Source of the DNA: an uncultured Gammaproteobacteria bacterium | GTDB taxonomy: Bacteria; Patescibacteriota; Patescibacteriia; Magasanikbacterales; UBA922 | DNA length: 64,000 nucleotides | Direction of reading: 5' to 3' | Assembly (NCBI GenBank): GCA_965231005.1 | Contig: OZ246405.1 | Location: forward strand, 546,709 to 610,708 | Shown: positions 1 to 64,000 of the stretch, one piece after another | Position numbering within the stretch: position 1 is the first letter of the stretch | Layout of the letters: every line of letters starts with the position of its first letter | The notes under the pieces: model-generated | The model's database searches: none | Told to the model about the DNA's origin: nothing | What the model saw: the letters and a program-made list of their open reading frames with translations, nothing else | Made by a program: the position numbers and the translations under genes

Positions 1-230
1 AAACCGAACAAGGCACCAATGACTGGCATACCAACAAGTGCGCCAAACGCAAGAACAGTACCATAACTTAAGCCTGGGGTTGATGCAGCTGCTGACGAAA
101 TCCAACCAATGCTTACAAGCGTGTCTATGACAAGACCACCAAATGAATATATGATTCCGGCAAGCAGGCCAAGAAGTCCAAATACAATCGTTTGAAATTT
201 TGTGTAAGAGATTATATTAATTTTTTTCAT
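1..230 (-). CDS. Hypothetical small membrane protein, N-terminal part only (gene runs off the window start)
   Basis: The reverse complement from the ATG at 230..228 reads MKKINIISYTKFQTIVFGLLGLLAGIIYSFGGLVIDTLVSIGWISSAASTPGLSYGTVLAFGALVGMPVIGALFGF..., which is hydrophobic with glycine zipper-like GxxxG spacing. The frame is open to position 1. It is absent from the ORF track because it is truncated. Confidence 0.45.
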   Translation of the reverse strand, partial: MKKINIISYTKFQTIVFGLLGLLAGIIYSFGGLVIDTLVSIGWISSAAASTPGLSYGTVLAFGALVGMPVIGALFG

Positions 231-269
231 ATTTATTATTGTACTTCAACAAATAGACATTCGCAACTA

Positions 270-309
270 AGAGATATTAAAATAAAAACTCCACATGATG
301 TGGAGTTTT
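270..309 (-). terminator. Rho-independent terminator downstream of clpP (minus strand)
   Basis: The palindrome aaaactccacat/atgtggagtttt at 285..309 gives, on the minus strand, a hairpin followed by a T-rich run (reverse complement of gagatattaaaataaaaa). Confidence 0.5.
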
Positions 310-325
310 AGATTTGATTCTTTAT

Positions 326-925
326 TTATGAAATTACTTTGTCTACAAGTCCATAATCAACCGCTTCCTGCGCACTCATGAAATAATCTCTGTCAGCATC
401 TTTTTCAACTTTCTTTAAATTTTTTCCAGTATGTTTTGCAAGAAGTTCATTCAGCTGTTGTTTCATTTTTACAATACGTTCAGCATGAATTTGAATGTCA
501 CTTGCTTGTCCTTGTGTACCACCCATAACCTGATGAATCATTACTTCTGAATTTGGTAAACAAAATCGTTTTCCTTTTGCACCAGCAGTAAGGAGAACTG
601 CTCCCATACTTGCTGCCATACCAATACAAATTGTTGAAACATCTGGTTTAATGTATTGCATGGTGTCGTAGATTGCCATTCCTGCAGTAACAGATCCACC
701 AGGAGAGTTGATATACAATTTAATATCTTTGTCTGGATCTTGATTTTCAAGAAATAACATTTGAGCGATAACTGTATTTGCGACTACATCATTCACACCA
801 CTTCCTAGGAAAATAATTCTATCTTTTAATAGACGAGAATAAATATCATATGCTCGTTCACCATAAGATGTTTTTTCAATCACTGTTGGGATAAGGTGTT
901 GGTTTGTCATTGTTTGGGTAGTCAT
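326..925 (-). CDS. clpP: ATP-dependent Clp protease proteolytic subunit
   Basis: The full 199-aa ORF shows hallmark ClpP sequence: [44 protein letters not shown], the catalytic Ser context GMAASMGA, and MIHQ. Confidence 0.92.
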
Positions 926-985
926 ATATATTTTTCTTTAACTATTAGTGAGTATATCACGGCTCTTGTTTTCAATCTAGTTTTT

Positions 986-1053
986 TATTAGTTACTAGTT
1001 AATAGTTATTAGCTTTTGTAGGAAGTATTAGTAACTAATAACTAGTAGCTAAT
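986..1053. repeat. AT-rich inverted-repeat intergenic element (family member A)
   Basis: ttagttactagttaatagttattagc ... ttagtaactaataactagtagctaat. The arms are built from the mutually reverse-complementary words ttagttactag and ctagtaactaa. The same word family recurs at 44471..44527 and 62098..62189. Confidence 0.4.
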
Positions 1054-1064
1054 ATCTAATAATC

Positions 1065-2069
1065 TTATATTTCAACCTCTTGCAATGCAAGTTTATCAAT
1101 ATGCATTACAGCATCAAGAACACGTTCAACAGCATTGTGGATGGGCCCTTCTATAGTAAATCCAGCAGCTTTTTTGTGACCACCGCCACCAAGGTGCTTT
1201 GCATACTGAGCAACATTGGTATCATCTCTGGTAGTTCGAAAACTTCCTTTTACATTTCCGTCTTCGAGTTCTTTCAAAATAAGTCCAGCTCTTCCATCTT
1301 GCAGATTATTCATAAAGTTTGCAACCCCTTCTATTTCAGTTTCTTCCACACTATGTTTTTTAATGTCTTCCTGTGTTACATAGGTATGAACAATGTCGGT
1401 TTCTTTGTGATGAATAAGGCGAGAAAGAATTGCTCCCCAGAGTTGTAATCCTTTTACAGATTTATCTTTAAATGCTGATTGTTTAATTAATTTTAAATCA
1501 CCACCCTTTTCAATCAACTTGCTTGCAATAATAAGCGAGGCAATTGTGGTTCCACCATTTGTAAAATTATCTGTATCTGTTACAAGTCCTGTCAGGAGAC
1601 AAGTTGCAATGTCTTGATCAATTGTAATGTCATTGTAAACAAAAAATCTATAAATAATAGCAGTTGTTGAAGATTCTTTATCCATCACAATATTATAATC
1701 ACCAAAGTATTCGTTTGTTGCATGGTGATCAAAGTTAATAATAGTAGGTTTCTTAGTTAGTTTTTCAACATGTTGGTCTATTCCTGCATATCGCAAGTCT
1801 CCAGAATCAAACAGAATAAGTGTATCAATTTCACTATCATTCCATACAGATGCATCGTTTGAAACGCTCGCGCTGTGTGGCAGATAGGCTAGTTTTTTTG
1901 ATATATCTGTTGAACAGTACGCAGTATAATCTTTTCCAATTTTTTCCAAAAAGTGAATAAACGCAGCAACAGATCCCAAGGTGTCGCCATCTGGGTTCTG
2001 GTGGGGGACCAACATCATTTTGTTGGCTCCTAGAATATGTTTATAAATTTGTTTTGCTACGTGCTTCAT
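1065..2069 (-). CDS. DHH/DHHA1 phosphoesterase, NrnA-like bifunctional oligoribonuclease/pAp phosphatase
   Basis: The 334-aa ORF carries DHH-family motifs: HQNPDGDTLGS, NFDHH and the C-terminal DHHA1 GGGGH (HLGGGGHKKAAGF). Confidence 0.8.
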   Translation of the reverse strand: MKHVAKQIYKHILGANKMMLVPHQNPDGDTLGSVAAFIHFLEKIGKDYTAYCSTDISKKLAYLPHSASVSNDASVWNDSEIDTLILFDSGDLRYAGIDQHVEKLTKKPTIINFDHHATNEYFGDYNIVMDKESSTTAIIYRFFVYNDITIDQDIATCLLTGLVTDTDNFTNGGTTIASLIIASKLIEKGGDLKLIKQSAFKDKSVKGLQLWGAILSRLIHHKETDIVHTYVTQEDIKKHSVEETEIEGVANFMNNLQDGRAGLILKELEDGNVKGSFRTTRDDTNVAQYAKHLGGGGHKKAAGFTIEGPIHNAVERVLDAVMHIDKLALQEVEI

Positions 2070-2280
2070 AATAGTGTTTCCGGCAGAATTTAGCCGATGG
2101 ATGATTATATACTAGGGTCGTTGTGGTGTCAAGGGGATATATCCAAATAAAGAAATAAGAGAAAAAATAAAAAATAAATACATATAATCTGAAGTATTTT
2201 TATAAAGTACCTCTTTCTTTGTTGAAATTTCATTTTTCATATGATAAGCTCTTCGCACCATCTCAACCAGGAGTAGAATA

Positions 2281-3471
2281 GTGAGATATTCTCTGATGTT
2301 TTTGTTTATAGCTGTTCTCAGCATGAGCGGCTGTGTAAAGGTCACCCACCTGACAGAAAGGGGAGGAGGGGTTGGCTACAAAGTGAAGATCCAGGAGCCA
2401 ATGGTAACTCGGATCGATCCAGATCTGAGCGGCTGCAACATGGCATTTTTGCCGTTCGCATCACGGACCGGCGCAGTCAGCATCGATCTCGATCTCGCCT
2501 TTGCGAATCGCAAGCTCGACGTGATTGTCGGCTTTGTGAAAGGGCGTTCCAAAAAGTGCAAAGTTGTTTCGCCGAACAAGGCTCAACAACAACTGTCAAA
2601 GTCAGGACTCATTCAGCCGTACGCACAGGCACTACGCAATTACGCAACCAGTGGCATGATCGACGAGTCAGTCATCCGAAAAGTGGCAAACGCGCTCGGT
2701 GTTGACATGCTGATCCAGACCAAGCTGCTTCGATTCGACGCAGATATATCAACGAACCAGTTCCGCGCGGCCAGAGTTCGCTTTATCGCCTTTTCAAAGA
2801 AGACCGGTCGAGTTGCATATTCTGTTGAATCGAGCGGTGCTGCGAAAAAGTTTGATACGCGTTTTACACACAAGTCTGTGAAGCGTGATCATTCCTCAGC
2901 AGCCTTGTACACCATGATCGCAGGAGGGATTGGTGCTGTAGGTCTGCTCGTTACTCTTTTCGCCGACGACAATGATCTCACGCCAGTTGGTATTAGTATG
3001 ATGATACCAGCTGCTGGTATCCCGCTTGCTCGCAGGGACGGTGAGGTATTCAGGAAAGAGGAGGGAGATCACTACGATAAATCCTCCAGGGGAATGAGCG
3101 TACAGGCCGGGTTTTCCAAAGTACTCCACAAAGGACTTGTCCCAGTCTTGAAACTTGCTGGGCTTTACACCAGGCGTAGTGGTCAGAAGAATTCGACAAC
3201 ACAAGTCAAACCAATGAGTGTTGGAGAAAGGACTGGCTTGAACGATCCCTCTAGTGATCCAAAGTCGTTGACAGGATTGATGCCAATCTGCCAGCGACTC
3301 TGCAAAGCCTACGTCGGACTCGACTACAACACACAAGGAATTGCTGCAAGGCGGAAGGCGCTTCAATGCACCAAGCGCTGTGTTCAATACAAAGACAAGA
3401 GATATCGAGCATGCCTGCGTAATGCGGCTGTTCCTGGCGACGTCCACAGCTGTGAATCACTGCCGCGCTAG
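2281..3471 (+). CDS. Hypothetical lipoprotein with a Cys-rich C-terminus, encoded on a GC-rich segment
   Basis: A GTG start at 2281 lies 8 nt after an AGGAG. The lipobox-like signal is MRYSLMFLFIAVLSMSGC. The gene body is visibly much richer in G+C than the flanking AT-rich DNA. No recognisable catalytic motif was found. The C-terminus is CQRLCKAYVGLDYN...CTKRCVQYKDKRYRACL. Confidence 0.55.
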   Translation: MRYSLMFLFIAVLSMSGCVKVTHLTERGGGVGYKVKIQEPMVTRIDPDLSGCNMAFLPFASRTGAVSIDLDLAFANRKLDVIVGFVKGRSKKCKVVSPNKAQQQLSKSGLIQPYAQALRNYATSGMIDESVIRKVANALGVDMLIQTKLLRFDADISTNQFRAARVRFIAFSKKTGRVAYSVESSGAAKKFDTRFTHKSVKRDHSSAALYTMIAGGIGAVGLLVTLFADDNDLTPVGISMMIPAAGIPLARRDGEVFRKEEGDHYDKSSRGMSVQAGFSKVLHKGLVPVLKLAGLYTRRSGQKNSTTQVKPMSVGERTGLNDPSSDPKSLTGLMPICQRLCKAYVGLDYNTQGIAARRKALQCTKRCVQYKDKRYRACLRNAAVPGDVHSCESLPR

Positions 3472-3498
3472 TTCTTGGTTGGTAAGGGGGAATTACCA

Positions 3499-3538
3499 AA
3501 GGGCACACTGAGTTTCACAATTCAGCGTTGCCCTTTTT
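3499..3538 (+). terminator. Putative intrinsic terminator after the GC-rich lipoprotein gene
   Basis: The stem gggcacactga ... tcagcgttgccc is followed by ttttt at 3534..3538. Confidence 0.4.
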
Positions 3539-3852
3539 ACTTTTTAAAATATCAATGATATAGACTATTTTGACTTTTTTAGCAGGTAGTTGACAAAATT
3601 AAGAAAATCACCTAAGGTATAGGCACTTCGAGTTTATTCGTAGTTCCTTGTGAGAGAGATGAAAATTGCTCAACTTACGGAAATTATGAATACACCCTAA
3701 GTAATGCCTATGTCATATTGGAAAAAAAATATTGAACCAATAAAGCCGTTTATTTGCTATGCAATTAGATGGGGCAGTACTAAGTAAAAAATCCCTTTTT
3801 TGTAGGGATTTTATGTTTTCTTGATCACCCTTTCATTAGAATAAGGTTACCT

Positions 3853-6800
3853 ATGAGATTTTCACATGCTAGAAAATTTATTATTTTTCTTACAGTAGGG
3901 CTTCTTGCATTTACGCCTATTCTTTCTGTATATGCGCAAGAAGCTGCACTGCCACCAGTGGATCCATTGATCGATGATCCTGCATTAGGTATTGACGAGT
4001 TACATGATCCAGCGTTGATTCCTCCTCTTGCATTTGATGATCCTGCTTTAGCAGAGCCTCTTCTTCCAGACGATGGACTGTTTCCACCAGAACCATTTCC
4101 ATTTGATCTTGCGCCAGACGCAACCATACTCGATCCATATCAGTATGTTGATGATCCAGCACTATTTATTGATCCACTTGTTCCACCACTTCCACCAGCA
4201 GATCCACCACCAGGATTAGCAGATGATTATATTCCACCAGACTTCTATCCAGATGATCCTCTTGTTGTTCCTCCATCTGTTGGGGACGATTATCTTCCAC
4301 CAGATGATTATCCACTTGTTCCGCCAGACATTGGTGATGATTATATTCCAGTTGTTCCACCATCTCCACCAGACTTACCAGAAATTGAAGTTCCACAATA
4401 CGCTGAACTTATGCGTTCGTTGCGTGATTTTGGAAATGATGAACAAACACAAGATGGCGAATACATCGATCCATACATATTAGAAGAACAACTAAATCTT
4501 TTTATTGATAAAGAGCGTGAAGAATTAAGCGAATTAGGTATTCCATCTCACAAGGTTGATAGATATGTAGAATTTTTAGAAGAACAACGGAATGAAATAT
4601 TTCATATTGATGAACCATGGTATCAAGAAATCGGCGATTATATAGGAGAAATCACTGATCCATTGTTTGACTATTTTCGAGATGATGTTGAATTTTCTCC
4701 AATGGAAGAAGCAGAGGGCATTCGTATTCCAGAACATCCATCAACATTTTCTTTTAGTAATGACAAAATTATTGTTGAATCATTACAAGATCCAACTGTT
4801 GAAGCAAATTCAGTCGCAGAGTTAGCTACATCGCTCCGAGATCTTGTCAGTATACGTCCTGTTGTTGCAGAACAAATGCTTCCTGTATTGAAAGATGTTC
4901 GTGCTGATGGAGAGGTTATTATTAATACACAAATAAAAGAACTTGCACGGTCACTTGAACACAATCCAGTAAAGATTTTTAACTATGTGCGCAACAACAT
5001 AGACTTCGAACCATATTACGGAGCAAAAAAGGGGAGTGTTGGTTGTCTGCAAGAAGCATTGTGTAATGACAAAGATACAAGTTCACTACTCATTGCACTA
5101 TTGCGTGCGTCTGGCATTCCTGCCCGATACAGAAAGACAGTTGCAATTGTTCCTGTTGAAGATTTAAAAAATCTTTTGGGAGTAGATGAAACAAAAACAG
5201 TGTTTGCGGCTTTTTATGCAAATAAGGTACCAATTCATACGCTTAAATCAGAAAATAATGGAAAGGACTTAACAACAGCTGATTTTTCTAAGGAAACAGA
5301 TTTTGCACTCGAGTGGGTACATGTTCAAGCATATTATGACTATGATGAGCGTGGTGGAAATATCACGAATTATCTTACATTTGATAGTGCAAAGACAGAT
5401 AAAGATGTTCAAGCAGCATTAGCAAATGAAGTAAAGAAACAATGGATTTCAATAGATCCTGTTATAAAGTCATACAAACGAGATAAAAAAACGATTCTTC
5501 CTGATACAACAAATATTAATGTTGAAACATTTTGGTATGACTATTTGAAATACAATGGTGACCTTACACCAAATGAAAAGTATCTTGCAGATTTAAAAAC
5601 AAAAACAGGAAAAGATCCAAAACAATTTTTATCTACAAAGTCACTGATTAAAAAAGAATACGGTATTCTACCAATCACACTTCCATACAAGATTGGTGAG
5701 GGTGTTCTTGGTGATGGTACAATGATAAAGAAAGAAATTTTTTCTGCAATGCCAGATAAATTTAGAGACACAGTAGAAATATCTTTGCTGAAAGAAAAAG
5801 ATAATTCAGTTGTTCTATCAAAAAAGTTTTATGGAAATGAAATAAATAATGTTGAACTAGACTTGTTATATAAAGGAGCAACTGCAGCTGATAAAAAAAT
5901 TATTGAAAAATATGGTGGTCTTGCACGAACACCTGCTGCACTTGTAGATATAACACCGTACTTTCTTTCGAGTAGTGGCTCATATGAAGGATCAACAAAA
6001 GTAAAAATTGGTGATGCACTTATTCTCCGATTTACCTATTCATTAAAAGGAAAAGAGTTTACAAAAAACGAAAAATTTTCTACAGCAGGGAATGCAGAAG
6101 GTATTTATGTTTCACTTTCAAAAACACAGACCGATCCATCGCTTAACTCTGATTCACGAATCTTGCTGCGTGGAAATGTAGGACTTGCTAGAGAATATTT
6201 AAAGCGAATGGATGAATCTCAAGCACTCTTAGGAGGAGTATTTGGATATGACACTGATTTGTTCTTTTCTCGAGCAGTTGTTACACAAAATAGAATTCTT
6301 GGTGTAAAAAATAATATTCCAACAACATTTGATTTCAAAGGGCTTTCTATTGATGCACAAGCTTATATTAATGACTATTCAAATAGAGGTGATCATGAAT
6401 CGCATCGAAAAGATTTCCGACTTCTTTGGGGATTGCAAGCGTCAAACGAAGAAAGTAATCTTTTTACTGATGTTACAGGACTAGACGCAATTTCTTCAGT
6501 AGAGGGATTGCAATATGCTTACAAAAATCCAAATACATATAAGGTATATAAGATCACAAAGACAAATAAATCTGACATTGATAAACTTTCTCTTAGTGCA
6601 AATACGATTGCGAACATGAAAAAAGATGTTGATAATGGCAATACTATTATTACACCAGACAAGTTCGTTAAAAATGGTGTATGGAAAGGACTGTTCTATA
6701 TTTCTCTTAAACCAGATTGGACAGGGACATATGCAATTGGAGAGCAGAGTCAGCAGAATGGTGCATGGACAGTAGAAGAATTTCTTGACAGTAAGTATAA

Positions 6801-8484
6801 AGATGAAGATGGTTTAGATCGCAATGGATATATAAATAAATTTGATAATGAAACGTATTATTATGAGGATAATGCTGATACTGTAGCTGGGATTCAATGT
6901 CGTTTAGAAAATAAGGAAAAAAATACAATTAAAGCATTAGATGGGTGGAAGGATGCATATGGGTATCCTTGTAAGTATGATTCTCTTTCTTTTACGGGAA
7001 TACAACATTCATTTGCACTTGCATCAAATGGAGCATATTTTTATCGACCGAGTGTCTATTCGTATTGGGCTTCGCAAAGTGCAGTTACTTCAAAGATGCA
7101 AGGATATATTGACAATATGCCTTCTGTTGAAGATACCTATACGTTTCAATTTTCAGAGATCGCAGGGACATATATTTGGAGTATTTGCAAGAAGAAAGGA
7201 AAGAGAAATTGTGATAATAATGAGTATGCAACAATCTATTATTCGCCTGGTGCAGGAGGTCACAGTTCTGGAAAGGTAGTTCAACTGATGGGAGGATTTT
7301 TGGACAAAGCTGAAAACGATGGTCTTATTCCAAAGATTGGTTTTCCTATTACAGATGAAATACCTGTCGAGAACAAGACCTTTAAAACAAAGGGTGTATA
7401 CCAGTCATATGTAAATGGAAAACAATTTTATTACGTAAAGAGGGGTCATAATACATATTATTCATATGGAAAATTAACAAAGGTACATGATGACAAAGAT
7501 GGCGTGATAGGCTCACTTGGTTTTCCAGTAGATGATCCTAATATAAGAAATGGTCGTGCATACCAAGAATATCAGGGAGATATGGAGATTGGTTGGAATT
7601 TAGGTAATGGCTCAACAAAAGTTGAAGGATTTAAGAATTATCGTTGTGAATTGTATGGGAATGTTAAGGATCCTTTTCGATTGGGATTATATTTAGCTAT
7701 TGGAATATATGATACAGCAATACAAACTATAGCAGATATTATTGATTTGATTATTCTTGTTGAAAAATTAAGAAATCCTACTGCTGAGGATGTTAAAAAA
7801 GTAAAGGAATTTGTTGATGAAGTTCTAAAGCTAGATATTAAAAATGATATTATACCTTTCTTAAAGTCTGTTAGTGGTACAGCATACAAAAATCTTATAG
7901 ATGAATATGATACATCTTTGGGTGCGAATGGATGTTCTGCACGAACAAATTATATTGGTGGTCGACTTGCTGGTCATGTAATTCTTATATATTTTTCTGC
8001 ATCAAAACTTTCTGCACTTTCAAAAGTAAAAATTCTAAATAGAGCTGCTATTGCATTTAGTAAGTTAGATGAAGTCGCAAAGATTGGTAAATTTGGTAAG
8101 AAGTTTCGCTTTGTAAATGCTGATGATGCAAAGAAATGGAAGGAAATTATGAAGATTACTGATAGTAATGAAAAAGGGAAAAAGGCTCGAGATTTACTAG
8201 CTGATGTAGTGCCTCATACGAATATTGAAAGAAAAATTGAAGATAGAATTGTTGATATATATGATGCTAAAACAGGTTATGCACATGAAGTAAAAATGTG
8301 GAAGAATAAAGTGTCACATGATGGATTGGTAAAAGATCAAATTCAAAAAGATATTGATTTAATGAATAAGCGTGGTCCAGATGAATATCGGCCTATATGG
8401 CATTTCTTGGAAGGCGAACCTACTGAACCATTAAAGAAAATTATGGAGGAGAATGGTATCGAATATATACTTTATATTAACTAG
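3853..8484 (+). CDS. Giant secreted protein (1543 aa) with a transglutaminase-like cysteine-protease core and a C-terminal PD-(D/E)xK-like tail
   Basis: A signal peptide (MRFSHARKFIIFLTVGLLAFTPILSVYAQ) is followed by Asp/Pro-rich repeats (DDPAL, DDYIPP, DDYLPP). The transglutaminase-like signature is GSVGCLQEALCNDKDTSSLLIALLRASGIPARY followed by EWVHVQAYYDYD, giving a candidate Cys-His-Asp triad. The C-terminal approximately 120 aa contains RIVDIYDAKTGYAHEVKMWK, which fits a D...ExK nuclease pattern. Confidence 0.7.
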   Translation: MRFSHARKFIIFLTVGLLAFTPILSVYAQEAALPPVDPLIDDPALGIDELHDPALIPPLAFDDPALAEPLLPDDGLFPPEPFPFDLAPDATILDPYQYVDDPALFIDPLVPPLPPADPPPGLADDYIPPDFYPDDPLVVPPSVGDDYLPPDDYPLVPPDIGDDYIPVVPPSPPDLPEIEVPQYAELMRSLRDFGNDEQTQDGEYIDPYILEEQLNLFIDKEREELSELGIPSHKVDRYVEFLEEQRNEIFHIDEPWYQEIGDYIGEITDPLFDYFRDDVEFSPMEEAEGIRIPEHPSTFSFSNDKIIVESLQDPTVEANSVAELATSLRDLVSIRPVVAEQMLPVLKDVRADGEVIINTQIKELARSLEHNPVKIFNYVRNNIDFEPYYGAKKGSVGCLQEALCNDKDTSSLLIALLRASGIPARYRKTVAIVPVEDLKNLLGVDETKTVFAAFYANKVPIHTLKSENNGKDLTTADFSKETDFALEWVHVQAYYDYDERGGNITNYLTFDSAKTDKDVQAALANEVKKQWISIDPVIKSYKRDKKTILPDTTNINVETFWYDYLKYNGDLTPNEKYLADLKTKTGKDPKQFLSTKSLIKKEYGILPITLPYKIGEGVLGDGTMIKKEIFSAMPDKFRDTVEISLLKEKDNSVVLSKKFYGNEINNVELDLLYKGATAADKKIIEKYGGLARTPAALVDITPYFLSSSGSYEGSTKVKIGDALILRFTYSLKGKEFTKNEKFSTAGNAEGIYVSLSKTQTDPSLNSDSRILLRGNVGLAREYLKRMDESQALLGGVFGYDTDLFFSRAVVTQNRILGVKNNIPTTFDFKGLSIDAQAYINDYSNRGDHESHRKDFRLLWGLQASNEESNLFTDVTGLDAISSVEGLQYAYKNPNTYKVYKITKTNKSDIDKLSLSANTIANMKKDVDNGNTIITPDKFVKNGVWKGLFYISLKPDWTGTYAIGEQSQQNGAWTVEEFLDSKYKDEDGLDRNGYINKFDNETYYYEDNADTVAGIQCRLENKEKNTIKALDGWKDAYGYPCKYDSLSFTGIQHSFALASNGAYFYRPSVYSYWASQSAVTSKMQGYIDNMPSVEDTYTFQFSEIAGTYIWSICKKKGKRNCDNNEYATIYYSPGAGGHSSGKVVQLMGGFLDKAENDGLIPKIGFPITDEIPVENKTFKTKGVYQSYVNGKQFYYVKRGHNTYYSYGKLTKVHDDKDGVIGSLGFPVDDPNIRNGRAYQEYQGDMEIGWNLGNGSTKVEGFKNYRCELYGNVKDPFRLGLYLAIGIYDTAIQTIADIIDLIILVEKLRNPTAEDVKKVKEFVDEVLKLDIKNDIIPFLKSVSGTAYKNLIDEYDTSLGANGCSARTNYIGGRLAGHVILIYFSASKLSALSKVKILNRAAIAFSKLDEVAKIGKFGKKFRFVNADDAKKWKEIMKITDSNEKGKKARDLLADVVPHTNIERKIEDRIVDIYDAKTGYAHEVKMWKNKVSHDGLVKDQIQKDIDLMNKRGPDEYRPIWHFLEGEPTEPLKKIMEENGIEYILYIN

Positions 8485-8490
8485 AAATAT

Positions 8491-8937
8491 ATGGGAAGAT
8501 TAATTGACTACAATTTTGAAAAATATTCAGCAAAGGATATGGTTCAGTCAGTTGAAGAGTGGGGCTACAAGGCACATTTTAAGCCAGGTGTTTATGGAAA
8601 GCAGGAGGAGGGGTTTTGGGTTGAAGGTGTTCCAATGAATATAAGGTTGCCAGATATTGCTGATTTAGAGAAATTTGAAAAGGGGGGGGCAATGGTTCCT
8701 ACTATTCGTTGGGAAACCTACGATGACATGTATTATGTCCCAGATCATATGGAAAAAGGAAATCATGAAAGGAATAAAGAACTTCTTGCAGAACATGAAA
8801 AGCTATTCATGAAACTGAAAAGAAAGTTTGGCAAGAAAAGTGGAGAAAATCCAAAAAAGGTAAAAGACAAAGAATGGATTTTGGAGCTGCAGGGGAAAGG
8901 TGGTTTTAAAAGTAAGGTGAAGAAGTTATTTAGATAG
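8491..8937 (+). CDS. Hypothetical 148-aa protein, candidate immunity/partner protein of the upstream giant protein's C-terminal domain
   Basis: The gene starts 7 nt after the stop of the 1543-aa gene and has no signal peptide. It has a paralog immediately downstream. It contains a G8 homopolymer at 8682..8689. Confidence 0.55.
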   Translation: MGRLIDYNFEKYSAKDMVQSVEEWGYKAHFKPGVYGKQEEGFWVEGVPMNIRLPDIADLEKFEKGGAMVPTIRWETYDDMYYVPDHMEKGNHERNKELLAEHEKLFMKLKRKFGKKSGENPKKVKDKEWILELQGKGGFKSKVKKLFR

Positions 8938-8969
8938 AATATATTTTGTATATTGAATAACATAGATAT

Positions 8970-9421
8970 ATGAGCAAACAGTTTCACTATGATCATGGAA
9001 AATACTCAGCAAAAGATATTGTTAAAGCTGTAGAAGAGTGGGGGCATAGGATAAATTTTCAATCGTGCATTCCTGGAAAGAGAGAAGAGGGTTTTTTAGT
9101 TGAAGGTATTCCTATTTTAGTTAGACTCCCAAATGTAGATTATATTGAAAGGGTAATTCTTCCTAAGGGGGGGAAATGATAACGACTGTTAAATGGATGA
9201 CATATGATGACATGTACTATGTTCCAGATCATATGGAAAAAGGAAATCATGAAAGGAATAAAGAACTTCTTGCAGAACATGAAAAGCTATTTATGAAAAT
9301 GAAACGCAAGTTTAGAATGAAGAATCTTAAGCAGCCTAAACAGATAAAAGATAGGGAATGGATTTTGGAATTGCAAGGGAAAGGTGGTTTAAAAAGTAAG
9401 GTAAAAAAATTGTTTGGATAA
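8970..9421 (+). pseudogene. Frameshifted paralog of 8491..8937, either a phase-variable gene or a pseudogene
   Basis: ORFs 8970..9179 and 9176..9421 are together colinear with 8491..8937. Shared sequence includes YSAKD.V..VEEWG, GF.VEG.P and TYDDMYYVPDHMEKGNHERNKELLAEHEKLFMK. The frame breaks at a G7 tract (9167..9173). Inserting one more G gives ...LPKGGEMITTVKWMTYDDMYYVPDH, matching copy 1 (...FEKGGAMVPTIRWETYDDMYYVPDH). Confidence 0.6.
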
Positions 9422-9439
9422 ATAGGAATTGTAAGTTCT

Positions 9440-10099
9440 ATGAGTATTGAAATCACAACAACATTACAACGGATAGTAACTTTCTTTAAATTTTCTATAA
9501 AGAAAAAAGAAGAAGAGCTTGTGATTAGACAACGAAGAAATTTCGTACCAATAGTATTTTGGTTAATCTTCCTTTTGTTTATTTTTGCCGTAGGTTACTT
9601 GGATTATAAAGAGATGGGAGTTGAGGCATTTATTCCCAATGATGGGAAGAAAATTTTAGGTCTAATTGCTTTCATAGTAATTATATATATGATTACAAAA
9701 AGTAATATAGTAGAAACATTAAAAACGCGTGCGCTGGTATTTAAATATCCTGAAAAAGAAATTTGGTATGACGGTATGAAAATGCCAATAGACAGGGCAA
9801 ATCATTTTGGCTTGTATAAGGATGCAAGTGCAAGGCACTACTATTATAGTATTGTATTAGCCTATGACGAAGGAGATGAATATGATATAGGTTTAGATGA
9901 CATGATTTTTTTGCCGACAAGATTTACAAAACTTTTTCTTATTGATGTAGCCAATGAAGCGAATACATTTTTAACAAATAACAGCCATGTTATAGATAGG
10001 GAAATGGATGTATTAGAGAAAGTTATTATTGCTGTATACAGCGGAATAATGTTGTTCCTCCTTTATCTAATTTACATAGTGACGAGAGTTTTATTCTAA
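9440..10099 (+). CDS. Hypothetical integral membrane protein
   Basis: A 219-aa ORF with several hydrophobic helices (IVFWLIFLLFIFAVGYL, ILGLIAFIVIIYMI, VIIAVYSGIMLFLLYLIYIV). No recognised motif. Confidence 0.45.
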   Translation: MSIEITTTLQRIVTFFKFSIKKKEEELVIRQRRNFVPIVFWLIFLLFIFAVGYLDYKEMGVEAFIPNDGKKILGLIAFIVIIYMITKSNIVETLKTRALVFKYPEKEIWYDGMKMPIDRANHFGLYKDASARHYYYSIVLAYDEGDEYDIGLDDMIFLPTRFTKLFLIDVANEANTFLTNNSHVIDREMDVLEKVIIAVYSGIMLFLLYLIYIVTRVLF

Positions 10100-10108
10100 A
10101 TAAAAAAT

Positions 10109-10783
10109 ATGTGGTATAAAAAACTCACAACCATTCCGTTTGCAAATATAATACTTGTCTTAGTGTGTTCTTGTGTTGTAAGTTTTATATTTCTTGCATA
10201 CAGAATTTACTACACCGGAGCTTTAATGTATGGGTTTTTAATATGGAATTTATTTCTTGCTGGAATTCCATTCCTCCTTTCTCTTATTATATTTTATTTT
10301 TATCGCAGTCATCCAAAAAAAGTAGGGTTTTTTATCCTTGCATTTTTATGGCTTTTGTTTTTCCCAAACAGTCTTTATATTATTACAGATTTCATTCACC
10401 TGCGTCCTAGAAATGGAGTTCCGTTATGGTTTGATTTAGTTCTTATTCTTTCTTTTGCATGGGATGGACTCTTCCTAGGATTTATATCTTTACAAATCAT
10501 TCATGAAATTATTGCCAAAGCATGGAACAAAGTCGTTGGTTGGGTAACGGCGTTAAGTGTCTTGTTTTTGAGTAGTTTTGGCATATATCTTGGAAGATTT
10601 TTGCGTTGGAATAGCTGGGATGTATTAAGTGATCCCAATGAGTTGTTATATGATATTGTTGACCGGATTGTAAATCCATGGATTCATCCAAGAACTTATG
10701 GAGTTACGATTATGTTGTTTTTGTTTTTTTCAACGAGTTATGTACTGCTTGTTCAATTGGGTAAACAGAAAAATAGATTGTAA
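10109..10783 (+). CDS. Polytopic membrane protein, DUF1361-like
   Basis: A 224-aa ORF. The conserved-looking motif GIYLGRFLRWNSWDV recalls the DUF1361 family signature. It has multiple TM helices. Confidence 0.5.
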   Translation: MWYKKLTTIPFANIILVLVCSCVVSFIFLAYRIYYTGALMYGFLIWNLFLAGIPFLLSLIIFYFYRSHPKKVGFFILAFLWLLFFPNSLYIITDFIHLRPRNGVPLWFDLVLILSFAWDGLFLGFISLQIIHEIIAKAWNKVVGWVTALSVLFLSSFGIYLGRFLRWNSWDVLSDPNELLYDIVDRIVNPWIHPRTYGVTIMLFLFFSTSYVLLVQLGKQKNRL

Positions 10784-10792
10784 TGTGTTTAT

Positions 10793-11377
10793 ATGAAGAA
10801 ATTTTCTAAAAGCATAAAATTCTTAAAAGAAATAAGATGGTGGAAGAAACTGTTGGTTCTCCAAGCTATCATTTTTGTTCCTGTGGTTGGTATTATGTTG
10901 AGTAGAGAAGTTTGTACAAGTGCTTATTCTGAAATTTCTGGAGGCTGTCAAGAATATATTTCTTTGTTGAAAAAAGTACAAGTTAGCTACGAAAATCCTT
11001 ACATTGGTCACACATACCTTTTATTGACACTACTTGGGATTTTGTACATTTTTTTTCGTCTTCCCTATGCATTTGGTAAGTGGACAGAAAAGAAATTTGA
11101 TTCTTGGAATATATACAAAAAAATATTCACAGTAGAATTTTTTCTCTTAGCTTTTCTTTTATTTTTACTTGTTATGCTCTTTACTTTCGTCTATGAAGGC
11201 AGTAGCTGTCTTCTCGATAATTGTAATAATAAGGTTGCGTTGCTCGAGTTAATGTCATTTTGGATACCTGACACTATTGTTGAGACAGTGTCATCTTGGA
11301 TTTTTTGGGCAGTACTGGCAGTCCCTCACGGTGCGGCATTCTTGATTCAAAGAAGTAAAAAATTGTCTAAAAAGTAA
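10793..11377 (+). CDS. Hypothetical membrane protein
   Basis: A 194-aa ORF with 4 predicted hydrophobic helices. It is co-directional and tightly spaced with its neighbours. Confidence 0.45.
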   Translation: MKKFSKSIKFLKEIRWWKKLLVLQAIIFVPVVGIMLSREVCTSAYSEISGGCQEYISLLKKVQVSYENPYIGHTYLLLTLLGILYIFFRLPYAFGKWTEKKFDSWNIYKKIFTVEFFLLAFLLFLLVMLFTFVYEGSSCLLDNCNNKVALLELMSFWIPDTIVETVSSWIFWAVLAVPHGAAFLIQRSKKLSKK

Positions 11378-11394
11378 GGTTTTAATAACATAAT

Positions 11395-14300
11395 ATGAAA
11401 ACCAGCACATACAAAAAATTTCTTGCAAAGATACTGATTGTATCCATGCTTGTATTACAAGCAGTGCCTATGTCTTTTGTGTTTGCTGTAAGTAATACAA
11501 ATATTGAGCCTATTGCATTTGAAGAAAAACCAAAAGTAGAGATTCCTGCAGTTCCAGAAGAGCGAACACAGGTAGACTGGTCTGCAGTTAATTGGAATCA
11601 AGAAATTATTCTTCCACGAGATGAAGATGACTTTTATAACAGGATTGAAGAACTCACAGCACAGGGAAGAGAAGAAGAAATAGAAAGAATGGAACTTAAA
11701 AAGTATAAGATGAGTGACGACACAGTGCTGGACTATTATAATGTTCCGCTGAAAGTGCGAGATATTGTATATGAGTATCGCGAGCGTGTTGGTGCATTGT
11801 CATTTGTAGATCCACTGGAACTAAAAAAATACAACAAACATATTGGATCAATTATTAAAGATCTTGGCTTTGGTCCAGATGAAAGAATAGAAGAATCTTT
11901 GGATGAAACTGAATTTTCAGAGTATGAGATTGTAGAGCCAAACACAACAGGGAAGTACGAACAAATGAGAATAGATACTGTGCCTTTGGACAGTCAAGAA
12001 AAACCAACATTCACTGTAGAAAGTGTTTCGGGTCCTGCAAAGAATAATTTTTCTTTGGAAACAGTAACGTTAGAGGCATTGGCAGAGCGTGCTGCAAAGG
12101 AATTCAACGCAGTAGAGCCACAACGAAAAGAAATCAACGATGAAGGAAGTGACAACGATTCAGGAATACAGCCACTTCGAAAAGAAGTAATGAATATATT
12201 TCAGCGTATTAAACATGCACTTTTTGGTGTGGAAACTGCACATGCAGAACCAACAACACCGTTTATAAAATACTACGACGGTATAGAAGACTATCCTGTG
12301 GATTTTGGATTTTACTATCTTTCCAACGTGCAAAACCAAGACGGTAGTTTTGGCAGATTTAACAAGTACGAAATAACAGGAGCAATTGCACTCACTGCAT
12401 CATCTGCTGGCATGACCGATAACACTCAGTTTATCTCTGCAGTAAATTATTTAAAAAATACAACGCCAGTAAACAATAAAGAAAAGGCAATTAAGGCTCG
12501 GCTTATGGTTGGGCTTAAACAACCATACAAGCCACTGCTTGACGACGTCTTAAAAAGTCAAAACGAAGACGGTGGGTTTGGTATTGATCCTGGATACAGA
12601 AGTGACGTAGACACAACACTAGAAATGATTGCAGCGCTATATGCTGGAAATTATTCAATTGAAGATGGATTTCCAAAAGCAATTGCATTTGTAATGAACA
12701 ATGTAAAGGCAGACGGCACCATGCGCTACACAGTAGACGGTGCACCAAGTTTTTATCTTATGAACAAAACTGCACAGACATTGTATCCATTTAAGCACTT
12801 GTTTGTTGGAAGTAAAGGTGGTCCAAAAGTAAAAGTTCAGACAAAGACAGATCCAATTCTTGCATACTTGAATTCTGCGGTAGACAGTGAAGGAAATCTT
12901 ACTGGCTCAGATGATGTCATAGACATGGCAATGACTGCACGAACATTCTTGCTTTACCAAAAACATGCTGCAAAGCGTGATGCCTTGCGTAAGCAAGTGG
13001 TACGCAGACAGTATGCAAATGGAAGTTTTGGATCATCCTTATATGCAACATTTGAATCTATTCGCGCCCTTGAGCAGCCAGATCTTGTTCTTACTGCGCT
13101 TTCTCACACTGGCTCGCTCATAAATAAAGAAACAGCTACACTAAAATTAAGTATAAAGAACCGAGGTCAGCGTGCAATTACAAATGCAAAAATTTATACA
13201 TTTATTGACAATGTAAATGTTAATCATGTTTTAGATTTAGCTGCAAACAAAGTAGTTATTAAGCCTCAAAAAACAGTAACTCTTATTATTCCAATCACAA
13301 ATACAGTTGGGTTTATAGGAAACACAGATATCAAATTTTACGTCGAAGGAATAGACGAAGCACGATATGACAATAACTGGATAGAAAAGGATTTTGTCTT
13401 TACACCTGCAAAAGATGGAAAAGCTGCCATGCCCCTGTATTATGTTGCACATCCATACACATACAAAGACAATAGTGGAACATACAGGGCTGGACTTGCA
13501 GTTCTTCATAAACACAAAGATGATCCAAACCGAAATAATTATATTATGCGGTGGAGAAAGAAAGGTACGACCAAGTGGTTGGGCACTGGCCCATCCAAGA
13601 CGTCTGGTGGTGGTGCTCTATTTAAGATGAATCTTACCCCAGGAGAGGTATACGAGGTAACTGCAGGTGTTGTACATAAAAAAGATTTCTCTGCGACATA
13701 TTACACTGATCTCACAACAGTAGTTGCTACAAACGACAACAAAAAGTATGTTGGTGGTCTTGAAGGTGTTATTACTGTTCACAATAAACCAACCGAAGGA
13801 CTGGATGCATCAGGATACTCTTTTATCAGTGGAGGAAAAATGACAAGTGACAGAGACGGAAAAATTACGCATTCACGAGTTGGTAACGGTTCAAATATAG
13901 TGCGGGTACAGACAGAACAATACGATCCAATTTGGACACGCTTTATTGCACAACCAGGCAAAACAACAAAGAATGTCCGTGTATTTACAAAACTAAAAAA
14001 AGATACACAAAAACCTATCATTAAAGTATTTGAAATTCGAAACATGGGCAAACTTGGAGTCATAAATCAAAGAGAGGCAAATGTTTTTGTAGAAGGAGAA
14101 GACAATGTTGCGCTCAAAGAAGCAGAGTTTTATTACTGGAGTCCAAAAACAAAGGTCTGGAGTTTTCTTGGGAAAACAGCAATGGATAGCAATGGCATAC
14201 AGGCATCATTGAAGTGGTTTGTTCCTAAAGATGTTGTTGGTGAGGGGCATAAAGTAAAGGCTGTACTTATTGACTATCAAGGAAACAGATCAGATGCAAA

Positions 14301-17300
14301 AGAATTTGCATTTAAAGCTACAGACGGGACACTCCCAACAGGGACAGTAACTGTGCAGAATTTAAAAAATAATACATGGAGTATTGGAGACACGAAAAAA
14401 ATTACATGGAACATTGTTTCTCCAAACAAGCTTTTATCATTAAATGTGCGACTGTATTACGGAGACAATGGAATGAGAGTTATTAAGAGTAACTACAACG
14501 TGAACAACACGTCTGTTGACTACTTCATGCCAATTTCTTCGTCCTATGTTGGAGACAAGACATACATTCAACTGCAAGTATGTGATGTAAATTATAACTG
14601 TGCAGATATAAACTCTCCAATATTCAAAGTAGACGATAATACAGCTCCACCACTACCGCCATGGCAAAAACCAAAAGTATTTGAAGGTATTATTAGCAAG
14701 TACGGACAAGACCGTATTCTTGAACAGGTATTCCATAATCCAGATGGGTCGATTGAAATTATCTACAGAGAATTTATAGGTCAGTACCACGATTCAAAAG
14801 GACAGAATAGAAAAATTACATACAGAAAATATGCAAACGGTAGTTGGCAGACTCCTATCGTGTTAGCTGACTACTGGTACAAACAAGGAACGACTGCAAA
14901 AGTCCAGTATAGAAAATTTGACGTTGTTCGTGACAACAAGGGAGAAATTCACATGGTGTATGAACGTGTTGTAGGTGAATGGCCAACTTCGTCCGATGCC
15001 ACAGAGGTGTACTACATTCATATGGCAAAAGGGAAGAAAGTTGTTGAAAGGAATATTTCCAATAGTTCTATTGGATCAGGATCACCAGAGGTTGTCGTTT
15101 CAAGTACTGGTGTTGTATCTATTATTTGGAGAGAGGGGTATAGTGCTGCGAAAAAGGGTGGAAAAACACTCCTTTGGACAGTACAAGGAGATGGTGCAAA
15201 CTCATGGTCCAGCAGAAAAGCACTTACAGATGACATAACACCATTTGCATCCATAACACTTAACGGATCTGATCCTACGGTTATATACAAATCCAAAGAC
15301 CAATTTTTCATCCGAGAGAAAAAAGGAAGTTCTTGGAAAGCTGCTGTCCCAATTCACAATCCGTACATTGCAAAGAAAACACTCGATGCATTTGCAGAAG
15401 ACAAGGCCAAATTTGATAAGATTGTAAAACAAGATCCAAATGACGCCACACAGTATACATGGTTGCCGTCTATCAAAACATTGGATCAACTGACAAAAGT
15501 ACTTACAGACAATAACTTTACAAAAAAGAATCAAATTATTGATGCATGGAAAAAACAAGATTTCTCCAGCGGTATTTGGGGAGTAAAGTTGTTTGCGCAG
15601 GGAAATGGTTTGTATGATGCTATTTATCGTTTCCACAGCCCAGAGTCAAATTATAGGTATGACATACGTACGCTTCGAACAAAAGTAGACTCTAATTCTG
15701 GAACACATGACTTTAAGTATTATGAAAAAATTGTAGAGCGAGAAGGTAAAGATGATGTACGCAGCTTTGTTGCACTGCAGCGACCAAATGGCTCATACAA
15801 CATCTTTTATGTAAAGACAGAATATCAACCAAATGGTTCACAATTTAGACGTGCTCGTCATTTTGTATTAGACGGAAAGAATCCATATTTTGACAAACGC
15901 ACGTCAGCGATTCCAATGACCGTGACCGAACAGATACTAGCCGGAGTCCAACAAGGGGACAAGCTAATGATATTCTTTAGTGGATATATTTCTGGAGAAA
16001 AAACTGCAATATACAACACTGCAGACTACACAACGTTGATTGATTACAGAATTGATCCTATCTCTCCAAAAGATAAACAAACAAATGTAAATTCAGGTGG
16101 AACGTTTGAATGGAAGACAACAGGTGGAAGCATTGATACATATGATGTATTGTTGGGAACAAATAGAAGTGCATTGCAAAAGATAAAAACAGGATTGCAA
16201 ACTACAAAGCATGCAATGCCAACACTACAATCAAATACAACATATTATTGGCAAGTTGTTGGGCATAAAGGAAACAATCGAATTGATAGTTCTGTTTGGT
16301 CATTTGTAACTGGCAATCTTGCAACACCAGTTATGACAATTGAAGATGCAGGAAAGGCAATCCAAAGTGGTGCAACACATACCTTTGCTAAGCAATTGAT
16401 TAAAACGAAAAAGTCAGCAACAATGACCATTAAAAATGCTGGTGCAGGAAATCTTGTGCTGTCTGGAAATCCATTGGTAAGTATTGTTGGTAATGATGCA
16501 AAAGAGTTTGCAATAACAAAACAACCAGGTTCTTCTGTTGCAGCAAATGGTTCAACAAGTTTTGATGTTGCATTTGAGCCAACAACGCCTGGACAAAAAG
16601 TTGCACAACTAAAGATTACACATAACGATAAAAAAGTAACAAATCCATTTGTCATTAACTTGAAAGGAGAAGCAGTACCGTTCTTTGTAACACTTTCAGC
16701 AGATAAGAAGAGTGGAAAGAACCCTCTTGGTGTTGACTTTACTGGTTCTGTTTCTGGTGGAAGCATTCTTGCGCCGGTTGCAATTGATTTTTCAAAACAA
16801 ACTATTAAGTCATCTGGTGGAAGTGCAGATGCAACAGGCAAGATTACAATAAAGAATAATGGAAATGAAATTGATTTGACTGGAAGTACAAGTAAATTTA
16901 TTTCAATTCCATATAATGTGACAAAGAACACAATGCTTGAACTAGAATTTAAGTCTGCAAAAGTTAATAATAATCATGGAATTGGAGTCAAAACAAAACA
17001 GGGGACAGTATATTTCCAATTTGCTGGTTCTGATGTTGGAGAATCAAGTGACTTAAATTATTACGACTATGCAGGAAATGATTGGCAAACATATAAGATT
17101 CAGCTTGGTCAGTTTGTAACTGGTAGTACAGAAAAACTTACATTTGTAAGTGGAGCACTTAGTTCAAACAGTGCATTCAAAAATGTAAAAATATATGAAT
17201 CAAATGCACCAGCATATGTGTATAGCTGGGATTTTAATAATGATGGAAAAGCCGATGTTGTTGGAAAGGATCAGCAAAAACCATACCATACCTTTACTAA

Positions 17301-17385
17301 AGCTGGCACACATAAGGTTGTACTTAGTGTAAGTGATGGAACCTATGTTGTGAAAGAAGAGATTGAGATTGTTGTTTCGGGATAA
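11395..17385 (+). CDS. Giant secreted multidomain surface protein (1996 aa) with prenyltransferase/terpenoid-cyclase-like repeats and a C-terminal ASH-like + PKD module
   Basis: The leader is MKTSTYKKFLAKILIVSMLVLQAVPMSFVFA. Repeated D/NG(S/G)FG motifs (NVQNQDGSFG, SQNEDGGFGIDPGYRSDVDTTLEMIAALYAG, QYANGSFGSS) are typical of alpha/alpha-toroid repeats. The C-terminus contains TMTIKNAGAGNLVLSGNPLVSIVG...FDVAFEPTTPGQKVAQLKITHND (ASH/choice-of-anchor-like) and the PKD-like PAYVYSWDFNNDGKADVVGKDQ...GTHKVVLSVSDG. Confidence 0.75.
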   Translation: MKTSTYKKFLAKILIVSMLVLQAVPMSFVFAVSNTNIEPIAFEEKPKVEIPAVPEERTQVDWSAVNWNQEIILPRDEDDFYNRIEELTAQGREEEIERMELKKYKMSDDTVLDYYNVPLKVRDIVYEYRERVGALSFVDPLELKKYNKHIGSIIKDLGFGPDERIEESLDETEFSEYEIVEPNTTGKYEQMRIDTVPLDSQEKPTFTVESVSGPAKNNFSLETVTLEALAERAAKEFNAVEPQRKEINDEGSDNDSGIQPLRKEVMNIFQRIKHALFGVETAHAEPTTPFIKYYDGIEDYPVDFGFYYLSNVQNQDGSFGRFNKYEITGAIALTASSAGMTDNTQFISAVNYLKNTTPVNNKEKAIKARLMVGLKQPYKPLLDDVLKSQNEDGGFGIDPGYRSDVDTTLEMIAALYAGNYSIEDGFPKAIAFVMNNVKADGTMRYTVDGAPSFYLMNKTAQTLYPFKHLFVGSKGGPKVKVQTKTDPILAYLNSAVDSEGNLTGSDDVIDMAMTARTFLLYQKHAAKRDALRKQVVRRQYANGSFGSSLYATFESIRALEQPDLVLTALSHTGSLINKETATLKLSIKNRGQRAITNAKIYTFIDNVNVNHVLDLAANKVVIKPQKTVTLIIPITNTVGFIGNTDIKFYVEGIDEARYDNNWIEKDFVFTPAKDGKAAMPLYYVAHPYTYKDNSGTYRAGLAVLHKHKDDPNRNNYIMRWRKKGTTKWLGTGPSKTSGGGALFKMNLTPGEVYEVTAGVVHKKDFSATYYTDLTTVVATNDNKKYVGGLEGVITVHNKPTEGLDASGYSFISGGKMTSDRDGKITHSRVGNGSNIVRVQTEQYDPIWTRFIAQPGKTTKNVRVFTKLKKDTQKPIIKVFEIRNMGKLGVINQREANVFVEGEDNVALKEAEFYYWSPKTKVWSFLGKTAMDSNGIQASLKWFVPKDVVGEGHKVKAVLIDYQGNRSDAKEFAFKATDGTLPTGTVTVQNLKNNTWSIGDTKKITWNIVSPNKLLSLNVRLYYGDNGMRVIKSNYNVNNTSVDYFMPISSSYVGDKTYIQLQVCDVNYNCADINSPIFKVDDNTAPPLPPWQKPKVFEGIISKYGQDRILEQVFHNPDGSIEIIYREFIGQYHDSKGQNRKITYRKYANGSWQTPIVLADYWYKQGTTAKVQYRKFDVVRDNKGEIHMVYERVVGEWPTSSDATEVYYIHMAKGKKVVERNISNSSIGSGSPEVVVSSTGVVSIIWREGYSAAKKGGKTLLWTVQGDGANSWSSRKALTDDITPFASITLNGSDPTVIYKSKDQFFIREKKGSSWKAAVPIHNPYIAKKTLDAFAEDKAKFDKIVKQDPNDATQYTWLPSIKTLDQLTKVLTDNNFTKKNQIIDAWKKQDFSSGIWGVKLFAQGNGLYDAIYRFHSPESNYRYDIRTLRTKVDSNSGTHDFKYYEKIVEREGKDDVRSFVALQRPNGSYNIFYVKTEYQPNGSQFRRARHFVLDGKNPYFDKRTSAIPMTVTEQILAGVQQGDKLMIFFSGYISGEKTAIYNTADYTTLIDYRIDPISPKDKQTNVNSGGTFEWKTTGGSIDTYDVLLGTNRSALQKIKTGLQTTKHAMPTLQSNTTYYWQVVGHKGNNRIDSSVWSFVTGNLATPVMTIEDAGKAIQSGATHTFAKQLIKTKKSATMTIKNAGAGNLVLSGNPLVSIVGNDAKEFAITKQPGSSVAANGSTSFDVAFEPTTPGQKVAQLKITHNDKKVTNPFVINLKGEAVPFFVTLSADKKSGKNPLGVDFTGSVSGGSILAPVAIDFSKQTIKSSGGSADATGKITIKNNGNEIDLTGSTSKFISIPYNVTKNTMLELEFKSAKVNNNHGIGVKTKQGTVYFQFAGSDVGESSDLNYYDYAGNDWQTYKIQLGQFVTGSTEKLTFVSGALSSNSAFKNVKIYESNAPAYVYSWDFNNDGKADVVGKDQQKPYHTFTKAGTHKVVLSVSDGTYVVKEEIEIVVSG

Positions 17386-17502
17386 AAAAGAAATAACGAA
17401 ATAGTGAAATAAAGAAACAAGGGGCTTTGGACAAATGCCCCAAATTACTAAACATATGGACTTTTTAGTTTATCCCCTTATTTCCTAATTTCTTTATTCT
17501 TA

Positions 17503-17526
17503 GTTGAGCCCTTAGGGCTTTTTTTA
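17503..17526 (+). terminator. Putative intrinsic terminator after the 1996-aa gene
   Basis: The hairpin gagccc tta gggct is followed by tttttt. A second hairpin, ggggctttggacaaatgcccc, lies at 17421..17441. Confidence 0.4.
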
Positions 17527-17594
17527 ATTTAGCTTTATTTTTATTCTATATTGCCTGTGTTAGGTTCTCTTGGCGGGTACATCTACCATGGGAG

Positions 17595-17945
17595 GTGGAC
17601 ATGGTGTTTAGTGGCAATAATCAAAAGCCCAAGATTGGCATGCAGGTAGAAAAAGGGGAAGAAGGAAGAACAAGACTGTCAGACCGGATTGCAGTGATTG
17701 CAAAACACTGTGAGAAGTTCAAGATTGGTCTTTCTGCAATACCAATCCAAGATGCCCAGCAATACGCAGATACATACACGAACATGGTCATTATGTTCAA
17801 GACAGGATCTCTCGAAGAAGCCCAAGAGATGATTGGAACCGTCATCGGTCGGTTCGTCGAGGATTCCAAGAACGATAACCTTCTCGGTGAGAGAATCGAT
17901 CAATCCGAGAAACCACCTTATTACATTTACGTCGTTTTCAGTTAG
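17595..17945 (+). CDS. Small GC-rich paralog 1 (116 aa) of a GIY-YIG-clan (T5orf172-like) family
   Basis: RBS gggaggtgg. An alternative start is the ATG at 17601. It contains KFKIGLS...P....Y...Y.NMVIMFKT...E..I......KNDN...PPYYIYVV, which aligns with the two downstream paralogs. Confidence 0.6.
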   Translation: MDMVFSGNNQKPKIGMQVEKGEEGRTRLSDRIAVIAKHCEKFKIGLSAIPIQDAQQYADTYTNMVIMFKTGSLEEAQEMIGTVIGRFVEDSKNDNLLGERIDQSEKPPYYIYVVFS

Positions 17946-17969
17946 CACCCACAACGTCCTGGAGGGGAC

Positions 17970-18311
17970 ATGACAACACAAGAGAAGAAGATTGAGATAG
18001 ACCGACAAGAAGAAAAAGGCGAGCACGCTGAAGGGGAGTTGGTCGAACGCATCGGCCTTTTGGCGCTATTTTCCATACGATTCAAGATCGGCATCACCAA
18101 CGATCCAGACGAGCGTTCCAAGGCCTACAAAGACGATTACGATCGCATGGTCGTGCTCTTCCAAACAGACGATCTCGACAAGATTCGTCAGGTCGAGGAT
18201 GACATGATCGAGAAGTTCAAGGCAGAGAGCAAAAACCGAAACCAAATCGCTGGTGGTGGCGGAGACGCTGGTGATCCACCGTACTATCTGTACGTGGTCC
18301 AAAAGTTCTAG
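17970..18311 (+). CDS. Small GC-rich paralog 2 (113 aa), GIY-YIG-clan/T5orf172-like
   Basis: RBS ggagggg, 6 nt upstream. Contains RFKIGITNDPDERSKAY, RMVVLFQT, KNRN, GGGGDAGDPPYYLYVV. Confidence 0.65.
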   Translation: MTTQEKKIEIDRQEEKGEHAEGELVERIGLLALFSIRFKIGITNDPDERSKAYKDDYDRMVVLFQTDDLDKIRQVEDDMIEKFKAESKNRNQIAGGGGDAGDPPYYLYVVQKF

Positions 18312-18445
18312 TCGTGTAGGGCATTCTGCAAGGAGAAGAGGGCACAGCAGGCACTTGTCTGGTGTTGCCCTTTTTATTTTTTCTCTATTACTGATTTGCT
18401 ACCCTTTCCATTACAACCAAAACGCCTACAACCCAGGAGGGAATC

Positions 18446-18799
18446 ATGGCAAAGAAGGGGAAGCTCGTCATCAAGACGTTCACGATCGACATGGACGAGA
18501 GAACAGGCAAGGCAGGAAGGGAATCACTTCCTGTTCGAATTTCAGCGCTTGCAGGATATGCAAAGCGTTTCAAGATCGGGATTACCAATGATCCAGAGGG
18601 TCGTGCAAGTGAATACACCAGAAAGTACTCTCGCATGGTCGTCCTGTTCAAGACCAGCAGTCTTACGCGCATTCGCAACGTTGAGCGGCAGATGGTCGAT
18701 CGCTACATCGATCATCCCAAGAACGACAACAAGGTCGGTGGTGGCGGTGGTGACTACGGTGACTCGCCATACTTCTTGTACGTCGTTCTGAAGTACTAG
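18446..18799 (+). CDS. Small GC-rich paralog 3 (117 aa), GIY-YIG-clan/T5orf172-like
   Basis: RBS caggaggg. Contains RFKIGITNDPEGRASEY, RMVVLFKT, KNDN, GGGGGDYGDSPYFLYVV. A terminator-like T-run follows the gene. Confidence 0.65.
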   Translation: MAKKGKLVIKTFTIDMDERTGKAGRESLPVRISALAGYAKRFKIGITNDPEGRASEYTRKYSRMVVLFKTSSLTRIRNVERQMVDRYIDHPKNDNKVGGGGGDYGDSPYFLYVVLKY

Positions 18800-18870
18800 A
18801 AGTGTACGTCCTTACGGTCATAAGGAGAAGAGTCTCCGAGCGGTTCATTTCGCTTGGGGATTTTTTCTTT

Positions 18871-18903
18871 TTGACATTGACATATTTTCATTTTTGATAT
18901 AAA
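18871..18903 (+). promoter_or_regulatory. Candidate sigma70-like promoter upstream of the RHS gene
   Basis: Tandem ttgacattgaca with tataaa 15-21 nt downstream, in an AT-rich leader about 180 nt before the start at 19081. Confidence 0.3.
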
Positions 18904-19080
18904 GTACTTGTAATAAGGACATGTCTTAAGATGTTATTTTATGAAATACGCATATAGACAATTTTTGCCGATTCCGACTATTACAACAAATTTTTATCTT
19001 TTCTTGATGCGTTCAAGTATATAATCCCCGTAAGTAGGGGATTTTGTGTTTAAATATTCCATTATCATCAAAATATTTAT

Positions 19081-22000
19081 ATGAGAACATCGACATATTA
19101 CATAAAACAGGGAAGCATTATTATATTAGCTTTCTTAACAGCGTTTATGCCGACTGCGTCTGTGTTTGCACAGACCTATGATGCTCCGTTTGACGATCCA
19201 ATCATATACGAAGAACCACCATTGTCAGATGTGGATCCTTGGACTCCTCCAGCATTTCCAGATTATTATCCAGATCCTATTGATATTGATGATAACGGTT
19301 TTCCTCTTGGAGATGATCCATCCATCCTTTCAGCAAATACATTTGACCCAACAACAGATCCATTGTTTAAACCAATGCCAGAGAATGCATGGGGAACACC
19401 ACTCTCATATGAAGTTCCATTGTACGACTGGGCAAAACCAACAACATCCTATATTGAGAATGGTCTTGTTATAAGTCCTGCAGAAATTATTTCAGATTTT
19501 GATCCAAATGAAAGTGGTATTGCAGAAATGGATGAACCAATAGCACCACTTGATTCAGCAGAACCGACTGAATCTCCGCTAGATGATGAAGATTTTGAAG
19601 ATGGAGATCCAGATGTGGGTATTGATGATATAGTTGTTCTTCCAGAAGATGGCTCTATTGATTCATCTTCAGTTGGAAGTATACCTGCAGAAGAAGGTGA
19701 ACAAGAATCAAATGATGAAGAACAAGAACCAATAGATGAGTCTTTATATCAAGTACAAGATTCATATACAGATGTAGCAAAACTTCCAAACGGAAAAACA
19801 GTTGTCCGATTATACAAAGAACCAAGAATGGTTTATGAATCAGAAGATGGATTAAAAGTTCGACCATTAAGTTGGAGTTTATTTCATGAACAAGAAGAAT
19901 CAAAGCTTAGAGACAATGGATCTGACACTTATAGATATGAAATTCCTTCTGAACAAGAAAATATTGTGGTACGTCCAGGAACGCTTGAACGGGACTTTGG
20001 GCAGACAATTATTGAGCCAGAAGCAGCACGATTTGACCAATACAGAGATGGAAATGAAATGATTACTCGGTATAGCGGTGTATATCCTGGTGTTGATATT
20101 AGTTTTCATGACATAAAAGACTACAGACAGCGTGCAATTGTTATTAATGAACCGTTGGAAGGTCTAGATGATAGTGATAATGCTATTTTTTGGGAAACAT
20201 ATTCTCTCCCAGAAGAATCAAGAGTTTCTATTGGTGCAGAAGAGTATTTAGAAGACGGATATCATGAACTTCCTTCAGATATTGTAACAATAGAACAACC
20301 AAATGGAGATAAATTTGCTGTAACTGGTGCAATTATTTTTGATCAACGAACTGCTGACCCAGTGAGCATAGATATGAATCCAACTGTTGTTGATCAAATT
20401 GTTCATGTTGATAGAGGAGCAGGGGAATTACGAATTGGGTTAAAAGCACCAGGAACATATTTAAATGATCCTGAACGTGCATATCCAGTTATTATTGATC
20501 CGTACAATTATATTTGTAAAGACAATTCTTCTCAAAATATAAAATCTTGTTCAATTGAAGAGGTATATCTTCGATATAAGACAAGTAATAGTATAACGGC
20601 AAAACAATCGAATAAGTATTTACTTCTTGGCTATATATACAGTTATGTGAAGCCAACAGGCCCGTCTCATAGACAGCCAGTCATGCGGTTCATGAAAAAT
20701 GATAAAAATTTCTTTCCAAATTTAAAAAATTATGGAACCCTTGATAAGGCAAAATTATACATGAGACGTTCAGAAGTAAATGGTTCTGGAAGTTATACAG
20801 GAAAGATTCCAACTGTTGTGCGAAGAATTTATACTCCATCAACATGGCATCCAAATTGGGTAACATTTAACTATGTTGGTAACCACCTTCATACAATCAG
20901 TGATACAACAAATGTATTTGGAAATATGAAAGAGGGAGCTTCTGCAAGTTGGGATATTACAGCACTTGTTGGATTGTGGATGACAGGGACAACAAATAAT
21001 GGATTTCTCATCCAACCTACACCTGTTTGGAATAAAAATGGGAGTGTTCCAACCTGGCCGAAGAAAATTCTTTGGTTTAGATCTTCAAAACACCCGGATG
21101 ATTATGGACCATATATTCGATTTGACTTTACAGAAGCCAAAAAACCAAATCTCACAAAGCAGAGTGATAATCTTACTGGATGGTGGAAAATAGCAAATGG
21201 TGTTAGGTACTTCCGTCCAGGAGATAAAATGACTATTAAAGCAACAGTAAAGAATGAAGGCCCTGGCTCTGCTGGAAGTTCTTCATATGTAAAGTATTAC
21301 TTGCGTCCAGGTCATTCTTCTTCAAAACCACAAAATCAATACTATCTTAGTGGCAGTCAAGATTATGTACCTAATCTTTCACAGGGGAGCACCTCAAATG
21401 AATCATACACATATACCATCCCAAGCAATAAACCGAATGGTGATTATGGTATTTTTTATAGTATTGACGCAAATAATAATGTTAGTGAAAGTGATGAAAA
21501 TGATAATATATGGTTTTGGAACATTCGGATAGAAGCAGAGAAAAAAGTAAACTTAGTTATTACTGATCCAACAATTCAAAGTTCTGTTAAACCAGGGGAA
21601 TCTGTAAATGTTTCTGGGACAGTAAAGAATATTGGAACGTCACCTTCTGAAAAGACAAAGATGTGTCATTACATATCAAAGACTACAAGTAAAAATAATA
21701 TTGTTGTAGATTATCCAAAGATTGATCCTGGAACAGTAGAAAATACAAGTGCATTAAGTCCAGGAGGAAAAGATAAAGATTCTGAAACACTTAAAATACC
21801 AACCAATTTGGCTCCAGGAGGATATTATTTGTTGTTTGAGGCAGATTGTAAAAACAATCAAAAAGAAACAAATGAAAATGACAATATTGGGTGGAAATAT
21901 TTTACTGTTGCACAACCAACCAAACCAGATCTTTTTCTTAAAAACACAAGTCACAATTACACAACAAGAAAACAAGGTGAAGTACTTAGAGTGACTTCAT

Positions 22001-25000
22001 ATGTAGAAAATAAAGGAGATGCAAACGCTGGAACATTTAAAGTTGGATATTATCTTTCAACAGATACAAGTCTTGGTGGGGATACGCTCATAGGAGAGAG
22101 AGAATTTTCTTCAGGAGTTGCCGTTGGGAAAATTGAAAATAGATTTAAAGATCTTACTATTCCAGTGAATCAAACACCTGGCAATTATTATATTATTCAT
22201 GTTGCAGACTATAAGGGGCAAATTTCTGAGAAGAATGAAAATAATAATTCTGCATATCGTGCACTTACAATAAAATCGAAAGATGAGCCAACTAATCTTA
22301 TTGCAAAGTCAAACACTCTTTTGAACACAAGTAAGACTCATTTGGGTGGACAGACAGTGCAAATGCAGGCAACGATTGAGAATAAGGGAACGAACTCAGC
22401 GAATAATATTAAAGTAAAATTACAGCTTGAAAATACAAAAACAGGATCGTTTGTTGTTCTGAAAAATGTTTCTCCACCTGGGGTCACAATTTCGGGAAAT
22501 AGTACAAAGACGGTTACATACACGGGTCTTATAGAAAATACTTGTGATTTACCATTAGAAGGAACATACGCGGCACATATTACTGTTAATAGTAATCAAG
22601 CGATTGGAGAAATAACATACAAGGATAATATTGTAAAAACAAAAGCAGGCAACACAATAAAAGTAAAACGATACAATATTTGTACGCCAAAGAAGTTTGA
22701 CGAAGACAATGATGGATTTTATGACAGCGAAGAATTTTACATGGGTTCAGACCCAATGTCAAAAGAGAGCATTCCAATTCCAGCAAGCAATTTTGAAAAG
22801 GATTTCAGTCTTCCAGTTGACTATGCAGTAGACAATTTTGGTGGTGATCCAGTCAATCTTCGAACTGGTGCAATTGAATTTACACAAACAGATTACACAC
22901 TCGACGGTCGTGGTATTCCTATTAACATAAGCAGAACATATAACAGTAGACTTGCTCATGTTAGCAGTACCATAGGTACGGGTTGGAATCATTCGTATAA
23001 TTTATATGCGTTCCAAGATCCAAATACAAAGAAAACATTTGTAAATCTTGGTGGATCAAAAGCAATAGAATTTACTACAAGTGACGGTGGAAAAACATTT
23101 TCTGTAGAACGAGGGGAAACAGGGACATTGTATTCAGACAACGGAGTACTCACATATAAACTTCTCAATGGAACAAAATATCGATTCACAAAAAGTCTTT
23201 CAGAACGGCTCTTCCTTTTAACTGAGATTGTTGACACGTTTGGTAACACAACGAAATTGAACTATAAAGATATTCGAGGTCTTCAGGTGCTTGAATCAAT
23301 TGCAGATGCATCTGGAAGAAAGGTTACATTTAAACATGGTGAAATAACCGACGATATTGAATGGAATAAAATTGTTGCTATTGAAGACACTGTTGCAAAC
23401 ACAAATAAACGACATATTGCATATTCATATGATGACAAAGGAAGACTTACAGAGGTAAAAGAAACTCGTCGAACAGGGAACAAAACTGACTATGCTGTTC
23501 GAAAATTTGGCTATGATGACAAGAACAGAATGACAACGTACACAGATCCGCGTGGAAGTATCTTGTACAACACATATGATGGAAACAATAGAATTATTGA
23601 ACAGCATGAGCATAATCCACTTACAGAAAATCCTGGAGAAAAACATCTTATTTTCAAACTTTCATATACAGGAGCAAATGCACAAATTCCTGGTAGTACT
23701 GAATGTACAACCTTAACATCGTACAGAGATACAGAGGAAAAAGATCTTGTTGTTGATCAGTATTGTTTTGACAAACATGGAAACAAGATCGCTCACAAAG
23801 ATGGAGAAGGGAATATTGAAAAATGGAAATATCATGACAATGATTTAGTTGTTGCATACACTGACAAAAAGAATAGAGTAACATCATATAACTATGATGG
23901 ACTTAAGCGTTTGCAAACAACAATATTGCCAGATTCTGATAAATATCATACAGAAATTCATTATACATACGAAGACACATTTAATCGCGTGAAGCAGATG
24001 GAAGAAAAGGTGTATGATTTATCTAATAAATTATTAGGCACACGTATTACAAGTAATGTTATTGATTCAAAAACAGGTGCAGTTACTGAAAGTACTGATG
24101 TGCTCAAAAACAAAGAATCATTTACCTATGATCAGTATGGTAATGTTTTGACTCATATAAATAAAAACAAGAATAAAACAACATTTACATACGATGAAAA
24201 AGGCAATTACCTTACAAAGCAAAGTACACAATGGAAAAAACCACTGTCGTCTACAGTCAACACACATTCAGTCGCATATGAGTATGATGATCATGGCAAT
24301 CTTACAAAGAAGACATATGCAGATGGTAAGTCTGATACATACACATACGATTCTGCCGGAAATGCGTTGTCTCACACAGATAGGCAAAATGCAACATATT
24401 CATATTCGTATGATGTAGAAAATCATCGAATTTCTGAAAAGGATCCACTAGGGACAGCGACAACATTTACATATGACAAAGATCTTGAAGGCCGTCTAAT
24501 AAAAATAGAAACAACATCAGGAGGAAAAACTATTACAGAAACTACTGATTATGATTTATTGGGTAATGTGTTAAGAGAAACAGATGCACTTAGCAGAGCT
24601 ATTTCATATGAATATGACAAAGTAAACAGGCTTGTAAAAGAGCTGCGGCCATATCATACAAAGACATTTACATATGATGTGAGTGACAACCTTACAAAAG
24701 AAATAACTGACAAAGGACACAAAACTGAGTATGCCTATGATAAACATGACCAATTAATTGAAACAAAGGTCTATACAAGTCCAACAGCATTTGTTTTAGC
24801 AAAGTCTTCATATGACCACTTTGGACGAGAAGTTTCAGCAACAGATGGAAACAACAATTCAACAATATTTACATATGATCTTGCTGATCAATTACTGACA
24901 AAGGTTGATGCAGAAAAGCAAAAAACAAGCTACTTTTACGATGCAGAAGGAAATATTATTGGTGAGTTATCTCCACGCGCACAGGCTGACAAAGGGTTAA

Positions 25001-28000
25001 GAAACCCAAATGGTCACAGTATTACATATAAATACAATGAGTTAGGACTTCTTTCCCAGCGGATTGATGCTGATGGTAAAGCAACATCATTTATTCACAA
25101 TGCAGATGGAACAGTTGCTAAACAAATTGATAGACATAATGCAGATGGAACAGAACTTTCACGTAGTCAAACATTTACCTACGATGGTGAAGGAAGAATA
25201 TTAACGGCTGCTGACCCAAGTGGTGAAAAAGAAGTATATACATATGATGCTGTTGGGAATCTCAAAACAATCAAAGACAAAGGTAGTCGAACAACAACAA
25301 TGACATATGATGGTTTTGGCAGACTGACACAACAGAAAGATCCTTCTGGAGCAATTACAACATATACATATGATAATGTTGGAAATAGAAAGACAGTAAA
25401 ACTTCCTAGTGGGCAAATTACGAATTTTGAATATGATAAGGAAAACAGATTGGTAAAAACAACAGATCCATTAAAAGGAGCAAGCGTCTATACATACGAT
25501 GTCTTTGGTAATAGAACAAGTATTCAAGATCCACGTAAAAATAAGACCTCATTTACATATGATCTTGGTGGTCAATTGGTTGAAGAAGTTGATGCACAAG
25601 GAACAAAGATCATTTACACATATGATAAGAATGGAAATCGTCTAACACAAGATGTTGCAGGGAAGAAAACATCATATGTTTTTGACAAAGTAGACAGGGT
25701 TACAAAGGTTACACATCCTGGAAATGTTGTAGAAACATTTGCATATAATGCAGATGGACTTGTGCGTGAGCAAACAAATGGAAATAATGTTAAGACAGCA
25801 TACACATATGACAATCTTGGACGAACAGTAAAAAAACAATTTGCAGATAATTCTACATATACATTTGGATATGACCAATGGAGTAATGTAAAAAAGATTA
25901 CTGATGATGTTGGAACAATTGATTATACATATTCAAATAGAAATGAACAGTTAAGTGAAAAAAGAACGTTTAGTGATTTAAACAAGTCATTTACTGTTGC
26001 AAGGACATATACACCAAATGGATTGCTTAAAGATGTAACAGATGCAGCAGGGAAAAAGATTGATTATGTCTATGACAATCGTGCAGCACTAAAATCTGTT
26101 GCACACAAGAGTAAGATTTTAGCATTATACACATATTCAAGTAATGGAACACCAACAAAAGTTACGTATGGAAATGGTGTAACAAATAATATTGCATACG
26201 ATGAATTAGATCGTGTGGGTAGTTTTGCAATTAAAAATTCATCTGGAAATAATTTGTTTACCCATGCATATACTTACGATGGGGCAAATAACAGAACAAA
26301 AACAGTTGAAAATGGAACACGAACAATTGAATATACATATGATGGACTTGATCAATTAAAAACAGAAAAAATTACTGACAAAGGAAATGTATATTCATTT
26401 GGTTTTGATTATGATAAATGGGGAAATAGGAGCGCACTGACATCTCCACATCAAAAAGCTACATATGCATATACAAATGGAACAGATCGACTTGAAAAAA
26501 CTGCATACAATGATCGTCTTTCTGTAGCAACAACATATGATAAAAATGGAAATGTAGCAAAAGAATCATTTAGTAGACTTGGAAAAGATTTGCGAAGTGT
26601 AGATTATGTATGGAATGCAAAAAATCAATTGCAATCTATTTCATATACAGACAAGAGCAGACCATCATTCATGCCAGCGCTTGAAAAGAACTCAATGACC
26701 TTTGCATATGATTTTGCTGGCAATCGTGCAAAGAAAAAAGCAAATAATCAAACAACATACTACATCAACAATGGCGTACTTGTTCAAAATGAGATTAATG
26801 GCTCAGGCTTGGTCACACTTTCTTTGGTACAAGGACTTGATACTGTTGCACGAATCAATGCAGCAGGAACAATAGAATATATTCATCAAGATGCCCTTGG
26901 TTCTACTGTGTTGATTACAGACGCGAATGAAAAAGTTGTAGAAGAATATGAATACACACCATTTGGAGAAATAGCTGGACTTGGCAATGGTAATCATTCC
27001 TATCTGTTTACAGGGCAAGAATACGACATTGAATCTGACCTTCATTATTACAATGCACGATATTACAATCCACGAACTGGACGATTCTTGTCTAGAGATC
27101 CATTCATGGGTGTTGCAGGAAGCACATTATCGAGAAATGCATATATTTATGTAGAAAATAATCCACTGAAACATACTGATTCAACAGGACTTTGGTTTGG
27201 AATAGATGATTTGATTGCTGCAGGTGTTGGGGCTGTAGTAGGTGTTGCAGCACAAGCTGTATCAGATTTGGCAACAAGTGCAATAAATGGAAAACTTGAG
27301 TTTAGTAGTTGGCAGACCTATACTGGTGCTGCTGTAGGTGGAGCTGCAGCAGGAACTGCATTCCTATATACTGGACCAGTCGGTTCTGCCCTAGTCTATG
27401 GTGCTGTATCAAATGCAACAACACAGGGATTAAACATTGCGACTGGAGTTCAAGATAGTTTTGATACAAAGAGTTTTGTTACTGAGACAGTAGCAAGTGG
27501 TGTTCTTGGTGGTGTTGGTGGAAAAATACTTCCAAAAGTAGCTCCAAAGATATTGCCGAAGATTACGTCAAAAGTGCTTCCAAAGGTTACATCTAAAGTT
27601 AATACTGCTATCAATACAGTCCGATCTAAGTTAGTACCAAAGGCTACTAAATTTACACAAGATACACTAAAATCTTTGAAAAATACAAAGGTAAAAGGTG
27701 TCTATGATATTGTTCTAAAAAATGGAAAACACTATGTTGGTCAGTCAAAAAACATTGCAAATAGGTTGTTGCAGCATATAAAGAACAAAAAGTTTTCTCT
27801 AGATGATATTGCAAATATTAAGATAAAGGAAGTTGTTGGTGGTAAAACAGCTCGGGAAATAGTAGAGCAACGAATAATAAATTCTCTTGGTGGTATTAGA
27901 GGAGGCAATCTTCTAAATGTAGTAAATCCAATAGGAAAAGCAAGACAATACCTTATGAATCAAGCGCCAAAAATAGTTAGATCAGGCTGGTTCTCTAAGA

Positions 28001-28116
28001 TCTTTGGTGCAGGACCAAAGATAGGAGGAGCAGCGACTACGCAGCAGATACTAGGTGCAACAGGAGTTGGTATGGGAATTACTGGATTGAATTATGCATT
28101 TCAAGATAATAAATAA
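19081..28116 (+). CDS. RHS/YD-repeat polymorphic toxin (3011 aa) with CARDB-like repeats and a C-terminal GIY-YIG nuclease tip
   Basis: The leader is MRTSTYYIKQGSIIILAFLTAFMPTASVFA, followed by an Asp/Pro-rich region. Several CARDB-like modules end in E.NE.NN motifs. The RHS core N-terminus is RTGAIEFTQTDYTLDGRGIPINISRTYNS. There are dozens of YTYD..GN YD repeats. The RHS core end is YYNARYYNPRTGRFLSRDPFMGVAGSTLSRNAYIYVENNPLKHTDSTGLW. In the tip, KGVYDIVLKNGKHYVGQSKNIANRLLQH matches GIY-x10-YIG-x-R..H, with downstream E (AREIVEQ) and N (LLNVVN). Confidence 0.88.
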   Translation: MRTSTYYIKQGSIIILAFLTAFMPTASVFAQTYDAPFDDPIIYEEPPLSDVDPWTPPAFPDYYPDPIDIDDNGFPLGDDPSILSANTFDPTTDPLFKPMPENAWGTPLSYEVPLYDWAKPTTSYIENGLVISPAEIISDFDPNESGIAEMDEPIAPLDSAEPTESPLDDEDFEDGDPDVGIDDIVVLPEDGSIDSSSVGSIPAEEGEQESNDEEQEPIDESLYQVQDSYTDVAKLPNGKTVVRLYKEPRMVYESEDGLKVRPLSWSLFHEQEESKLRDNGSDTYRYEIPSEQENIVVRPGTLERDFGQTIIEPEAARFDQYRDGNEMITRYSGVYPGVDISFHDIKDYRQRAIVINEPLEGLDDSDNAIFWETYSLPEESRVSIGAEEYLEDGYHELPSDIVTIEQPNGDKFAVTGAIIFDQRTADPVSIDMNPTVVDQIVHVDRGAGELRIGLKAPGTYLNDPERAYPVIIDPYNYICKDNSSQNIKSCSIEEVYLRYKTSNSITAKQSNKYLLLGYIYSYVKPTGPSHRQPVMRFMKNDKNFFPNLKNYGTLDKAKLYMRRSEVNGSGSYTGKIPTVVRRIYTPSTWHPNWVTFNYVGNHLHTISDTTNVFGNMKEGASASWDITALVGLWMTGTTNNGFLIQPTPVWNKNGSVPTWPKKILWFRSSKHPDDYGPYIRFDFTEAKKPNLTKQSDNLTGWWKIANGVRYFRPGDKMTIKATVKNEGPGSAGSSSYVKYYLRPGHSSSKPQNQYYLSGSQDYVPNLSQGSTSNESYTYTIPSNKPNGDYGIFYSIDANNNVSESDENDNIWFWNIRIEAEKKVNLVITDPTIQSSVKPGESVNVSGTVKNIGTSPSEKTKMCHYISKTTSKNNIVVDYPKIDPGTVENTSALSPGGKDKDSETLKIPTNLAPGGYYLLFEADCKNNQKETNENDNIGWKYFTVAQPTKPDLFLKNTSHNYTTRKQGEVLRVTSYVENKGDANAGTFKVGYYLSTDTSLGGDTLIGEREFSSGVAVGKIENRFKDLTIPVNQTPGNYYIIHVADYKGQISEKNENNNSAYRALTIKSKDEPTNLIAKSNTLLNTSKTHLGGQTVQMQATIENKGTNSANNIKVKLQLENTKTGSFVVLKNVSPPGVTISGNSTKTVTYTGLIENTCDLPLEGTYAAHITVNSNQAIGEITYKDNIVKTKAGNTIKVKRYNICTPKKFDEDNDGFYDSEEFYMGSDPMSKESIPIPASNFEKDFSLPVDYAVDNFGGDPVNLRTGAIEFTQTDYTLDGRGIPINISRTYNSRLAHVSSTIGTGWNHSYNLYAFQDPNTKKTFVNLGGSKAIEFTTSDGGKTFSVERGETGTLYSDNGVLTYKLLNGTKYRFTKSLSERLFLLTEIVDTFGNTTKLNYKDIRGLQVLESIADASGRKVTFKHGEITDDIEWNKIVAIEDTVANTNKRHIAYSYDDKGRLTEVKETRRTGNKTDYAVRKFGYDDKNRMTTYTDPRGSILYNTYDGNNRIIEQHEHNPLTENPGEKHLIFKLSYTGANAQIPGSTECTTLTSYRDTEEKDLVVDQYCFDKHGNKIAHKDGEGNIEKWKYHDNDLVVAYTDKKNRVTSYNYDGLKRLQTTILPDSDKYHTEIHYTYEDTFNRVKQMEEKVYDLSNKLLGTRITSNVIDSKTGAVTESTDVLKNKESFTYDQYGNVLTHINKNKNKTTFTYDEKGNYLTKQSTQWKKPLSSTVNTHSVAYEYDDHGNLTKKTYADGKSDTYTYDSAGNALSHTDRQNATYSYSYDVENHRISEKDPLGTATTFTYDKDLEGRLIKIETTSGGKTITETTDYDLLGNVLRETDALSRAISYEYDKVNRLVKELRPYHTKTFTYDVSDNLTKEITDKGHKTEYAYDKHDQLIETKVYTSPTAFVLAKSSYDHFGREVSATDGNNNSTIFTYDLADQLLTKVDAEKQKTSYFYDAEGNIIGELSPRAQADKGLRNPNGHSITYKYNELGLLSQRIDADGKATSFIHNADGTVAKQIDRHNADGTELSRSQTFTYDGEGRILTAADPSGEKEVYTYDAVGNLKTIKDKGSRTTTMTYDGFGRLTQQKDPSGAITTYTYDNVGNRKTVKLPSGQITNFEYDKENRLVKTTDPLKGASVYTYDVFGNRTSIQDPRKNKTSFTYDLGGQLVEEVDAQGTKIIYTYDKNGNRLTQDVAGKKTSYVFDKVDRVTKVTHPGNVVETFAYNADGLVREQTNGNNVKTAYTYDNLGRTVKKQFADNSTYTFGYDQWSNVKKITDDVGTIDYTYSNRNEQLSEKRTFSDLNKSFTVARTYTPNGLLKDVTDAAGKKIDYVYDNRAALKSVAHKSKILALYTYSSNGTPTKVTYGNGVTNNIAYDELDRVGSFAIKNSSGNNLFTHAYTYDGANNRTKTVENGTRTIEYTYDGLDQLKTEKITDKGNVYSFGFDYDKWGNRSALTSPHQKATYAYTNGTDRLEKTAYNDRLSVATTYDKNGNVAKESFSRLGKDLRSVDYVWNAKNQLQSISYTDKSRPSFMPALEKNSMTFAYDFAGNRAKKKANNQTTYYINNGVLVQNEINGSGLVTLSLVQGLDTVARINAAGTIEYIHQDALGSTVLITDANEKVVEEYEYTPFGEIAGLGNGNHSYLFTGQEYDIESDLHYYNARYYNPRTGRFLSRDPFMGVAGSTLSRNAYIYVENNPLKHTDSTGLWFGIDDLIAAGVGAVVGVAAQAVSDLATSAINGKLEFSSWQTYTGAAVGGAAAGTAFLYTGPVGSALVYGAVSNATTQGLNIATGVQDSFDTKSFVTETVASGVLGGVGGKILPKVAPKILPKITSKVLPKVTSKVNTAINTVRSKLVPKATKFTQDTLKSLKNTKVKGVYDIVLKNGKHYVGQSKNIANRLLQHIKNKKFSLDDIANIKIKEVVGGKTAREIVEQRIINSLGGIRGGNLLNVVNPIGKARQYLMNQAPKIVRSGWFSKIFGAGPKIGGAATTQQILGATGVGMGITGLNYAFQDNK

Positions 28117-28118
28117 TT

Positions 28119-28982
28119 ATGTTTGGAAAGAAAAATTTTAAAGTTGAATTCTCACGTGTAGGAAGTACGGTTGTATTGCAAGGTTCTTGGGATGATAGTA
28201 TTGGAGAATATATTCGAAAGAAAAAAATAAAAGGATTATCTCTGAACCATACAGAAGGTTGGGATCAGGGAGACCTAGAATTTCTTAGAGAACTTCCAAA
28301 TTTAGAATCTATTCAAGTTATTGGACATGACATAAAAGGATATCTTCCATTACAACATTTAAGAAAATTAAAGGAAGTCATGTTAGACAACTATTACACT
28401 GATAATAAAATTGACTTTGATTGGTTTCCAAATGTTGAACGTGTAGAGATTGATTGGGGGAAAAAGATAAAGAATTTTTCAAATGCTGTTCATACAAAAT
28501 ATCTTTCGATTTATAGATTTAAAAGTGTTGACTTGAGTGAACTTTCTTCATTTTCAGAATTAGAAGAACTTGTGCTAAAAGTTTGTCCTGCAAAAAGCAT
28601 CAAAGGTATTTCTAATCTTAAAAAAATAAAAATATTATATCTAATGAGATTTACAAAATTGGAATCATTGGAAGGATTGGAAGGATTAGAGAACGTTGAA
28701 GATTTTGTTCTTGATACGTGTAAGAAAGTTATAAATATTGATCAAATATCTGGATTAAAAAATGTTAAAACAATGAGATTAGATAATTTAGGTGAGATTG
28801 AGTCATTGAAACCACTGCAAGGTTTAGATAATTTAGAAGAGTTATATTTTGCAGAAAGTACAAACATAAAAGATGGAGATTTGTCTGTATTGCTTACACT
28901 TCCGAGATTGAAGAAAGTCTTGTTTGTAGACCGAAAACACTATAGTCATTCTAATGATGAATTAGAAAAATTGTTAAAATGA
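28119..28982 (+). CDS. Leucine-rich-repeat protein, candidate immunity protein for the RHS GIY-YIG tip
   Basis: Its ATG lies 2 nt after the RHS stop. The 287-aa ORF has repeated LxxLxxLxxLxL units (LESLEGLEGLENVEDFVLDTCKKVINIDQISGLKNVKTMRLDNLGEIESLKPLQGLDNLEELYF). It has no signal peptide. Confidence 0.65.
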   Translation: MFGKKNFKVEFSRVGSTVVLQGSWDDSIGEYIRKKKIKGLSLNHTEGWDQGDLEFLRELPNLESIQVIGHDIKGYLPLQHLRKLKEVMLDNYYTDNKIDFDWFPNVERVEIDWGKKIKNFSNAVHTKYLSIYRFKSVDLSELSSFSELEELVLKVCPAKSIKGISNLKKIKILYLMRFTKLESLEGLEGLENVEDFVLDTCKKVINIDQISGLKNVKTMRLDNLGEIESLKPLQGLDNLEELYFAESTNIKDGDLSVLLTLPRLKKVLFVDRKHYSHSNDELEKLLK

Positions 28983-29004
28983 GTTTTTTGACAATAAATA
29001 ATGT

Positions 29005-29652
29005 ATGAAAGAGGTAGATGAGAAGACAAAAGAATTACTTACAGAGTATTTTGCAGAACTTCGAAAGGTTGGATATGATATTAAAGATACTTATTACTTT
29101 GTGAACAATGAAGATCCTTCACCTGAAGTTATCAAAATTATCTTGAAGTATATACCACTTATTGACAATTCTGTTTATAAAGAAGGTCTTATCAAGAGTA
29201 TTTCTGTAAAAGGAATTAAGGATGCAGTTCCCATATTGCTGAATGAATATCGTAAGAGTCATAATTCACAGACCATGTGGATTATAGGAAATGCACTCTG
29301 GGCGATTCAGGATAATGCAATTGCAGATGAGATCATTGAGCTTCTTGATTCTGAATTTGTTCTTGAAGATCAAGATGGTTCATTAGAAAATACCGATGAT
29401 ATAAAGCCTACGGTGGTGCGTGCAAAAGAAACACTGCTCTGGGCTCTTGGTGCAACAAAAGATAAAAAGGCAATTCCTATATTAAAGAAATATTTAACAG
29501 ATGAGCTATTGGCAGGTCATGCCCTGGAAGGACTTAAATATTTTAAAGATCCTCAATTGATACCTGATGTTAAATCTCTCCTTAAACATGAAAAAAAGTG
29601 GGTGAGGGATAAGGCAAAAAGATATATTAATCGTTTGGAAAAACTCAAGTAA
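29005..29652 (+). CDS. HEAT/ARM-like repeat protein (215 aa)
   Basis: Helical repeats with the PBS-lyase/HEAT flavour (AVPILLNEYRKSHNSQTMWIIGNALWAI, KAIPILKKYLTDELLAGHALEGLKYFKDPQLIPDVKSLLKHEKKWVRDKA). It sits between the RHS cassette and the next secreted protein. Confidence 0.5.
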   Translation: MKEVDEKTKELLTEYFAELRKVGYDIKDTYYFVNNEDPSPEVIKIILKYIPLIDNSVYKEGLIKSISVKGIKDAVPILLNEYRKSHNSQTMWIIGNALWAIQDNAIADEIIELLDSEFVLEDQDGSLENTDDIKPTVVRAKETLLWALGATKDKKAIPILKKYLTDELLAGHALEGLKYFKDPQLIPDVKSLLKHEKKWVRDKAKRYINRLEKLK

Positions 29653-29671
29653 ACGTATAATAATTTCATAT

Positions 29672-31801
29672 ATGAGAAAACCACTATATACAATTTTATT
29701 CATACTGCTTTTTGTAGCAACACCTGCAGCAGCACGTGAACAACATTTTTCTCCTGCTGTTGGAGATGCACTGTCGCAAAAAGGGTCTGAGCGCGCAATT
29801 GTTACAGAAGAAGGTGGGGTATCATTGCTCCATGCAGATGGAAGCCTTGCAAAAGGATTTCCAATTTTTGTGAAAGATCATGTTCCTGCATCTTCACCAC
29901 TTCTTGTTAATATGTCAGGCGATGCATATGACGAAGTTGTGTTTGTCTCAAGAAAAAATGACGGTTCTTACTGGTTTTCAGTGTATAGTGGTACAGGAAA
30001 GTTACTTGATTCCATATCTCTTGGAAATAAAGAAATATATTTTGATCCTGTAAAAGTAGCATTAAAAGGAAAAACAGCAAGCGATGTATTTGTCACAGAT
30101 GTTGCAGGAAATATTATACGGTTACACATGAATGATATTTTTCCTGAAAAAACACCACTTGTAAAAACACTTATCAAAAATGTAAAGTCACCAGCGGCGG
30201 TTGCCGTAAATACGAAAGGGGATGAGGTTATTGTGACATATCCTGAAAAAAATGCATTTGAAGTATATTCTCTCACAGGAAATACACTTGGGTTAAAAAA
30301 GAAATTGGATTTTGGCAGTCCTTTTCTATATCAAGTTGTCTATAACACCGAGAACACTGTTGTATATGGTGTAAACAGAAAAAAACAACTTGTTGCAGTT
30401 GATCTTGTTACTGGGAAAGTCGTTGCTGGCTTTCCAGTAAGTCTAGGAACAGAACCAATCGGAGCTCCTGTTCTAACAGAAATGAATGATGTTGAAAAAG
30501 GAAAAGAAATTGTTGTATCTATTTCAGATGGATCACAAAAAGTTATCTCTCAGACAGGAAAAGTTCTTGCTTCACCTTCTGACAAACTCCGTTTTGCAAA
30601 TCAAGGTGTTGCAGCTGCAGAAGTCGGTGGTGGATTCTTTACAGGTATCAGAGATTTTGCAATCAATATTTTCAAAAGTACAACACAAACACTTGTGTCA
30701 TTCTTTGGACGAATTAAAGCGCTTGTCATTGTTGTAAATCCAGATATTGAAATGACGTACAAAAATAACTCGCTTGGAAGTGGTGCATCAGTTACCTTTA
30801 ACAAGGTTACTGTTGGTGGTTCAGATACAAAGACATTTACAATCACAAATAAAGGAAATGATACCCTTAGTCTTACTGGTATTCCTGTTGTGAGTATTGT
30901 AGGACAAGATAAAGCTTCGTTTGCAGTATTAAAACAACCAAAAACAAGTCTTGAGCCTGGTGAGTCAGATACTATTCTTGTCCAGTTCAGCCCAGTAACA
31001 GGTGGATCAAAAGCAGCATCATTCAGGATTGAAAATAATGATAAAGATGAAAATCCATTTATTATCAAATTGGTTGGTCCGAGTGAATTATTCCAAGTAT
31101 CAATTTCTGCAACACCAAAAACTGGTAAAAGCCCACTTGGTGTAGAATTTAAAGGGTTTACAAGTGGCGGACTCATAAAGACACCACAAAAGACTGATTT
31201 TTCTAAGTACACGATCAAATCAAGTGGGGGAGATTCAGACACAAATGGAAAACACACAGTCAATGGTAAAGAATTACAATTATTCGGACAAACAAGTAAG
31301 TATCTTGATTATGCATATGACATTACAAAAGACACCATGCTTGAATTTAGCTTCAAGTCTACAAAGACAGACGCCCTTCATGGTGTAGGTGTTGCAACAG
31401 ACAAAGCAAATACATTGTTCCAACTTGCTGGAACAGATGCCTCTGAAACAAGTGACTTCTCATACTACGATTATGTTGGAACTGCATACACAACATATAA
31501 AGTTCAGTTAGGGCAATTCATGACTGGAGCAATGAAGAAACTTATCTTTACCAATGGAGCAACAACAGCAAGTGATAATACTATTAATAGCTTCTTCAAA
31601 GATGTTCAAATCTATGAAGGTTCTGCTCCAGCATATGTATACAGTTGGGACTTTGACAACGATGGGAAATTCGATGTGGTAGGAAAAGATCAGCAAGAAC
31701 CGTACTACACGTTCACAAAGGTTGGAAAGCATACAGTAAAATTGAGTGTAACTGATGGAAAGAATACTGTTGTAAAGACGATTGATGTTACGGTTCAATA
31801 A
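29672..31801 (+). CDS. Secreted protein (709 aa) sharing the ASH-like + beta-domain + PKD C-terminal module of the 1996-aa protein
   Basis: The signal peptide is MRKPLYTILFILLFVATPAAA. The C-terminal approximately 330 aa are colinear with the C-terminus of 11395..17385 (TFTITNKGNDTLSLTGIPVVSIVG.., TIKSSGGDSDTNGK, MLEFSFKS, YYDYVG, YKVQLGQFMTG, PAYVYSWDFDNDGKFDVVGKDQQEPYYTFTKVGKHTVKLSVTDG). Confidence 0.75.
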   Translation: MRKPLYTILFILLFVATPAAAREQHFSPAVGDALSQKGSERAIVTEEGGVSLLHADGSLAKGFPIFVKDHVPASSPLLVNMSGDAYDEVVFVSRKNDGSYWFSVYSGTGKLLDSISLGNKEIYFDPVKVALKGKTASDVFVTDVAGNIIRLHMNDIFPEKTPLVKTLIKNVKSPAAVAVNTKGDEVIVTYPEKNAFEVYSLTGNTLGLKKKLDFGSPFLYQVVYNTENTVVYGVNRKKQLVAVDLVTGKVVAGFPVSLGTEPIGAPVLTEMNDVEKGKEIVVSISDGSQKVISQTGKVLASPSDKLRFANQGVAAAEVGGGFFTGIRDFAINIFKSTTQTLVSFFGRIKALVIVVNPDIEMTYKNNSLGSGASVTFNKVTVGGSDTKTFTITNKGNDTLSLTGIPVVSIVGQDKASFAVLKQPKTSLEPGESDTILVQFSPVTGGSKAASFRIENNDKDENPFIIKLVGPSELFQVSISATPKTGKSPLGVEFKGFTSGGLIKTPQKTDFSKYTIKSSGGDSDTNGKHTVNGKELQLFGQTSKYLDYAYDITKDTMLEFSFKSTKTDALHGVGVATDKANTLFQLAGTDASETSDFSYYDYVGTAYTTYKVQLGQFMTGAMKKLIFTNGATTASDNTINSFFKDVQIYEGSAPAYVYSWDFDNDGKFDVVGKDQQEPYYTFTKVGKHTVKLSVTDGKNTVVKTIDVTVQ

Positions 31802-31919
31802 TTAACAATTAGCAATTAGCAATTAACAAGTCAACTAGGCTTGTTTTTTGCTAGTTTTAGTTCTTTTGTTGATGATATGATCCCAAAGAATTTGTTAATT
31901 GTTAGTTGTTAATTGTTAG
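31799..31919. repeat. AT-rich inverted-repeat intergenic element (family member C)
   Basis: The arms aattaacaattagcaattagcaattaacaa and ttgttaattgttagttgttaattgttag flank an approximately 60-nt spacer. The same arm word recurs at 62040..62062 and 62227..62250. Confidence 0.45.
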
Positions 31920-31957
31920 TTATGGTGATATAATTCTTCATATTGTAATCAAGGAAA

Positions 31958-34900
31958 ATGTACCTCAAATCAATAGAAATAAGCGGATTTAAATCCTTTG
32001 CTACAAAAACAGATCTTTCTTTTCCCGCATCTCATGACGGTCGTTTTAGTATTACAGCAATTGTTGGCCCAAATGGAAGTGGAAAATCAAATATTTCTGA
32101 TGCCATCCGTTGGGTTATGGGTGAGCAGAGCATGAAGCAACTCCGAGGAAAAAAAGGCTCAGATATTATTTTTAGTGGTTCAGATGCAAAAGGAAAAATG
32201 AGTGTGGCAAGTGTCTCACTTATTCTTGATAATTCAGATGGGCGTGCAGATATTGAATTTGATGAGCTTGTTCTTACAAGAAAATTATATCGTTCAGGGG
32301 AAAGTGAATACATTATAAATGGAAAACAAGTCCGACTTTTGGATGTCCATCTTTTGCTCGCAAAAGCACAATTTGGACAAGGGTCGTACAGTGTAATTGG
32401 TCAGGGAGTTATTGATCGTTTGCTATTACAAACAGCAGAGGAAAGAAAAGCATTTTTTGATGAAGCAGCAGGAATAAAGGAATTTCAGATTAAACGTCAT
32501 CAAGCAATGTTAAAGTTGCGACGTTCTCGAGAACACATGGAGCAGGCAGATTTGTTGCTCTCAGAAATTACTCCACGATTAAAAACACTTTCTCGACAAG
32601 TAAAAAAATTAGAAGAAAGACAGACTGTTGAACTGTCTCTTCGGGAAATGCAAGAACAGTACTATACAACGCTTTGGACACAGCAAAAAACACTTCTTGA
32701 TAGTTCACGACTTGAGCTTGGAAAAACAAATAAAGAATATAAGGCACTCGATGCTGAATTACTTACAGTGCAAGAAGAATTAGCAACACTTGCAAAAGAA
32801 GCGTCACGACAAGATTTATTTGTTGCACTACAGGACGCGTATCAAAAAATAGTTCAAAAGAAAAATATTCTCGAAAGAGATAGGGCAGTGCTGCAGGGTC
32901 GGTTGCAAACAGAATATGCTAAGGCAGGAAAACACAACGTAACATGGCTTGAAAACAAAATTGATGCACTCAAGCATCAGACAGACGATATTGAAAAAGA
33001 CGCAGAAAAAATGAAGACAACATATGATCGTCTGGAAAAGGAAGTACATGAATTGCGTGAGTCATTGTCCCAGTATCAAGTTGAACGGACTCAATTGCAA
33101 GGGACATTGACACGGCTGAAACAACAGCAGTTTGAAAAACGAAACGAGCAATCGTTGTGGCAACTTACAGGAAAGCGTGCTGTACAAGCAATTCTTAACC
33201 ATGCTGGACAGTTTGGGCAGGTTTCTGGTGCTGTTGCACAGTTAGGTTCAGTAAAAAAAGAATTTCAATTGGCACTCGATGTTGCTGCTGGAAATCATCT
33301 ATCATCTATTGTAGTAAAAGATGATAGAGTTGCTGAGCGTTGTATACAATATTTACGCGATCATCAGCTTGGATTTGCAACGTTTTTGCCTTTGAACAAG
33401 ATTCGTGCACGATACATGCCACAAGATATTGAAGAAATTTTAGGACAACAAGGCGTGCATGGGCTTGCTATTGATCTTGTAAATTTTGATGATCAATTTA
33501 CAGATATTTTTTCATATGTCCTTGGTGCAACAGTAGTTGTTGAGAATATTGAGGCAGCAAGAAATATAGGTATTGGAAGAGTGAGAATGGTTACAATTGA
33601 TGGTGACATTTTAGAAACTAGTGGAAGTATGAAGGGTGGTTTCCGAAAGAAAAGAAATTATGGGTTAAGTTTTTCACAAGATGCCCTTGTCGGTGATATA
33701 TCTGATCCAAAGGCACAAGGGGAAAAGATCGAAGAAATTCAGACAGAACTTGAAGAAATCCAAAAAAATTATGAAAAGATTGAAATTGAACTTCGAACTG
33801 CAGAAGCTGCACTTGAAGTAAGTAAAGAAAAACAAGTGTTGTTTGAAGGGCGAAAACAAGAGATTGTTGCAGAGCGATCATCACTCGAGCAAGAACTTTC
33901 GCTACACAGCATGAGTCCAAAAGATTATGACAGTGTGATGAAAGATGTAAATGTAAAAAAAGATGCTGTTGACAACGATATTGAAAAAATTGAAAAAGAA
34001 TTATTAGCAGCACAAAAAAAGATTGCAAAATTCAATGATGATGAAGAAAAGAAAAAGCAACGAGTATTTTCTCTTCAAGAACACATGCAAACCAAACAGA
34101 GAGAGTTAAATGCTGTTATGGATGAAAGAAACAAACAACAAGTTGTTATTGCGAAGCTTGAAACAAAACAAGAAGATCTTGAACATGAAGCCTATGTTGA
34201 ACTTCATGAATCATTGCCATCAATTGTAGAAAGGACAGAAATTGTTCTCGATATTGCTCAGTTGGAACAAACACAATTACAAATTCAAAAACTAAAATAT
34301 AAGTTGAGTCTTATTGGTGGTATTGATGATGAAGTTGTTGAAGAGCATCAAGAAACAAAAGAACGTCATGAATCGCTCAGTGAACAATTGACTGACTTAA
34401 CAAAAGCTATTGATGATTTGGAAATATTGATTGCAGAGTTAGATACTGTTATGAAAAAAAGACGTGCAAAAGCATTCAAGAAAATTCGAAAAGAATTTAC
34501 ACGGTATTTCAAATTATTATTTGAAGGTGGTAAGGCAGATCTTATCGAAGTGTATGGTGAAGAAAAAGATGAAGAGATTGAAGATGAAGAGCAGATGCAA
34601 GGCGAACATGCTACAGAAAAAGATTTTGCCTTAGTAGAAGAGACTGAAGAAAAAAAGAAAAAGAGAAAGAAAAAAGTGTTAAGAGGTATTGACATAATTG
34701 CTTCTCCACCAGGAAAGAAAATTGCAAATATTCAAGTCCTTTCTGGGGGAGAGAGAACAATGACTGCCATAGCATTGGTCTGTGCAATTCTCCATACAAA
34801 TCCATCTCCATTTGTTGTACTCGATGAGGTCGAGGCTGCACTGGACGAAGCAAATACTGTCCGTTTTACACAGATTATCAAAGAACTTGCAAAACAGTCA

Positions 34901-35014
34901 CAATTTATCCTTATTACCCATAATAGAGCCACAATGCACGCTGCAGACTCGCTATATGGCGTAACTATGGGCAACGATGGTATAAGTAAGCTTCTAAGCG
35001 TAAATATGGCCTAA
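31958..35014 (+). CDS. smc: Chromosome partition protein SMC
   Basis: Walker A is GPNGSGKSNISDAIRWVMGEQS. Long coiled coils are present. The hinge region is GQFGQVSGAVAQL...VVVENIEAA. The ABC signature is LSGGERTMTAIALVCAI followed by Walker B FVVLDEVEAALDEAN. Confidence 0.9.
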   Translation: MYLKSIEISGFKSFATKTDLSFPASHDGRFSITAIVGPNGSGKSNISDAIRWVMGEQSMKQLRGKKGSDIIFSGSDAKGKMSVASVSLILDNSDGRADIEFDELVLTRKLYRSGESEYIINGKQVRLLDVHLLLAKAQFGQGSYSVIGQGVIDRLLLQTAEERKAFFDEAAGIKEFQIKRHQAMLKLRRSREHMEQADLLLSEITPRLKTLSRQVKKLEERQTVELSLREMQEQYYTTLWTQQKTLLDSSRLELGKTNKEYKALDAELLTVQEELATLAKEASRQDLFVALQDAYQKIVQKKNILERDRAVLQGRLQTEYAKAGKHNVTWLENKIDALKHQTDDIEKDAEKMKTTYDRLEKEVHELRESLSQYQVERTQLQGTLTRLKQQQFEKRNEQSLWQLTGKRAVQAILNHAGQFGQVSGAVAQLGSVKKEFQLALDVAAGNHLSSIVVKDDRVAERCIQYLRDHQLGFATFLPLNKIRARYMPQDIEEILGQQGVHGLAIDLVNFDDQFTDIFSYVLGATVVVENIEAARNIGIGRVRMVTIDGDILETSGSMKGGFRKKRNYGLSFSQDALVGDISDPKAQGEKIEEIQTELEEIQKNYEKIEIELRTAEAALEVSKEKQVLFEGRKQEIVAERSSLEQELSLHSMSPKDYDSVMKDVNVKKDAVDNDIEKIEKELLAAQKKIAKFNDDEEKKKQRVFSLQEHMQTKQRELNAVMDERNKQQVVIAKLETKQEDLEHEAYVELHESLPSIVERTEIVLDIAQLEQTQLQIQKLKYKLSLIGGIDDEVVEEHQETKERHESLSEQLTDLTKAIDDLEILIAELDTVMKKRRAKAFKKIRKEFTRYFKLLFEGGKADLIEVYGEEKDEEIEDEEQMQGEHATEKDFALVEETEEKKKKRKKKVLRGIDIIASPPGKKIANIQVLSGGERTMTAIALVCAILHTNPSPFVVLDEVEAALDEANTVRFTQIIKELAKQSQFILITHNRATMHAADSLYGVTMGNDGISKLLSVNMA

Positions 35015-35024
35015 AAAAGGCGTA

Positions 35025-35053
35025 TTGACAATATTTCCTCTATCTGGTATCAT
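35025..35053 (+). promoter_or_regulatory. Sigma70-like promoter for rpsP
   Basis: ttgaca (35025..35030), a 17-nt spacer, then tatcat (35048..35053). Confidence 0.5.
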
Positions 35054-35110
35054 TTGCCTTGATAAATCGTCACATCGCTCTCAAACGATTCATTATCTAA
35101 AAACCTATTT

Positions 35111-35701
35111 ATGCTAAAAATTCGTCTCCAACGTATTGGACGAAAGAAACGACCATCATATCGTGTGATTGTTTCTGAACATACAAAAGACACACAAGCA
35201 GGAAGTCTTGAAATCCTTGGACATTATGATCCTTTGGCTGAGCCAAAGATTATGGAGTTCAAAGGTGATCGTATTCTTCACTGGATTTCAGTTGGTGCAC
35301 AACCTTCTGCAACAGTACAAAACCTCCTTATCAATGCAGGGATTATAAAGGGTGAAAAAGGAAAAGCTGTTACAATTACAAAGAAACGTGCAGCAAAGAT
35401 TGCAGAAAAGGCTGAAAATGAAAAAGCAAAAGCTGAAGAGGCTAAAAAGGCTCAAGAAGAAGCCGCAGCAGAAGCAGCAACTCCAGAGGTAGAAGAAGAA
35501 AAACCAGCTGAGGAACCTGTTAAAGAGGAAGAAGCTTCAAAAGAAGAGCAGTCTGCTCCAGAAGTTGAAGAAACAGCAGCTCCAGCAGAAGATCAACCAG
35601 AGGCTGAAAAAGAAGAAGAGCCTACTCCAGCAGCTGAAGAAAAGAAAGAAGAAGCAACAGAAGAAGCAGCTCCTAAAGAATCTGAAGAATCAAAAGAATA
35701 A
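35111..35701 (+). CDS. rpsP: 30S ribosomal protein S16 with a long Glu/Ala/Lys-rich C-terminal extension
   Basis: The N-terminal approximately 85 aa (MLKIRLQRIGRKKRPSYRVIVSEHTKDTQAGSLEILGHYDPL...) is canonical S16. A low-complexity EAK-rich tail follows. Confidence 0.85.
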   Translation: MLKIRLQRIGRKKRPSYRVIVSEHTKDTQAGSLEILGHYDPLAEPKIMEFKGDRILHWISVGAQPSATVQNLLINAGIIKGEKGKAVTITKKRAAKIAEKAENEKAKAEEAKKAQEEAAAEAATPEVEEEKPAEEPVKEEEASKEEQSAPEVEETAAPAEDQPEAEKEEEPTPAAEEKKEEATEEAAPKESEESKE

Positions 35702-35723
35702 ACAAAAATATTCCAATAAAAAA

Positions 35724-35756
35724 CTATCCCGATTTTATCGGGATAGTTTTTATTTT
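35724..35756. terminator. Bidirectional intrinsic terminator between convergent rpsP and the lipoprotein gene
   Basis: A perfect 10-bp stem ctatcccgat/atcgggatag with a 3-nt loop, flanked by an A-run upstream and tttttatttt downstream. Confidence 0.65.
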
Positions 35757-35767
35757 GTATGGGCTGG

Positions 35768-36424
35768 TTAGTTTTCTAACCGAATGTCTGTGATGGCAGT
35801 CTTTTCTTGAGTTGTGCCATCGTTCCAAGCAACATCAAATGTTCCGTCTGCATTTACTTTGCCAATTTTTCCTGGCCAGTAATTTCCACTTACACTCCAA
35901 ACTGCTTGGATTTTTGTTCCAACAGGAAGTTGTGCTTTTGTAGGAACTGGTCGTGCTGCAATTTCAGCATTTGGATCTACTTTTTCTGCTGGTTTTGTTT
36001 CAGCAGGTGCAGATGATCCTGCAGGACGTGGGTCTAATCGAAGACCATTTAATGTTACGTCGTATTCAACACCATCATAGTATTTGACTTTGTATGTTCC
36101 ATTTGTGATGCTAATAACTTCTGCGTCGTAGTATGGTGTTCCTGTCCATTTTGCAAGAACCTTTGTTCCTACTTTTACTTTTCCTTTGCTTGGTACAGCA
36201 TTCTTCACAAGTTGATTTGTGGAGACACATTTTTGGTCACCATCATCAAATTTTACATTAAAGCCTTTGTCACAGGTTTTATCAATTGAACCTGCATACC
36301 ATGTTTTTGATGTCCATTCTGCATAGACACTGTCGCCGACAGCAAATTTGTTTGCTGCACAGCCTCCACCTATAAGGAGGAGTGTTAGAAAGAGCCCTCC
36401 CAAAAGAGAACGGTTAAACCGCAT
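35768..36424 (-). CDS. Lipoprotein with three tandem Tudor/SH3-like beta repeats
   Basis: The lipobox signal is MRFNRSLLGGLFLTLLLIGGGCAA. The three repeats are GDSVYAEWTSKTWYAGSI...NVKFDDGD, GTKVLAKWTGTPYYDAEVISITNGTYKVKYYDGVEYDV and GTKIQAVWSVSGNYWPGKIGKVNADGTFDVAWNDGT. Confidence 0.55.
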   Translation of the reverse strand: MRFNRSLLGGLFLTLLLIGGGCAANKFAVGDSVYAEWTSKTWYAGSIDKTCDKGFNVKFDDGDQKCVSTNQLVKNAVPSKGKVKVGTKVLAKWTGTPYYDAEVISITNGTYKVKYYDGVEYDVTLNGLRLDPRPAGSSAPAETKPAEKVDPNAEIAARPVPTKAQLPVGTKIQAVWSVSGNYWPGKIGKVNADGTFDVAWNDGTTQEKTAITDIRLEN

Positions 36425-36523
36425 AGAGTTTTGGTTAAATAAATAATAAATTTGTAATAAGATTATATCATGAGGCCTTTTGGGTGTAAACCCTATTTTT
36501 CCCTCAAATCAGATTGGCCCATA

Positions 36524-36552
36524 TTGACAAAAACCAAAAAATATGCTATAGT
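36524..36552 (+). promoter_or_regulatory. Sigma70-like promoter for the KH-domain gene
   Basis: ttgaca (36524..36529), a 17-nt spacer, then tatagt (36547..36552). Confidence 0.5.
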
Positions 36553-36628
36553 TATCTATACAGAACTGCCCTTCGAAAGGGGGAGTCGACAGTTCAGAAT
36601 TTATTAAGAATACACAAGATATATACGT

Positions 36629-36961
36629 ATGGAAGCAGATCAACAGTTCCTAGAAACAGTTATCAAGGCTATTGTAGGGAAACCTGAAGCCGTAAAGACA
36701 GAACGTATTATTGACGAACGTGGTGTTCTATTGACATTGGATGTAGATCCAAGCGACATGGGATATGTTATCGGCCGTCAAGGACAGACTGCCCGCGCTG
36801 TTCGTACTTTGCTCAAAATTGTTGGTGCAAAGGAAAACGCACGTGTAAACTTGAAAATCAACGAACCAGAAGGTGGACGTGGTCCACGTACAAGCGCACC
36901 AGCTCCAGCAGCAGTGACAGATGACGTTGATACAAGTGCAGTAGATAATTTGACTATCTAA
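36629..36961 (+). CDS. KH-domain RNA-binding protein (KhpA/YlqC-like) with a C-terminal low-complexity tail
   Basis: The KH fold signature is VIGRQGQTARAVRTLL, preceded by ETVIKAIVGKPEAVKTERIIDERGVLLTLDVDPSDMGY. It sits in the conserved position downstream of rpsP. Confidence 0.6.
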   Translation: MEADQQFLETVIKAIVGKPEAVKTERIIDERGVLLTLDVDPSDMGYVIGRQGQTARAVRTLLKIVGAKENARVNLKINEPEGGRGPRTSAPAPAAVTDDVDTSAVDNLTI

Positions 36962-37089
36962 AAACACAACATTAAAAACTCTCCCTGGCAACAGGGTGAG
37001 TTTTGTTTTACCCAGGTTTGCTCTTGACTTTTTCCTAAGATTTCTATATTATGAGTGGCGTATTCCTATAATGTGATAATGATCAATAT

Positions 37090-37163
37090 GCGCGCATAGC
37101 TCAGTTGGTTAGAGCGCCACATTGACATTGTGGAGGTCTCTGGTTCAAATCCAGATGTGCGCA
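37090..37163 (+). tRNA. tRNA-Val (anticodon GAC)
   Basis: Cloverleaf read by eye. The acceptor stem is GCGCGCA/TGTGCGC (one G-U pair). The D arm is gctc-agttggtta-gagc. The anticodon stem ccaca/tgtgg carries loop ttGACat. The T arm is tctgg-ttcaaat-ccaga. The discriminator is A, and no CCA is encoded. Confidence 0.8.
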
Positions 37164-37370
37164 CATGACACATTGACTCAGTTTCCGCCAAAGGCGGACC
37201 AGCCTTTGGCTGGGGTTAGAGCGCCACATTGACATTGTGGAGGTCAGTGGTTCAAATCCAGATGTGCGCACATGACACATTGACTCAGTTTCCGCCAAAG
37301 GCGGACCAGCCTTTGGCTGGGGTTAGAGCGCCACATTGACATTGTGGAGGTCTCTGGTTCAAATCCACTA
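37107..37370. repeat. 107-bp tandem direct repeat (about 2.5 copies) composed of the 3' 57 nt of tRNA-Val plus a 50-nt spacer with two hairpins
   Basis: ggttagagcgccacattgacattgtggaggtc.c.ggttcaaatccagatgtgcgcacatgacacattgactcagtttccgccaaaggcggaccagcctttggctgg repeats with starts at 37107, 37214 and 37321. The third copy diverges after ggttcaaatcca. Copies 2 and 3 lack the 5' acceptor and D arm, so they are tRNA fragments. Confidence 0.75.
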
Positions 37371-37391
37371 GCGGTCACGAAATATATTAAA

Positions 37392-37465
37392 GGGCGATTA
37401 GCTCAGTTGGTTAGAGCGCTACACTGATAATGTAGAGGTCCCAGGTTCAAATCCTGGATCGCCCA
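37392..37465 (+). tRNA. tRNA-Ile (anticodon GAU)
   Basis: The acceptor stem is GGGCGAT/ATCGCCC. The D arm is gctc-agttggtta-gagc. The anticodon stem ctaca/tgtag carries loop ctGATaa. The T arm is ccagg-ttcaaat-cctgg. The discriminator is A. Confidence 0.85.
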
Positions 37466-37471
37466 CATAGG

Positions 37472-37499
37472 ATCCGTCAGACTGACGGGTCTTTTTTTT
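37472..37499 (+). terminator. Intrinsic terminator after the tRNA cluster
   Basis: The near-perfect palindrome gatccgtcag a ctgacgggtc is followed by tttttttt. Confidence 0.55.
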
Positions 37500-37637
37500 A
37501 TCTGCGACCTTGACAAAATAACCATTTTATGATAGTATCAACTGTCTCATCGTAACAAGAGATAAGTCTTACTGCCGTAGCTCCCTGGATATACCGCGCG
37601 ATTTTAACCCGCGTGCGGCGTACCAGGGAGGTACACA

Positions 37638-37835
37638 ATGGTCGGGAGACTACTCTATGTTTTGAGCGTCATAGCCTTCTTGCTCAGCGCTTTCGTTGCT
37701 GGATTGGATTTCATCGAGAAACAACCAGTTGGATTGAACGCGATCTACTTCTCAATTTCATCAGTCGTACTCGGCATCCACGCCCTATACCTGAATCATG
37801 CAGAGGAGCGTGAAGAGTCGACACGAGAAGGCTAA
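37638..37835 (+). CDS. Small membrane protein (65 aa) on a GC-rich island
   Basis: RBS gggagg, 7 nt upstream. A single TM helix (LLYVLSVIAFLLSAFVAGL) plus a second hydrophobic stretch. GC-rich codon usage unlike the flanks. Confidence 0.45.
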   Translation: MVGRLLYVLSVIAFLLSAFVAGLDFIEKQPVGLNAIYFSISSVVLGIHALYLNHAEEREESTREG

Positions 37836-38110
37836 GACATAGCCCGAACCTCGCACTAGCTGCGACGATGTTCCCCAAATCTCGGGAGCTACATCGCGCT
37901 TGCGGGATTCGGGAAACATTGAAAGAACATCTGATAGTAAGGTGTTTTTTTGATTTCCAACATTGACAAAACGAAAAAAATACTATTAGATACAACCATT
38001 GCCGACGGTCGGCAGTGTCCTTTTTACCTCCATGTGCTGAATGAATTGTCTGCTTGCAGAAAGGTCATTCCGCAGCGCTGCACGCCTTTATGGTCTGCAG
38101 GGAGTTTCTC

Positions 38111-39061
38111 ATGAATACTATCTCTCCAAAAGAGATCTTTGCACACCAACACATCCGTGGTGGATGGTTTTGGGTGCTTGTCATCCTCCTCGTCATCGCT
38201 GGGGCTGCCTGGCTTCACTGGGCCTACGTCCTCCCTGGCCTAAACAATCCCTTCGAGTATCCTGCGGCAATCATCTGGATCGAGTTCGCCCTGTTCTTCC
38301 TGTGGTATGCTTTTTCCAGAGTGAATCACACATTCCTCGATACGGTCTGGCCGTTCAAGTTCTTTGGCGACTACAATCGTCTGAACATTGTCGGTTACAG
38401 ACTGGTTCATTGCATGAGTGGTGATGGTGACTACAGTACCATCCTCGTCAGTAACGAGGACTGGAAAGAAAAGCAAAATAGGCGCTTGATTTTTCCAGAG
38501 CGTACACGTTTGGCACTGGTTGTGCCGCTCGGTGGATGGTTCAGCGGTGATGTTGAACTGTACGTGCACAAGGATGCTGTATATGAACTGTGCAAACCAT
38601 GGGTAGGAACGTTCCATTGTCCACATCCTGCGACTCGTGTGCTGCTGCACAAGTTCCATCTCAGTTTTCACAGCAGTGATATTCGGGGTGGAAGGGGTCT
38701 GTTTCCAAAGGTGACAACGCCAGTCGATATTCAAGATCTGCTCAAGCTCTTGAATCGTGAAGAGACCATGTCATCGATGCGAACTCTCATGGACAGGAAC
38801 CTGCTCGCGCTCTGCCGACATCTGGCAACGCTGCGCAAGCTGGATATCACAGAACCCCGGAGTCTTGCACTCAACGGCTGCATCGCAACAATGTGGCTGG
38901 CTGTTGGACAACTCGACAACAGGGATAAAATGGGTCGATCACCTGGCGCTGGTGCTATCAAGATCAACATTCTCAAAGAGCTTCGCGCTCTCGGTGAACT
39001 CAAGCCTGGAGAGCACGACAAGTTCATCCGTCTTCTGGAACAAGCTGACAAGGCTGCGTAA
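38111..39061 (+). CDS. Hypothetical membrane-anchored protein (about 316 aa) on a GC-rich island
   Basis: The ATG at 38111 follows ggag. The ORF track's 38054 start lacks an RBS. It has N-terminal TM helices (WFWVLVILLVIAGAAWL, AAIIWIEFALFFLWYAF) and a soluble C-terminal domain with no recognised motif. G+C is much higher than in neighbouring genes. Confidence 0.55.
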   Translation: MNTISPKEIFAHQHIRGGWFWVLVILLVIAGAAWLHWAYVLPGLNNPFEYPAAIIWIEFALFFLWYAFSRVNHTFLDTVWPFKFFGDYNRLNIVGYRLVHCMSGDGDYSTILVSNEDWKEKQNRRLIFPERTRLALVVPLGGWFSGDVELYVHKDAVYELCKPWVGTFHCPHPATRVLLHKFHLSFHSSDIRGGRGLFPKVTTPVDIQDLLKLLNREETMSSMRTLMDRNLLALCRHLATLRKLDITEPRSLALNGCIATMWLAVGQLDNRDKMGRSPGAGAIKINILKELRALGELKPGEHDKFIRLLEQADKAA

Positions 39062-39191
39062 AAACAAAAACACCAAGGAGAACAAACTCCGATCCAAACA
39101 AATGTGTGCCCTTTGGGTTTCGCTGCTGCAAGGTTCGGAGGGTTACAAAAGAACACCAGATTATGGTGTTTTTTTGATCCATTTTTACATA

Positions 39192-39220
39192 TTGACAAGA
39201 CACAACTTTTTCGCTATACT
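39192..39220 (+). promoter_or_regulatory. Sigma70-like promoter for lepB
   Basis: ttgaca (39192..39197), a 17-nt spacer, then tatact (39215..39220). Confidence 0.5.
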
Positions 39221-39293
39221 CACCACCATTAGTTTGAAGTGCATACCTATTTGGTGTATACTACAATTGATATTTCTCAGGTATCCTGTTTTT

Positions 39294-39911
39294 ATGTCAG
39301 AAAAAAAATTCAACACAAAAGTACATAAAGATGAACATATTCATCTCGAAGAAATAAATGCGTACGGAAAGATCGCACTGTTTTTTCTTGAATTAATAAA
39401 AATAGCACTTATTGCGGGTGTTACTATTGGACTTGTCAGATACTTTTTGTTTAAACCATTCTATGTAAAAGGACAGTCAATGGAACCAAATTATTTTGCT
39501 AGTGAATATCTTATTGTTGATGAAATTACATACCGCTTTCGTGAACCAGAACGTGGAGAAGTAATCGTATTTAAATCACCAGTTGTTCAAAAAGAATTTT
39601 ATCTCAAACGCATTATTGCATTGCCAGGAGAACGAGTAAAAGTTGAAGATGCAAAGGTTATTGTGTATAACGAGGAGTATCCTCAGGGAGTGCTTGTTGA
39701 AGAACAATACATTACAGAACAAACTCCAGGAAAAATAACTGTTACACTTGGACCAGATGAGTATTTTGTTATGGGTGACAATAGAGACGCAAGTTTTGAT
39801 TCGCGTCGATTTGGTGCGATTAGCAGAGAACATATTGTAGGAAAAACATGGCTCCGTGGGTGGCCAATTAAAAGAATTTCAACATTTAAATCTCCAGTCT
39901 ATAATTTATAA
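39294..39911 (+). CDS. lepB: Signal peptidase I
   Basis: ATG at 39294. The TM anchor is followed by GQSMEPNY (catalytic Ser box), KRIIALPGE (Lys box) and GDNRDASFDSRRFG. The track's 384-aa ORF (38757..39911) is an artefactual upstream extension through the GC-rich island. Confidence 0.85.
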   Translation: MSEKKFNTKVHKDEHIHLEEINAYGKIALFFLELIKIALIAGVTIGLVRYFLFKPFYVKGQSMEPNYFASEYLIVDEITYRFREPERGEVIVFKSPVVQKEFYLKRIIALPGERVKVEDAKVIVYNEEYPQGVLVEEQYITEQTPGKITVTLGPDEYFVMGDNRDASFDSRRFGAISREHIVGKTWLRGWPIKRISTFKSPVYNL

Positions 39912-40003
39912 AAAAGGCGGTGAAAGCCGTAAATGCTCTAAAGGCTGTAAAAGCAGCCTTTAAGGCCTTTATGGCATTTAAAGCCTTTTAAGCCTTTTTA
40001 TTT

Positions 40004-41416
40004 ATGCCAAAGAAAAAAGAAACAAAAAAAGTAGCAAAGAAAAGTTCTGCAAAGAAAGCAACAAAAAAGCCAGCAGCAAAGAAGACAAAAGCAGAGGCTG
40101 CTTCATCAGCGCCAAAAAGAACAAAGAAAACACCACAGCTTGTACGTGGGATGAAAGATATTCTTCCACCAGAATCAGCAATGTGGCAAAAACTCTATCG
40201 CACAGCAGAAGATATTTCTGAGGCATATAATTTTGGATATTTTCAAACACCTATATTAGAGGAAGCCTCATTATTTTCCCGCACTCTTGGAAGAAGTAGC
40301 GATGTAGTTAGCAAGGAAATGTATGTTTTTGAAGATAAAGATGGATCAAAGTTAGCTCTTCGTCCTGAACTTACTGCAGCAACAGCTCGTTCATATATTA
40401 CTCAGGGAATGTTAGATCGTTCACAGCCAGTAAAGTTGTGGTATTATGGTCCAATGTTCCGACATGATAGACCACAAGCAGGTCGATACAGACAATTTCA
40501 TCAATTTGGATGTGAAACGCTTGGTGTCCGAGATGCAGCAGTTGACGCTGAGTTGATTGTTGTGGCATATAACTTCCTTCGTGATCTTGGTATTGAATCA
40601 AATGTTTTTGTAAATAGTATTGGAACCCCAGCCGATAGAGAACGATATATTGTAGAGTTGGTTGGGTACCTAAGAAGTAAACGAAGCTATCTTTCAGATG
40701 AGTCAAAAAAACGGATTACAAAAAATCCATTGCGAATACTTGATTCAAAAGATGAAAATGATCAAATTGTCATTGAAGATGCACCACAAATTATTGATTG
40801 GCTAAGCGATGATTCAAAAAATCATTTCATGAAGGTATTAGAATATCTTGATGAAGCAGATGTGCCATATGTGTTGAAACCAACATTAGTTCGTGGGTTG
40901 GATTATTACACAGATACTGTTTTTGAACTGTTTGCAACAGACGAAAAAATAAAGACCAAACTTGCCCTTGGTGGGGGAGGAAGATACGATTTACTTGTTG
41001 AACAACTTGGTGGTCAGCCAACAGCAGGATCTGGTTTTTCAATCGGGCTTGAACGAGTACTTCTTGCATTGGAAGAAAAAAATAGAAGAACAGAAGACGA
41101 GCCAGAAGAGGACGCCCTTCCAACTGGACCAAGTCTTTATTTTGCACATCTTGGTGAACAAGCAAGAAAAAGGGGATTGGGAATTATTGAGTCACTCAGA
41201 AGAGAAGGAGTTACGTTGCGACATAATTTTGGAAAGTCTTCACTCAAAAGTCAGCTTGAATTAGCAGATAAATTTAAGGCAACGCATGCTGTTATTCTTG
41301 GTCAGAAAGAATTGCAAGATAATACAATTATTATTCGAGACATGTCTTCTGGTATTCAAGAAATTATTGATCAAAAGAAATTGAAAAAGGAAATTGAGAA
41401 GATTTTAGGTAAATAA
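40004..41416 (+). CDS. hisS: Histidine--tRNA ligase with a Lys/Ala-rich N-terminal extension
   Basis: HisRS motifs are present: LRPELTAATAR, WYYGPMFRHDRPQAGRYRQFHQFGCE and GGGGRYD. The first approximately 45 aa (MPKKKETKKVAKKSSAKKATKKPAAKK...) are a histone-H1-like basic tail. Confidence 0.85.
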   Translation: MPKKKETKKVAKKSSAKKATKKPAAKKTKAEAASSAPKRTKKTPQLVRGMKDILPPESAMWQKLYRTAEDISEAYNFGYFQTPILEEASLFSRTLGRSSDVVSKEMYVFEDKDGSKLALRPELTAATARSYITQGMLDRSQPVKLWYYGPMFRHDRPQAGRYRQFHQFGCETLGVRDAAVDAELIVVAYNFLRDLGIESNVFVNSIGTPADRERYIVELVGYLRSKRSYLSDESKKRITKNPLRILDSKDENDQIVIEDAPQIIDWLSDDSKNHFMKVLEYLDEADVPYVLKPTLVRGLDYYTDTVFELFATDEKIKTKLALGGGGRYDLLVEQLGGQPTAGSGFSIGLERVLLALEEKNRRTEDEPEEDALPTGPSLYFAHLGEQARKRGLGIIESLRREGVTLRHNFGKSSLKSQLELADKFKATHAVILGQKELQDNTIIIRDMSSGIQEIIDQKKLKKEIEKILGK

Positions 41417-41445
41417 TTCCTTAAGAACTGGCATATTAGGCTAAC

Positions 41446-41474
41446 TTGACATATTTCTGTCTATTTGCTATACT
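41446..41474 (+). promoter_or_regulatory. Sigma70-like promoter for rpsU
   Basis: ttgaca (41446..41451), a 17-nt spacer, then tatact (41469..41474). The RBS aggaggtga precedes the ATG at 41518. Confidence 0.5.
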
Positions 41475-41517
41475 TGTCCAGTATTAATTATTATTTTCAC
41501 CAGGAGGTGAATATATT

Positions 41518-41763
41518 ATGTCAGAAAGCAAAAGAAAAAAGAATGAGTCATTTGAGGCATTTATGCGCAGAACAAAGCGTAGTTGGCAAAAATCTGGAAA
41601 GATACTCCAAGCAAAGAAAATCAAATTTTTTGCAAAAAAGCCAAGTAAGAATGTTGTACGAAAATCTGCAGTGAAAAAGTCAAAAATGATTTCAAAAACA
41701 AATTATCTTCGAAAAATCGGAAAACTTCCTGTCGAGGAAACATTTGGTTCTCGTCGACGCTAA
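41518..41763 (+). CDS. rpsU: 30S ribosomal protein S21
   Basis: An 81-aa basic protein. ESFEAFMRRTKRSWQKSGKILQAKKIKFFAKKPS...RRR matches the S21 pattern. Confidence 0.75.
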   Translation: MSESKRKKNESFEAFMRRTKRSWQKSGKILQAKKIKFFAKKPSKNVVRKSAVKKSKMISKTNYLRKIGKLPVEETFGSRRR

Positions 41764-41818
41764 GCACAAGAAAAGATCCATTGGATCTTTTTTGTGTATT
41801 TGTTACTAATTATCACAT

Positions 41819-42262
41819 ATGTCATTAAAAGAAACACTATTGCAAGATCAAATTCAAGCAATGAAAAATAAGGAATCTGATCGATTAACAACGCTGCGGA
41901 TGGTTCTTGCAGCAATAAAAAATACAGAAATAGATTCAAAAGAAGAATTAGATGATGAAAAAATTCAAGGAATTATTGCAACACAAGTAAAACAATTAAA
42001 GGATGCATTGAAAGATTTTGAAACAGGGGGACGCTCTGATCTTATTGAAAAAACCAAAACAGAAATTTCATTGCTCGAAACATACCTTCCCGAGCAGATG
42101 TCAGACGAAGAATTGAAGACAATTGTCTCTGAAACACTTAGCCAAGTTGGTGCATCTTCGCCAGCAGATTTGGGAAAAGTTATGGGTGCAGTTATGGGAA
42201 AAGTAAAGGGAAAAGCAGACGGAAATAGAGTTCGAAGCATTGCAATGGAACTGCTCAATTAG
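41819..42262 (+). CDS. GatB/YqeY-domain protein
   Basis: A 147-aa ORF. It reads as a YqeY-family protein (LRMVLAAIKNTEIDSK..., ETYLPEQMSDEEL, DLGKVMGAVMGKVKGKADGNRV). This is the typical rpsU neighbour. Confidence 0.75.
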   Translation: MSLKETLLQDQIQAMKNKESDRLTTLRMVLAAIKNTEIDSKEELDDEKIQGIIATQVKQLKDALKDFETGGRSDLIEKTKTEISLLETYLPEQMSDEELKTIVSETLSQVGASSPADLGKVMGAVMGKVKGKADGNRVRSIAMELLN

Positions 42263-42283
42263 TATTTTTTTACATTCATTATG

Positions 42284-42311
42284 AAACGTCCTTGATTGGA
42301 CGTTTTTTTAT
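42284..42311 (+). terminator. Intrinsic terminator after the yqeY-like gene
   Basis: aaacgtcc ttgatt ggacgttt followed by ttttt. Confidence 0.55.
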
Positions 42312-42379
42312 TAACAACTCTATCGTTTTCTCTAGGTTTTTATGGTATACTGTATATACAAAATCAATAATCGTGTGCA

Positions 42380-44473
42380 ATGAAAAACGCAACACGTTTT
42401 TTCAATAACTTAAAGTATTTGAGCAGACCAAATGCATGGTTGATTGTTTTTGTTTTTATATTTTTTACCCTCTTTTCTTTTGTATTATTTAGTTCTCCAG
42501 AAACAGCGCTTGCACAACAAACAGATACATTTGGAATAGAACAGGTTGATGATTCTGTTGCATTGGGAAGTCAAGATATTCGAATAACGATTGCAAAGAT
42601 TATCCGAACGTTTCTTGGTTTTCTAGCAATTATTGCTGTAAGTCTTGTGCTGTATGCTGGATTTACTATTATGACAGCAGGAGGAAACGAAGAAAAGGTT
42701 ACTGAAGGAAAAAAGATTTTAATAAATGCAGGAATAGGTTTGGCGATTATCATGTCGTCGTTTGCTATTACACAGTTTGTATTAAACAAGTTGGCAGCTG
42801 CAACAGGAATTCGTACTGGACAAGAAGAAGGAGCACTTGTCGAGCCTGGATCTCCTGATTTTCAGAGTTATGCAGCTAGTGGATCTCTTGGATCTATTAT
42901 CAAAGATCATTATCCAGATAGAGATCAAATTGAAGTGTTTAGAAATACAAAAATTGCAGTCACATTTAGAGAGGCAATTGATCCAAGTAGTTTTGTAGAC
43001 AATAAAAATAAAACTTGCTGGAACACAGGAAAAGGTGACGTGGCTGTTTCGTGTGATGACAAAAATACAGAAGATTATTTTGGAGACTGTGTCGGGGATA
43101 ATTGTGATGTGTTAAAAACAGATGTTATTGAAATATACCAAAAAGAAGATAAAGGAAAAACAAAAGTAAAAGCTGCTGTATCATTGCAATATACTGATAA
43201 AAAAGAAGTATTTGGATTTGTGTTAGATCCAATTGATCCAGATCTATTAGGAAATGAAAAAGAAAATACATGGTATGTTGTGGACATAAATAATACACTC
43301 AAGAAATTACAAAAAGATCAAAAAGGAAATGCCATTGGAGTGTTTGACAATGAACTGTACTCTCATTATGAATGGGAATTCCAAACAAATGTAAATGCAG
43401 ATTTTGCACCTCCTGTTGTAAGTATGGTATATCCACCGGCTAATGCAACAATTGCAAGAAATGATGTAATTCAAATTCATTTTAGTGAACCTATTGATCC
43501 TTCTGTTGGGCAAGGGGTCTTAAAAGATGGTGGAGCATTTAAACATATTATTTTCAATAACAAAAAAATTTCCGGAGAATGGAAGATTGTAAATGGATAT
43601 AAAACAATAGAATTTGTTCCAAGCCAAGAATGTGGAGAAAATAGTTGTGGAGATAAATTATATTGTCTGCCTGTGATTTGTCCAGCAGGAAAGGCATGTG
43701 ACAAAGCTCCATATGAAGTATTGGCAAGAACAGCTGAGTTAAAAGATCCAAACAAAAAAGATATTTTTGATGCAAAAGCATTTTCAGGACTTATGGATAT
43801 GGCAGGAAATGCACTCGATGGTAATAAAGACAAAAAGGCTGATAATAAGCCTGCAGTAAAAAATGTTTATGAAATCGATGCATCAGAAAAGAAGGCTGAT
43901 AATTTCTCATGGAATTTTACTGTTGCAGACGAAATAGATCTTACTGCTCCATACATCACAAAAGTGACTCCAGCACTTGATGGACAAAGTATTCCAAAAC
44001 AAGCACCACTTACTATCACATTTAGTCGACCAATGATATTTGATTCGTTATATGGAGGAGTAAACATTAAGGAAACACCAAAAGCAAGTGGTGATGTAGA
44101 TAAACTTTGGTTTGTCCCAAGAGCAGAATTAACAGCAAAAGGGGAGACAAAAGTTACATTTAAACATCGTGACTTTGGTCCAAATGGACAAGATTTATTC
44201 TACTATGTGTCTATTAGTAGTGATGCAAGAAGTGGACAGAATTGTTTATATCCTGGACGTGGCCCATTTGGTTCAAAAAAAGGTGATACAGCTTCTTGCA
44301 CATACGAAGAAGATAAAAATGGAAAAGTGACAAAAAATCAGGGTTGTATTTCTGTTGATTTTGCAGCAAAAACTGACACTGGTTGTGCGCTTACAGACGG
44401 AAAGCAAGGAGAAGAAAAACAAGAAAATATAACAAAGTGTGCAGAATTATTAGATTCAAAGATTCCAAAATAG
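42380..44473 (+). CDS. Large surface protein (697 aa) with an N-terminal VirB2/TrbC-like two-helix pilin module and Cys-containing Ig/beta-rich extracellular region
   Basis: The signal/TM is followed by TDTFGIEQVDDSVALGSQDIRITIAKIIRTFLGFLAIIAVSLVLYAGFTIMTAGGNEEKVTEGKKILINAGIGLAIIMSSFAITQFVLNKL. This is two hydrophobic helices around a short polar loop. It is about 60 percent identical to the N-terminus of the next gene. Confidence 0.65.
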   Translation: MKNATRFFNNLKYLSRPNAWLIVFVFIFFTLFSFVLFSSPETALAQQTDTFGIEQVDDSVALGSQDIRITIAKIIRTFLGFLAIIAVSLVLYAGFTIMTAGGNEEKVTEGKKILINAGIGLAIIMSSFAITQFVLNKLAAATGIRTGQEEGALVEPGSPDFQSYAASGSLGSIIKDHYPDRDQIEVFRNTKIAVTFREAIDPSSFVDNKNKTCWNTGKGDVAVSCDDKNTEDYFGDCVGDNCDVLKTDVIEIYQKEDKGKTKVKAAVSLQYTDKKEVFGFVLDPIDPDLLGNEKENTWYVVDINNTLKKLQKDQKGNAIGVFDNELYSHYEWEFQTNVNADFAPPVVSMVYPPANATIARNDVIQIHFSEPIDPSVGQGVLKDGGAFKHIIFNNKKISGEWKIVNGYKTIEFVPSQECGENSCGDKLYCLPVICPAGKACDKAPYEVLARTAELKDPNKKDIFDAKAFSGLMDMAGNALDGNKDKKADNKPAVKNVYEIDASEKKADNFSWNFTVADEIDLTAPYITKVTPALDGQSIPKQAPLTITFSRPMIFDSLYGGVNIKETPKASGDVDKLWFVPRAELTAKGETKVTFKHRDFGPNGQDLFYYVSISSDARSGQNCLYPGRGPFGSKKGDTASCTYEEDKNGKVTKNQGCISVDFAAKTDTGCALTDGKQGEEKQENITKCAELLDSKIPK

Positions 44474-44527
44474 TTACTAGCTATTAGTTACTAGTTATTA
44501 GCTATTAGCTAGTAACTAATAACTAGT
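44471..44527. repeat. AT-rich inverted-repeat intergenic element (family member B)
   Basis: tagttactagctattagttactagttattagctattagctagtaactaataactagtg is built from ttagttactag and its reverse complement ctagtaactaa. Confidence 0.4.
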
Positions 44528-44539
44528 GAACAAATCTCC

Positions 44540-47500
44540 ATGAGATATTGGAATACAATTACATTTAAGCAAAAAGTAATCACCGCTTTGATGATGGCTT
44601 TTGTTTTGGTTTCTTTCATGCCAATATCTGTATTTGCGGTTGGGGCAGGAGAAAGTTGTCAAAATGCTGTTTGTGATAGTGGGTTAGCATGTAATGATGA
44701 CAAGGTCTGTGTTGCCACAGATACCTTTGGTATACAATCAGTTGATGGAGAAGTATCACTTGGAAAAGAAGATATTAGAATAACCATTACAAAAATAATT
44801 AGTACTGCGCTTGGACTACTCGGTATTATGGCTGTTGGAATCGTGCTCTACGGTGGTTTTAAATGGATGACAGCAGGAGGTAATGAGGAACAAGTATTAG
44901 ATGCCAAAAGATTGCTTATCAATGGTTTGATCGGTTTAGTCATTATTATGTCTGCATGGGCAATTGCTCGTTTTGTTTTGGCAAAGCTTTCAGATGCGAC
45001 TGGTTCGGGATCTGTTCCATGTATTGGAGAAGATTGTAAAAAGGACGAAGAACAAATTAAAGTAGTTATTCCTACTGGTGGTGACGAGTGTGCAGCTGAA
45101 AATGAATTATTTGTTTTACAAAGTATTACACCAAATCAAGATGAAACTGGGATGAATAATATTGTAATGCGTGCAATATTTAGCAAGGATGTTCAAACAC
45201 CACTCGAAGACATATTTGTTATTGAGCAAGACAAAAATCTTAAAAACAAAAATTCATTTACATATAAATATGCAGACGATGCAGGTCAGCGAATTGTTGA
45301 AGCAGTATATAAGGGAGATACGTCTTGTGCAGCTGGAGGAAAGGACTGTTTACCAGAAGGAAAAACATATACAGTAAAGGTTCACAAAAATGTAAAAGGT
45401 CCAGGCGGTGAAGCACTCCAAAATGAAAAGTTAAAAGTTACTTGTCCAGATACAAAAATAGACACACTTGTAAAAGATGGTGCAACATTCAAAGTAGACA
45501 AAAAAGCAACCGATGCACAAGATCCTTCTATCAAAGTTCAGATCTTAGATCAAAGTGGTGTTGTTGTGGCAAGTTTAGGTCAAAAAGAACCAAAAGTTGA
45601 AGCAGGAAAAACATATGATGTTCTTATTACTGCTTTTGATGACAGTGGCATGGGATATATACGTACGATACTCACAGACCATGCATCAAAGAAAATTCTT
45701 GATAAATGGTCTGGACCTTCCAGTGAATCTGACAAGGTCTTCCAAAAAACCTATTCCTTTACTGTTGGTGCTGCTGTTGAAAAAGGTGCTGCCATGAATA
45801 TTGAAGTTGAAGCATTTGATATTGATCATAAAAAAGAAGAAAAGCAGTTAACACTTTCTGTTGTAAATGATAAAAGTGGGGGAGAGGGATCTTATTGTAA
45901 AAAAATCCTAGATTGTAAGCTTGGCCTCAAGTGTGTAGCCAATGTTTGTTCGGCTTCTCCATATATTACAAACATGGACCCAGACAATGGTGCGCCAGGA
46001 AATTGGATCACGATTGCTGGACAACATTTTGGAGAGAAGCCAGGAAAAATTCAATTTTCATTTGATAAAAATAAAAATGGACAGATCGATGGAGCAGACG
46101 AATGGAAAGACGCAAAAATTGTGGCATGTAATGATAAAAAACCAATGTGGACTGATAACTTTGTCATTGTGGAAGTTCCTTCTGACAAAGATATTGGTTT
46201 AGAAGCATTTGTAAAGGTTATTACTGAAAGTGGGGAAGAAGATACAAGTGGAGATGATTTTGGTCCGCTTGCAGCACCATTTGAAAAAGGAGATGGTGTT
46301 CCAAATGGTGTCTTTAAAAGGAATAGTACAAAACGACCAGGATTGTGTCAGGTTGTGGCAAAAAAAGATCTTGCAACACAAGCAAAACCAGAAGAATCAA
46401 TTCATACATTGGGTTCAGGGTTTGGGCCAAAAGAGCAAGCTGGAAAGATTCTTTTTGGAGGAAAAGCATTTGACGGTCTTCACTGGAACGAGGTGAATGT
46501 TGAAATTCCTGTTCCTACAAATCTTAATCCAGCTACTGTTGATGTAAGAGTTCAAGCAAAAAATGGTGAAAAAAGTAATGGAGTATTATTTACTGTTCTT
46601 CCTGGAGATGCAGACCTTGAGCTTCCAATTATTGACAACATAGATCCTGCAACATCTACAGTGAATAGCTTTGTCACTATTACTGGAAGGAATTTTGGTG
46701 ATAGTGGAAAAATATTTCTCACACTGGAAAAAGGTGGTGTGTGTCCTGGCGGTGGATGTATGGAGATAAAAACACCAGCCGTTTGTGGTAACACATGGAG
46801 TGATAAACAAGTTGTAGCAGAAATTCCTAATGTACAAACAATCAACTTTACTAAACCGTACTATGTTGTTATTCAAAATGGAAAAACAAAAAAGAGTAGC
46901 AATGGACAACAGTCACTCAGAGTTATAAAAGGAGATCCAATACCTGGACTTTGTTCTATAACACCAAACAAAGGTCCTGCACCACTTCCTGCAGGGGTTG
47001 ACCTTGTATTAAAAGGAAATAATTTTGATAAACCAACAGTATATTTTTATAAAAAAGGTGCAGATATTAAAAAGGTTTCAGAGTGGTTTAAACAAGCAGT
47101 AGATAAACTAAAAAGTGCTTCGAAAACAGAGATCGTCACACTTTTACCATTAGAAAAAACAGGTAAATCTATGCCAACCGGACCAATTCGTGTTGGTGTA
47201 GGGTCAAAACTCAGTAACAGTGTGAATTATGAAGTTGTGGATTGTACAGTAGATGCATCTGGCAAACCAGGCGAGGAATATCGATGTTGTAGCGCAGAAG
47301 GGCCAGATAAAGGATTGTGGAAACATACAAAGAATGTATGTTCAGGAGAAGTCAGAGATGCAGGATATGTATGGAGATTTACAACAGGAAAGTTTCCAGA
47401 AATTCCATATGTTGTTGAACAAACAACCTGTACTCCTGAAAAAGATGCAAATGGAAAATTAAAAGATGTAAAAGAACTTTCTTCTCCAAGTCCATGGAAA

Positions 47501-50500
47501 GAACAAACTGGTGGTAATGCAGCATGTCTGAACACACGTATTGCAACACGGTTTACAACAAACATGGATCTTTCAACATTAACAAAAGATACGTTTGTAT
47601 TGTATGAATGTGGGACAAAAGAAGAGGATTGTAATGACACAGAGAAAAAGAAAAAAGTTGACTGGAAAATTGATTCAAATACGAAGAAAGAAAAAATCGA
47701 TGTAACCAATACATCAATTCTTGGGACACCAAAAGAACTTAAACCAACAACATGGTATCGAGTAGAATTGTCTAATAAGATTCAATCAAATAATACTGTT
47801 AAAGTTGCAGGCGAAAATCAAGTAGAAAAAATTCCACTCGGAAACACTGCTGGATGTGGCAATGGAACAGCATACTGTTTTACATTTAAAACAGGTTCTG
47901 CGTCGTGTGCAATAACAGGAGCATATATCAATCCAGCAGAACATATTACTCGAACACTTGGTGTTGTACAACATCCAGGGTATCCAATTGATGACAATAT
48001 TGAAAAACCAAAATATCCGCTCAACTACATATTAACAGGAACAACAGATAATTCTTGTGTACCTATTGATGTAGATGGCCTTGGATGGAAATGGACAGGA
48101 CAAAAAGGTGTAGCAGAAGTAACAGAAGGATTTAAAGATACACGAGCAACAGTAAAAGCACTTCAGCATAGTGAAAAAGCAGTGACAATTTCTTCATCAT
48201 TGAAAAAGAACGCAGCAAAAAATATTGAAAAGGATATTACTGCAAAATCTCTCCTTCACATTGATTTACTTGAGCCAGAGGTTATATTCAATGAACCAGA
48301 GTGTCTTGGATCATGTGTGAATCCACAAATACGTGCAGTGTTCAATCGTCATATGGATAAGAGTACCTATGCAAAAGGATTCAAGATGTACACATGTACC
48401 GATGCGAGCTGTGAAAAAAGACAAGTCTTAAAAGACGCAAAGGTAGATGAAATTGCTTCAACGGCAACGGTTATTGATATTGCTCTCAATAATGCGCTTG
48501 CAACAAGTACGTACTATCAGGTTGTTCTTGATAAAAATATTCGCGCGCTTAGTGGTTCTTCTAAGATTGTTGGAAAAGAATTAAAAGAAAAGAATTGGGT
48601 ATTTAAGACACAAGATGATCCAACACCATGTACTGTGTCGTACATGACACTCGATCCAAAAGATCATGTTGCAACACAAGTTGGTGAAAAAACAATATTT
48701 ACAGTAAATCCATATAGTAGTTCAAACAAATGTAGTGCTGTTGGACAGCCACTCGACAGATGGAAATTTGATTATGAATGGAAAACAGGAGATGTAGATG
48801 TTGCAACAGTATCACACTTTAAAAATACACCACTGTCAGCATTGAACCAGTCATGTTCAACAAGCTGTCTTCCAAGAGGAAGCGATATCTTACGAACAGG
48901 AACCGACAATCAAAAAATTGTTTGTGGAGATGGAGTAGTAAGTAAAGGAGAGGATTGTGACATTGGCATTCAAGGAGAAATTGTTGGACAGTCTTGTACA
49001 ATAAACTGTTTGCGTCCTGGAAATAATAATATTGATAAAGCAAACACGTGTGGTGATAAAAATATTGATAAACAATTTGGTGAAGAATGTGATCCAGGAA
49101 AAGATAAAGAAGGAAATGTTATAACAGATGATCCTGCATGTACGTCACTTTGTCAGCACAGAGGGTCAACACCATTTGATGGGTCAGCAAAAGCAAATTG
49201 TGGTGATGGAATTACTGACAAGGCAAAAGGTGAAGAATGTGATCCAGGAAGTGATAAAAATAAAAAAGTAAAAACAGATGATCCGTTCTGCACATCTAGC
49301 TGTCTCAAACGAGGAACAGATCTTGCTGCAGCATGGTGTGATGTTCAAAAGAATAAACCAGCTGAGTGTAAGGCAGCAAAAAGTGTTTGTGGTAATCTTC
49401 CAAATAGTGTTCTTGAATTAGATGAAGAATGTGAAATTGAATTTGATCCTGCTGATAAAAAATGGGGTCTGAGAATTCGCGGTGTTCCCGGGTTGTACCA
49501 AAAACATGAGACAAAGAAATTAGCACAATTATACTGTTCAAACAATTGTCGTTTGATCAATCTTTGTGAATTGCAAAATAAATTACCAAATAACGTTCCA
49601 AATGATTTAAATGGATGGTGGTGTCAGGCAGGACAAGAAGGATGTACAGATTCTTGTAAGATTGCAGGGGCATCTCCTGAATATTCAGAGCCATCAATCT
49701 GCGGTGATGCAGTAAAAGGAACTGGGGAATATGGTGCCTGTGAATTAGAAAAGGCAGACGTCAATCCAAATGACGGTCCTGCACAAGTTGTTACAGCAGT
49801 TGGAAAGAAAAAAACACAGGGAAATGCACAAAAAACATTTATTCAAGCAACACTTTCATCAAACAAAAATATTATTGCAAAGGCAGATTATGCATTGCAA
49901 TGTGGATTTACAGAATATGTCGAAGTGAGTGTTGGAAAGAAATTTAATGATTGTCCAAACGGAACAGATGGAGTATCATCGTCTGATTCTTGTTGTTATC
50001 CACGACCAAAGCGTTCTCTTGTATATCCAAAAGACGGATCAGGATTGACAGACCAAAATAATATTTGTCGAAACACGTCTATTCATGTGGAATACGATAA
50101 GGAAATAAGTCTTGAAAGTGTAAAGAAAAATGCAATGTTATTGCGTGGATACAAAGCACCATATGCATGTGACAATACAAAGGGAGAAAAAGATGTAAGC
50201 AAAGAAGTTGGAACATACCTTGCGTATGATACATCAAATGAACCTTCTGGATGGTTTGAAAAGATTTGGTTTAGCATTAAAAAATTCCTTGTATCTGTAT
50301 TTAAAGTTGATTCACTTGCAATTAACTTCAATGTCACAACATATATCAAGGATGTAGAAAAGATTTCTGTATGGTGTGAAATTGGCGGTGGTCTAAAACC
50401 ATCTGTCGATGTTCAAAAAGACGCACAAGGGAAAGTAGTAAAAAGTACAGTGCATTTATCACTAACAAATGTTCTTGGTGCAGATTCTGTGTATGCTGTA

Positions 50501-53500
50501 ATGCTTAAGAGTGGTCCAGATGGTGTACAAGATACAAATGGTGTGAGCATTGCAAATCCAGACGTGTTATTGCTGCGAGATGATATGTGGGCGTTTAAAA
50601 CAGGAAAAGATATTTGTAAATTAGAAAAAGTTGATGTACAACCAAATCTCTATTTGTTTAATAAGCCAGAAACATCTCATAATTTCCAGGCGGTTGCGTA
50701 TGGAAAAAATAATGTTCTTCTTACCCCAACACCTGCATACAAGTGGGATTGGGATTGGCAACCAAAGGAAAATCCTGTATTTGATATTCCAGCAAAAGGT
50801 TCTGCAACATCGACTTCAGGAGTGACCATTGCTTCAAAAAATGTGCAGGGAACACTTGCTGCATTTGCAACTGCACGGGTTACTGCAGACGTAAGTGCAA
50901 ACAACAATCAAGTTGGTAAGATTTTCTCTGGTATTTCAGAACTTACATCACAATTTTGTGAAACACCATGGCCAGCATATCAAAAAGATGGAACATGGAA
51001 ACCATACAATGATGCGAAATTTAATTTTAGCTTTAAGTACTGTTCAGATGCTGGAAAAACTGGTGTCACAACAGACGATCTTCCATTTTTGAAAAAAGTT
51101 GTCCCAGATTCAAAACGTTGTTCAGTTACTGGTGCATTTTGTAAGGTAGACAGTGATTGTGAAATTGCGCCTGCATATCCAACAGATACATATACATTGA
51201 TTCAAACTCCAAGTGGAGGTTATGACTTCAAAGAATTAAAAGACGTCGGTGCACTCTGCTTTGGTCGAGTAAAACCAAAACAATATATTGCATGTAAAAC
51301 AGCACTAGACTGTCCTGCAGATTATCCAGTTTGTGGTTGGAGTGACAATGGATGTGTAAAATATAACGTCCCTCCTAAGCCAATTCCTGCACCAAATAAT
51401 AATGCATGTACAACAAAAGAATATCCAGATGCATTTAAGTCAAGCACATTTATTGATCATGCAAAAGTAAAACAAACATGTGAAGGAAAAGAACCTGTGT
51501 TTGATAAAAAAGATTCACTAACACAGCCAATCGAAAAGTTATTGTTTTTTGATGAACATGGGAAAAACAGTGATGCTATTGGTGTACAGATTTTTGATAA
51601 CAATGGTACAACTGGTGATGGAAACAAACGACTCACAGCACTTCAGTGGTATACGAAACGTTTCCCAGATGCGCCTGCTCCACAAAAAGTATCTTCAGGA
51701 AACTATGACGCAGTCACAGACGGAAATAATTATTATATAAATGCTTTGAACATTGTAAAAAATCCACAAAGTGGAACAAAAGTATTTAGCAACATTTATG
51801 TATTTAGTATTAGTGAAGGTGCACAAGAAAATACAAAAAAAGTGTTTGAAGAAGTGTTACAATCACTTACCTTTAATACAAACTTAACTGACTATGGATA
51901 TTGTATTGATAGTGCAATTGATCCTGCAAAAGTTGACTTTACAGAAGAAGTAACAGAAGGAAAGAAATATGCATATAGCAAAGTAACATGTTCTACTGAC
52001 TTTGATTGTGCAGATAAATCTGGAAAGCCACTCAAAGGAACAAATGGTATTTGTTCAAATGCAAAGACCAAATTCTTGCGCGATTGGCAGCGTCTTGGTC
52101 ATATTAAAGATGCACAAACAAAAATAAAAGCATATCAAGATAAAATAGAAAATAAGACATTCCCAGAGTTAAAAGGTGGTTCGTTTATTCCAGGGTATTC
52201 CACATCAAAATGGTCATCATGGGGAACGCTTAGCAGTATTGTTGGGGGATTGAATACAGACCCGATTAATCAATGGACACAGTGTGATGGTGCTGATCCT
52301 CAGACATGTTGGAATTCTGGACAGTCACAATATTTATGTCCATTGAAGTCAAGTGTGTATGAGTATATTTACAAACCGCCAACACCAGATGGAAAAGTTG
52401 CATCTACAGGAGAATACACTATTCATGTCCCTCTTGAATACTTCCAAGACAAATCACAACTTTGGGTAGAATTTGGAAAAGACTTTATTCTTAGTGATGC
52501 GTCTCTTGGCATTACACAATTTTGTACACCATCAACAACATATAGTCCGTTTAGTGGAAGTTGTGGAGACGGTGTTGTTCAACCAACTGAACAATGTGAT
52601 CCTGTAGGCGGGACAAAAATAGTCGATTCAAGTTTATGTAAGGATCTCAAACAAGGAGACAGCTGTGTTGCTACATGTACAAATCAATGTACATGGGAGT
52701 ACAAACCAGAATTTTTCTCACTGTGTAATGAAAAACTAACTGGACAACAAATTTGTTGTGGAAACGGTATTGTTCAGGGAAATGAATCATGTGATGATGG
52801 CCCACTCAATGGAACATATGGTCATTGTAATGTGTATTGTAAAGCACCAAGTCCACAGTACTGTGGAAATAACAAACGTGATTACATAGACGCAAATAAA
52901 AATAATAAGTACGATCCAGGTGAAAACAATCAAGGTGAAACATATCTTGAGTTGTGTGATCCTTCAGCAGGCGACTGGGATTTATACAATATAGATGAAA
53001 AGAAATCATGTAGTCCAACATGTCAGGGACCAGGGTTGTTCTGTGGTGATGAAATTGTTTCAAATGGAGAGCAGTGTGATGATGGAAATAACATAAGCAA
53101 AGATGGATGTAGTAGCACGTGTAAAAAAGAAAACATTGCCTGCATGAAAAAATTGCCGCAGTACTTATACAATTCAGTAAATGGAAATACAAAGATTCTC
53201 ATTACTCGAATTGATAAGAAAGCGTACGAAGAACAAGTAAAGAATTTTGCAGAAAAGAAATTTAAAGTAGATGCAAAATTTGTACCCGGCACAACACATA
53301 TTGATGAATGTTTTGAAATGACTGGAGATGCGATTTGTTCTGCAGCCACAGGAGATAAATGTTTGTCAGTCCAAGGAGATGGAAAGCAAAAATTTGAAAA
53401 TTATGATTGTAACAAAGTTATTAATAAAAAGTTTGCTCCAAACATTGAAAATCCTAAAGACATTCGGTTTATTGTGACGTGTAAAGGTGAATACAGTGGA

Positions 53501-55642
53501 GACGTTCTAGATGATCAGAAAAAAGTAGAAGTTGGTTGTGGAAACTTGAAAGTTGAAAATTCAGAAACAACTCCAGGTACAGACTTAGAAGAAGTTTGTG
53601 ATGAAGGAACAAAGAATGGAATCAAATGTACACCAGGATATGGAGAGGCTTGTACCTACTGTGCAGCAGATTGTAAAAAAGTCCTTACTGTTGATCCTGT
53701 TGCATACTGTGGAAATCAAGCTATTGATGTAAACCATGGAGAAAAATGTGAATTTGAAGGCACAGTAGATAAACAAACAACAGTATATAAAACAAATATT
53801 GGAAAACCAGGAAATAGAGAAGAAATCGCTTGTGACGATGCTGGAAGGTATGAATGTCTAAAACAATGTACAGTACTATCAAAACAATGTGTTACTTGTG
53901 GTTTGGTTAAAAAGAAGACAGAGGCGCGTGTGGCACTTATCAATCCAATGAAGCAAGATTTTTCAACAAATGATGTTCCTGGACTTCCTGCAACTATTGC
54001 ACTCGTAAGAAAGGACTCTCCAAATACAAAAGAAGATTACGAATTGCTGAAATGGAGAGTAATGTCTGCGTCAAAAGATAAAAAGGACGAATTTAAACTC
54101 AATACGAGTTTTACATTTGTTGCTCCATTTGAAAAAGATAAAATTGGAACAATAGAAACATCATTACTTTGTGACAAAGATGCAAATGGAAATGGGGGAT
54201 ATGGTGTTGTGTTAGGCGGTGGCATTGGAGGAAAAACAGGAATCTATGACAACAAAGGACTTTCAGAAAAACTAAAGGCAGGGGCTGTTGATTTCTTTGA
54301 ATATCCTGTGAGTGGTGAACTTGGATTTGTAAAGCATGAATATGTTTATTCTCCTCCAGTTCCAGAAAACGTATTCCGTGTAGTTGTAAAATGGACTGAC
54401 AAGGAAAATAAAAAAGGATTGAAGTTCCAAGGAAATGTTCAAAATCCATGGGTGAATTCTGGAAAAGTTGTTAATTATCTTTCTTCATTTAATAAAGATG
54501 ATAAATTAAGTTATATCTGTTCAACTGGTAGAGATTTTGCCAAGGATTGTCCAGACAGACATCGAAATAAAGTATATATCCATCCATATGTAAATGGAGA
54601 GACGATTTTCACACAATCATTTACTATTGATGCAAGTCAATCAGTTGGTTCATACCGTTTCTTCGTTGATAGCTTAACTGGTCCTATAGGATTGAACACA
54701 AATACAGAATTGACTGTTGAGGTCTATGAACACAGAAAAGGGCAGGATGACGAATATTCAATATTAAAGCCTGCAAAAGTGTTTTCTCTTGCCGCTGCTG
54801 CTGATACAAGTAGTAACAAACTGGCAAAATACTGGCATGTATTCAACATTGTAAATGATGGAAAATCATATCAAGTGGAGTCAGTACAAGATGAACAAGG
54901 TGCTGTACAACCAAATGGGTCAATTGAAACAAATTTTGATACATTAAAGAAAAATACAATCGCAGATTCTCCAGATGCGCCTCCAGGGTATTCACTTCTT
55001 TCATTTTCAGAAAAAAAAGCAAAGAACTTTTTTGTAGAAGAAAATCCACCAGCAACGTTTAATCCAAAAGGGATAATGTCAGCATTTCGAACAAATGCAA
55101 AATGGTATAAAAAAGGTGATGACGGATTTATTTTTGATTCACATATTGCAAAAGAAAATTCTGTTTTGCAAACTACTGATTGTGGGTCTGTAGCAGATTG
55201 TACAAAAGTTGTTGATGGTAAGAATAATTATCGAGGGATAAATTCTGGGAAAAAGAATAATAAGGGAGCAACCTTGCGACTAGTAGGAAATGCTACAGAA
55301 ATGGAGGAAAGCAAAATATATCAATATGTTGTTGACTACAGTCCACAGCAAAAAAAGCAAAATGGAGAGTATGATTTTCCATTCTTAAAGGATTTTATAA
55401 CAAAAAATCCTACGTTTAGTATGGACGTTCGGATCGGTGTTGCAGATCAGAAAGACAAAAATAAATTTGTTATGAGTAATGTTGTTGGTCGATTAAACAA
55501 AAAGGATTTGAATAAGATTTCAACAACAGCCAAAAAGTGGTATGTCTACAAAGCTGTACGAATTGGAAAGAATATTTTTATAGATGTTATAGACAAATAT
55601 ATGCTTGGTGGAGCTAAGCCACCATATGCTCAATATGAATAA
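44540..55642 (+). CDS. Giant surface protein (3700 aa) with a VirB2/TrbC-like N-terminal module and many Myxococcus-type cysteine-rich repeats
   Basis: The N-terminus is TDTFGIQSVDGEVSLGKEDIRITITKIISTALGLLGIMAVGIVLYGGFKWMTAGGNEEQVLDAKRLLINGLIGLVIIMSAWAIARFVLAKL. At least 8 repeats follow the pattern CGDG(I/V)....E.CD.G........C (CGDGVVSKGEDCDIG, CGDKNIDKQFGEECDPG, CGDGITDKAKGEECDPG, CGDGVVQPTEQCDP, CGNGIVQGNESCDDGPLNG, CGDEIVSNGEQCDDGNNISKDGCSSTCK, CGNQAIDVNHGEKCEFEG). This is a single uninterrupted 11.1-kb ORF. Confidence 0.8.
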   Translation: MRYWNTITFKQKVITALMMAFVLVSFMPISVFAVGAGESCQNAVCDSGLACNDDKVCVATDTFGIQSVDGEVSLGKEDIRITITKIISTALGLLGIMAVGIVLYGGFKWMTAGGNEEQVLDAKRLLINGLIGLVIIMSAWAIARFVLAKLSDATGSGSVPCIGEDCKKDEEQIKVVIPTGGDECAAENELFVLQSITPNQDETGMNNIVMRAIFSKDVQTPLEDIFVIEQDKNLKNKNSFTYKYADDAGQRIVEAVYKGDTSCAAGGKDCLPEGKTYTVKVHKNVKGPGGEALQNEKLKVTCPDTKIDTLVKDGATFKVDKKATDAQDPSIKVQILDQSGVVVASLGQKEPKVEAGKTYDVLITAFDDSGMGYIRTILTDHASKKILDKWSGPSSESDKVFQKTYSFTVGAAVEKGAAMNIEVEAFDIDHKKEEKQLTLSVVNDKSGGEGSYCKKILDCKLGLKCVANVCSASPYITNMDPDNGAPGNWITIAGQHFGEKPGKIQFSFDKNKNGQIDGADEWKDAKIVACNDKKPMWTDNFVIVEVPSDKDIGLEAFVKVITESGEEDTSGDDFGPLAAPFEKGDGVPNGVFKRNSTKRPGLCQVVAKKDLATQAKPEESIHTLGSGFGPKEQAGKILFGGKAFDGLHWNEVNVEIPVPTNLNPATVDVRVQAKNGEKSNGVLFTVLPGDADLELPIIDNIDPATSTVNSFVTITGRNFGDSGKIFLTLEKGGVCPGGGCMEIKTPAVCGNTWSDKQVVAEIPNVQTINFTKPYYVVIQNGKTKKSSNGQQSLRVIKGDPIPGLCSITPNKGPAPLPAGVDLVLKGNNFDKPTVYFYKKGADIKKVSEWFKQAVDKLKSASKTEIVTLLPLEKTGKSMPTGPIRVGVGSKLSNSVNYEVVDCTVDASGKPGEEYRCCSAEGPDKGLWKHTKNVCSGEVRDAGYVWRFTTGKFPEIPYVVEQTTCTPEKDANGKLKDVKELSSPSPWKEQTGGNAACLNTRIATRFTTNMDLSTLTKDTFVLYECGTKEEDCNDTEKKKKVDWKIDSNTKKEKIDVTNTSILGTPKELKPTTWYRVELSNKIQSNNTVKVAGENQVEKIPLGNTAGCGNGTAYCFTFKTGSASCAITGAYINPAEHITRTLGVVQHPGYPIDDNIEKPKYPLNYILTGTTDNSCVPIDVDGLGWKWTGQKGVAEVTEGFKDTRATVKALQHSEKAVTISSSLKKNAAKNIEKDITAKSLLHIDLLEPEVIFNEPECLGSCVNPQIRAVFNRHMDKSTYAKGFKMYTCTDASCEKRQVLKDAKVDEIASTATVIDIALNNALATSTYYQVVLDKNIRALSGSSKIVGKELKEKNWVFKTQDDPTPCTVSYMTLDPKDHVATQVGEKTIFTVNPYSSSNKCSAVGQPLDRWKFDYEWKTGDVDVATVSHFKNTPLSALNQSCSTSCLPRGSDILRTGTDNQKIVCGDGVVSKGEDCDIGIQGEIVGQSCTINCLRPGNNNIDKANTCGDKNIDKQFGEECDPGKDKEGNVITDDPACTSLCQHRGSTPFDGSAKANCGDGITDKAKGEECDPGSDKNKKVKTDDPFCTSSCLKRGTDLAAAWCDVQKNKPAECKAAKSVCGNLPNSVLELDEECEIEFDPADKKWGLRIRGVPGLYQKHETKKLAQLYCSNNCRLINLCELQNKLPNNVPNDLNGWWCQAGQEGCTDSCKIAGASPEYSEPSICGDAVKGTGEYGACELEKADVNPNDGPAQVVTAVGKKKTQGNAQKTFIQATLSSNKNIIAKADYALQCGFTEYVEVSVGKKFNDCPNGTDGVSSSDSCCYPRPKRSLVYPKDGSGLTDQNNICRNTSIHVEYDKEISLESVKKNAMLLRGYKAPYACDNTKGEKDVSKEVGTYLAYDTSNEPSGWFEKIWFSIKKFLVSVFKVDSLAINFNVTTYIKDVEKISVWCEIGGGLKPSVDVQKDAQGKVVKSTVHLSLTNVLGADSVYAVMLKSGPDGVQDTNGVSIANPDVLLLRDDMWAFKTGKDICKLEKVDVQPNLYLFNKPETSHNFQAVAYGKNNVLLTPTPAYKWDWDWQPKENPVFDIPAKGSATSTSGVTIASKNVQGTLAAFATARVTADVSANNNQVGKIFSGISELTSQFCETPWPAYQKDGTWKPYNDAKFNFSFKYCSDAGKTGVTTDDLPFLKKVVPDSKRCSVTGAFCKVDSDCEIAPAYPTDTYTLIQTPSGGYDFKELKDVGALCFGRVKPKQYIACKTALDCPADYPVCGWSDNGCVKYNVPPKPIPAPNNNACTTKEYPDAFKSSTFIDHAKVKQTCEGKEPVFDKKDSLTQPIEKLLFFDEHGKNSDAIGVQIFDNNGTTGDGNKRLTALQWYTKRFPDAPAPQKVSSGNYDAVTDGNNYYINALNIVKNPQSGTKVFSNIYVFSISEGAQENTKKVFEEVLQSLTFNTNLTDYGYCIDSAIDPAKVDFTEEVTEGKKYAYSKVTCSTDFDCADKSGKPLKGTNGICSNAKTKFLRDWQRLGHIKDAQTKIKAYQDKIENKTFPELKGGSFIPGYSTSKWSSWGTLSSIVGGLNTDPINQWTQCDGADPQTCWNSGQSQYLCPLKSSVYEYIYKPPTPDGKVASTGEYTIHVPLEYFQDKSQLWVEFGKDFILSDASLGITQFCTPSTTYSPFSGSCGDGVVQPTEQCDPVGGTKIVDSSLCKDLKQGDSCVATCTNQCTWEYKPEFFSLCNEKLTGQQICCGNGIVQGNESCDDGPLNGTYGHCNVYCKAPSPQYCGNNKRDYIDANKNNKYDPGENNQGETYLELCDPSAGDWDLYNIDEKKSCSPTCQGPGLFCGDEIVSNGEQCDDGNNISKDGCSSTCKKENIACMKKLPQYLYNSVNGNTKILITRIDKKAYEEQVKNFAEKKFKVDAKFVPGTTHIDECFEMTGDAICSAATGDKCLSVQGDGKQKFENYDCNKVINKKFAPNIENPKDIRFIVTCKGEYSGDVLDDQKKVEVGCGNLKVENSETTPGTDLEEVCDEGTKNGIKCTPGYGEACTYCAADCKKVLTVDPVAYCGNQAIDVNHGEKCEFEGTVDKQTTVYKTNIGKPGNREEIACDDAGRYECLKQCTVLSKQCVTCGLVKKKTEARVALINPMKQDFSTNDVPGLPATIALVRKDSPNTKEDYELLKWRVMSASKDKKDEFKLNTSFTFVAPFEKDKIGTIETSLLCDKDANGNGGYGVVLGGGIGGKTGIYDNKGLSEKLKAGAVDFFEYPVSGELGFVKHEYVYSPPVPENVFRVVVKWTDKENKKGLKFQGNVQNPWVNSGKVVNYLSSFNKDDKLSYICSTGRDFAKDCPDRHRNKVYIHPYVNGETIFTQSFTIDASQSVGSYRFFVDSLTGPIGLNTNTELTVEVYEHRKGQDDEYSILKPAKVFSLAAAADTSSNKLAKYWHVFNIVNDGKSYQVESVQDEQGAVQPNGSIETNFDTLKKNTIADSPDAPPGYSLLSFSEKKAKNFFVEENPPATFNPKGIMSAFRTNAKWYKKGDDGFIFDSHIAKENSVLQTTDCGSVADCTKVVDGKNNYRGINSGKKNNKGATLRLVGNATEMEESKIYQYVVDYSPQQKKQNGEYDFPFLKDFITKNPTFSMDVRIGVADQKDKNKFVMSNVVGRLNKKDLNKISTTAKKWYVYKAVRIGKNIFIDVIDKYMLGGAKPPYAQYE

Positions 55643-55645
55643 TAT

Positions 55646-56038
55646 ATGACAAATAGTAAAAAAATATTAATTGCAATTTTATTTATCATCATTATTGGAG
55701 TTATTGCGTATGTATTTACGAGTATGCGTTCAAACAAACAAGATGATAAAAATGTTCTACAAAATTTAGAAGAAAGTGTAGAGGATGAATTTCAAATTTT
55801 TGTAAAACCACCAACAATAGAAAACGATGATGATGCAGATGGTATTTCAAACGATGATGAAAAAAAGAGTGGAACAAGTAATACAGAATTTGATACAGAT
55901 GGAGATGGAATAAGTGATTTTGATGAAATTAATACATGGAAAACAGATCCAACAAAAAATGATACAGACGGAGACGGTTTTGCAGATGGTTTTGAAATTA
56001 TTGGTGGATACAATCCATTAGGAGAAGGACAATTATAA
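55646..56038 (+). CDS. Membrane-anchored protein with thrombospondin type-3-like Ca-binding repeats
   Basis: The TM helix is ILIAILFIIIIGVIAYVF. Repeats include DDDADGISNDDE, DTDGDGISDFDE and DTDGDGFADGFE, ending GGYNPLG. Confidence 0.55.
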   Translation: MTNSKKILIAILFIIIIGVIAYVFTSMRSNKQDDKNVLQNLEESVEDEFQIFVKPPTIENDDDADGISNDDEKKSGTSNTEFDTDGDGISDFDEINTWKTDPTKNDTDGDGFADGFEIIGGYNPLGEGQL

Positions 56039-56074
56039 TAGATATTAGATAATAAATATTAGATATTATTCAGT

Positions 56075-56938
56075 ATGTTTGACGATCATAAACCAACAAC
56101 ACCAGCAGCGGGTGGTTCTGCTCCGTCTAATCTTCCTCTTGGTGAGGCAGAGGATATGTTTTCAGGAGTTGATGCTGCACCTCCTCCACCTCCTCCTGCA
56201 TCACCAAATCCTCCTGAAGCTTCAGAAGCACCACCTGTGCAGCAAACAGTGCCTGAGACTGCATTGGGTGCTGGTGTTCTTAAACCAAAAACAGAGCAGC
56301 CCCTAGAACCAGAACCAAAGGCTATTCCAGCTCCAGTACAACCAGCAGCGCCATCCATTCCACTTGCACCTCAACCTGGAGCAGATCAGTCGCAGCCATT
56401 GCCAGAGACATATGATATAAAAGAGCCTACAACCAGTCGCGGAATTATTATGATTATTATTATTTTGGTCGTTATTGTTATTCTTGGTGGTGGTGGATGG
56501 TTTATATATGCAAATATTATAAAATCAAATGATACAAGTGATTTTGGAAATGTTCCGTCGACACAAAATCCTCCAGCTGAACAGCCTGGATTGATTTCTG
56601 ACACAGCATTGGATTCAAATGATTCAAATTCAACAGGAGAGCTCACAAACAAAGTTATTGATGACAATTTGTTATTTGGTAAACCAGTAGATCAAGACAA
56701 TGATGAATTAGATGATCTTCGTGAAGGACAAATTGGTACAAATCCAATTCATTGGGATACAGATGGTGATGGGTTAAGTGATGGAGAAGAAGTTATTATT
56801 TGGAAAACTGATCCGCTGAGTCCTGACACAGATAAAGATGGGTATGATGATGGTGCAGAAGTAAAAGCTGGATATAGTCCAACAGGGCCAGGACGTCTAT
56901 TTGAGCCACCAACCGCAACAAGTACCGTTACACAGTAA
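56075..56938 (+). CDS. Pro-rich membrane protein with TSP3-like repeats
   Basis: A Pro/Ala-rich N-terminus is followed by the TM helix IIMIIIILVVIVILGGGGWFIY. Repeats DTDGDGLSDGEE and DTDKDGYDDGAE end with AGYSPTGPG. Confidence 0.55.
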   Translation: MFDDHKPTTPAAGGSAPSNLPLGEAEDMFSGVDAAPPPPPPASPNPPEASEAPPVQQTVPETALGAGVLKPKTEQPLEPEPKAIPAPVQPAAPSIPLAPQPGADQSQPLPETYDIKEPTTSRGIIMIIIILVVIVILGGGGWFIYANIIKSNDTSDFGNVPSTQNPPAEQPGLISDTALDSNDSNSTGELTNKVIDDNLLFGKPVDQDNDELDDLREGQIGTNPIHWDTDGDGLSDGEEVIIWKTDPLSPDTDKDGYDDGAEVKAGYSPTGPGRLFEPPTATSTVTQ

Positions 56939-57166
56939 AAGAACCTTGTTGATTTTAGATGCGATAAAATAATTATTTCAAAGTATGAATACTTATTATC
57001 TACTATTTAATATCTATTATTTATTAGCATCTTAGATTAGTCTAATAATTGTTTTAGGTTCTATTATTTGAAATTTTTATGGCAGCTAACAATATAGCAA
57101 TGCAGCAATATAACAATATAATCCGAATTCTATATATTAGATAATATATATTAGATATTATTTTTT

Positions 57167-58441
57167 ATGTTTGGAAAGAAAAAAAAGAATAAAGAAAAAA
57201 AAGACTCTGCAGCATCGCAATACGATGTCAAAGCCATGCCAGATATTTTTTATGGTGGAAAAAATCCTACAATCTATGAAGAGCAAGCGCCTGCTTCAAA
57301 GAAGACAACATCGAAAAATAAAAAAAATATTCCAGAAAAAAAGATTGCTCCTGTCCCAAAGAAACCCATTTCGCCTCCTGTTCCGTCTCCAACTGGCGTG
57401 CACGTAGATAAGAAAAAAGGAAAAATTAATATTCCAAAAGGTGCAAAGCCAATGCCAAAAAGAAAGCCAGGTTTATTTGGCAATAAGCTGTTTGTGATTG
57501 GTGGAATCATAGTTATTGTTCTTGCACTGGGTGGCATTACGTGGTTCTATCTTGGTCAGCGAGTTGAACCTGATACAACTCCACCTCCACCAACGTTACC
57601 AGTTCCAGAATCTTCAGATACAGCTGCTGACTCGACCGATACATTGGAAGATGAAGATGATACTCCTCTTGAAGCATCTGAGGATACAGATGAAGAAAAT
57701 ACAGATTCTTCACAGGCTCTTGGTATACAGTTTCCACGAATTATATTATCTGACAGTGCTGACATAGATGCAGACCAGTTGACTGATCTTGAAGAAGAAT
57801 TGTTTAAAACAGATAGTGGTGTTTGGGATACAGATAAAGACGGTTATTTTGATGGTCAAGAGGTCGCGAATCTATATAATCCAACTGGCTTTGCACCAGT
57901 AAAAATCATTGATTCTGGATTGGTCAGTGAATATATAAATCCAACATGGGGATACAGAATATATTATCCAGTGAGTTGGGTTATTGGGGAGGTAGACGCA
58001 AATGCAAGTCAAGTACTTATTAGTGATATTACTGGTGATTATGTGGAAGTACTTGTGAAACAAAAGCAGGCGACGGAGACCTTTTCTGACTGGTTTGCAC
58101 GTGAAGCAAGTGATCAATTTATTACAGATATCCAAGAAAAAGAGAATAGATTTAAGCAATCTGTCTGGAAAAGAAAAGATGGTATGGTTGGATTTATTGT
58201 TGATAATACGGCTGTATATGTGATAATCTATCATCCAGATGAAACAGATCAAGTCGGCTTCCGTCATGTTATGGAAATGATGTTGCAAAGTTTCCGCCTT
58301 GGTAGTGGAAATATTGTGCTACCAGATCAGCCTGTACTGCCAAAGCCACCAGCTTTCGGATCAGACACGACAACAGCAACATCGAGTGACCTGGGAACAG
58401 CTACATCAACAACACTAACGACAACAACAGAAAACGAATAG
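57167..58441 (+). CDS. Lys-rich/Pro-rich membrane protein with a TSP3-like repeat and a C-terminal globular domain
   Basis: A KKKNKEKK N-terminus is followed by the TM helix LFVIGGIIVIVLALGGITWFYL. An acidic/Pro region follows, then VWDTDKDGYFDGQEVANLYNPTG and a C-terminal domain of about 180 aa. Confidence 0.55.
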   Translation: MFGKKKKNKEKKDSAASQYDVKAMPDIFYGGKNPTIYEEQAPASKKTTSKNKKNIPEKKIAPVPKKPISPPVPSPTGVHVDKKKGKINIPKGAKPMPKRKPGLFGNKLFVIGGIIVIVLALGGITWFYLGQRVEPDTTPPPPTLPVPESSDTAADSTDTLEDEDDTPLEASEDTDEENTDSSQALGIQFPRIILSDSADIDADQLTDLEEELFKTDSGVWDTDKDGYFDGQEVANLYNPTGFAPVKIIDSGLVSEYINPTWGYRIYYPVSWVIGEVDANASQVLISDITGDYVEVLVKQKQATETFSDWFAREASDQFITDIQEKENRFKQSVWKRKDGMVGFIVDNTAVYVIIYHPDETDQVGFRHVMEMMLQSFRLGSGNIVLPDQPVLPKPPAFGSDTTTATSSDLGTATSTTLTTTTENE

Positions 58442-58443
58442 AT

Positions 58444-58899
58444 ATGGAGTGTAGTATCTACCAAACAATAAAACGTCCGGGTGTGTCACAAAGGCGGATT
58501 AAACAGATCGTTTTTTTTGTTCTTGAAAAGTTGAAAAAAAATCAAGCAGCAGTGAGTGTCCATCTCATTGGTGACAAAAAAATGAAACGAATGAATAGTG
58601 ATTACAGGGGAAAAGATAAAGTAACAGACGTACTTTCATTTGTCCTACATGATGACTCATATGATTATGGATTTAGTATAAAAAATGAAGCAATTGACTA
58701 TGGAGATATTTTTATTTGCATTCCACAAATAAAGCGTCAGGCGATTGAATATGACGTTTCATTTCAAGAGGAACTGACACGGATGTTGGTTCATGGTGTG
58801 TTACATTTATTTGGCTATGATCATGTCCGTCCACGAGATGCAAAAAAAATGATGCCATTACAAGAAAAGATGGTTTCACAATTGAAAAAGAAAAAATAA
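58444..58899 (+). CDS. ybeY: rRNA maturation endoribonuclease YbeY
   Basis: The metal-binding motif is MLVHGVLHLFGYDH. Confidence 0.85.
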   Translation: MECSIYQTIKRPGVSQRRIKQIVFFVLEKLKKNQAAVSVHLIGDKKMKRMNSDYRGKDKVTDVLSFVLHDDSYDYGFSIKNEAIDYGDIFICIPQIKRQAIEYDVSFQEELTRMLVHGVLHLFGYDHVRPRDAKKMMPLQEKMVSQLKKKK

Positions 58900-58900
58900 T

Positions 58901-59260
58901 ATGAATAATTTTTTTAACAGTCTACGATACGCATGGAGAGGGGTACAATATGTGTTCAAGCATGAACAAAATTTTCGTCTTCAGCTTGTAGCTGCAGCGA
59001 TTGTTATTATTCTTATATTTGTATTTGAGTTACGAAGGAGTGAGATTTTAGTTTTACTTCTCTTGATTCTGTCTGTGCTCATGCTCGAGCTATTAAATAG
59101 TGCACTTGAAAAATTTGTTGATATATTGAAACCACGTTTGCTTAAACAGGTTCAAGTTGTAAAGGATATGATGGCAGCCATGGTTCTTCTTACAGCAATC
59201 GGTGCAGTCATCATTGGGACAATTATTTTTTGGCCCCATGTTGTTGAGTTACTCTTCTAG
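58901..59260 (+). CDS. dgkA: Diacylglycerol/undecaprenol kinase
   Basis: A 119-aa three-helix membrane protein with the DgkA signature ELLNSALE. Confidence 0.75.
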   Translation: MNNFFNSLRYAWRGVQYVFKHEQNFRLQLVAAAIVIILIFVFELRRSEILVLLLLILSVLMLELLNSALEKFVDILKPRLLKQVQVVKDMMAAMVLLTAIGAVIIGTIIFWPHVVELLF

Positions 59261-59301
59261 GAGTGATATTATTAGATTAGGATTTATTCAACCCCTTATA
59301 T

Positions 59302-60573
59302 ATGCGTTCAGTTGTGAATAGAAAAAATCAATCGATTCTTATTACAGGTATTGATATTGGATCTACGTCTATTAGGATTGCTGTTGGGCAATATGTACCA
59401 AAAAAAGAACAAGATCCAGATCTTCATATATTGGGAATGGTTGAGGTTCCTTCAGAAGGTGTGCAAAAAGGAGCTATTACAAGCATAGAAGAGACAGTGT
59501 CATCACTTTCAAATGCACTTGAACAGGTAGAGCGGCTTACTGGTGTCATGGTTGAACATGCATGGGTTGGTATTTCTGGTACACATATTCTTTCACAAAA
59601 AAATAAAGGAGTTGTTGCTGTTGCTAAGTCAGATGGTGAAATTTCACAAGAAGATGTTGATAGAGTTGTTGAGGCATCAAAGACCGTTTCCATTCCGCTA
59701 AATTATGAAATTCTTCATGTTATTCCTCATTCATTTGGCGTTGACGGCCAAATAGGAATAAAAGATCCAGTGGGGATGACTGGTATTCGTCTCGAGGTAG
59801 ATGCACAGATAATTTTTGGTTTAACACAGCATATTAAACATATAACAAAAGCAGTGTATAGAACTGGAATAGATATTGATGATCTTGTTCTTTCTATTCT
59901 TGCTGCAGGAGATGTTGTTACAACACAACGGCAAAAAGAACTTGGCGTTGCAGTTGTAAATATTGGTGGTTCTACAACAAGTATTGTCATATACGAAGAA
60001 GGAGATGTTAGTCATTCAGCAGTATTGCCTATTGGTGCAGATTATATTACAAGTGATGTTGCTATTGGTCTGAGAACATCAATTGATGTTGCAGAAAGAG
60101 TCAAAGTCGAATATGGACATTGTGTTGCAAAGAGTATCCCAAAAAGAGAAAGAATAAATTTATCAAGTCTTGGTTCTCCAGATGATGAAGAAATTTCTTT
60201 GCACTATGTTGCACAAATTATACAGGCACGGGTAAGTGAATTGATGCAAAAAATACAATATGAATTACGTGTAGTAGACAGAGATGGCAGACTCCCAGCT
60301 GGTATTGTGTTTACAGGTGGTGGTGCAAAAATTAATGGACTAATTGATCTTGCAAAAGATGAATTATCATTGCCTGCATCACTTGGCTATCCAATGTACA
60401 TGAGTGGGGGACAAGGAAAAGTTCATGACATTTCATTTAGTTCAGTATTAGGATTGGTAAAGTGGGGATCTTCAATTTACAATGGAAGTAGAACAAAATC
60501 ACCATCTCGGTTTACAAGTGCAGGAAAAGTACTAAAGAGCATGCAAGATGTCTGGAAGTCACTTATTCCATAA
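59302..60573 (+). CDS. ftsA: Cell division protein FtsA
   Basis: An actin-fold ATPase: GIDIGSTSIRIAVG, VNIGGSTTSIVIYE and FTGGGAKINGLIDLAKDELSLP. It lies immediately upstream of ftsZ. Confidence 0.85.
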   Translation: MRSVVNRKNQSILITGIDIGSTSIRIAVGQYVPKKEQDPDLHILGMVEVPSEGVQKGAITSIEETVSSLSNALEQVERLTGVMVEHAWVGISGTHILSQKNKGVVAVAKSDGEISQEDVDRVVEASKTVSIPLNYEILHVIPHSFGVDGQIGIKDPVGMTGIRLEVDAQIIFGLTQHIKHITKAVYRTGIDIDDLVLSILAAGDVVTTQRQKELGVAVVNIGGSTTSIVIYEEGDVSHSAVLPIGADYITSDVAIGLRTSIDVAERVKVEYGHCVAKSIPKRERINLSSLGSPDDEEISLHYVAQIIQARVSELMQKIQYELRVVDRDGRLPAGIVFTGGGAKINGLIDLAKDELSLPASLGYPMYMSGGQGKVHDISFSSVLGLVKWGSSIYNGSRTKSPSRFTSAGKVLKSMQDVWKSLIP

Positions 60574-60620
60574 GGACTATTGTGCACACAGCTTATTAAC
60601 ATAAGTAAAAATATAGCTTC

Positions 60621-60649
60621 TTGACAGTCAAAAGTGAAACGCGTAAACT
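60621..60649 (+). promoter_or_regulatory. Sigma70-like promoter upstream of ftsZ
   Basis: ttgaca (60621..60626), a 17-nt spacer, then taaact (60644..60649). Confidence 0.4.
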
Positions 60650-60721
60650 ACAGGATACAAAGAGTATCTTTTTTGTTTTTGAATACATTTGTTGTTCAAA
60701 AAGTAATTTTCTTGATAACGT

Positions 60722-61981
60722 ATGCCTCAAGTAAAACCAGACATAGAAACATTTGCAAAAATTAAGGTCATTGGAGCTGGTGGCTCAGGTGGTTCTGCAG
60801 TTGATCGTATGGTAAGCACTGGAATAAAAGGTGTTGATTTTATTGCAATGAATACAGATGTCCAAGCACTTCATCACAATAGTGCACCACTAAAACTCCA
60901 TATTGGAAAAACAGTGACACGTGGACTTGGTGCGGGGATGAATCCAGAATTAGGAAAGAGAAGTGCAGAAGAAGCACAAAATGAAATAAGAGAAGCACTC
61001 AAAGGAACTGACATGGTATTTATTACTTGTGGACTTGGCGGTGGTACAGGATCTGGTGCTGGCCCTGTTATTGCAGAGATTGCTCGTGAAGTTGGTGCAT
61101 TGACTGTTGCAGTGGTAACAAAACCATTTTCATTTGAAGGACCACAACGTGCAAAGATTGCAGACGCAGCACACAATGAAATGGCACGACATGTTGACAC
61201 CATTATTACCATTCCAAACGATCGTGTACTTCAAATTATCGACAAAAAAACATCGCTCTTAGATGCATTTAAAATTGTAGATGAAGTATTGCACCAAGGT
61301 GTTCGTGGTATTTCAGAATTAATTACTGTTTCTGGTTTGATCAATGTGGACTTTGCAGATGTCAAAACAATTATGCAAGATACTGGTTCTGCACTCATGG
61401 GTATTGGTACTGGAAGCGGTGATAATCGAGCTGTTGATGCTGCTCATCAGGCAATCTCAAGTCCACTCTTAGAACTTTCTATCGATGGTGCGCGTGGTAT
61501 TCTCTTTACTGTGGCTGGTGGTTCGTCACTGTCTATGCAAGAAGTTTCAGAAGCAGCAAAAATTATTACAAGTTCAGCAGACGATGATTCCAAAGTTATC
61601 TTTGGTGCAGTCATCGATGAATCACTCGGAGAAGATGTTCGTATCACTGTTATTGCAACAGGGTTTGACGATCGTAACTCATTGTCAGTGTCACAGCCTT
61701 CAGTTGAATCAACACAGAGTTTTTCAAATGCACGTCCAGCATTTTCCTCATCAAATTTATTTTCAAGAAAGAAAAAAGCAACACAGCCAGTCGATGAGGT
61801 AGAAGATGTATTGGAAGAAGAGGAAGAGCCAGTGACAACTCCAAGTTTTGCAAGTAAGCCTGTTAGTTGTGGAAGAACATTAGATCAACAGCAAATGCCA
61901 ATAAATTCACCTGCCAAGTCTGACACTAATGCAGAAGATTTAGAAATACCTACATTTATCAGAAGAAAGATGGGCTTATAG
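60722..61981 (+). CDS. ftsZ: Cell division protein FtsZ
   Basis: GAGGSGGSAVDRMV, NTDVQAL and the tubulin signature GGGTGSGAGPVIAEIA. The C-terminal conserved peptide is DLEIPTFIRRK. Confidence 0.92.
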   Translation: MPQVKPDIETFAKIKVIGAGGSGGSAVDRMVSTGIKGVDFIAMNTDVQALHHNSAPLKLHIGKTVTRGLGAGMNPELGKRSAEEAQNEIREALKGTDMVFITCGLGGGTGSGAGPVIAEIAREVGALTVAVVTKPFSFEGPQRAKIADAAHNEMARHVDTIITIPNDRVLQIIDKKTSLLDAFKIVDEVLHQGVRGISELITVSGLINVDFADVKTIMQDTGSALMGIGTGSGDNRAVDAAHQAISSPLLELSIDGARGILFTVAGGSSLSMQEVSEAAKIITSSADDDSKVIFGAVIDESLGEDVRITVIATGFDDRNSLSVSQPSVESTQSFSNARPAFSSSNLFSRKKKATQPVDEVEDVLEEEEEPVTTPSFASKPVSCGRTLDQQQMPINSPAKSDTNAEDLEIPTFIRRKMGL

Positions 61982-62039
61982 CTATCACCATAGATAATAT
62001 TTCATAGCCCCGTATAGGGGTTTTTGAAACGGATAAAAC

Positions 62040-62250
62040 AATTAACAACTAGCAATTAACAAACTAGTATAGAAAGATTTTTTAAGTTGAGAATTGTATT
62101 ACTAGTTATTAGTTACTAGCTAATAGACAATATAAGAAATATTTATACCTAGTCATCTAATAACTAGTAACTAGTAGCTAATAACTAATGCCTTTCTACC
62201 AAAACCACTCTATACTAAGTTAGTAATTGCTAATTGTTAATTGCTTGTTG
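62040..62250. repeat. Nested AT-rich inverted-repeat intergenic element (family member D)
   Basis: The outer arms are aattaacaactagcaattaacaa (62040..62062) and ttgctaattgttaattgcttgtt (about 62227..62250). The inner arms are attactagttattagttactagctaatag (62098..62126) and ctaataactagtaactagtagctaataactaat (62157..62189). Confidence 0.45.
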
Positions 62251-62294
62251 TTATGGTAAAATACGCATATTAAAGATATTATTTTCGGTATAGT

Positions 62295-62759
62295 ATGTAT
62301 TGCCCAGTTTGTAATTCAAAAGAAACAAAAGTCGTAGATTCTCGTGTGACACAAGATGGTGTTGCTGTTCGTCGGAGAAGAGAATGTGTGAAATGTGCAT
62401 ATAGATTTTCCACTGTTGAAGAAATGGAATTGCTCGATATTACTGTTGTAAAACGTGATGGAAGACGAGAAGCATATTCCCGATCAAAAATTGTTGCTGG
62501 AATTAAACAATCACTTATTAAACGTGCATATACTCAGGAAAAGTTTGATAGGCTTGTTCACAATGTAGAGAGAGATATTCAAAAGAAAAGAAAGCGAGAA
62601 GTAAAAAGTGAAACAATTGGAGAAATTCTTATGAAGCATTTAAAACGTTTTGATAAAGTAGCCTTTATTCGTTTTGCCTCTATCTACCGTGCATTTGCAG
62701 ATGTTGATACGTTTGAAACTGAAATCAAGTCACTCAGACGGCGAAATCTAAAAGGATAA
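62295..62759 (+). CDS. nrdR: Transcriptional repressor NrdR
   Basis: An N-terminal zinc ribbon (MYCPVCNSKETKVVDSR...RRRECVKCAYRFST) is followed by an ATP-cone. Confidence 0.85.
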   Translation: MYCPVCNSKETKVVDSRVTQDGVAVRRRRECVKCAYRFSTVEEMELLDITVVKRDGRREAYSRSKIVAGIKQSLIKRAYTQEKFDRLVHNVERDIQKKRKREVKSETIGEILMKHLKRFDKVAFIRFASIYRAFADVDTFETEIKSLRRRNLKG

Positions 62760-62787
62760 TATATTTTCAAATTTTATAACATGAGAA

Positions 62788-63117
62788 ATGCATATGTCAG
62801 AAAAAATTCATGAAGAGGAATTATCCTCTCCTACATCAAACGATGACTTAAAAGAATTGACGACAAAGAATATCCAGTGGACAATGGCCGTGTACGAACA
62901 GAATAAAAAAATAAAAAGGCGTCTGACCATGATGGTTTTTCTCAGCTATTTTAAAATTGCAATTATTCTTATTCCACTCATCCTTGGAATTATTTTCCTT
63001 CCGCCACTTGTTACTGACTTTACAAATCAAATTCAGGATTTTATTAGTGGTGGTTTTCTCGGTTCAGCAAGTAACTCTGGAATAGATATTAATCAGATTC
63101 TCAAATCAATACAGTAA
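62788..63117 (+). CDS. Hypothetical small membrane protein
   Basis: A 109-aa ORF with a central TM segment ([28 protein letters not shown]). It is positioned between nrdR and pyk. Confidence 0.4.
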
Positions 63118-63118
63118 T

Positions 63119-64000
63119 ATGCAAAAAAGGACAAAAATTGTTTGCACATTAGGACCTGCATCAGAGTCTATAGATGATATTACAAAAATGGTTGCAGCCG
63201 GCATGAATGTAGCTCGGCTTAATTTTTCTCATGGGACACATGAAAATCATGAGATGATAATCAATAATATTCGTGAGGTTGAAAAGCAAACAGGGGTCCC
63301 TATTACTATTTTGCAAGATGTACAAGGTCCAAAAATTCGAGTTGGTAAACTTCCAGAAGAGGGTATTGAATTAAAAGAGTCAGAAGAAGTGATTTTTGAC
63401 ACATCTATTGATGTTTATTCAGATGGGTCTATCCCAGTTGATTATAATGAGCTTCATGAACATGTAAAACCTGAAGAGAGAATTTTATTAAATGATGGAA
63501 AATCAGAAGTAGAAATTAAACAGGTCGAAGGAAGTAAAATTCATGGTGTTGTGACCGTAGGTGGAGTTATCACATCTCACAAAGGAATGAATGTACCAGA
63601 TTCAACATTAGATATGCGCATTCTAACAGACAAGGACAAAGAAGATGTTAAATTTGGTGTTGCAAAAGGTGTAGACTTAATTGCATTGTCATTTGTCATG
63701 CGACCAGATGATATTATTCATTTGCGTGAACATATTGTTACATGCGAAAAAGAGTTGGGAATTGAGTCTGAACACCCGATTGGTATTATTGCTAAGATTG
63801 AACGGATTGAGGCAGTTGAACAAATTAATCAGATTGTAGATGTTGCAGATGGAATTATGGTTGCTCGTGGAGATTTAGGAATTGAAATTCCTGCTGAGCA
63901 AGTTCCTGTGGTTCAGAAGAAACTTATTACTGCTGCTCTTAGGGCGGCGAAACCTGCTATTGTTGCAACACAGATGCTCGACTCAATGCAAGAAAATCCA
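63119..64000 (+). CDS. pyk: Pyruvate kinase, N-terminal about 294 aa (runs off the window end)
   Basis: [28 protein letters not shown], the K+ site [11 protein letters not shown] and [12 protein letters not shown]. Confidence 0.85.

Follow-up and report, generated by a model that had tools for sequence, protein, structure and literature searches.

The tRNA-lepB slot and its contents

In a small-genome bacterium of the Patescibacteria (class Magasanikbacteria) we identified, between a tRNA gene cluster and lepB, a GC-rich islet of ~1.6 kb that carries two genes, p65 and p316, each accompanied by expression signals of its own (Table 1). The islet, referred to as island 3, is one of three GC-rich segments in the window, by which we mean the whole 64,000-nt stretch of DNA that was analysed. 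It begins ~80 bp past tRNA-Ile, an adjacency to tRNA genes of the kind used to recognise genomic islands, and its position right after tRNA-Val, two tRNA-Val 3' fragments, and tRNA-Ile is as originally predicted. Each fragment forms part of a 107-nt unit composed of a 50-nt hairpin-rich spacer followed by the 3' 57 nt of tRNA-Val, and these units show that recombination has taken place at the slot in the past.

Table 1. Features of the islet, its flanks, and the two companion islands (positions are those of the window)
Feature	Positions	Strand	Description
Island 1	2281..3471	+	GC-rich gene for a 396-aa Cys-rich putative lipoprotein; GC3 0.534 (z = 5.4); SD CAGGAG
Island 2	17595..18799	+	three SD-led, GC-rich paralogues of ~115 aa; GC3 0.50-0.63
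tRNA-Val(GAC)	37090..37164	+	ARAGORN; Rfam 71.6 bits; conserved host gene, left anchor of the slot
Two 107-nt units	37165..37380	+	repeat families D1 and D2; Rfam sub-threshold, 22-25 bits
tRNA-Ile(GAU)	37392..37466	+	ARAGORN and Rfam; last conserved host feature upstream of the islet
Intrinsic terminator after tRNA-Ile	37469..37500	+	11-bp stem, then T8 run
Promoter P1 of p65	37510..37538	+	TTGACA, 17-nt spacer, TAGTAT, extended TG; 10/12 consensus matches
Leader hairpin	37575..37634	+	~24 bp, -35 kcal/mol; buries the p65 SD GGGAGG (37626-37631)
p65	37638..37835	+	65-aa ORF; two hydrophobic segments, acidic C-terminal tail
p65 terminator	37922..37951	+	near-copy of the p316 terminator
P2 region	37964..38017	+	TTGACA -35 and non-canonical -10, read from the sequence; GC hairpin and T-run at 37997-38017
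p316 SD	38100..38104	+	GGGAG, 6 nt upstream of ATG
p316	38111..39061	+	316-aa ORF
p316 terminator	39146..39176	+	13-bp stem and T-run; the GC-rich segment ends near here
Host lepB promoter	39192..39220	+	TTGACA, 17-nt spacer, TATACT; right anchor of the slot
LepB	39294-39911		Peptidase_S26 match, 1.4e-42

The gene order KH - tRNA-Val - tRNA-Ile - LepB - HisRS - YqeY is conserved in ~15 related Magasanikbacteria loci, where tRNA-Val is matched both as a gene and in its order, and tRNA-Ile is 91-93% identical to its counterparts in the relatives L015, L017, L019, and L024. In most of these loci only ~130-320 bp separate the LepB match from the final tRNA, as opposed to 1828 bp here, and neither p65 nor p316 is encoded in any of the ~15 syntenic loci compared, which establishes at class level that the islet is absent from the corresponding site in related genomes. 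The slots of other relatives hold unrelated cargo, including GIY-YIG genes, an Abi_C-like protein, an SH3/CAP protein, a heavy-metal ATPase, and orphan ORFs. No closer sister genome was found in the collections searched, with the best HisRS match at 66% (GTDB genome scan) and the best LepB match at 62% (JGI metagenome scan), so that presence or absence of the islet is known at class level only.

The surroundings of the islet would also fit what is left of a mobile element that targeted tRNA genes and has lost its mobility gene; candidates would be a homing-type element of the GIY-YIG kind and an integrase-borne island. The islet lies beside tRNA genes with the two tRNA-Val 3' fragments just upstream, duplicated terminator and promoter modules border the cassettes, and the T-arm variants of the fragments (AGTGG/CCAGA and TCTGG/CCACT) resemble the two reciprocal products of a crossover in the T-loop, although this pattern involves 2 nt only and may be due to chance (about 1 in 16). 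Relatives L011 and L006 have GIY-YIG genes in their slots, with a tRNA 3' fragment after each, and thus have in common with our locus the hotspot from tRNA-Val/tRNA-Ile to LepB as well as duplicated tRNA 3' fragments. The slot in the window, however, contains no GIY-YIG gene: the GIY-YIG-like triplet belongs to island 2, at a distance of 19 kb. Neither an integrase nor a transposase was found in the islet, whose two ORFs match no family. Moreover, the tRNA-Val fragments do not bracket the islet but precede tRNA-Ile, no tRNA-Ile fragment occurs beyond the islet, the 3' end of tRNA-Ile (att) is not repeated anywhere in the window, and the only border duplications are the terminator and promoter modules. 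We regard an origin as such a remnant as rather unlikely.

An assembly chimera or contamination is extremely improbable as a source of the islet. The MEGAHIT contig at ENA (L001) equals the 1.23-Mb genome record across both junctions, apart from one 107-bp tRNA-repeat unit that it lacks relative to the window, and the left junction is identical in a Logan contig (L083) as well. In addition, each of the three islets sits exactly in intergenic DNA with its flanks intact. On the other side, the copy number of the tRNA repeat varies between assemblies, and every assembly of known sample, L001 and L083 included, derives from a single run (ERR2281800), so their agreement may not rest on independent data.

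Base composition, codon usage, and ribosome-binding sites

GC content is ~0.50 across ~37545-39180 compared with a background of 0.358±0.020. Within 37613-39061 it reaches 0.500 against 0.358 (sd 0.020) in 1.4-kb background windows (z ~6.7), and at the right border it falls from 0.485 to 0.31 over ~38.9-39.4 kb (200-bp windows). The window has only three GC peaks, at ~2.2-3.5, 17.5-18.9, and 37.1-39.2 kb, in agreement with the three GC-rich segments of the original prediction. The GC3 values of p65 (0.545, z = 5.6) and p316 (0.562, z = 5.9) far exceed the 0.236 (sd 0.055) of 30 host genes, from which islands 1 and 2 deviate with z = 4.7-7.1. The preference for G/C-ending codons ascribed to the islands is also borne out, with island and host values of 0.38 and 0.09 for CTC, 0.38 and 0.09 for GTC, 0.71 and 0.11 for ATC, and 0.22 and 0.08 for GGC. 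Relative synonymous codon usage (RSCU) correlates at about 0.1-0.24 between islands and host, with r about 0.1 for the islet, and at r 0.46-0.55 among the three islands. In both base composition and codon usage the islet therefore deviates from its host in the manner of genomic islands.

Not every measure of composition sets the islet apart. GC, GC3, and the raw tetranucleotide distance of island 3 (0.045 vs a background of 0.0237, sd 0.0037) proved deviant, but its GC-normalised dinucleotide signature is host-like (delta* 72-102 vs 87±31 for the host) and nearly identical to that of island 1. The compositional signal of island 3 is thus one of GC and codon choice, not of a different dinucleotide signature; the host-like signature could point to a related donor or could simply reflect low power at 1.4 kb.

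The cargo of the companion islands is only in part recognisable. The island-1 lipoprotein gave no family match and, by tblastn, no plasmid match. The island-2 paralogues, which are 34-49% identical to one another, show weak similarity to T5orf172/MUG113, the Pfam matches lying below threshold, and one of the proteins, giyB, was negative in tblastn against phages and plasmids. The islands had been described as lying between co-directional host genes; this fails for island 1, as the gene to its left (1065-2069) is encoded on the minus strand.

We also identified a difference in Shine-Dalgarno (SD) sites. GGAG or GAGG occurs at -22..-4 in 6/6 island genes and in 0/30 host genes (Fisher p = 5e-7), such that classic ribosome-binding sites in the window are confined to the genes of the three islets. 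No host gene has an SD at the first start codon of its ORF, and the single GGAG/GAGG found ahead of a later in-frame start in five host genes is at about chance level. Among relatives with a GC of 0.28-0.56, an SD was present at two and absent from 75 of 77 conserved-gene starts, and a cruder ORF scan found SDs at the first start codon in 0-22% of cases, compared with 29-54% in Bacillus and Dehalococcoidia controls. The original prediction, which took the GGAGG sites of the islands to be host-like, was mistaken on this point. Since SDs are present on all six island genes, on none of the 30 host genes, and at 2/77 starts in relatives, they provide a second, independent foreign mark, and correcting the earlier argument strengthens the conclusion of horizontal acquisition.

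The absence of SDs from the genes of the host and its relatives resembles the SD-independent initiation of Parcubacteria and Bacteroidetes; the anti-SD motif is reported to be absent from about half of the 16S rRNAs of Parcubacteria (Tsurumaki et al. 2022, PMC9297842). The present case differs in that the genes led by an SD are exactly those of the GC-rich islets. The more distant relatives L032, L034, and L043 have retained CCUCC at the 16S 3' end, and the host's own 16S rRNA falls outside the window.

These observations bear on the possibility that p65 and p316 are native, lineage-specific genes whose odd composition results from selection or expression level. The host-like dinucleotide signature and the islet promoters, which are of the host's sigma-70 type, would agree with this. 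We nevertheless disfavour it as very unlikely, given a GC3 shifted by about 6 sd, an RSCU uncorrelated with that of the host, SD sites within an SD-less lineage, and the absence of both genes from all relatives compared.

The p65 and p316 cassettes

The two products agree with their original description as a membrane peptide and a membrane-anchored protein without recognised motifs. The hydrophobic segments of both fit such a location by hydropathy, and neither p65 nor p316, including the homologues of the latter, has a match in Pfam, PHROGs, PADLOC, NCBIfam, or a PDB sequence search. The predicted TTGACA promoters at the borders were recovered, and each gene is flanked by such a promoter and by a terminator; the consensus scan called the promoters of p65 (P1) and lepB but not the P2 region with its non-canonical -10. 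Cassette borders are similar in sequence. A 31-nt segment (37941-37971) is 81% identical to 37488-37518, and the p65 terminator matches 39148-39178 at 28/33 nt with one 2-nt gap (alignment score 40 vs a shuffle maximum of 26).

The p316 protein begins with two membrane helices (about residues 19-41 and 51-69), continues into a beta-rich core (about 77-186) that contains the conserved Cys170 along with the motifs WPF, Y..RN(I/V)(V/I)G, and PLGGW, and ends in a helical C-terminal domain. The public gene call is of 323 aa, starting 7 codons earlier at a position without an SD. In a search of 5.8 billion clusters p316 found no match but itself, and 1.84 billion representatives yielded a single distant cluster. 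P0002/P0007, which are distant homologues, and a paralogue of 240 aa on the contig L164 align with p316 in the same register, and P0002 shares this register and the two-helix architecture at 30% identity. Judged from this similarity to P0002, p316 is a real coding gene. AlphaFold2 models are of low confidence, with a pLDDT of 47 when built on the sequence alone and of 41 when built on an alignment of two sequences, and a Foldseek search of these models against PDB gave no match with E <= 0.001. The p316 homologues on L164 are arranged as tandem cassettes of promoter, AGGAGG, and ORF amid mostly SD-less core genes; no p65-like ORF was found beside p316 homologues.

For p65, the only database match is an identical sequence from the same sample. 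Its initiation region is the most structured among 36 genes (MFE -39.5), with the SD paired at a probability of 0.91, and the transcript (37545-37952) folds with z = -7.6, compared with a median of roughly -2.3 for sliding 400-nt windows. In addition, the leader at 37577-37590 is complementary to the 3' UTR at 37879-37892. Such folding could suggest that 37545-37950 is a structured non-coding RNA in which the 65-codon ORF is fortuitous, as might the omission of p65 from the gene calls accompanying the ENA contig and the want of homologues for a conservation test. Conversely, the codon score under the island model (+11 bits) is the best of six frames (z = 3.5 vs shuffles), the strong SD is correctly spaced, the pattern of GC1, GC2, and GC3 is that of other island genes, and the two-segment hydropathy is that of a membrane peptide. 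Rfam searches of the whole window at gathering thresholds and of 36.9-39.4 kb at E <= 5 returned tRNAs and chance matches only, so a large non-coding RNA was rejected, and we consider a fortuitous ORF improbable.

The same features invite comparison with type I toxin-antitoxin systems of the hok/sok-like kind, which p65 may resemble as a small hydrophobic peptide with a sequestered SD and a highly structured mRNA. One reading would make p65 a translationally locked toxic membrane peptide, type I toxin- or holin-like, and p316 its partner in a toxin-antitoxin or defence-type pair; the partial pairing between leader and 3' UTR and the tandem arrays of p316 homologues are consistent with this. 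However, p65, with 65 aa and two hydrophobic segments, is longer than and atypical of type I toxins and has no toxin homology, while its acidic C-terminal tail is unlike holins. No convergent promoter for an antisense RNA antitoxin overlaps p65, the sole minus-strand site (37558 to 37529) pointing away, and no such RNA was matched in Rfam. With PADLOC, PHROG, Pfam, and NCBIfam all negative and p316 homologues lacking a p65-like neighbour, we think a toxic pair of this kind a poor prospect.

Origin of the islet

Genomic islets and islands associated with tRNA genes are horizontally acquired accessory DNA. The islet is like them in its deviant GC and codon usage, tRNA adjacency, absence from relatives, orphan accessory cargo, and location in a hotspot that varies across the lineage. 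It differs in being only ~1.6 kb long, in lacking an integrase, att repeats derived from tRNA-Ile, and mobility genes, and in carrying cargo with translation signals unused by the host lineage. We conclude that the islet was most probably acquired recently by horizontal transfer into a recombination-prone slot downstream of tRNA-Val/tRNA-Ile, bringing two autonomous expression cassettes. This conclusion, which upholds the predicted acquisition from a higher-GC donor, is based on four independent lines of evidence: GC3 and codon usage, the slot that is short in relatives, the orphan cargo, and the SD sites. The independence predicted for the three acquisitions is in question, as the islands resemble each other in codon usage (see RSCU above) and islands 1 and 3 nearly share a dinucleotide signature; one donor lineage for the three is as likely as three.

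Other known categories of element were considered and rejected. A pattern scan of both strands of all three islands found no attC site (RYYYAAC ... GTTRRRY), speaking against an integron gene cassette. A phage-derived module found no support in PHROGs, phage genomes (tblastn of p316, E = 0.3 at best), or a scan of IMG/VR viral contigs for p316, and a known anti-phage defence system was dismissed as no PADLOC model matched. A search of the literature on PRJEB17505 and on horizontal transfer in Magasanikbacteria returned nothing.

Under horizontal acquisition, the donor would be an SD-using bacterium of roughly 50-55% GC, and all three islets may come from one such donor or from similar ones. 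Entry was probably by uptake and illegitimate recombination, or by recombination anchored on the conserved tRNA genes, with a resident integrase the less probable route. Each cassette would have arrived as a promoter, SD, ORF, and terminator. We infer that p65 and p316 are accessory membrane proteins. The translation of p65 would be gated by the hairpin over its SD, and p316, which belongs to a very rare family, would have a cytoplasmic domain tethered through a two-helix membrane hairpin. In an SD-less host, and with GC-rich structured leaders, both are probably weakly translated and could be passengers of near-neutral effect or an accessory module that the host can dispense with.

A point against this account is that the L164 homologues of p316 have the GC of their host and yet are SD-led, so that an SD may mark a class of genes rather than a recent arrival.

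In a more elaborate scheme, we might hypothesize that SD-less Patescibacteria exchange a floating pool of promoter-SD-ORF-terminator cassettes encoding rare membrane proteins, that their intact SDs are not simply relics of the donor but define a separately regulated translation class using the retained 16S anti-SD, and that the hairpin-locked p65 is a toxic or regulatory membrane peptide whose production is gated. We hold this to be unlikely; if it were true, foreign or accessory genes could be recognised throughout the genomes of these lineages simply by having an SD.

As a genomic islet, the locus is ordinary. It does bring to light a very rare membrane-protein family, whose three members have the motifs WPF, RN(I/V)(V/I)G, and PLGGW. 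It also draws attention to the means by which SD-led genes with structured leaders might be expressed in hosts of this kind, if they are expressed at all. More generally, it offers a clean example of foreign DNA recognised by the presence or absence of SDs, without recourse to base composition, in a lineage that initiates translation independently of SDs. This marker could be used across whole genomes of Patescibacteria, in which horizontal transfer is difficult to recognise.

Composition and ribosome-binding sites of the GC-rich segments

Across the whole window (GC ~36.8%), sliding-window GC peaks only at ~2.2-3.5 kb, 17.5-18.9 kb and 37.1-39.2 kb, at the three segments singled out by the original prediction. 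The third lies between tRNA-Ile and lepB and carries two genes, p65 and p316. Its core (37613-39061) has a GC of 0.500 against 0.358±0.020 for background windows of 1.4 kb, and a raw tetranucleotide distance of 0.045 against 0.0237±0.0037. GC3 reaches 0.545 in p65, 0.562 in p316 and 0.50-0.63 in the genes of the other two segments (islands 1 and 2), compared with 0.236±0.055 in host genes (n=30), and computed codon usage bears out the claimed enrichment of ctc, gtc, atc and ggc in the islet. The view of this segment as compositionally foreign holds for GC, GC3 and tetranucleotides and not for the GC-normalised dinucleotide signature, which falls inside the host range, so that the compositional signal is one of GC and codon choice. 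The left shoulder of the third peak is partly non-foreign: GC3 of the KH gene is host-like (0.288), and the tRNAs there are GC-rich by nature. The foreign segment proper runs from ~37545 to ~39180.

The GGAGG ribosome-binding sites of these segments had been described as host-like, which they are not. GGAG or GAGG occurs at -22..-4 in all six island genes and in none of 30 host genes (Fisher p = 5e-7), with mean anti-SD (anti-Shine-Dalgarno) duplex energies of -9.5 and -1.0 kcal/mol, respectively, and considering alternative in-frame starts does not change the picture for host genes. Within the window, SD-led genes coincide exactly with the three GC-rich islets. Among relatives (GC 0.28-0.56; loci L002-L051), the motif precedes 2 of 77 conserved-gene starts; a cruder ORF-based scan using the first start codon gave 0-22%, versus 29-54% in Bacillus and Dehalococcoidia control loci from the same search. 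In Parcubacteria, roughly half of 16S rRNAs are reported to be without this anti-SD motif (Tsurumaki et al. 2022, PMC9297842). In three more distant relatives the 16S rRNA 3' end is GGAUCACCUCCUUUCU, with CCUCC kept (L032 6172, L034 20, L043 1809). Whether or not the host has an anti-SD, the SD sites provide a second indication of foreign origin that does not depend on composition.

Genes and signals of the islet

Features of the islet, the window and comparison loci (window positions unless a locus is named)
Feature	Position	Description
Island 1	2281-3471	396-aa Cys-rich putative lipoprotein
Island 1 terminator	3527-3545
1996-aa protein	11395-17385	giant protein
Island 2	17595-18799	three ~115-aa paralogues
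Island 2 terminator	18363-18381
3011-aa protein	19081-28116	giant protein; RHS/YD-shell repeats
Ribosomal protein S16	35111-35701	196 aa; long C-terminal extension rich in Glu/Lys/Ala/Pro
Putative lipoprotein	35768-36424 (-)	218 aa; three Tudor/Agenet-like repeats (Pfam E ~1e-12)
tRNA-Val 3' fragment repeats	37090-37380
Promoter P1	downstream of tRNA-Ile terminator	TTGACA, 17-nt spacer, TAGTAT
p65 leader hairpin	long leader after P1	~24 bp, -35 kcal/mol; CUCCCUGG pairs with SD sequence CCAGGGAG
p65	37638-37835	own terminator behind
Second TTGACA element and hairpin	between p65 terminator and p316
p316	38111-39061	GGGAG 6 nt upstream of ATG; own terminator, then host lepB promoter
3700-aa protein	44540-55642	giant protein
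GIY-YIG genes	L011 686-1490; L006 5458-6191	tandemly duplicated (Pfam E ~1e-14), tRNA 3' fragment after each
tRNA 3' fragments	L004 ~8975-9238; L019 ~5003-5500	between tRNA-Ile and LepB
p316-family upstream modules	L164 9180-9245, 10050-10118	near-identical, GGCTTTTTGGCTTCTTATTGACAAAA...GCGGCAGGAGGAA

Sequence comparison identifies p316 as a genuine gene. When 1.84 billion representatives were searched in full with HMMER, a sole relative came up, P0002 (E = 5.8e-4); pairwise, the two are 30% identical across residues 77-180 with no shift in register, and both have two N-terminal hydrophobic helices. P0007, a member of the 90% cluster of P0002, sits on L164 (a 31.8-kb JGI contig, 57% GC) directly downstream of a 240-aa paralogue. 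Residues invariant across the three p316-family sequences include the WPF triplet, PLGGW, Trp164 and Cys170, as well as Tyr88, Asn92 and Gly95 of a Y..RN(I/V)(V/I)G motif. Two contigs carry the exact p316 sequence, one from NCBI (1.23 Mb) and one from an ENA metagenome (57 kb). We prefer the originally proposed 316-aa start, with its upstream GGGAG, to the public call of 323 aa, which begins at an ATG without an SD.

p65 is probably also a gene: of the six frames, its own scores best (+11 bits, z = 3.5) under a codon model built from the remaining island genes, and it has a strong SD at good spacing and two hydrophobic segments. These features make it improbable that the region is instead a non-coding RNA, a reading that keeps a small share of the probability because the transcript region is unusually structured (z = -7.6) and the sole database match of p65 is identical to it and comes from the same sequencing run. 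The p65 initiation region is the most structured among 36 genes examined. A toxin-like role for p65 has a small probability; it lacks an antisense partner.

The p65 and p316 terminators have 28 of 33 nt in common, and the segment spanning T-run to -35 box occurs behind both tRNA-Ile and p65, with 81% identity between the two over 31 nt. No shuffle among 500 reached either level of similarity, so the junction modules were duplicated or recombined, by a mechanism that such likeness does not identify. On L164, both p316 homologues have AGGAGG behind duplicated TTGACAAAA promoter modules, and the core genes around them are mostly SD-less. Given the near-identity of the upstream modules there, promoter and SD were duplicated along with the gene. 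These homologues match the GC of their contig yet are SD-led, so SD sites may be a sign either of recent arrival or of a mobile-cassette class.

The insertion slot and its surroundings

The best relatives of HisRS, LepB, KH, S16 and SMC (53-77% aa identity) come from genomes labelled Candidatus Magasanikbacteria or Patescibacteria. Some 15 related loci have the order KH - tRNA-Val(GAC) - tRNA-Ile(GAU) - LepB - HisRS - YqeY, and in most of them 130-320 bp separate the last tRNA end from the LepB match, versus 1828 bp in the window. No relative compared encodes a p65-like or p316-like product. The slot is a hotspot with unrelated cargo in other relatives, including true GIY-YIG genes accompanied by duplicated tRNA 3' fragments (L006 and L011), genes for an Abi_C-like and an SH3/CAP protein, a heavy-metal ATPase block of 7.5 kb and orphan ORFs. 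The GIY-YIG genes look like tRNA-targeting homing-type elements. In two different relatives, L004 and L019, the slot's tRNA fragments carry an identical 20-nt palindrome, CCTGCCTGCCGGCAGGCAGG, within the T-loop.

Among the tRNA-Val fragments of the window, copy 2 has the T-arm AGTGG/CCAGA and copy 3 has TCTGG/CCACT with a different acceptor end (AGCGGTCA). They look like reciprocal chimeras, and the perfect complementarity of AGTGG to CCACT suggests a T-loop crossover between two tRNA-Val types. Neither a tRNA-Ile fragment nor an integrase or attC site was found at the islet. The ENA contig L001 is identical to the window across both islet junctions, save that its repeat region (9108-9290) is 107 bp shorter and has no copy 2, and the Logan contig L083 is identical across the left junction, both deriving from one source run, ERR2281800.

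The putative lipoprotein gene between S16 and KH has host-like codon usage and no tblastn match in relatives, whose S16-KH gap is ~150-330 bp; a domain of eukaryote type has thus been inserted here in a lineage-specific way. The island 2 paralogues (34-49% identity) match T5orf172/MUG113 weakly and could represent a permuted GIY-YIG-like fold, with the motif order KIGIT..R..E..N..PYYLYVV and a C-terminal Y-x-Y-V-V strand. Their first gene likely starts at ATG 17601 rather than GTG 17595. Island 2 lies directly upstream of the RHS/YD-shell protein gene, and the small LRR- and HEAT-like ORFs behind the latter could be immunity genes.

Origin and significance

Relative synonymous codon usage correlates among the three islands at r = 0.46-0.55, versus ~0.1-0.24 with the host, and the dinucleotide signatures of islands 1 and 3 (the islet) are nearly alike. 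Islands 1 and 2 have terminators that agree in 18 of 19 nt (GTTGCCCTTTTTAyTTTTT after GGGCACA stems), which hints at a common source for these two. A single donor lineage, with a GC of roughly 50-55%, is no less likely than three separate sources, and lineage-wide SD absence speaks against the donor having been a Magasanikbacterium of higher GC.

Searches for similarity to protein families, defence systems, phages, plasmids and solved structures found none, and predicted structure models were of too poor quality for use. We read the islet as a dispensable accessory membrane module that would have arrived as naked cassettes. It is probably weakly expressed, because the host is SD-less and the leaders are structured and GC-rich. 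The islet is real and horizontally acquired, an ordinary kind of feature with orphan cargo; SD-led genes in an SD-less lineage are a useful and previously unremarked marker.

Follow-up and report, generated by a model that had tools for sequence, protein, structure and literature searches.

A conserved gene pair of the patescibacterial class ABY1 combines a VirB2-like pilin module with adhesin-like ectodomains

VirB2-like pilins occur widely in Patescibacteria and are essential there (PMC12102498, PMC10633639). The only Patescibacterium open to genetic manipulation needs them and the type IV secretion system (T4SS) to grow epibiotically, and their role and that of the T4SS have been termed "completely unknown" (PMC11665869, PMC10633639). 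In the window (the whole 64-kb stretch of DNA analysed here), two adjacent genes, A and B, of an ultra-small bacterium of this phylum encode proteins of 697 and 3700 aa that begin with a related module and continue into large ectodomains.

The two genes lie in a housekeeping locus of the order lepB–hisS–rpsU–yqeY–A–B–TSP3 genes–ybeY–dgkA–ftsA–ftsZ (Table 1). The terminator-like hairpin and T-run after yqeY suggest a new transcription unit beginning with gene A. The hairpin between A and B, which related loci do not share, may adjust the ratio at which the two are expressed; the A–B spacers at other loci are mostly 3–15 nt long. The gene for the 130-aa TSP3 protein begins 3 nt past the stop codon of B and is a conserved member of the cassette, following the giant on other contigs too. 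Both open reading frames are uninterrupted. Full-length A, and B from residue 18 onwards, are identical to entries of the public protein collection that derive from a 1,232,850-bp NCBI contig. The database start of B is M18, which leaves the protein without a positively charged n-region, and the ATG at 44540 provides one. A mis-assembled giant frame, or a chance or low-complexity match at the N termini, is accordingly rejected as next to impossible in view of this identical protein, the strength of the match between A and B (E = 3e-34, BLASTP) and dozens of independent co-linear giants; the 11-kb frame is intact and conserved over its full length.

Table 1. Features of the A/B locus (positions within the window)
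Feature	Position	Strand	Description and basis
Signal peptidase I (LepB, Peptidase_S26)	38757..39911	+	Pfam S26, 143.9 bits
Intrinsic-terminator-like hairpin and T-run	42283..42306	+	After yqeY; terminator scan and sequence reading
Gene A	42380..44473	+	697 aa; candidate modular VirB2-like pilin: signal peptide, pilin hairpin, disordered linker, tandem Ig-like (Big_5) domains
A residues 1–45, Sec-type signal peptide	42380..42514	+	Positive n-region, hydrophobic core, predicted site ETALA/QQ (AxA); hydropathy
A residues 46–142, pilin module	42515..42805	+	Extracellular DTFG...DIR lead-in, helix a, MTAGGNEE loop, helix b
A–B intergenic hairpin	44474..44533	+	~23 bp, dG -29.3 kcal/mol, z -5.5, without U-tract
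Gene B	44540..55642	+	3700 aa; candidate giant modular VirB2-like pilin or adhesin
B residues 1–33, signal peptide	44540..44638	+	MRYWNTITFKQK... h-region ...SVFA/VG (predicted site); hydropathy and sequence
B residues 58–155, pilin module	44711..45004	+	PF18895; AF2 hairpin
B residues ~472–900, Cys-knot, then about four IPT/TIG Ig-like domains	45953..47239	+	Pfam TIG, 45.3 bits
B residues 1259–1357, top-scoring Big_5 Ig-like domain	48314..48610	+	Pfam Big_5, 66 bits
B residues 1462–1740, first cysteine-rich acidic repeat cluster	48923..49759	+	5 motif copies; regex count versus shuffles
B residues 2675–3110, second cysteine-rich cluster	52562..53869	+	4 motif copies, including canonical 2832–2865; TIGR02232, DUF4215, regex
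B residues 3130–3700, distal beta-rich region	53927..55639	+	No family match; conservation profile
TSP3 (Ca2+-binding) protein, bitopic membrane	55646..56038	+	130 aa; Pfam TSP3_bac, 46.5 bits
Pro-rich bitopic membrane protein	56075..56938	+	287 aa, one TSP3 repeat; conserved cassette member
Bitopic membrane protein, no known family	57167..58441	+	424 aa; conserved downstream in close relatives (393–432 aa)

The pilin module at both N termini

The BLASTP match between A and B (~60% identity) is limited to residues 48–142 of A and residues 60–154 of B, and outside this common module of ~100 aa the two proteins are unrelated. Hydropathy analysis revealed three hydrophobic segments in each protein, corresponding to the signal peptide/TM (residues 16–45 in A and 11–40 in B), helix a (67–102 and 81–111) and helix b (112–139 and 122–151), and in both the MTAGGNEE loop separates helix a from helix b. 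The AxA cleavage sites were judged by eye and are thus predicted; at that of A, the A-family alignment shows a conservation of at least 90% for residues A45 and Q46. In B, a lineage-specific four-cysteine knot (residues 40–57) immediately precedes the module.

The module matches the T4SS_pilin family PF18895 above its gathering cut-off of 26.6 bits in both A (29.1 bits) and B (37.0 bits; 43.9 bits for the B module by itself), as well as in all 29 aligned module homologues and in 14 of 14 diverse giants. TrbC/VirB2 (PF04956) is the next-best family. It scores below its 27.9-bit cut-off on the B module (17.8 bits, E = 3.9e-3), matches nine of the 29 homologues at sub-threshold level (best E = 3.1e-4) and is recorded as a precomputed hit in a few A-family members. 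In addition, the Mbov_0395-family profile NF045849 gives 30.6 bits for A and 31.8 bits for B, both below its equivalog cut-off of 40 bits, and some A-family members carry that family name at NCBI. A profile-to-profile comparison (hhalign) aligned the module with a 151-aa pilin-like protein of a Firmicute (Pontibacillus) at 97.6% probability (E = 2.8e-12); the gene for that protein adjoins those for a VirB4-like CD1110 ATPase and a PG hydrolase. The view of the initial annotation that both proteins start with a VirB2/TrbC-type pilin module followed by a large extracellular part is therefore borne out, with PF18895 as the family that passes its cut-off and PF04956 in second place.

Consistent with the profile matches, AF2 predicts a helical hairpin in both proteins, with helices at residues 20–55 and 60–97 of the B module (module numbering; pLDDT ~90 in the helices) and at residues 67–98 and 104–142 of full-length A (pLDDT 82.5). 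A Foldseek search of the hairpin against the PDB returned nothing at E ≤ 1e-3. Its best matches were helical hairpins of a generic kind, ATP synthase subunit c among them, and neither VirB2 nor TraA was among the top 50, a comparison that does not discriminate for so generic a fold. A search of PDB sequences with the module profile gave no match.

We also considered membership of the type IV pilins (IPR012902). It was rejected, as in both proteins a Sec-type signal peptide is followed by a hairpin of two helices and the Pfam and NCBIfam scans of A and B gave no N-methylation-type family; type IV pilins are analogues here, and A and B are not members. PF18895 pilins are small stand-alone proteins (~100–150 aa), and by this measure A and B, at 697 and 3700 aa, depart from the family that they match.

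Ectodomains: an Ig-like rod with cysteine repeats

The ectodomain of A is compact and well conserved, and its Foldseek matches are cadherin, titin, LdtMt2 BIg and CopC Ig-like folds. In B, residues ~472–900 carry the repeated motif P..I..I.P..G....VTI.G.NFG, seen on reading the sequence, and TIG is present in 13 of 14 orthologous giants. Big_5 is found in all 14, and more Big_5-like units are dispersed along the B rod.

Two clusters of B contain the cysteine-rich acidic repeats. The motif CG[DN]x3-14[EQGA]x0-1C[DE] occurs nine times, starting at residues 1462, 1504, 1554, 1617, 1721, 2675, 2740, 2835 and 3057, compared with a mean of 0.03 in shuffled sequences. At the level of profiles, TIGR02232 reaches 37.9 bits (cut-off 20.8) but in only two stretches, and DUF4215 stays below its cut-off of 27 at 23.6 bits, as against E = 1e-31 in orthologues. 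Most copies in B have degenerated too far for the HMMs to recognise them; in the region of the first cluster, the orthologue consensus has canonical CGDG..D.GE.CDDGN...DGCS..C units. The earlier count of at least eight Myxococcus-type repeats in the giant thus holds for the motif and not for the HMM, and the long disulfide-rich stalk proposed with it needs a similar revision: the cysteine repeats are real, yet they make up only ~700 of the ~3550 ectodomain residues, and the rest is mostly Ig-like (Big_5 and TIG).

The distal region of B has no sequence match in the PDB, and its last part (residues 3501–3700) is lineage-specific according to the conservation profile. Where B has this family-less region, orthologues bear VWA or ConA-like lectin domains. 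Among the 14 orthologous giants, VWA was detected in six, Laminin_G_3 in three and DUF4215 in ten; neither a VWA nor a lectin domain is recognisable in B itself.

Conservation of the cassette and of the hairpin in ABY1

The A family comprises 212 full-length homologues, mostly labelled Magasanikbacteria, and the giant family comprises 48 cluster representatives of at least 2500 aa that align over ~3000–3500 residues; in dozens of independent assemblies the giants measure 3000–5300 aa. Contig permitting, an A-like gene followed by a giant with the same module occurs in 79 of 79 species-level ABY1 genomes retrieved, which cover Magasanik-, Falkow-, Komeili- and Uhrbacteria, and at least 571 of the 600 matched stretches listed encode a relative; the two genes are kept as a pair in hundreds of related genomes. 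The flanking genes are the same housekeeping genes across these loci, and neighbour clustering places lepB four genes upstream of A in 58 of the 79. LepB is likely the processing enzyme for A and B, or its linkage to them may be mere housekeeping synteny. No T4SS gene (VirB4, VirB6, coupling protein or PrgI) was found in the 64-kb window, and none was found among the recurrent neighbours within 10 kb of A/B at the 79 loci. Inherited vertically, the cassette belongs to the core of class ABY1 and is not a mobile T4SS island. The architecture, which the initial annotation called unusual, is indeed so relative to the literature, but as a class-wide conserved gene pair it is not rare.

In some lineages, a stand-alone pilin of 123–129 aa with the same design is encoded between A and B, and one small pilin (L078) scores 38 bits for PF18895, compared with 29–44 bits for the A and B modules. 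This small pilin is missing from the A/B locus in the source lineage of the present DNA.

The hairpin is the best-conserved part of A and B, with an identity of ~0.5–0.6 in the module versus 0.25–0.4 in the ectodomain. In 121 non-redundant modules, G50, G58, N72, G76 and L94 are invariant, N72 being an intramembrane Asn. The cytoplasmic loop and the extracellular DTFG...DIR lead-in are conserved as well, few helix positions are variable, and all helix faces are under constraint. The B module matches 25,601 library proteins at E ≤ 1e-3. Its closest relatives are fused proteins or contig-end fragments, none of them a T4SS-linked small pilin, and the closest "short" relatives checked were cut or broken genes (a run-off at the end of a 751-bp contig and a gene split on an 821-bp contig of coverage 1). 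The same pilin family also includes single polypeptides with 2–11 concatenated hairpins.

Possible roles and comparison with known systems

We think it fairly probable that A and B are modular VirB2-like pilins, genuine members of PF18895, that form cell-surface adhesive fibres. According to this model, Sec would export both proteins, and signal peptidase I would cut them at the AxA site. The hairpin would then span the membrane, its two ends outside and its conserved M-T-x-G-G-N-E-E-K loop on the cytoplasmic side, as hydropathy and AF2 indicate, and the C-terminal part, being Cys-rich and Ig-like, must be extracytoplasmic. A flexible linker of ~20 residues would join the hairpin to the ectodomain, which in A would consist of three to four Ig-like domains and in B would form a rod, ~100 nm or more if extended, of Big_5 and TIG domains and disulfide-rich acidic repeats ending in a variable distal domain (VWA or ConA-like lectin in orthologues). 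Conservation in the hairpins far exceeds that in the ectodomains, extends to every helix face and includes invariant Asn and Gly, so the hairpins probably make specific contacts, which may be with each other, with the small pilin in lineages that have one between A and B, and/or with an assembly machine; the strong conservation could also stem from interaction with something other than pilins. The assembly would serve as an adhesive surface fibre for binding a host cell or substrate, a putative role that we read from the domain types alone. The TSP3 membrane proteins, which are co-transcribed with A and B, probably serve as Ca2+-dependent accessories.

How far the likeness to pilins extends to a pilus is a separate matter. 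A true display on a pilus, in which the VirB4-type T4SS of the genome, encoded elsewhere, would extract the hairpins into a VirB2-like pilus of small pilins, strikes us as possible though doubtful. A and B would then stand at the tip or sparsely along the filament as the missing tip adhesins, analogous to VirB5 or to minor modular type IV pilins. The module retains every feature that is conserved across the family and scores like stand-alone pilins, its helix faces are all constrained, and some lineages encode the small pilin between A and B, all of which speak for a pilus; the absence of that small pilin from the locus in the source lineage speaks against it. With both ends of the hairpin extracellular, as in VirB2/TraA pili, a C-terminal fusion points outward, which rests on the established structures of the F- and T-pilus. 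Furthermore, Magasanikbacteria genomes carry VirB4 (PMC12102498, text and Table S1), and Patescibacterial T4SSs possess pilins but lack VirB5 (PMC12857230). Against this stand the lack of a T4SS gene near any of the 79 loci, the fused or fragmentary nature of all the closest module relatives, and the steric burden of a ~3550-aa ectodomain on each subunit. We know of no experimental demonstration of pilus polymerisation for any PF18895 member. The fuller proposal makes A and B adhesive subunits, at the tip or the side, of the essential Patescibacterial T4SS pilus, which would act as the organelle of host attachment or contact and owe its specificity to the giant-ectodomain pilins. We regard it as speculative; if it is true, A and B would be the first "modular VirB2 pilins", taking the role that VirB5 has in diderm systems. 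Of the suggestion that the giant is part of a pilus- or surface-tethered attachment fibre, the attachment part gains from the VWA and lectin domains of the orthologues, while the pilus part is weakened by the lack of T4SS genes near any of the 79 loci.

A housekeeping locus without T4SS neighbours, a generic hairpin fold and a flexible linker between hairpin and ectodomain would suit ordinary tethered surface proteins in which the pilin hairpin was exapted as a two-pass anchor, with neither an oligomer nor a machine. Simple membrane anchors are normally poorly conserved. Here, by comparison, the invariant Asn and Gly, the loop and the lead-in make the hairpin the best-conserved part across 121 sequences, and the same module is kept in two, sometimes three, adjacent genes; passive anchoring is thus unlikely. 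We give even less credence to A and B forming a structural surface layer or spacer, possibly linked to division through the adjacent ftsA and ftsZ, with no part in host binding. The class-wide vertical core locus beside lepB and ybeY–dgkA–ftsA–ftsZ, the compact and well-conserved ectodomain of A and the Ca2+-binding TSP3 partners fit such a scaffold, and Ig-like Big_5 domains, as in A, occur in S-layer-type proteins. The fts synteny is possibly without functional meaning, and distal domains that differ by lineage (VWA, lectin or other), together with the lineage-specific tail of B, follow the pattern of a ligand-binding tip and not of a lattice.

The favoured reading, modular pilins that form adhesive fibres, has consequences beyond this locus. 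Class ABY1 fuses a pilin module to adhesin-like ectodomains of 600–5300 aa composed of Ig rods, disulfide repeats and VWA or lectin tips, and this class-wide fusion points to a role of the pilin family in surface contact or attachment. The A/B pair looks like an undescribed way to mount long adhesive fibres on a cell or pilus, and it carries the "modular pilin" principle, for which type IV pili were the sole described case, over to VirB2, a family unrelated to them. In uncultured lineages, work on localisation and host range and multimer modelling can be aimed at the conserved positions of the hairpin and at the ectodomains as natural "tags". Were the hairpin only an anchor, the annotation would still be useful, as it would unite hundreds of giants named "hypothetical" or "pilin" in one conserved surface-fibre operon.

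Among known systems, the pilin arrays of Ca. Southlakia epibionticum and Ca. Nanosynbacter lyticus TM7x (Wang 2023, PMC10633639; Quinonero-Coronel 2025, PMC12102498) belong to the same phylum and to PF18895. They share with A and B a signal peptide, a two-helix hairpin with a short conserved loop, and tandem, sequence-divergent copies. Those pilins are small and are described as T4SS-linked, whereas A and B carry C-terminal ectodomains of ~550 and ~3550 aa and lie among housekeeping genes, with T4SS genes absent from the surrounding 10 kb. Fusions of this kind are not mentioned in the Patescibacterial T4SS and pilin literature searched. The pilin-like conjugal transfer proteins of the Mbov_0395 family (NF045849), found in T4SS/ICE clusters of monoderms such as the Pontibacillus megaplasmid (WP_207531472.1), have homologous hairpins, but the known members are ~150 aa long and are encoded beside VirB4-like ATPases, and A and B fall below the cut-off of that family. 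The classical VirB2/TrbC/TraA pilins of the T-pilus and F-pilus (PF04956) have the same predicted topology, a Sec signal peptide with signal peptidase I and a sub-threshold profile likeness. A and B differ from them in scoring below the Pfam cut-off, in coming from a monoderm and in their huge C-terminal extensions, and no likeness to solved pilins was detected.

The ectodomains find their counterparts in other systems. B and its orthologues share the CGDG..(E/Q)xCD..N...DGC...C units of Myxococcus-type cysteine-rich acidic repeat proteins (TIGR02232/PF13948, DUF4215); unlike in those proteins, the copies in B are mostly degenerate and form a minority part of an Ig-domain rod. Gram-positive conjugation adhesins such as PrgB, and other giant adhesins, likewise combine a long repetitive Ig-like rod with a presumed tip and a probable role in cell–cell contact, but those adhesins are anchored by LPXTG/sortase or by secretion-system retention, in contrast to the pilin-type hairpin of A and B. 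The closest parallel in logic is provided by the modular type IV pilins, among them PilB with a vWA module and PilC with a ConA-like lectin module in S. sanguinis (Raynaud 2021, PMC8179133). In both cases, a small N-terminal pilin "carrier" is joined through a linker to bulky "effector" modules and is encoded beside other pilins, and the VWA and ConA-like lectin classes of effector are found alike in the S. sanguinis pilins and in the giants orthologous to B. Type IV pilins represent an unrelated filament and fold: they begin with a class III signal peptide and one N-terminal helix and depend on PilB/PilC-type machines for assembly, whereas in A and B a Sec signal peptide precedes a VirB2-type hairpin of two helices; the largest modular type IV pilin noted in PMC8179133 measures 860 aa, compared with 3000–5300 aa for the giants.

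The hairpin module shared by genes A and B

Genes A and B resemble each other only near the N-terminus, where residues 48-142 of A align with residues 60-154 of B at ~60% identity (BLASTP, E=3e-34). Both proteins contain three hydrophobic segments. The signal-peptide-like segment is predicted to end at ...ETALA (followed by QQ) in A and at ...SVFA (followed by VG) in B, and helices a and b, separated by the loop (W/I)MTAGGNEE(K/Q)V, are modelled by AF2 as two long helices with a pLDDT of about 90. A public protein collection holds exact entries for full A and B from residue 18, on a 1,232,850-bp NCBI contig, indicating that B is not an artefact of the window.

The initial annotation had proposed a VirB2/TrbC-like pilin N-terminus for both proteins, and the family assignment bears this out. 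PF18895 (T4SS_pilin; curated cut-off 26.6 bits) scores 29.1 bits in A, 37.0 bits in B and 43.9 bits when the module of B is scanned alone, and it matches 29/29 aligned module homologues. The second-best family, PF04956 (TrbC/VirB2), is matched by 9 of these 29 members (best E=3e-4; B, 3.9e-3), all below cut-off, and these scores do not establish the module as a classical VirB2/TrbC pilin. The NCBIfam Mbov_0395 pilin-like conjugal-transfer model also matches below cut-off. Among 72,556 plasmids, the best tblastn match is a 151-aa Mbov_0395-type protein from a Pontibacillus megaplasmid, which is encoded in one gene cluster with a peptidoglycan hydrolase and a VirB4-like (CD1110) ATPase and aligns with the module profile over the hairpin at 97.6% probability (hhalign, E=2.8e-12). 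Thus, the PF18895 matches, the profile alignment and the VirB4-clustered relative establish, at the level of sequence comparison, that the module is homologous to monoderm T4SS pilin-like proteins. Against the PDB, the module profile gave no sequence match, the hairpin model gave no significant Foldseek match beyond generic, non-discriminating helical hairpins, and searches with A and B found nothing useful.

The Sec signal peptide, the two helices and the Cys-rich, Ig-like ectodomain force a predicted hairpin topology with both ends out and the loop in. Established VirB2/TraA pilins have this same membrane topology.

Two further ideas on the module were dropped. Short top matches (120-240 aa) had appeared to be stand-alone twins of the A/B module, but neither of the two checked is intact, one running off a 751-bp contig and the other being split on an 821-bp, coverage-1 contig. 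Within a genome, A and B modules share 0.61-0.71 identity, at least as much as same-class modules across genomes (four Magasanikbacteria pairs); however, concerted evolution or gene conversion is not a general rule, since in the lineage of retrieved loci L077 and L078 the modules group by class (0.62-0.67 within versus 0.31-0.47 across classes).

Ectodomains and conservation of the gene pair

In the AF2 model of A (pLDDT 82.5, pTM 0.74), helix b is followed by a disordered linker of ~20 residues and then by tandem Ig-like sandwiches matching the folds of protocadherin, titin, LdtMt2-BIg and CopC. For B, the initial annotation had counted at least eight Myxococcus-type cysteine-rich repeats forming a long disulfide-rich stalk. 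The count holds at the motif level, as CG[DN]x3-14[EQGA]x0-1C[DE] occurs nine times against a shuffle mean of 0.03, in two groups spanning residues 1462-1740 and 2675-3110, but at the HMM level TIGR02232 exceeds its cut-off in two stretches only. DUF4215 falls just below cut-off in B and reaches E=1e-31 in orthologues, whose consensus displays textbook CGDG..D.GE.CDDGN...DGCS..C units. The stalk is only partly of this kind: the repeats are present but make up a minority of the ectodomain, the remainder being largely Ig-like (Big_5 and, after a Cys-knot, ~4 TIG domains) together with beta-rich regions without assignment.

The distal parts vary. The last 200 residues of B are lineage-specific, and among 14 diverse complete giants, six carry VWA and three a ConA-like lectin domain (Laminin_G_3); a conserved stalk with variable tips corresponds to the usual adhesin pattern. 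In genomes with a shorter giant of 2200-2700 aa, a further large protein is encoded by the gene that follows; it combines DUF4215 with either VWA or Laminin_G_3 and has an N-terminal hydrophobic segment of its own. There, the distal part of the putative fibre seems to be provided by a distinct subunit.

A search with the B module across 1.84 billion cluster representatives returned 25,601 proteins at E<=1e-3. Among the best 150 of these, 49 reach 2500 aa or more, with a maximum of 5289 aa, and carry the module at residues ~35-135; 48 of the 49 align with B over ~2,400-3,590 residues, most over ~3,000 or more; a second group of ~600-780 aa in the same 150 represents A orthologues. For A, 212 homologues align over the full length with 36-55% identity. 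Of those with an organism name, nearly all are labelled Candidatus Magasanikbacteria, and NCBI names some of the 212 'pilin' or 'Mbov_0395 family pilin-like conjugal transfer protein'. Matching stretches number at least 571 in a set with one genome per GTDB species. In all 79 retrieved loci, an A-like gene (537-768 aa) has as its direct downstream neighbour, where the contig continues, a second module-bearing gene, which encodes 2200 to >3550 aa unless ended by the contig or the 10-kb flank. The taxa named at these loci (Magasanik-, Falkow-, Komeili- and Uhrbacteria, 'Patescibacteria group') belong to class ABY1. The pair is therefore a conserved system and not a one-off curiosity. Many ABY1 MAG records with the locus (L004, L005, L016 and others) are titled 'uncultured Gammaproteobacteria bacterium'; these titles look like source-record mislabels, since gene content and homology place the records in Patescibacteria.

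The upstream flanks of the 79 loci recurrently contain HisRS (66), signal peptidase I (58, lepB being syntenic with the pair), YqeY (46) and an S21-like gene (44). Downstream, TSP3 Ca2+-binding repeats occur in one or two bitopic membrane proteins, found after the giant in at least 15 of the 28 loci whose downstream region is visible and located ahead of ybeY-dgkA-ftsA-ftsZ in close relatives. In the window, a predicted terminator after yqeY and a gap of 3 nt between the B stop and the next gene are consistent with an A-B-TSP3 operon. Ahead of the TM segment, two of the three small bitopic proteins after B have an N-terminal region that is probably cytoplasmic, long and Pro-rich in one and Lys-rich in the other. 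In the 66-nt A-B spacer, TTACTAG-like repeats form a near-perfect ~23-bp hairpin without a U-tract (dG -29.3 kcal/mol, z -5.5). The hairpin is lineage-specific, since the spacer measures just 3-15 nt in most related loci, and might be an RNA stabiliser or processing site.

In a Uhrbacteria-like ABY1 lineage, the A-like gene is separated from the giant by a gene for a complete, free-standing pilin of the same design (123-129 aa), and the locus is a three-gene pilin array: modular, small and giant. The small pilin has 19 relatives, and the two contexts checked differ: P0279 occupies the same position, and P0281, a more distant relative, belongs to an array of small pilin genes. We also observed single polypeptides with 2-11 tandem VirB2-like hairpin modules (module homologues P0002, P0004, P0026 and P0013), such as proteins of 552 aa (6 modules), 820 aa (8 modules) and 1147 aa (11 modules); P0002 is encoded in an array alongside five additional small PF18895 genes. 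Such concatenated 'poly-pilins' are seemingly undescribed in the Patescibacterial pilin literature covered.

The window (G+C ~36%) otherwise contains typical Patescibacterial genes and other giant surface or toxin genes, and large surface proteins and toxin candidates, including the RHS protein and B, occupy roughly half of its 64 kb. The pilin module is absent from the 1543-, 1996- and 709-aa surface proteins. The combination of RHS repeats, CARDB and a GIY-YIG nuclease-like domain suggests a protein of polymorphic-toxin type, with the following LRR and HEAT-repeat proteins as possible immunity or accessory genes. As signal peptidase I orthologues span ~200-240 aa, the true lepB start is probably internal, or other content lies upstream; G+C in this region is higher, about 0.44. 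The second tRNA-Val(GAC), 71 nt, is called by ARAGORN only and not by Rfam.

Coordinates of features in the window and in retrieved relative loci
Feature	Sequence	Coordinates	Strand	Description
Large surface protein	window	3853-8484		1543 aa; transglutaminase-like core
Large surface proteins	window	11395-17385; 29672-31801		1996 aa and 709 aa; Ig/PKD/CARDB domains
RHS-repeat protein	window	19081-28116		3011 aa; CARDB domains, C-terminal GIY-YIG nuclease-like domain
LRR and HEAT-repeat proteins	window	28119-28982; 29005-29652		after RHS protein
tRNA cluster	window	37090-37466		tRNA-Val(GAC), second tRNA-Val(GAC), tRNA-Ile(GAT)
Signal peptidase I (lepB)	window	38757-39911		listed ORF 384 aa; S26 domain only at residues 211-369
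Gene A	window	42380-44473	+	697 aa; ORF intact
A-B spacer hairpin	window	44474-44533		
Gene B	window	44540-55642	+	3700 aa; ORF intact
Small bitopic membrane proteins	window	55646-56038; 56075-56938; 57167-58441		two with TSP3 Ca2+-binding repeats
Stand-alone small pilin	L077	11890-12261		
Stand-alone small pilin	L078	11749-12138		
Stand-alone small pilin	L085	10001-10372		
Stand-alone small pilin	L086	6025-6396		
Tandem-hairpin locus	L083	194-3941		
Separate distal-domain gene	L025	13189-15645		downstream of shorter giant
Separate distal-domain gene	L038	18694-22632		downstream of shorter giant
Separate distal-domain gene	L033	11556-14894		downstream of shorter giant

Possible roles of A and B

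With reasonable probability, we regard A and B as modular VirB2-like pilins that form a cell-surface adhesive fibre system core to ABY1. Both would be exported by Sec, probably cleaved by LepB as predicted, and held by the pilin-family hairpin, which would likely oligomerise with paralogues; the rods displayed would be Ig-like and disulfide-rich with binding tips, and such rods borne on hairpins would together make up the fibre system. The hairpin could instead be a purely passive membrane anchor, but this fits its conservation poorly and seems unlikely. In both A and B, no other part is as well conserved as the module. Across 121 non-redundant modules, G50, G58, N72 (intramembrane), G76 and L94 are invariant, G8, L18, L38, G39, Y48, M54, I79, I86 and F89 are at least 97% conserved, and few helix positions vary, with no lipid-facing variable stripe visible. 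This pattern argues for specific, as yet putative, protein contacts over passive anchoring.

The hairpins might also be extracted into a T4SS-type pilus, with A and B as tip adhesins of the Patescibacterial T4SS. Two observations speak for such a pilus: no family-wide feature has been lost from the module, and the A-like gene is sometimes separated from the giant by a small pilin; yet no T4SS component is found in the window or among the recurrent neighbour families in the ±10-kb flanks of the 79 loci, leaving this a possible but doubtful reading. A role of A and B as an envelope scaffold accords poorly with the variable tips, and we regard it as quite improbable.

Relation to known pilin systems

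Small VirB2-like pilins are widespread in Patescibacteria, often in arrays of 2-11 genes, and in Ca. Southlakia epibionticum they are essential, with function unknown (PMC12102498, PMC10633639, PMC12857230, PMC11665869). Magasanikbacteria genomes are listed as VirB4-positive (PMC12102498), and for the window organism co-occurrence of A and B with a T4SS is extrapolated from this literature on its relatives. The four papers make no mention of pilin modules fused to large ectodomains, and no description of giant or modular VirB2-like pilins in Patescibacteria was found in open-access papers and bioRxiv; database auto-labels for some members read 'pilin' or 'cysteine-rich repeat protein' only. 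By comparison with the small Patescibacterial VirB2-like pilins, which stand alone, the modules of A and B carry large ectodomains. The closest concept is that of the type IV 'modular pilins', in which PilB carries a vWA module and PilC a lectin module (PMC8179133). These belong to a filament family unrelated to A and B, and the likeness is one of resemblance rather than membership, extending from the underlying logic even to the choice of effector modules.
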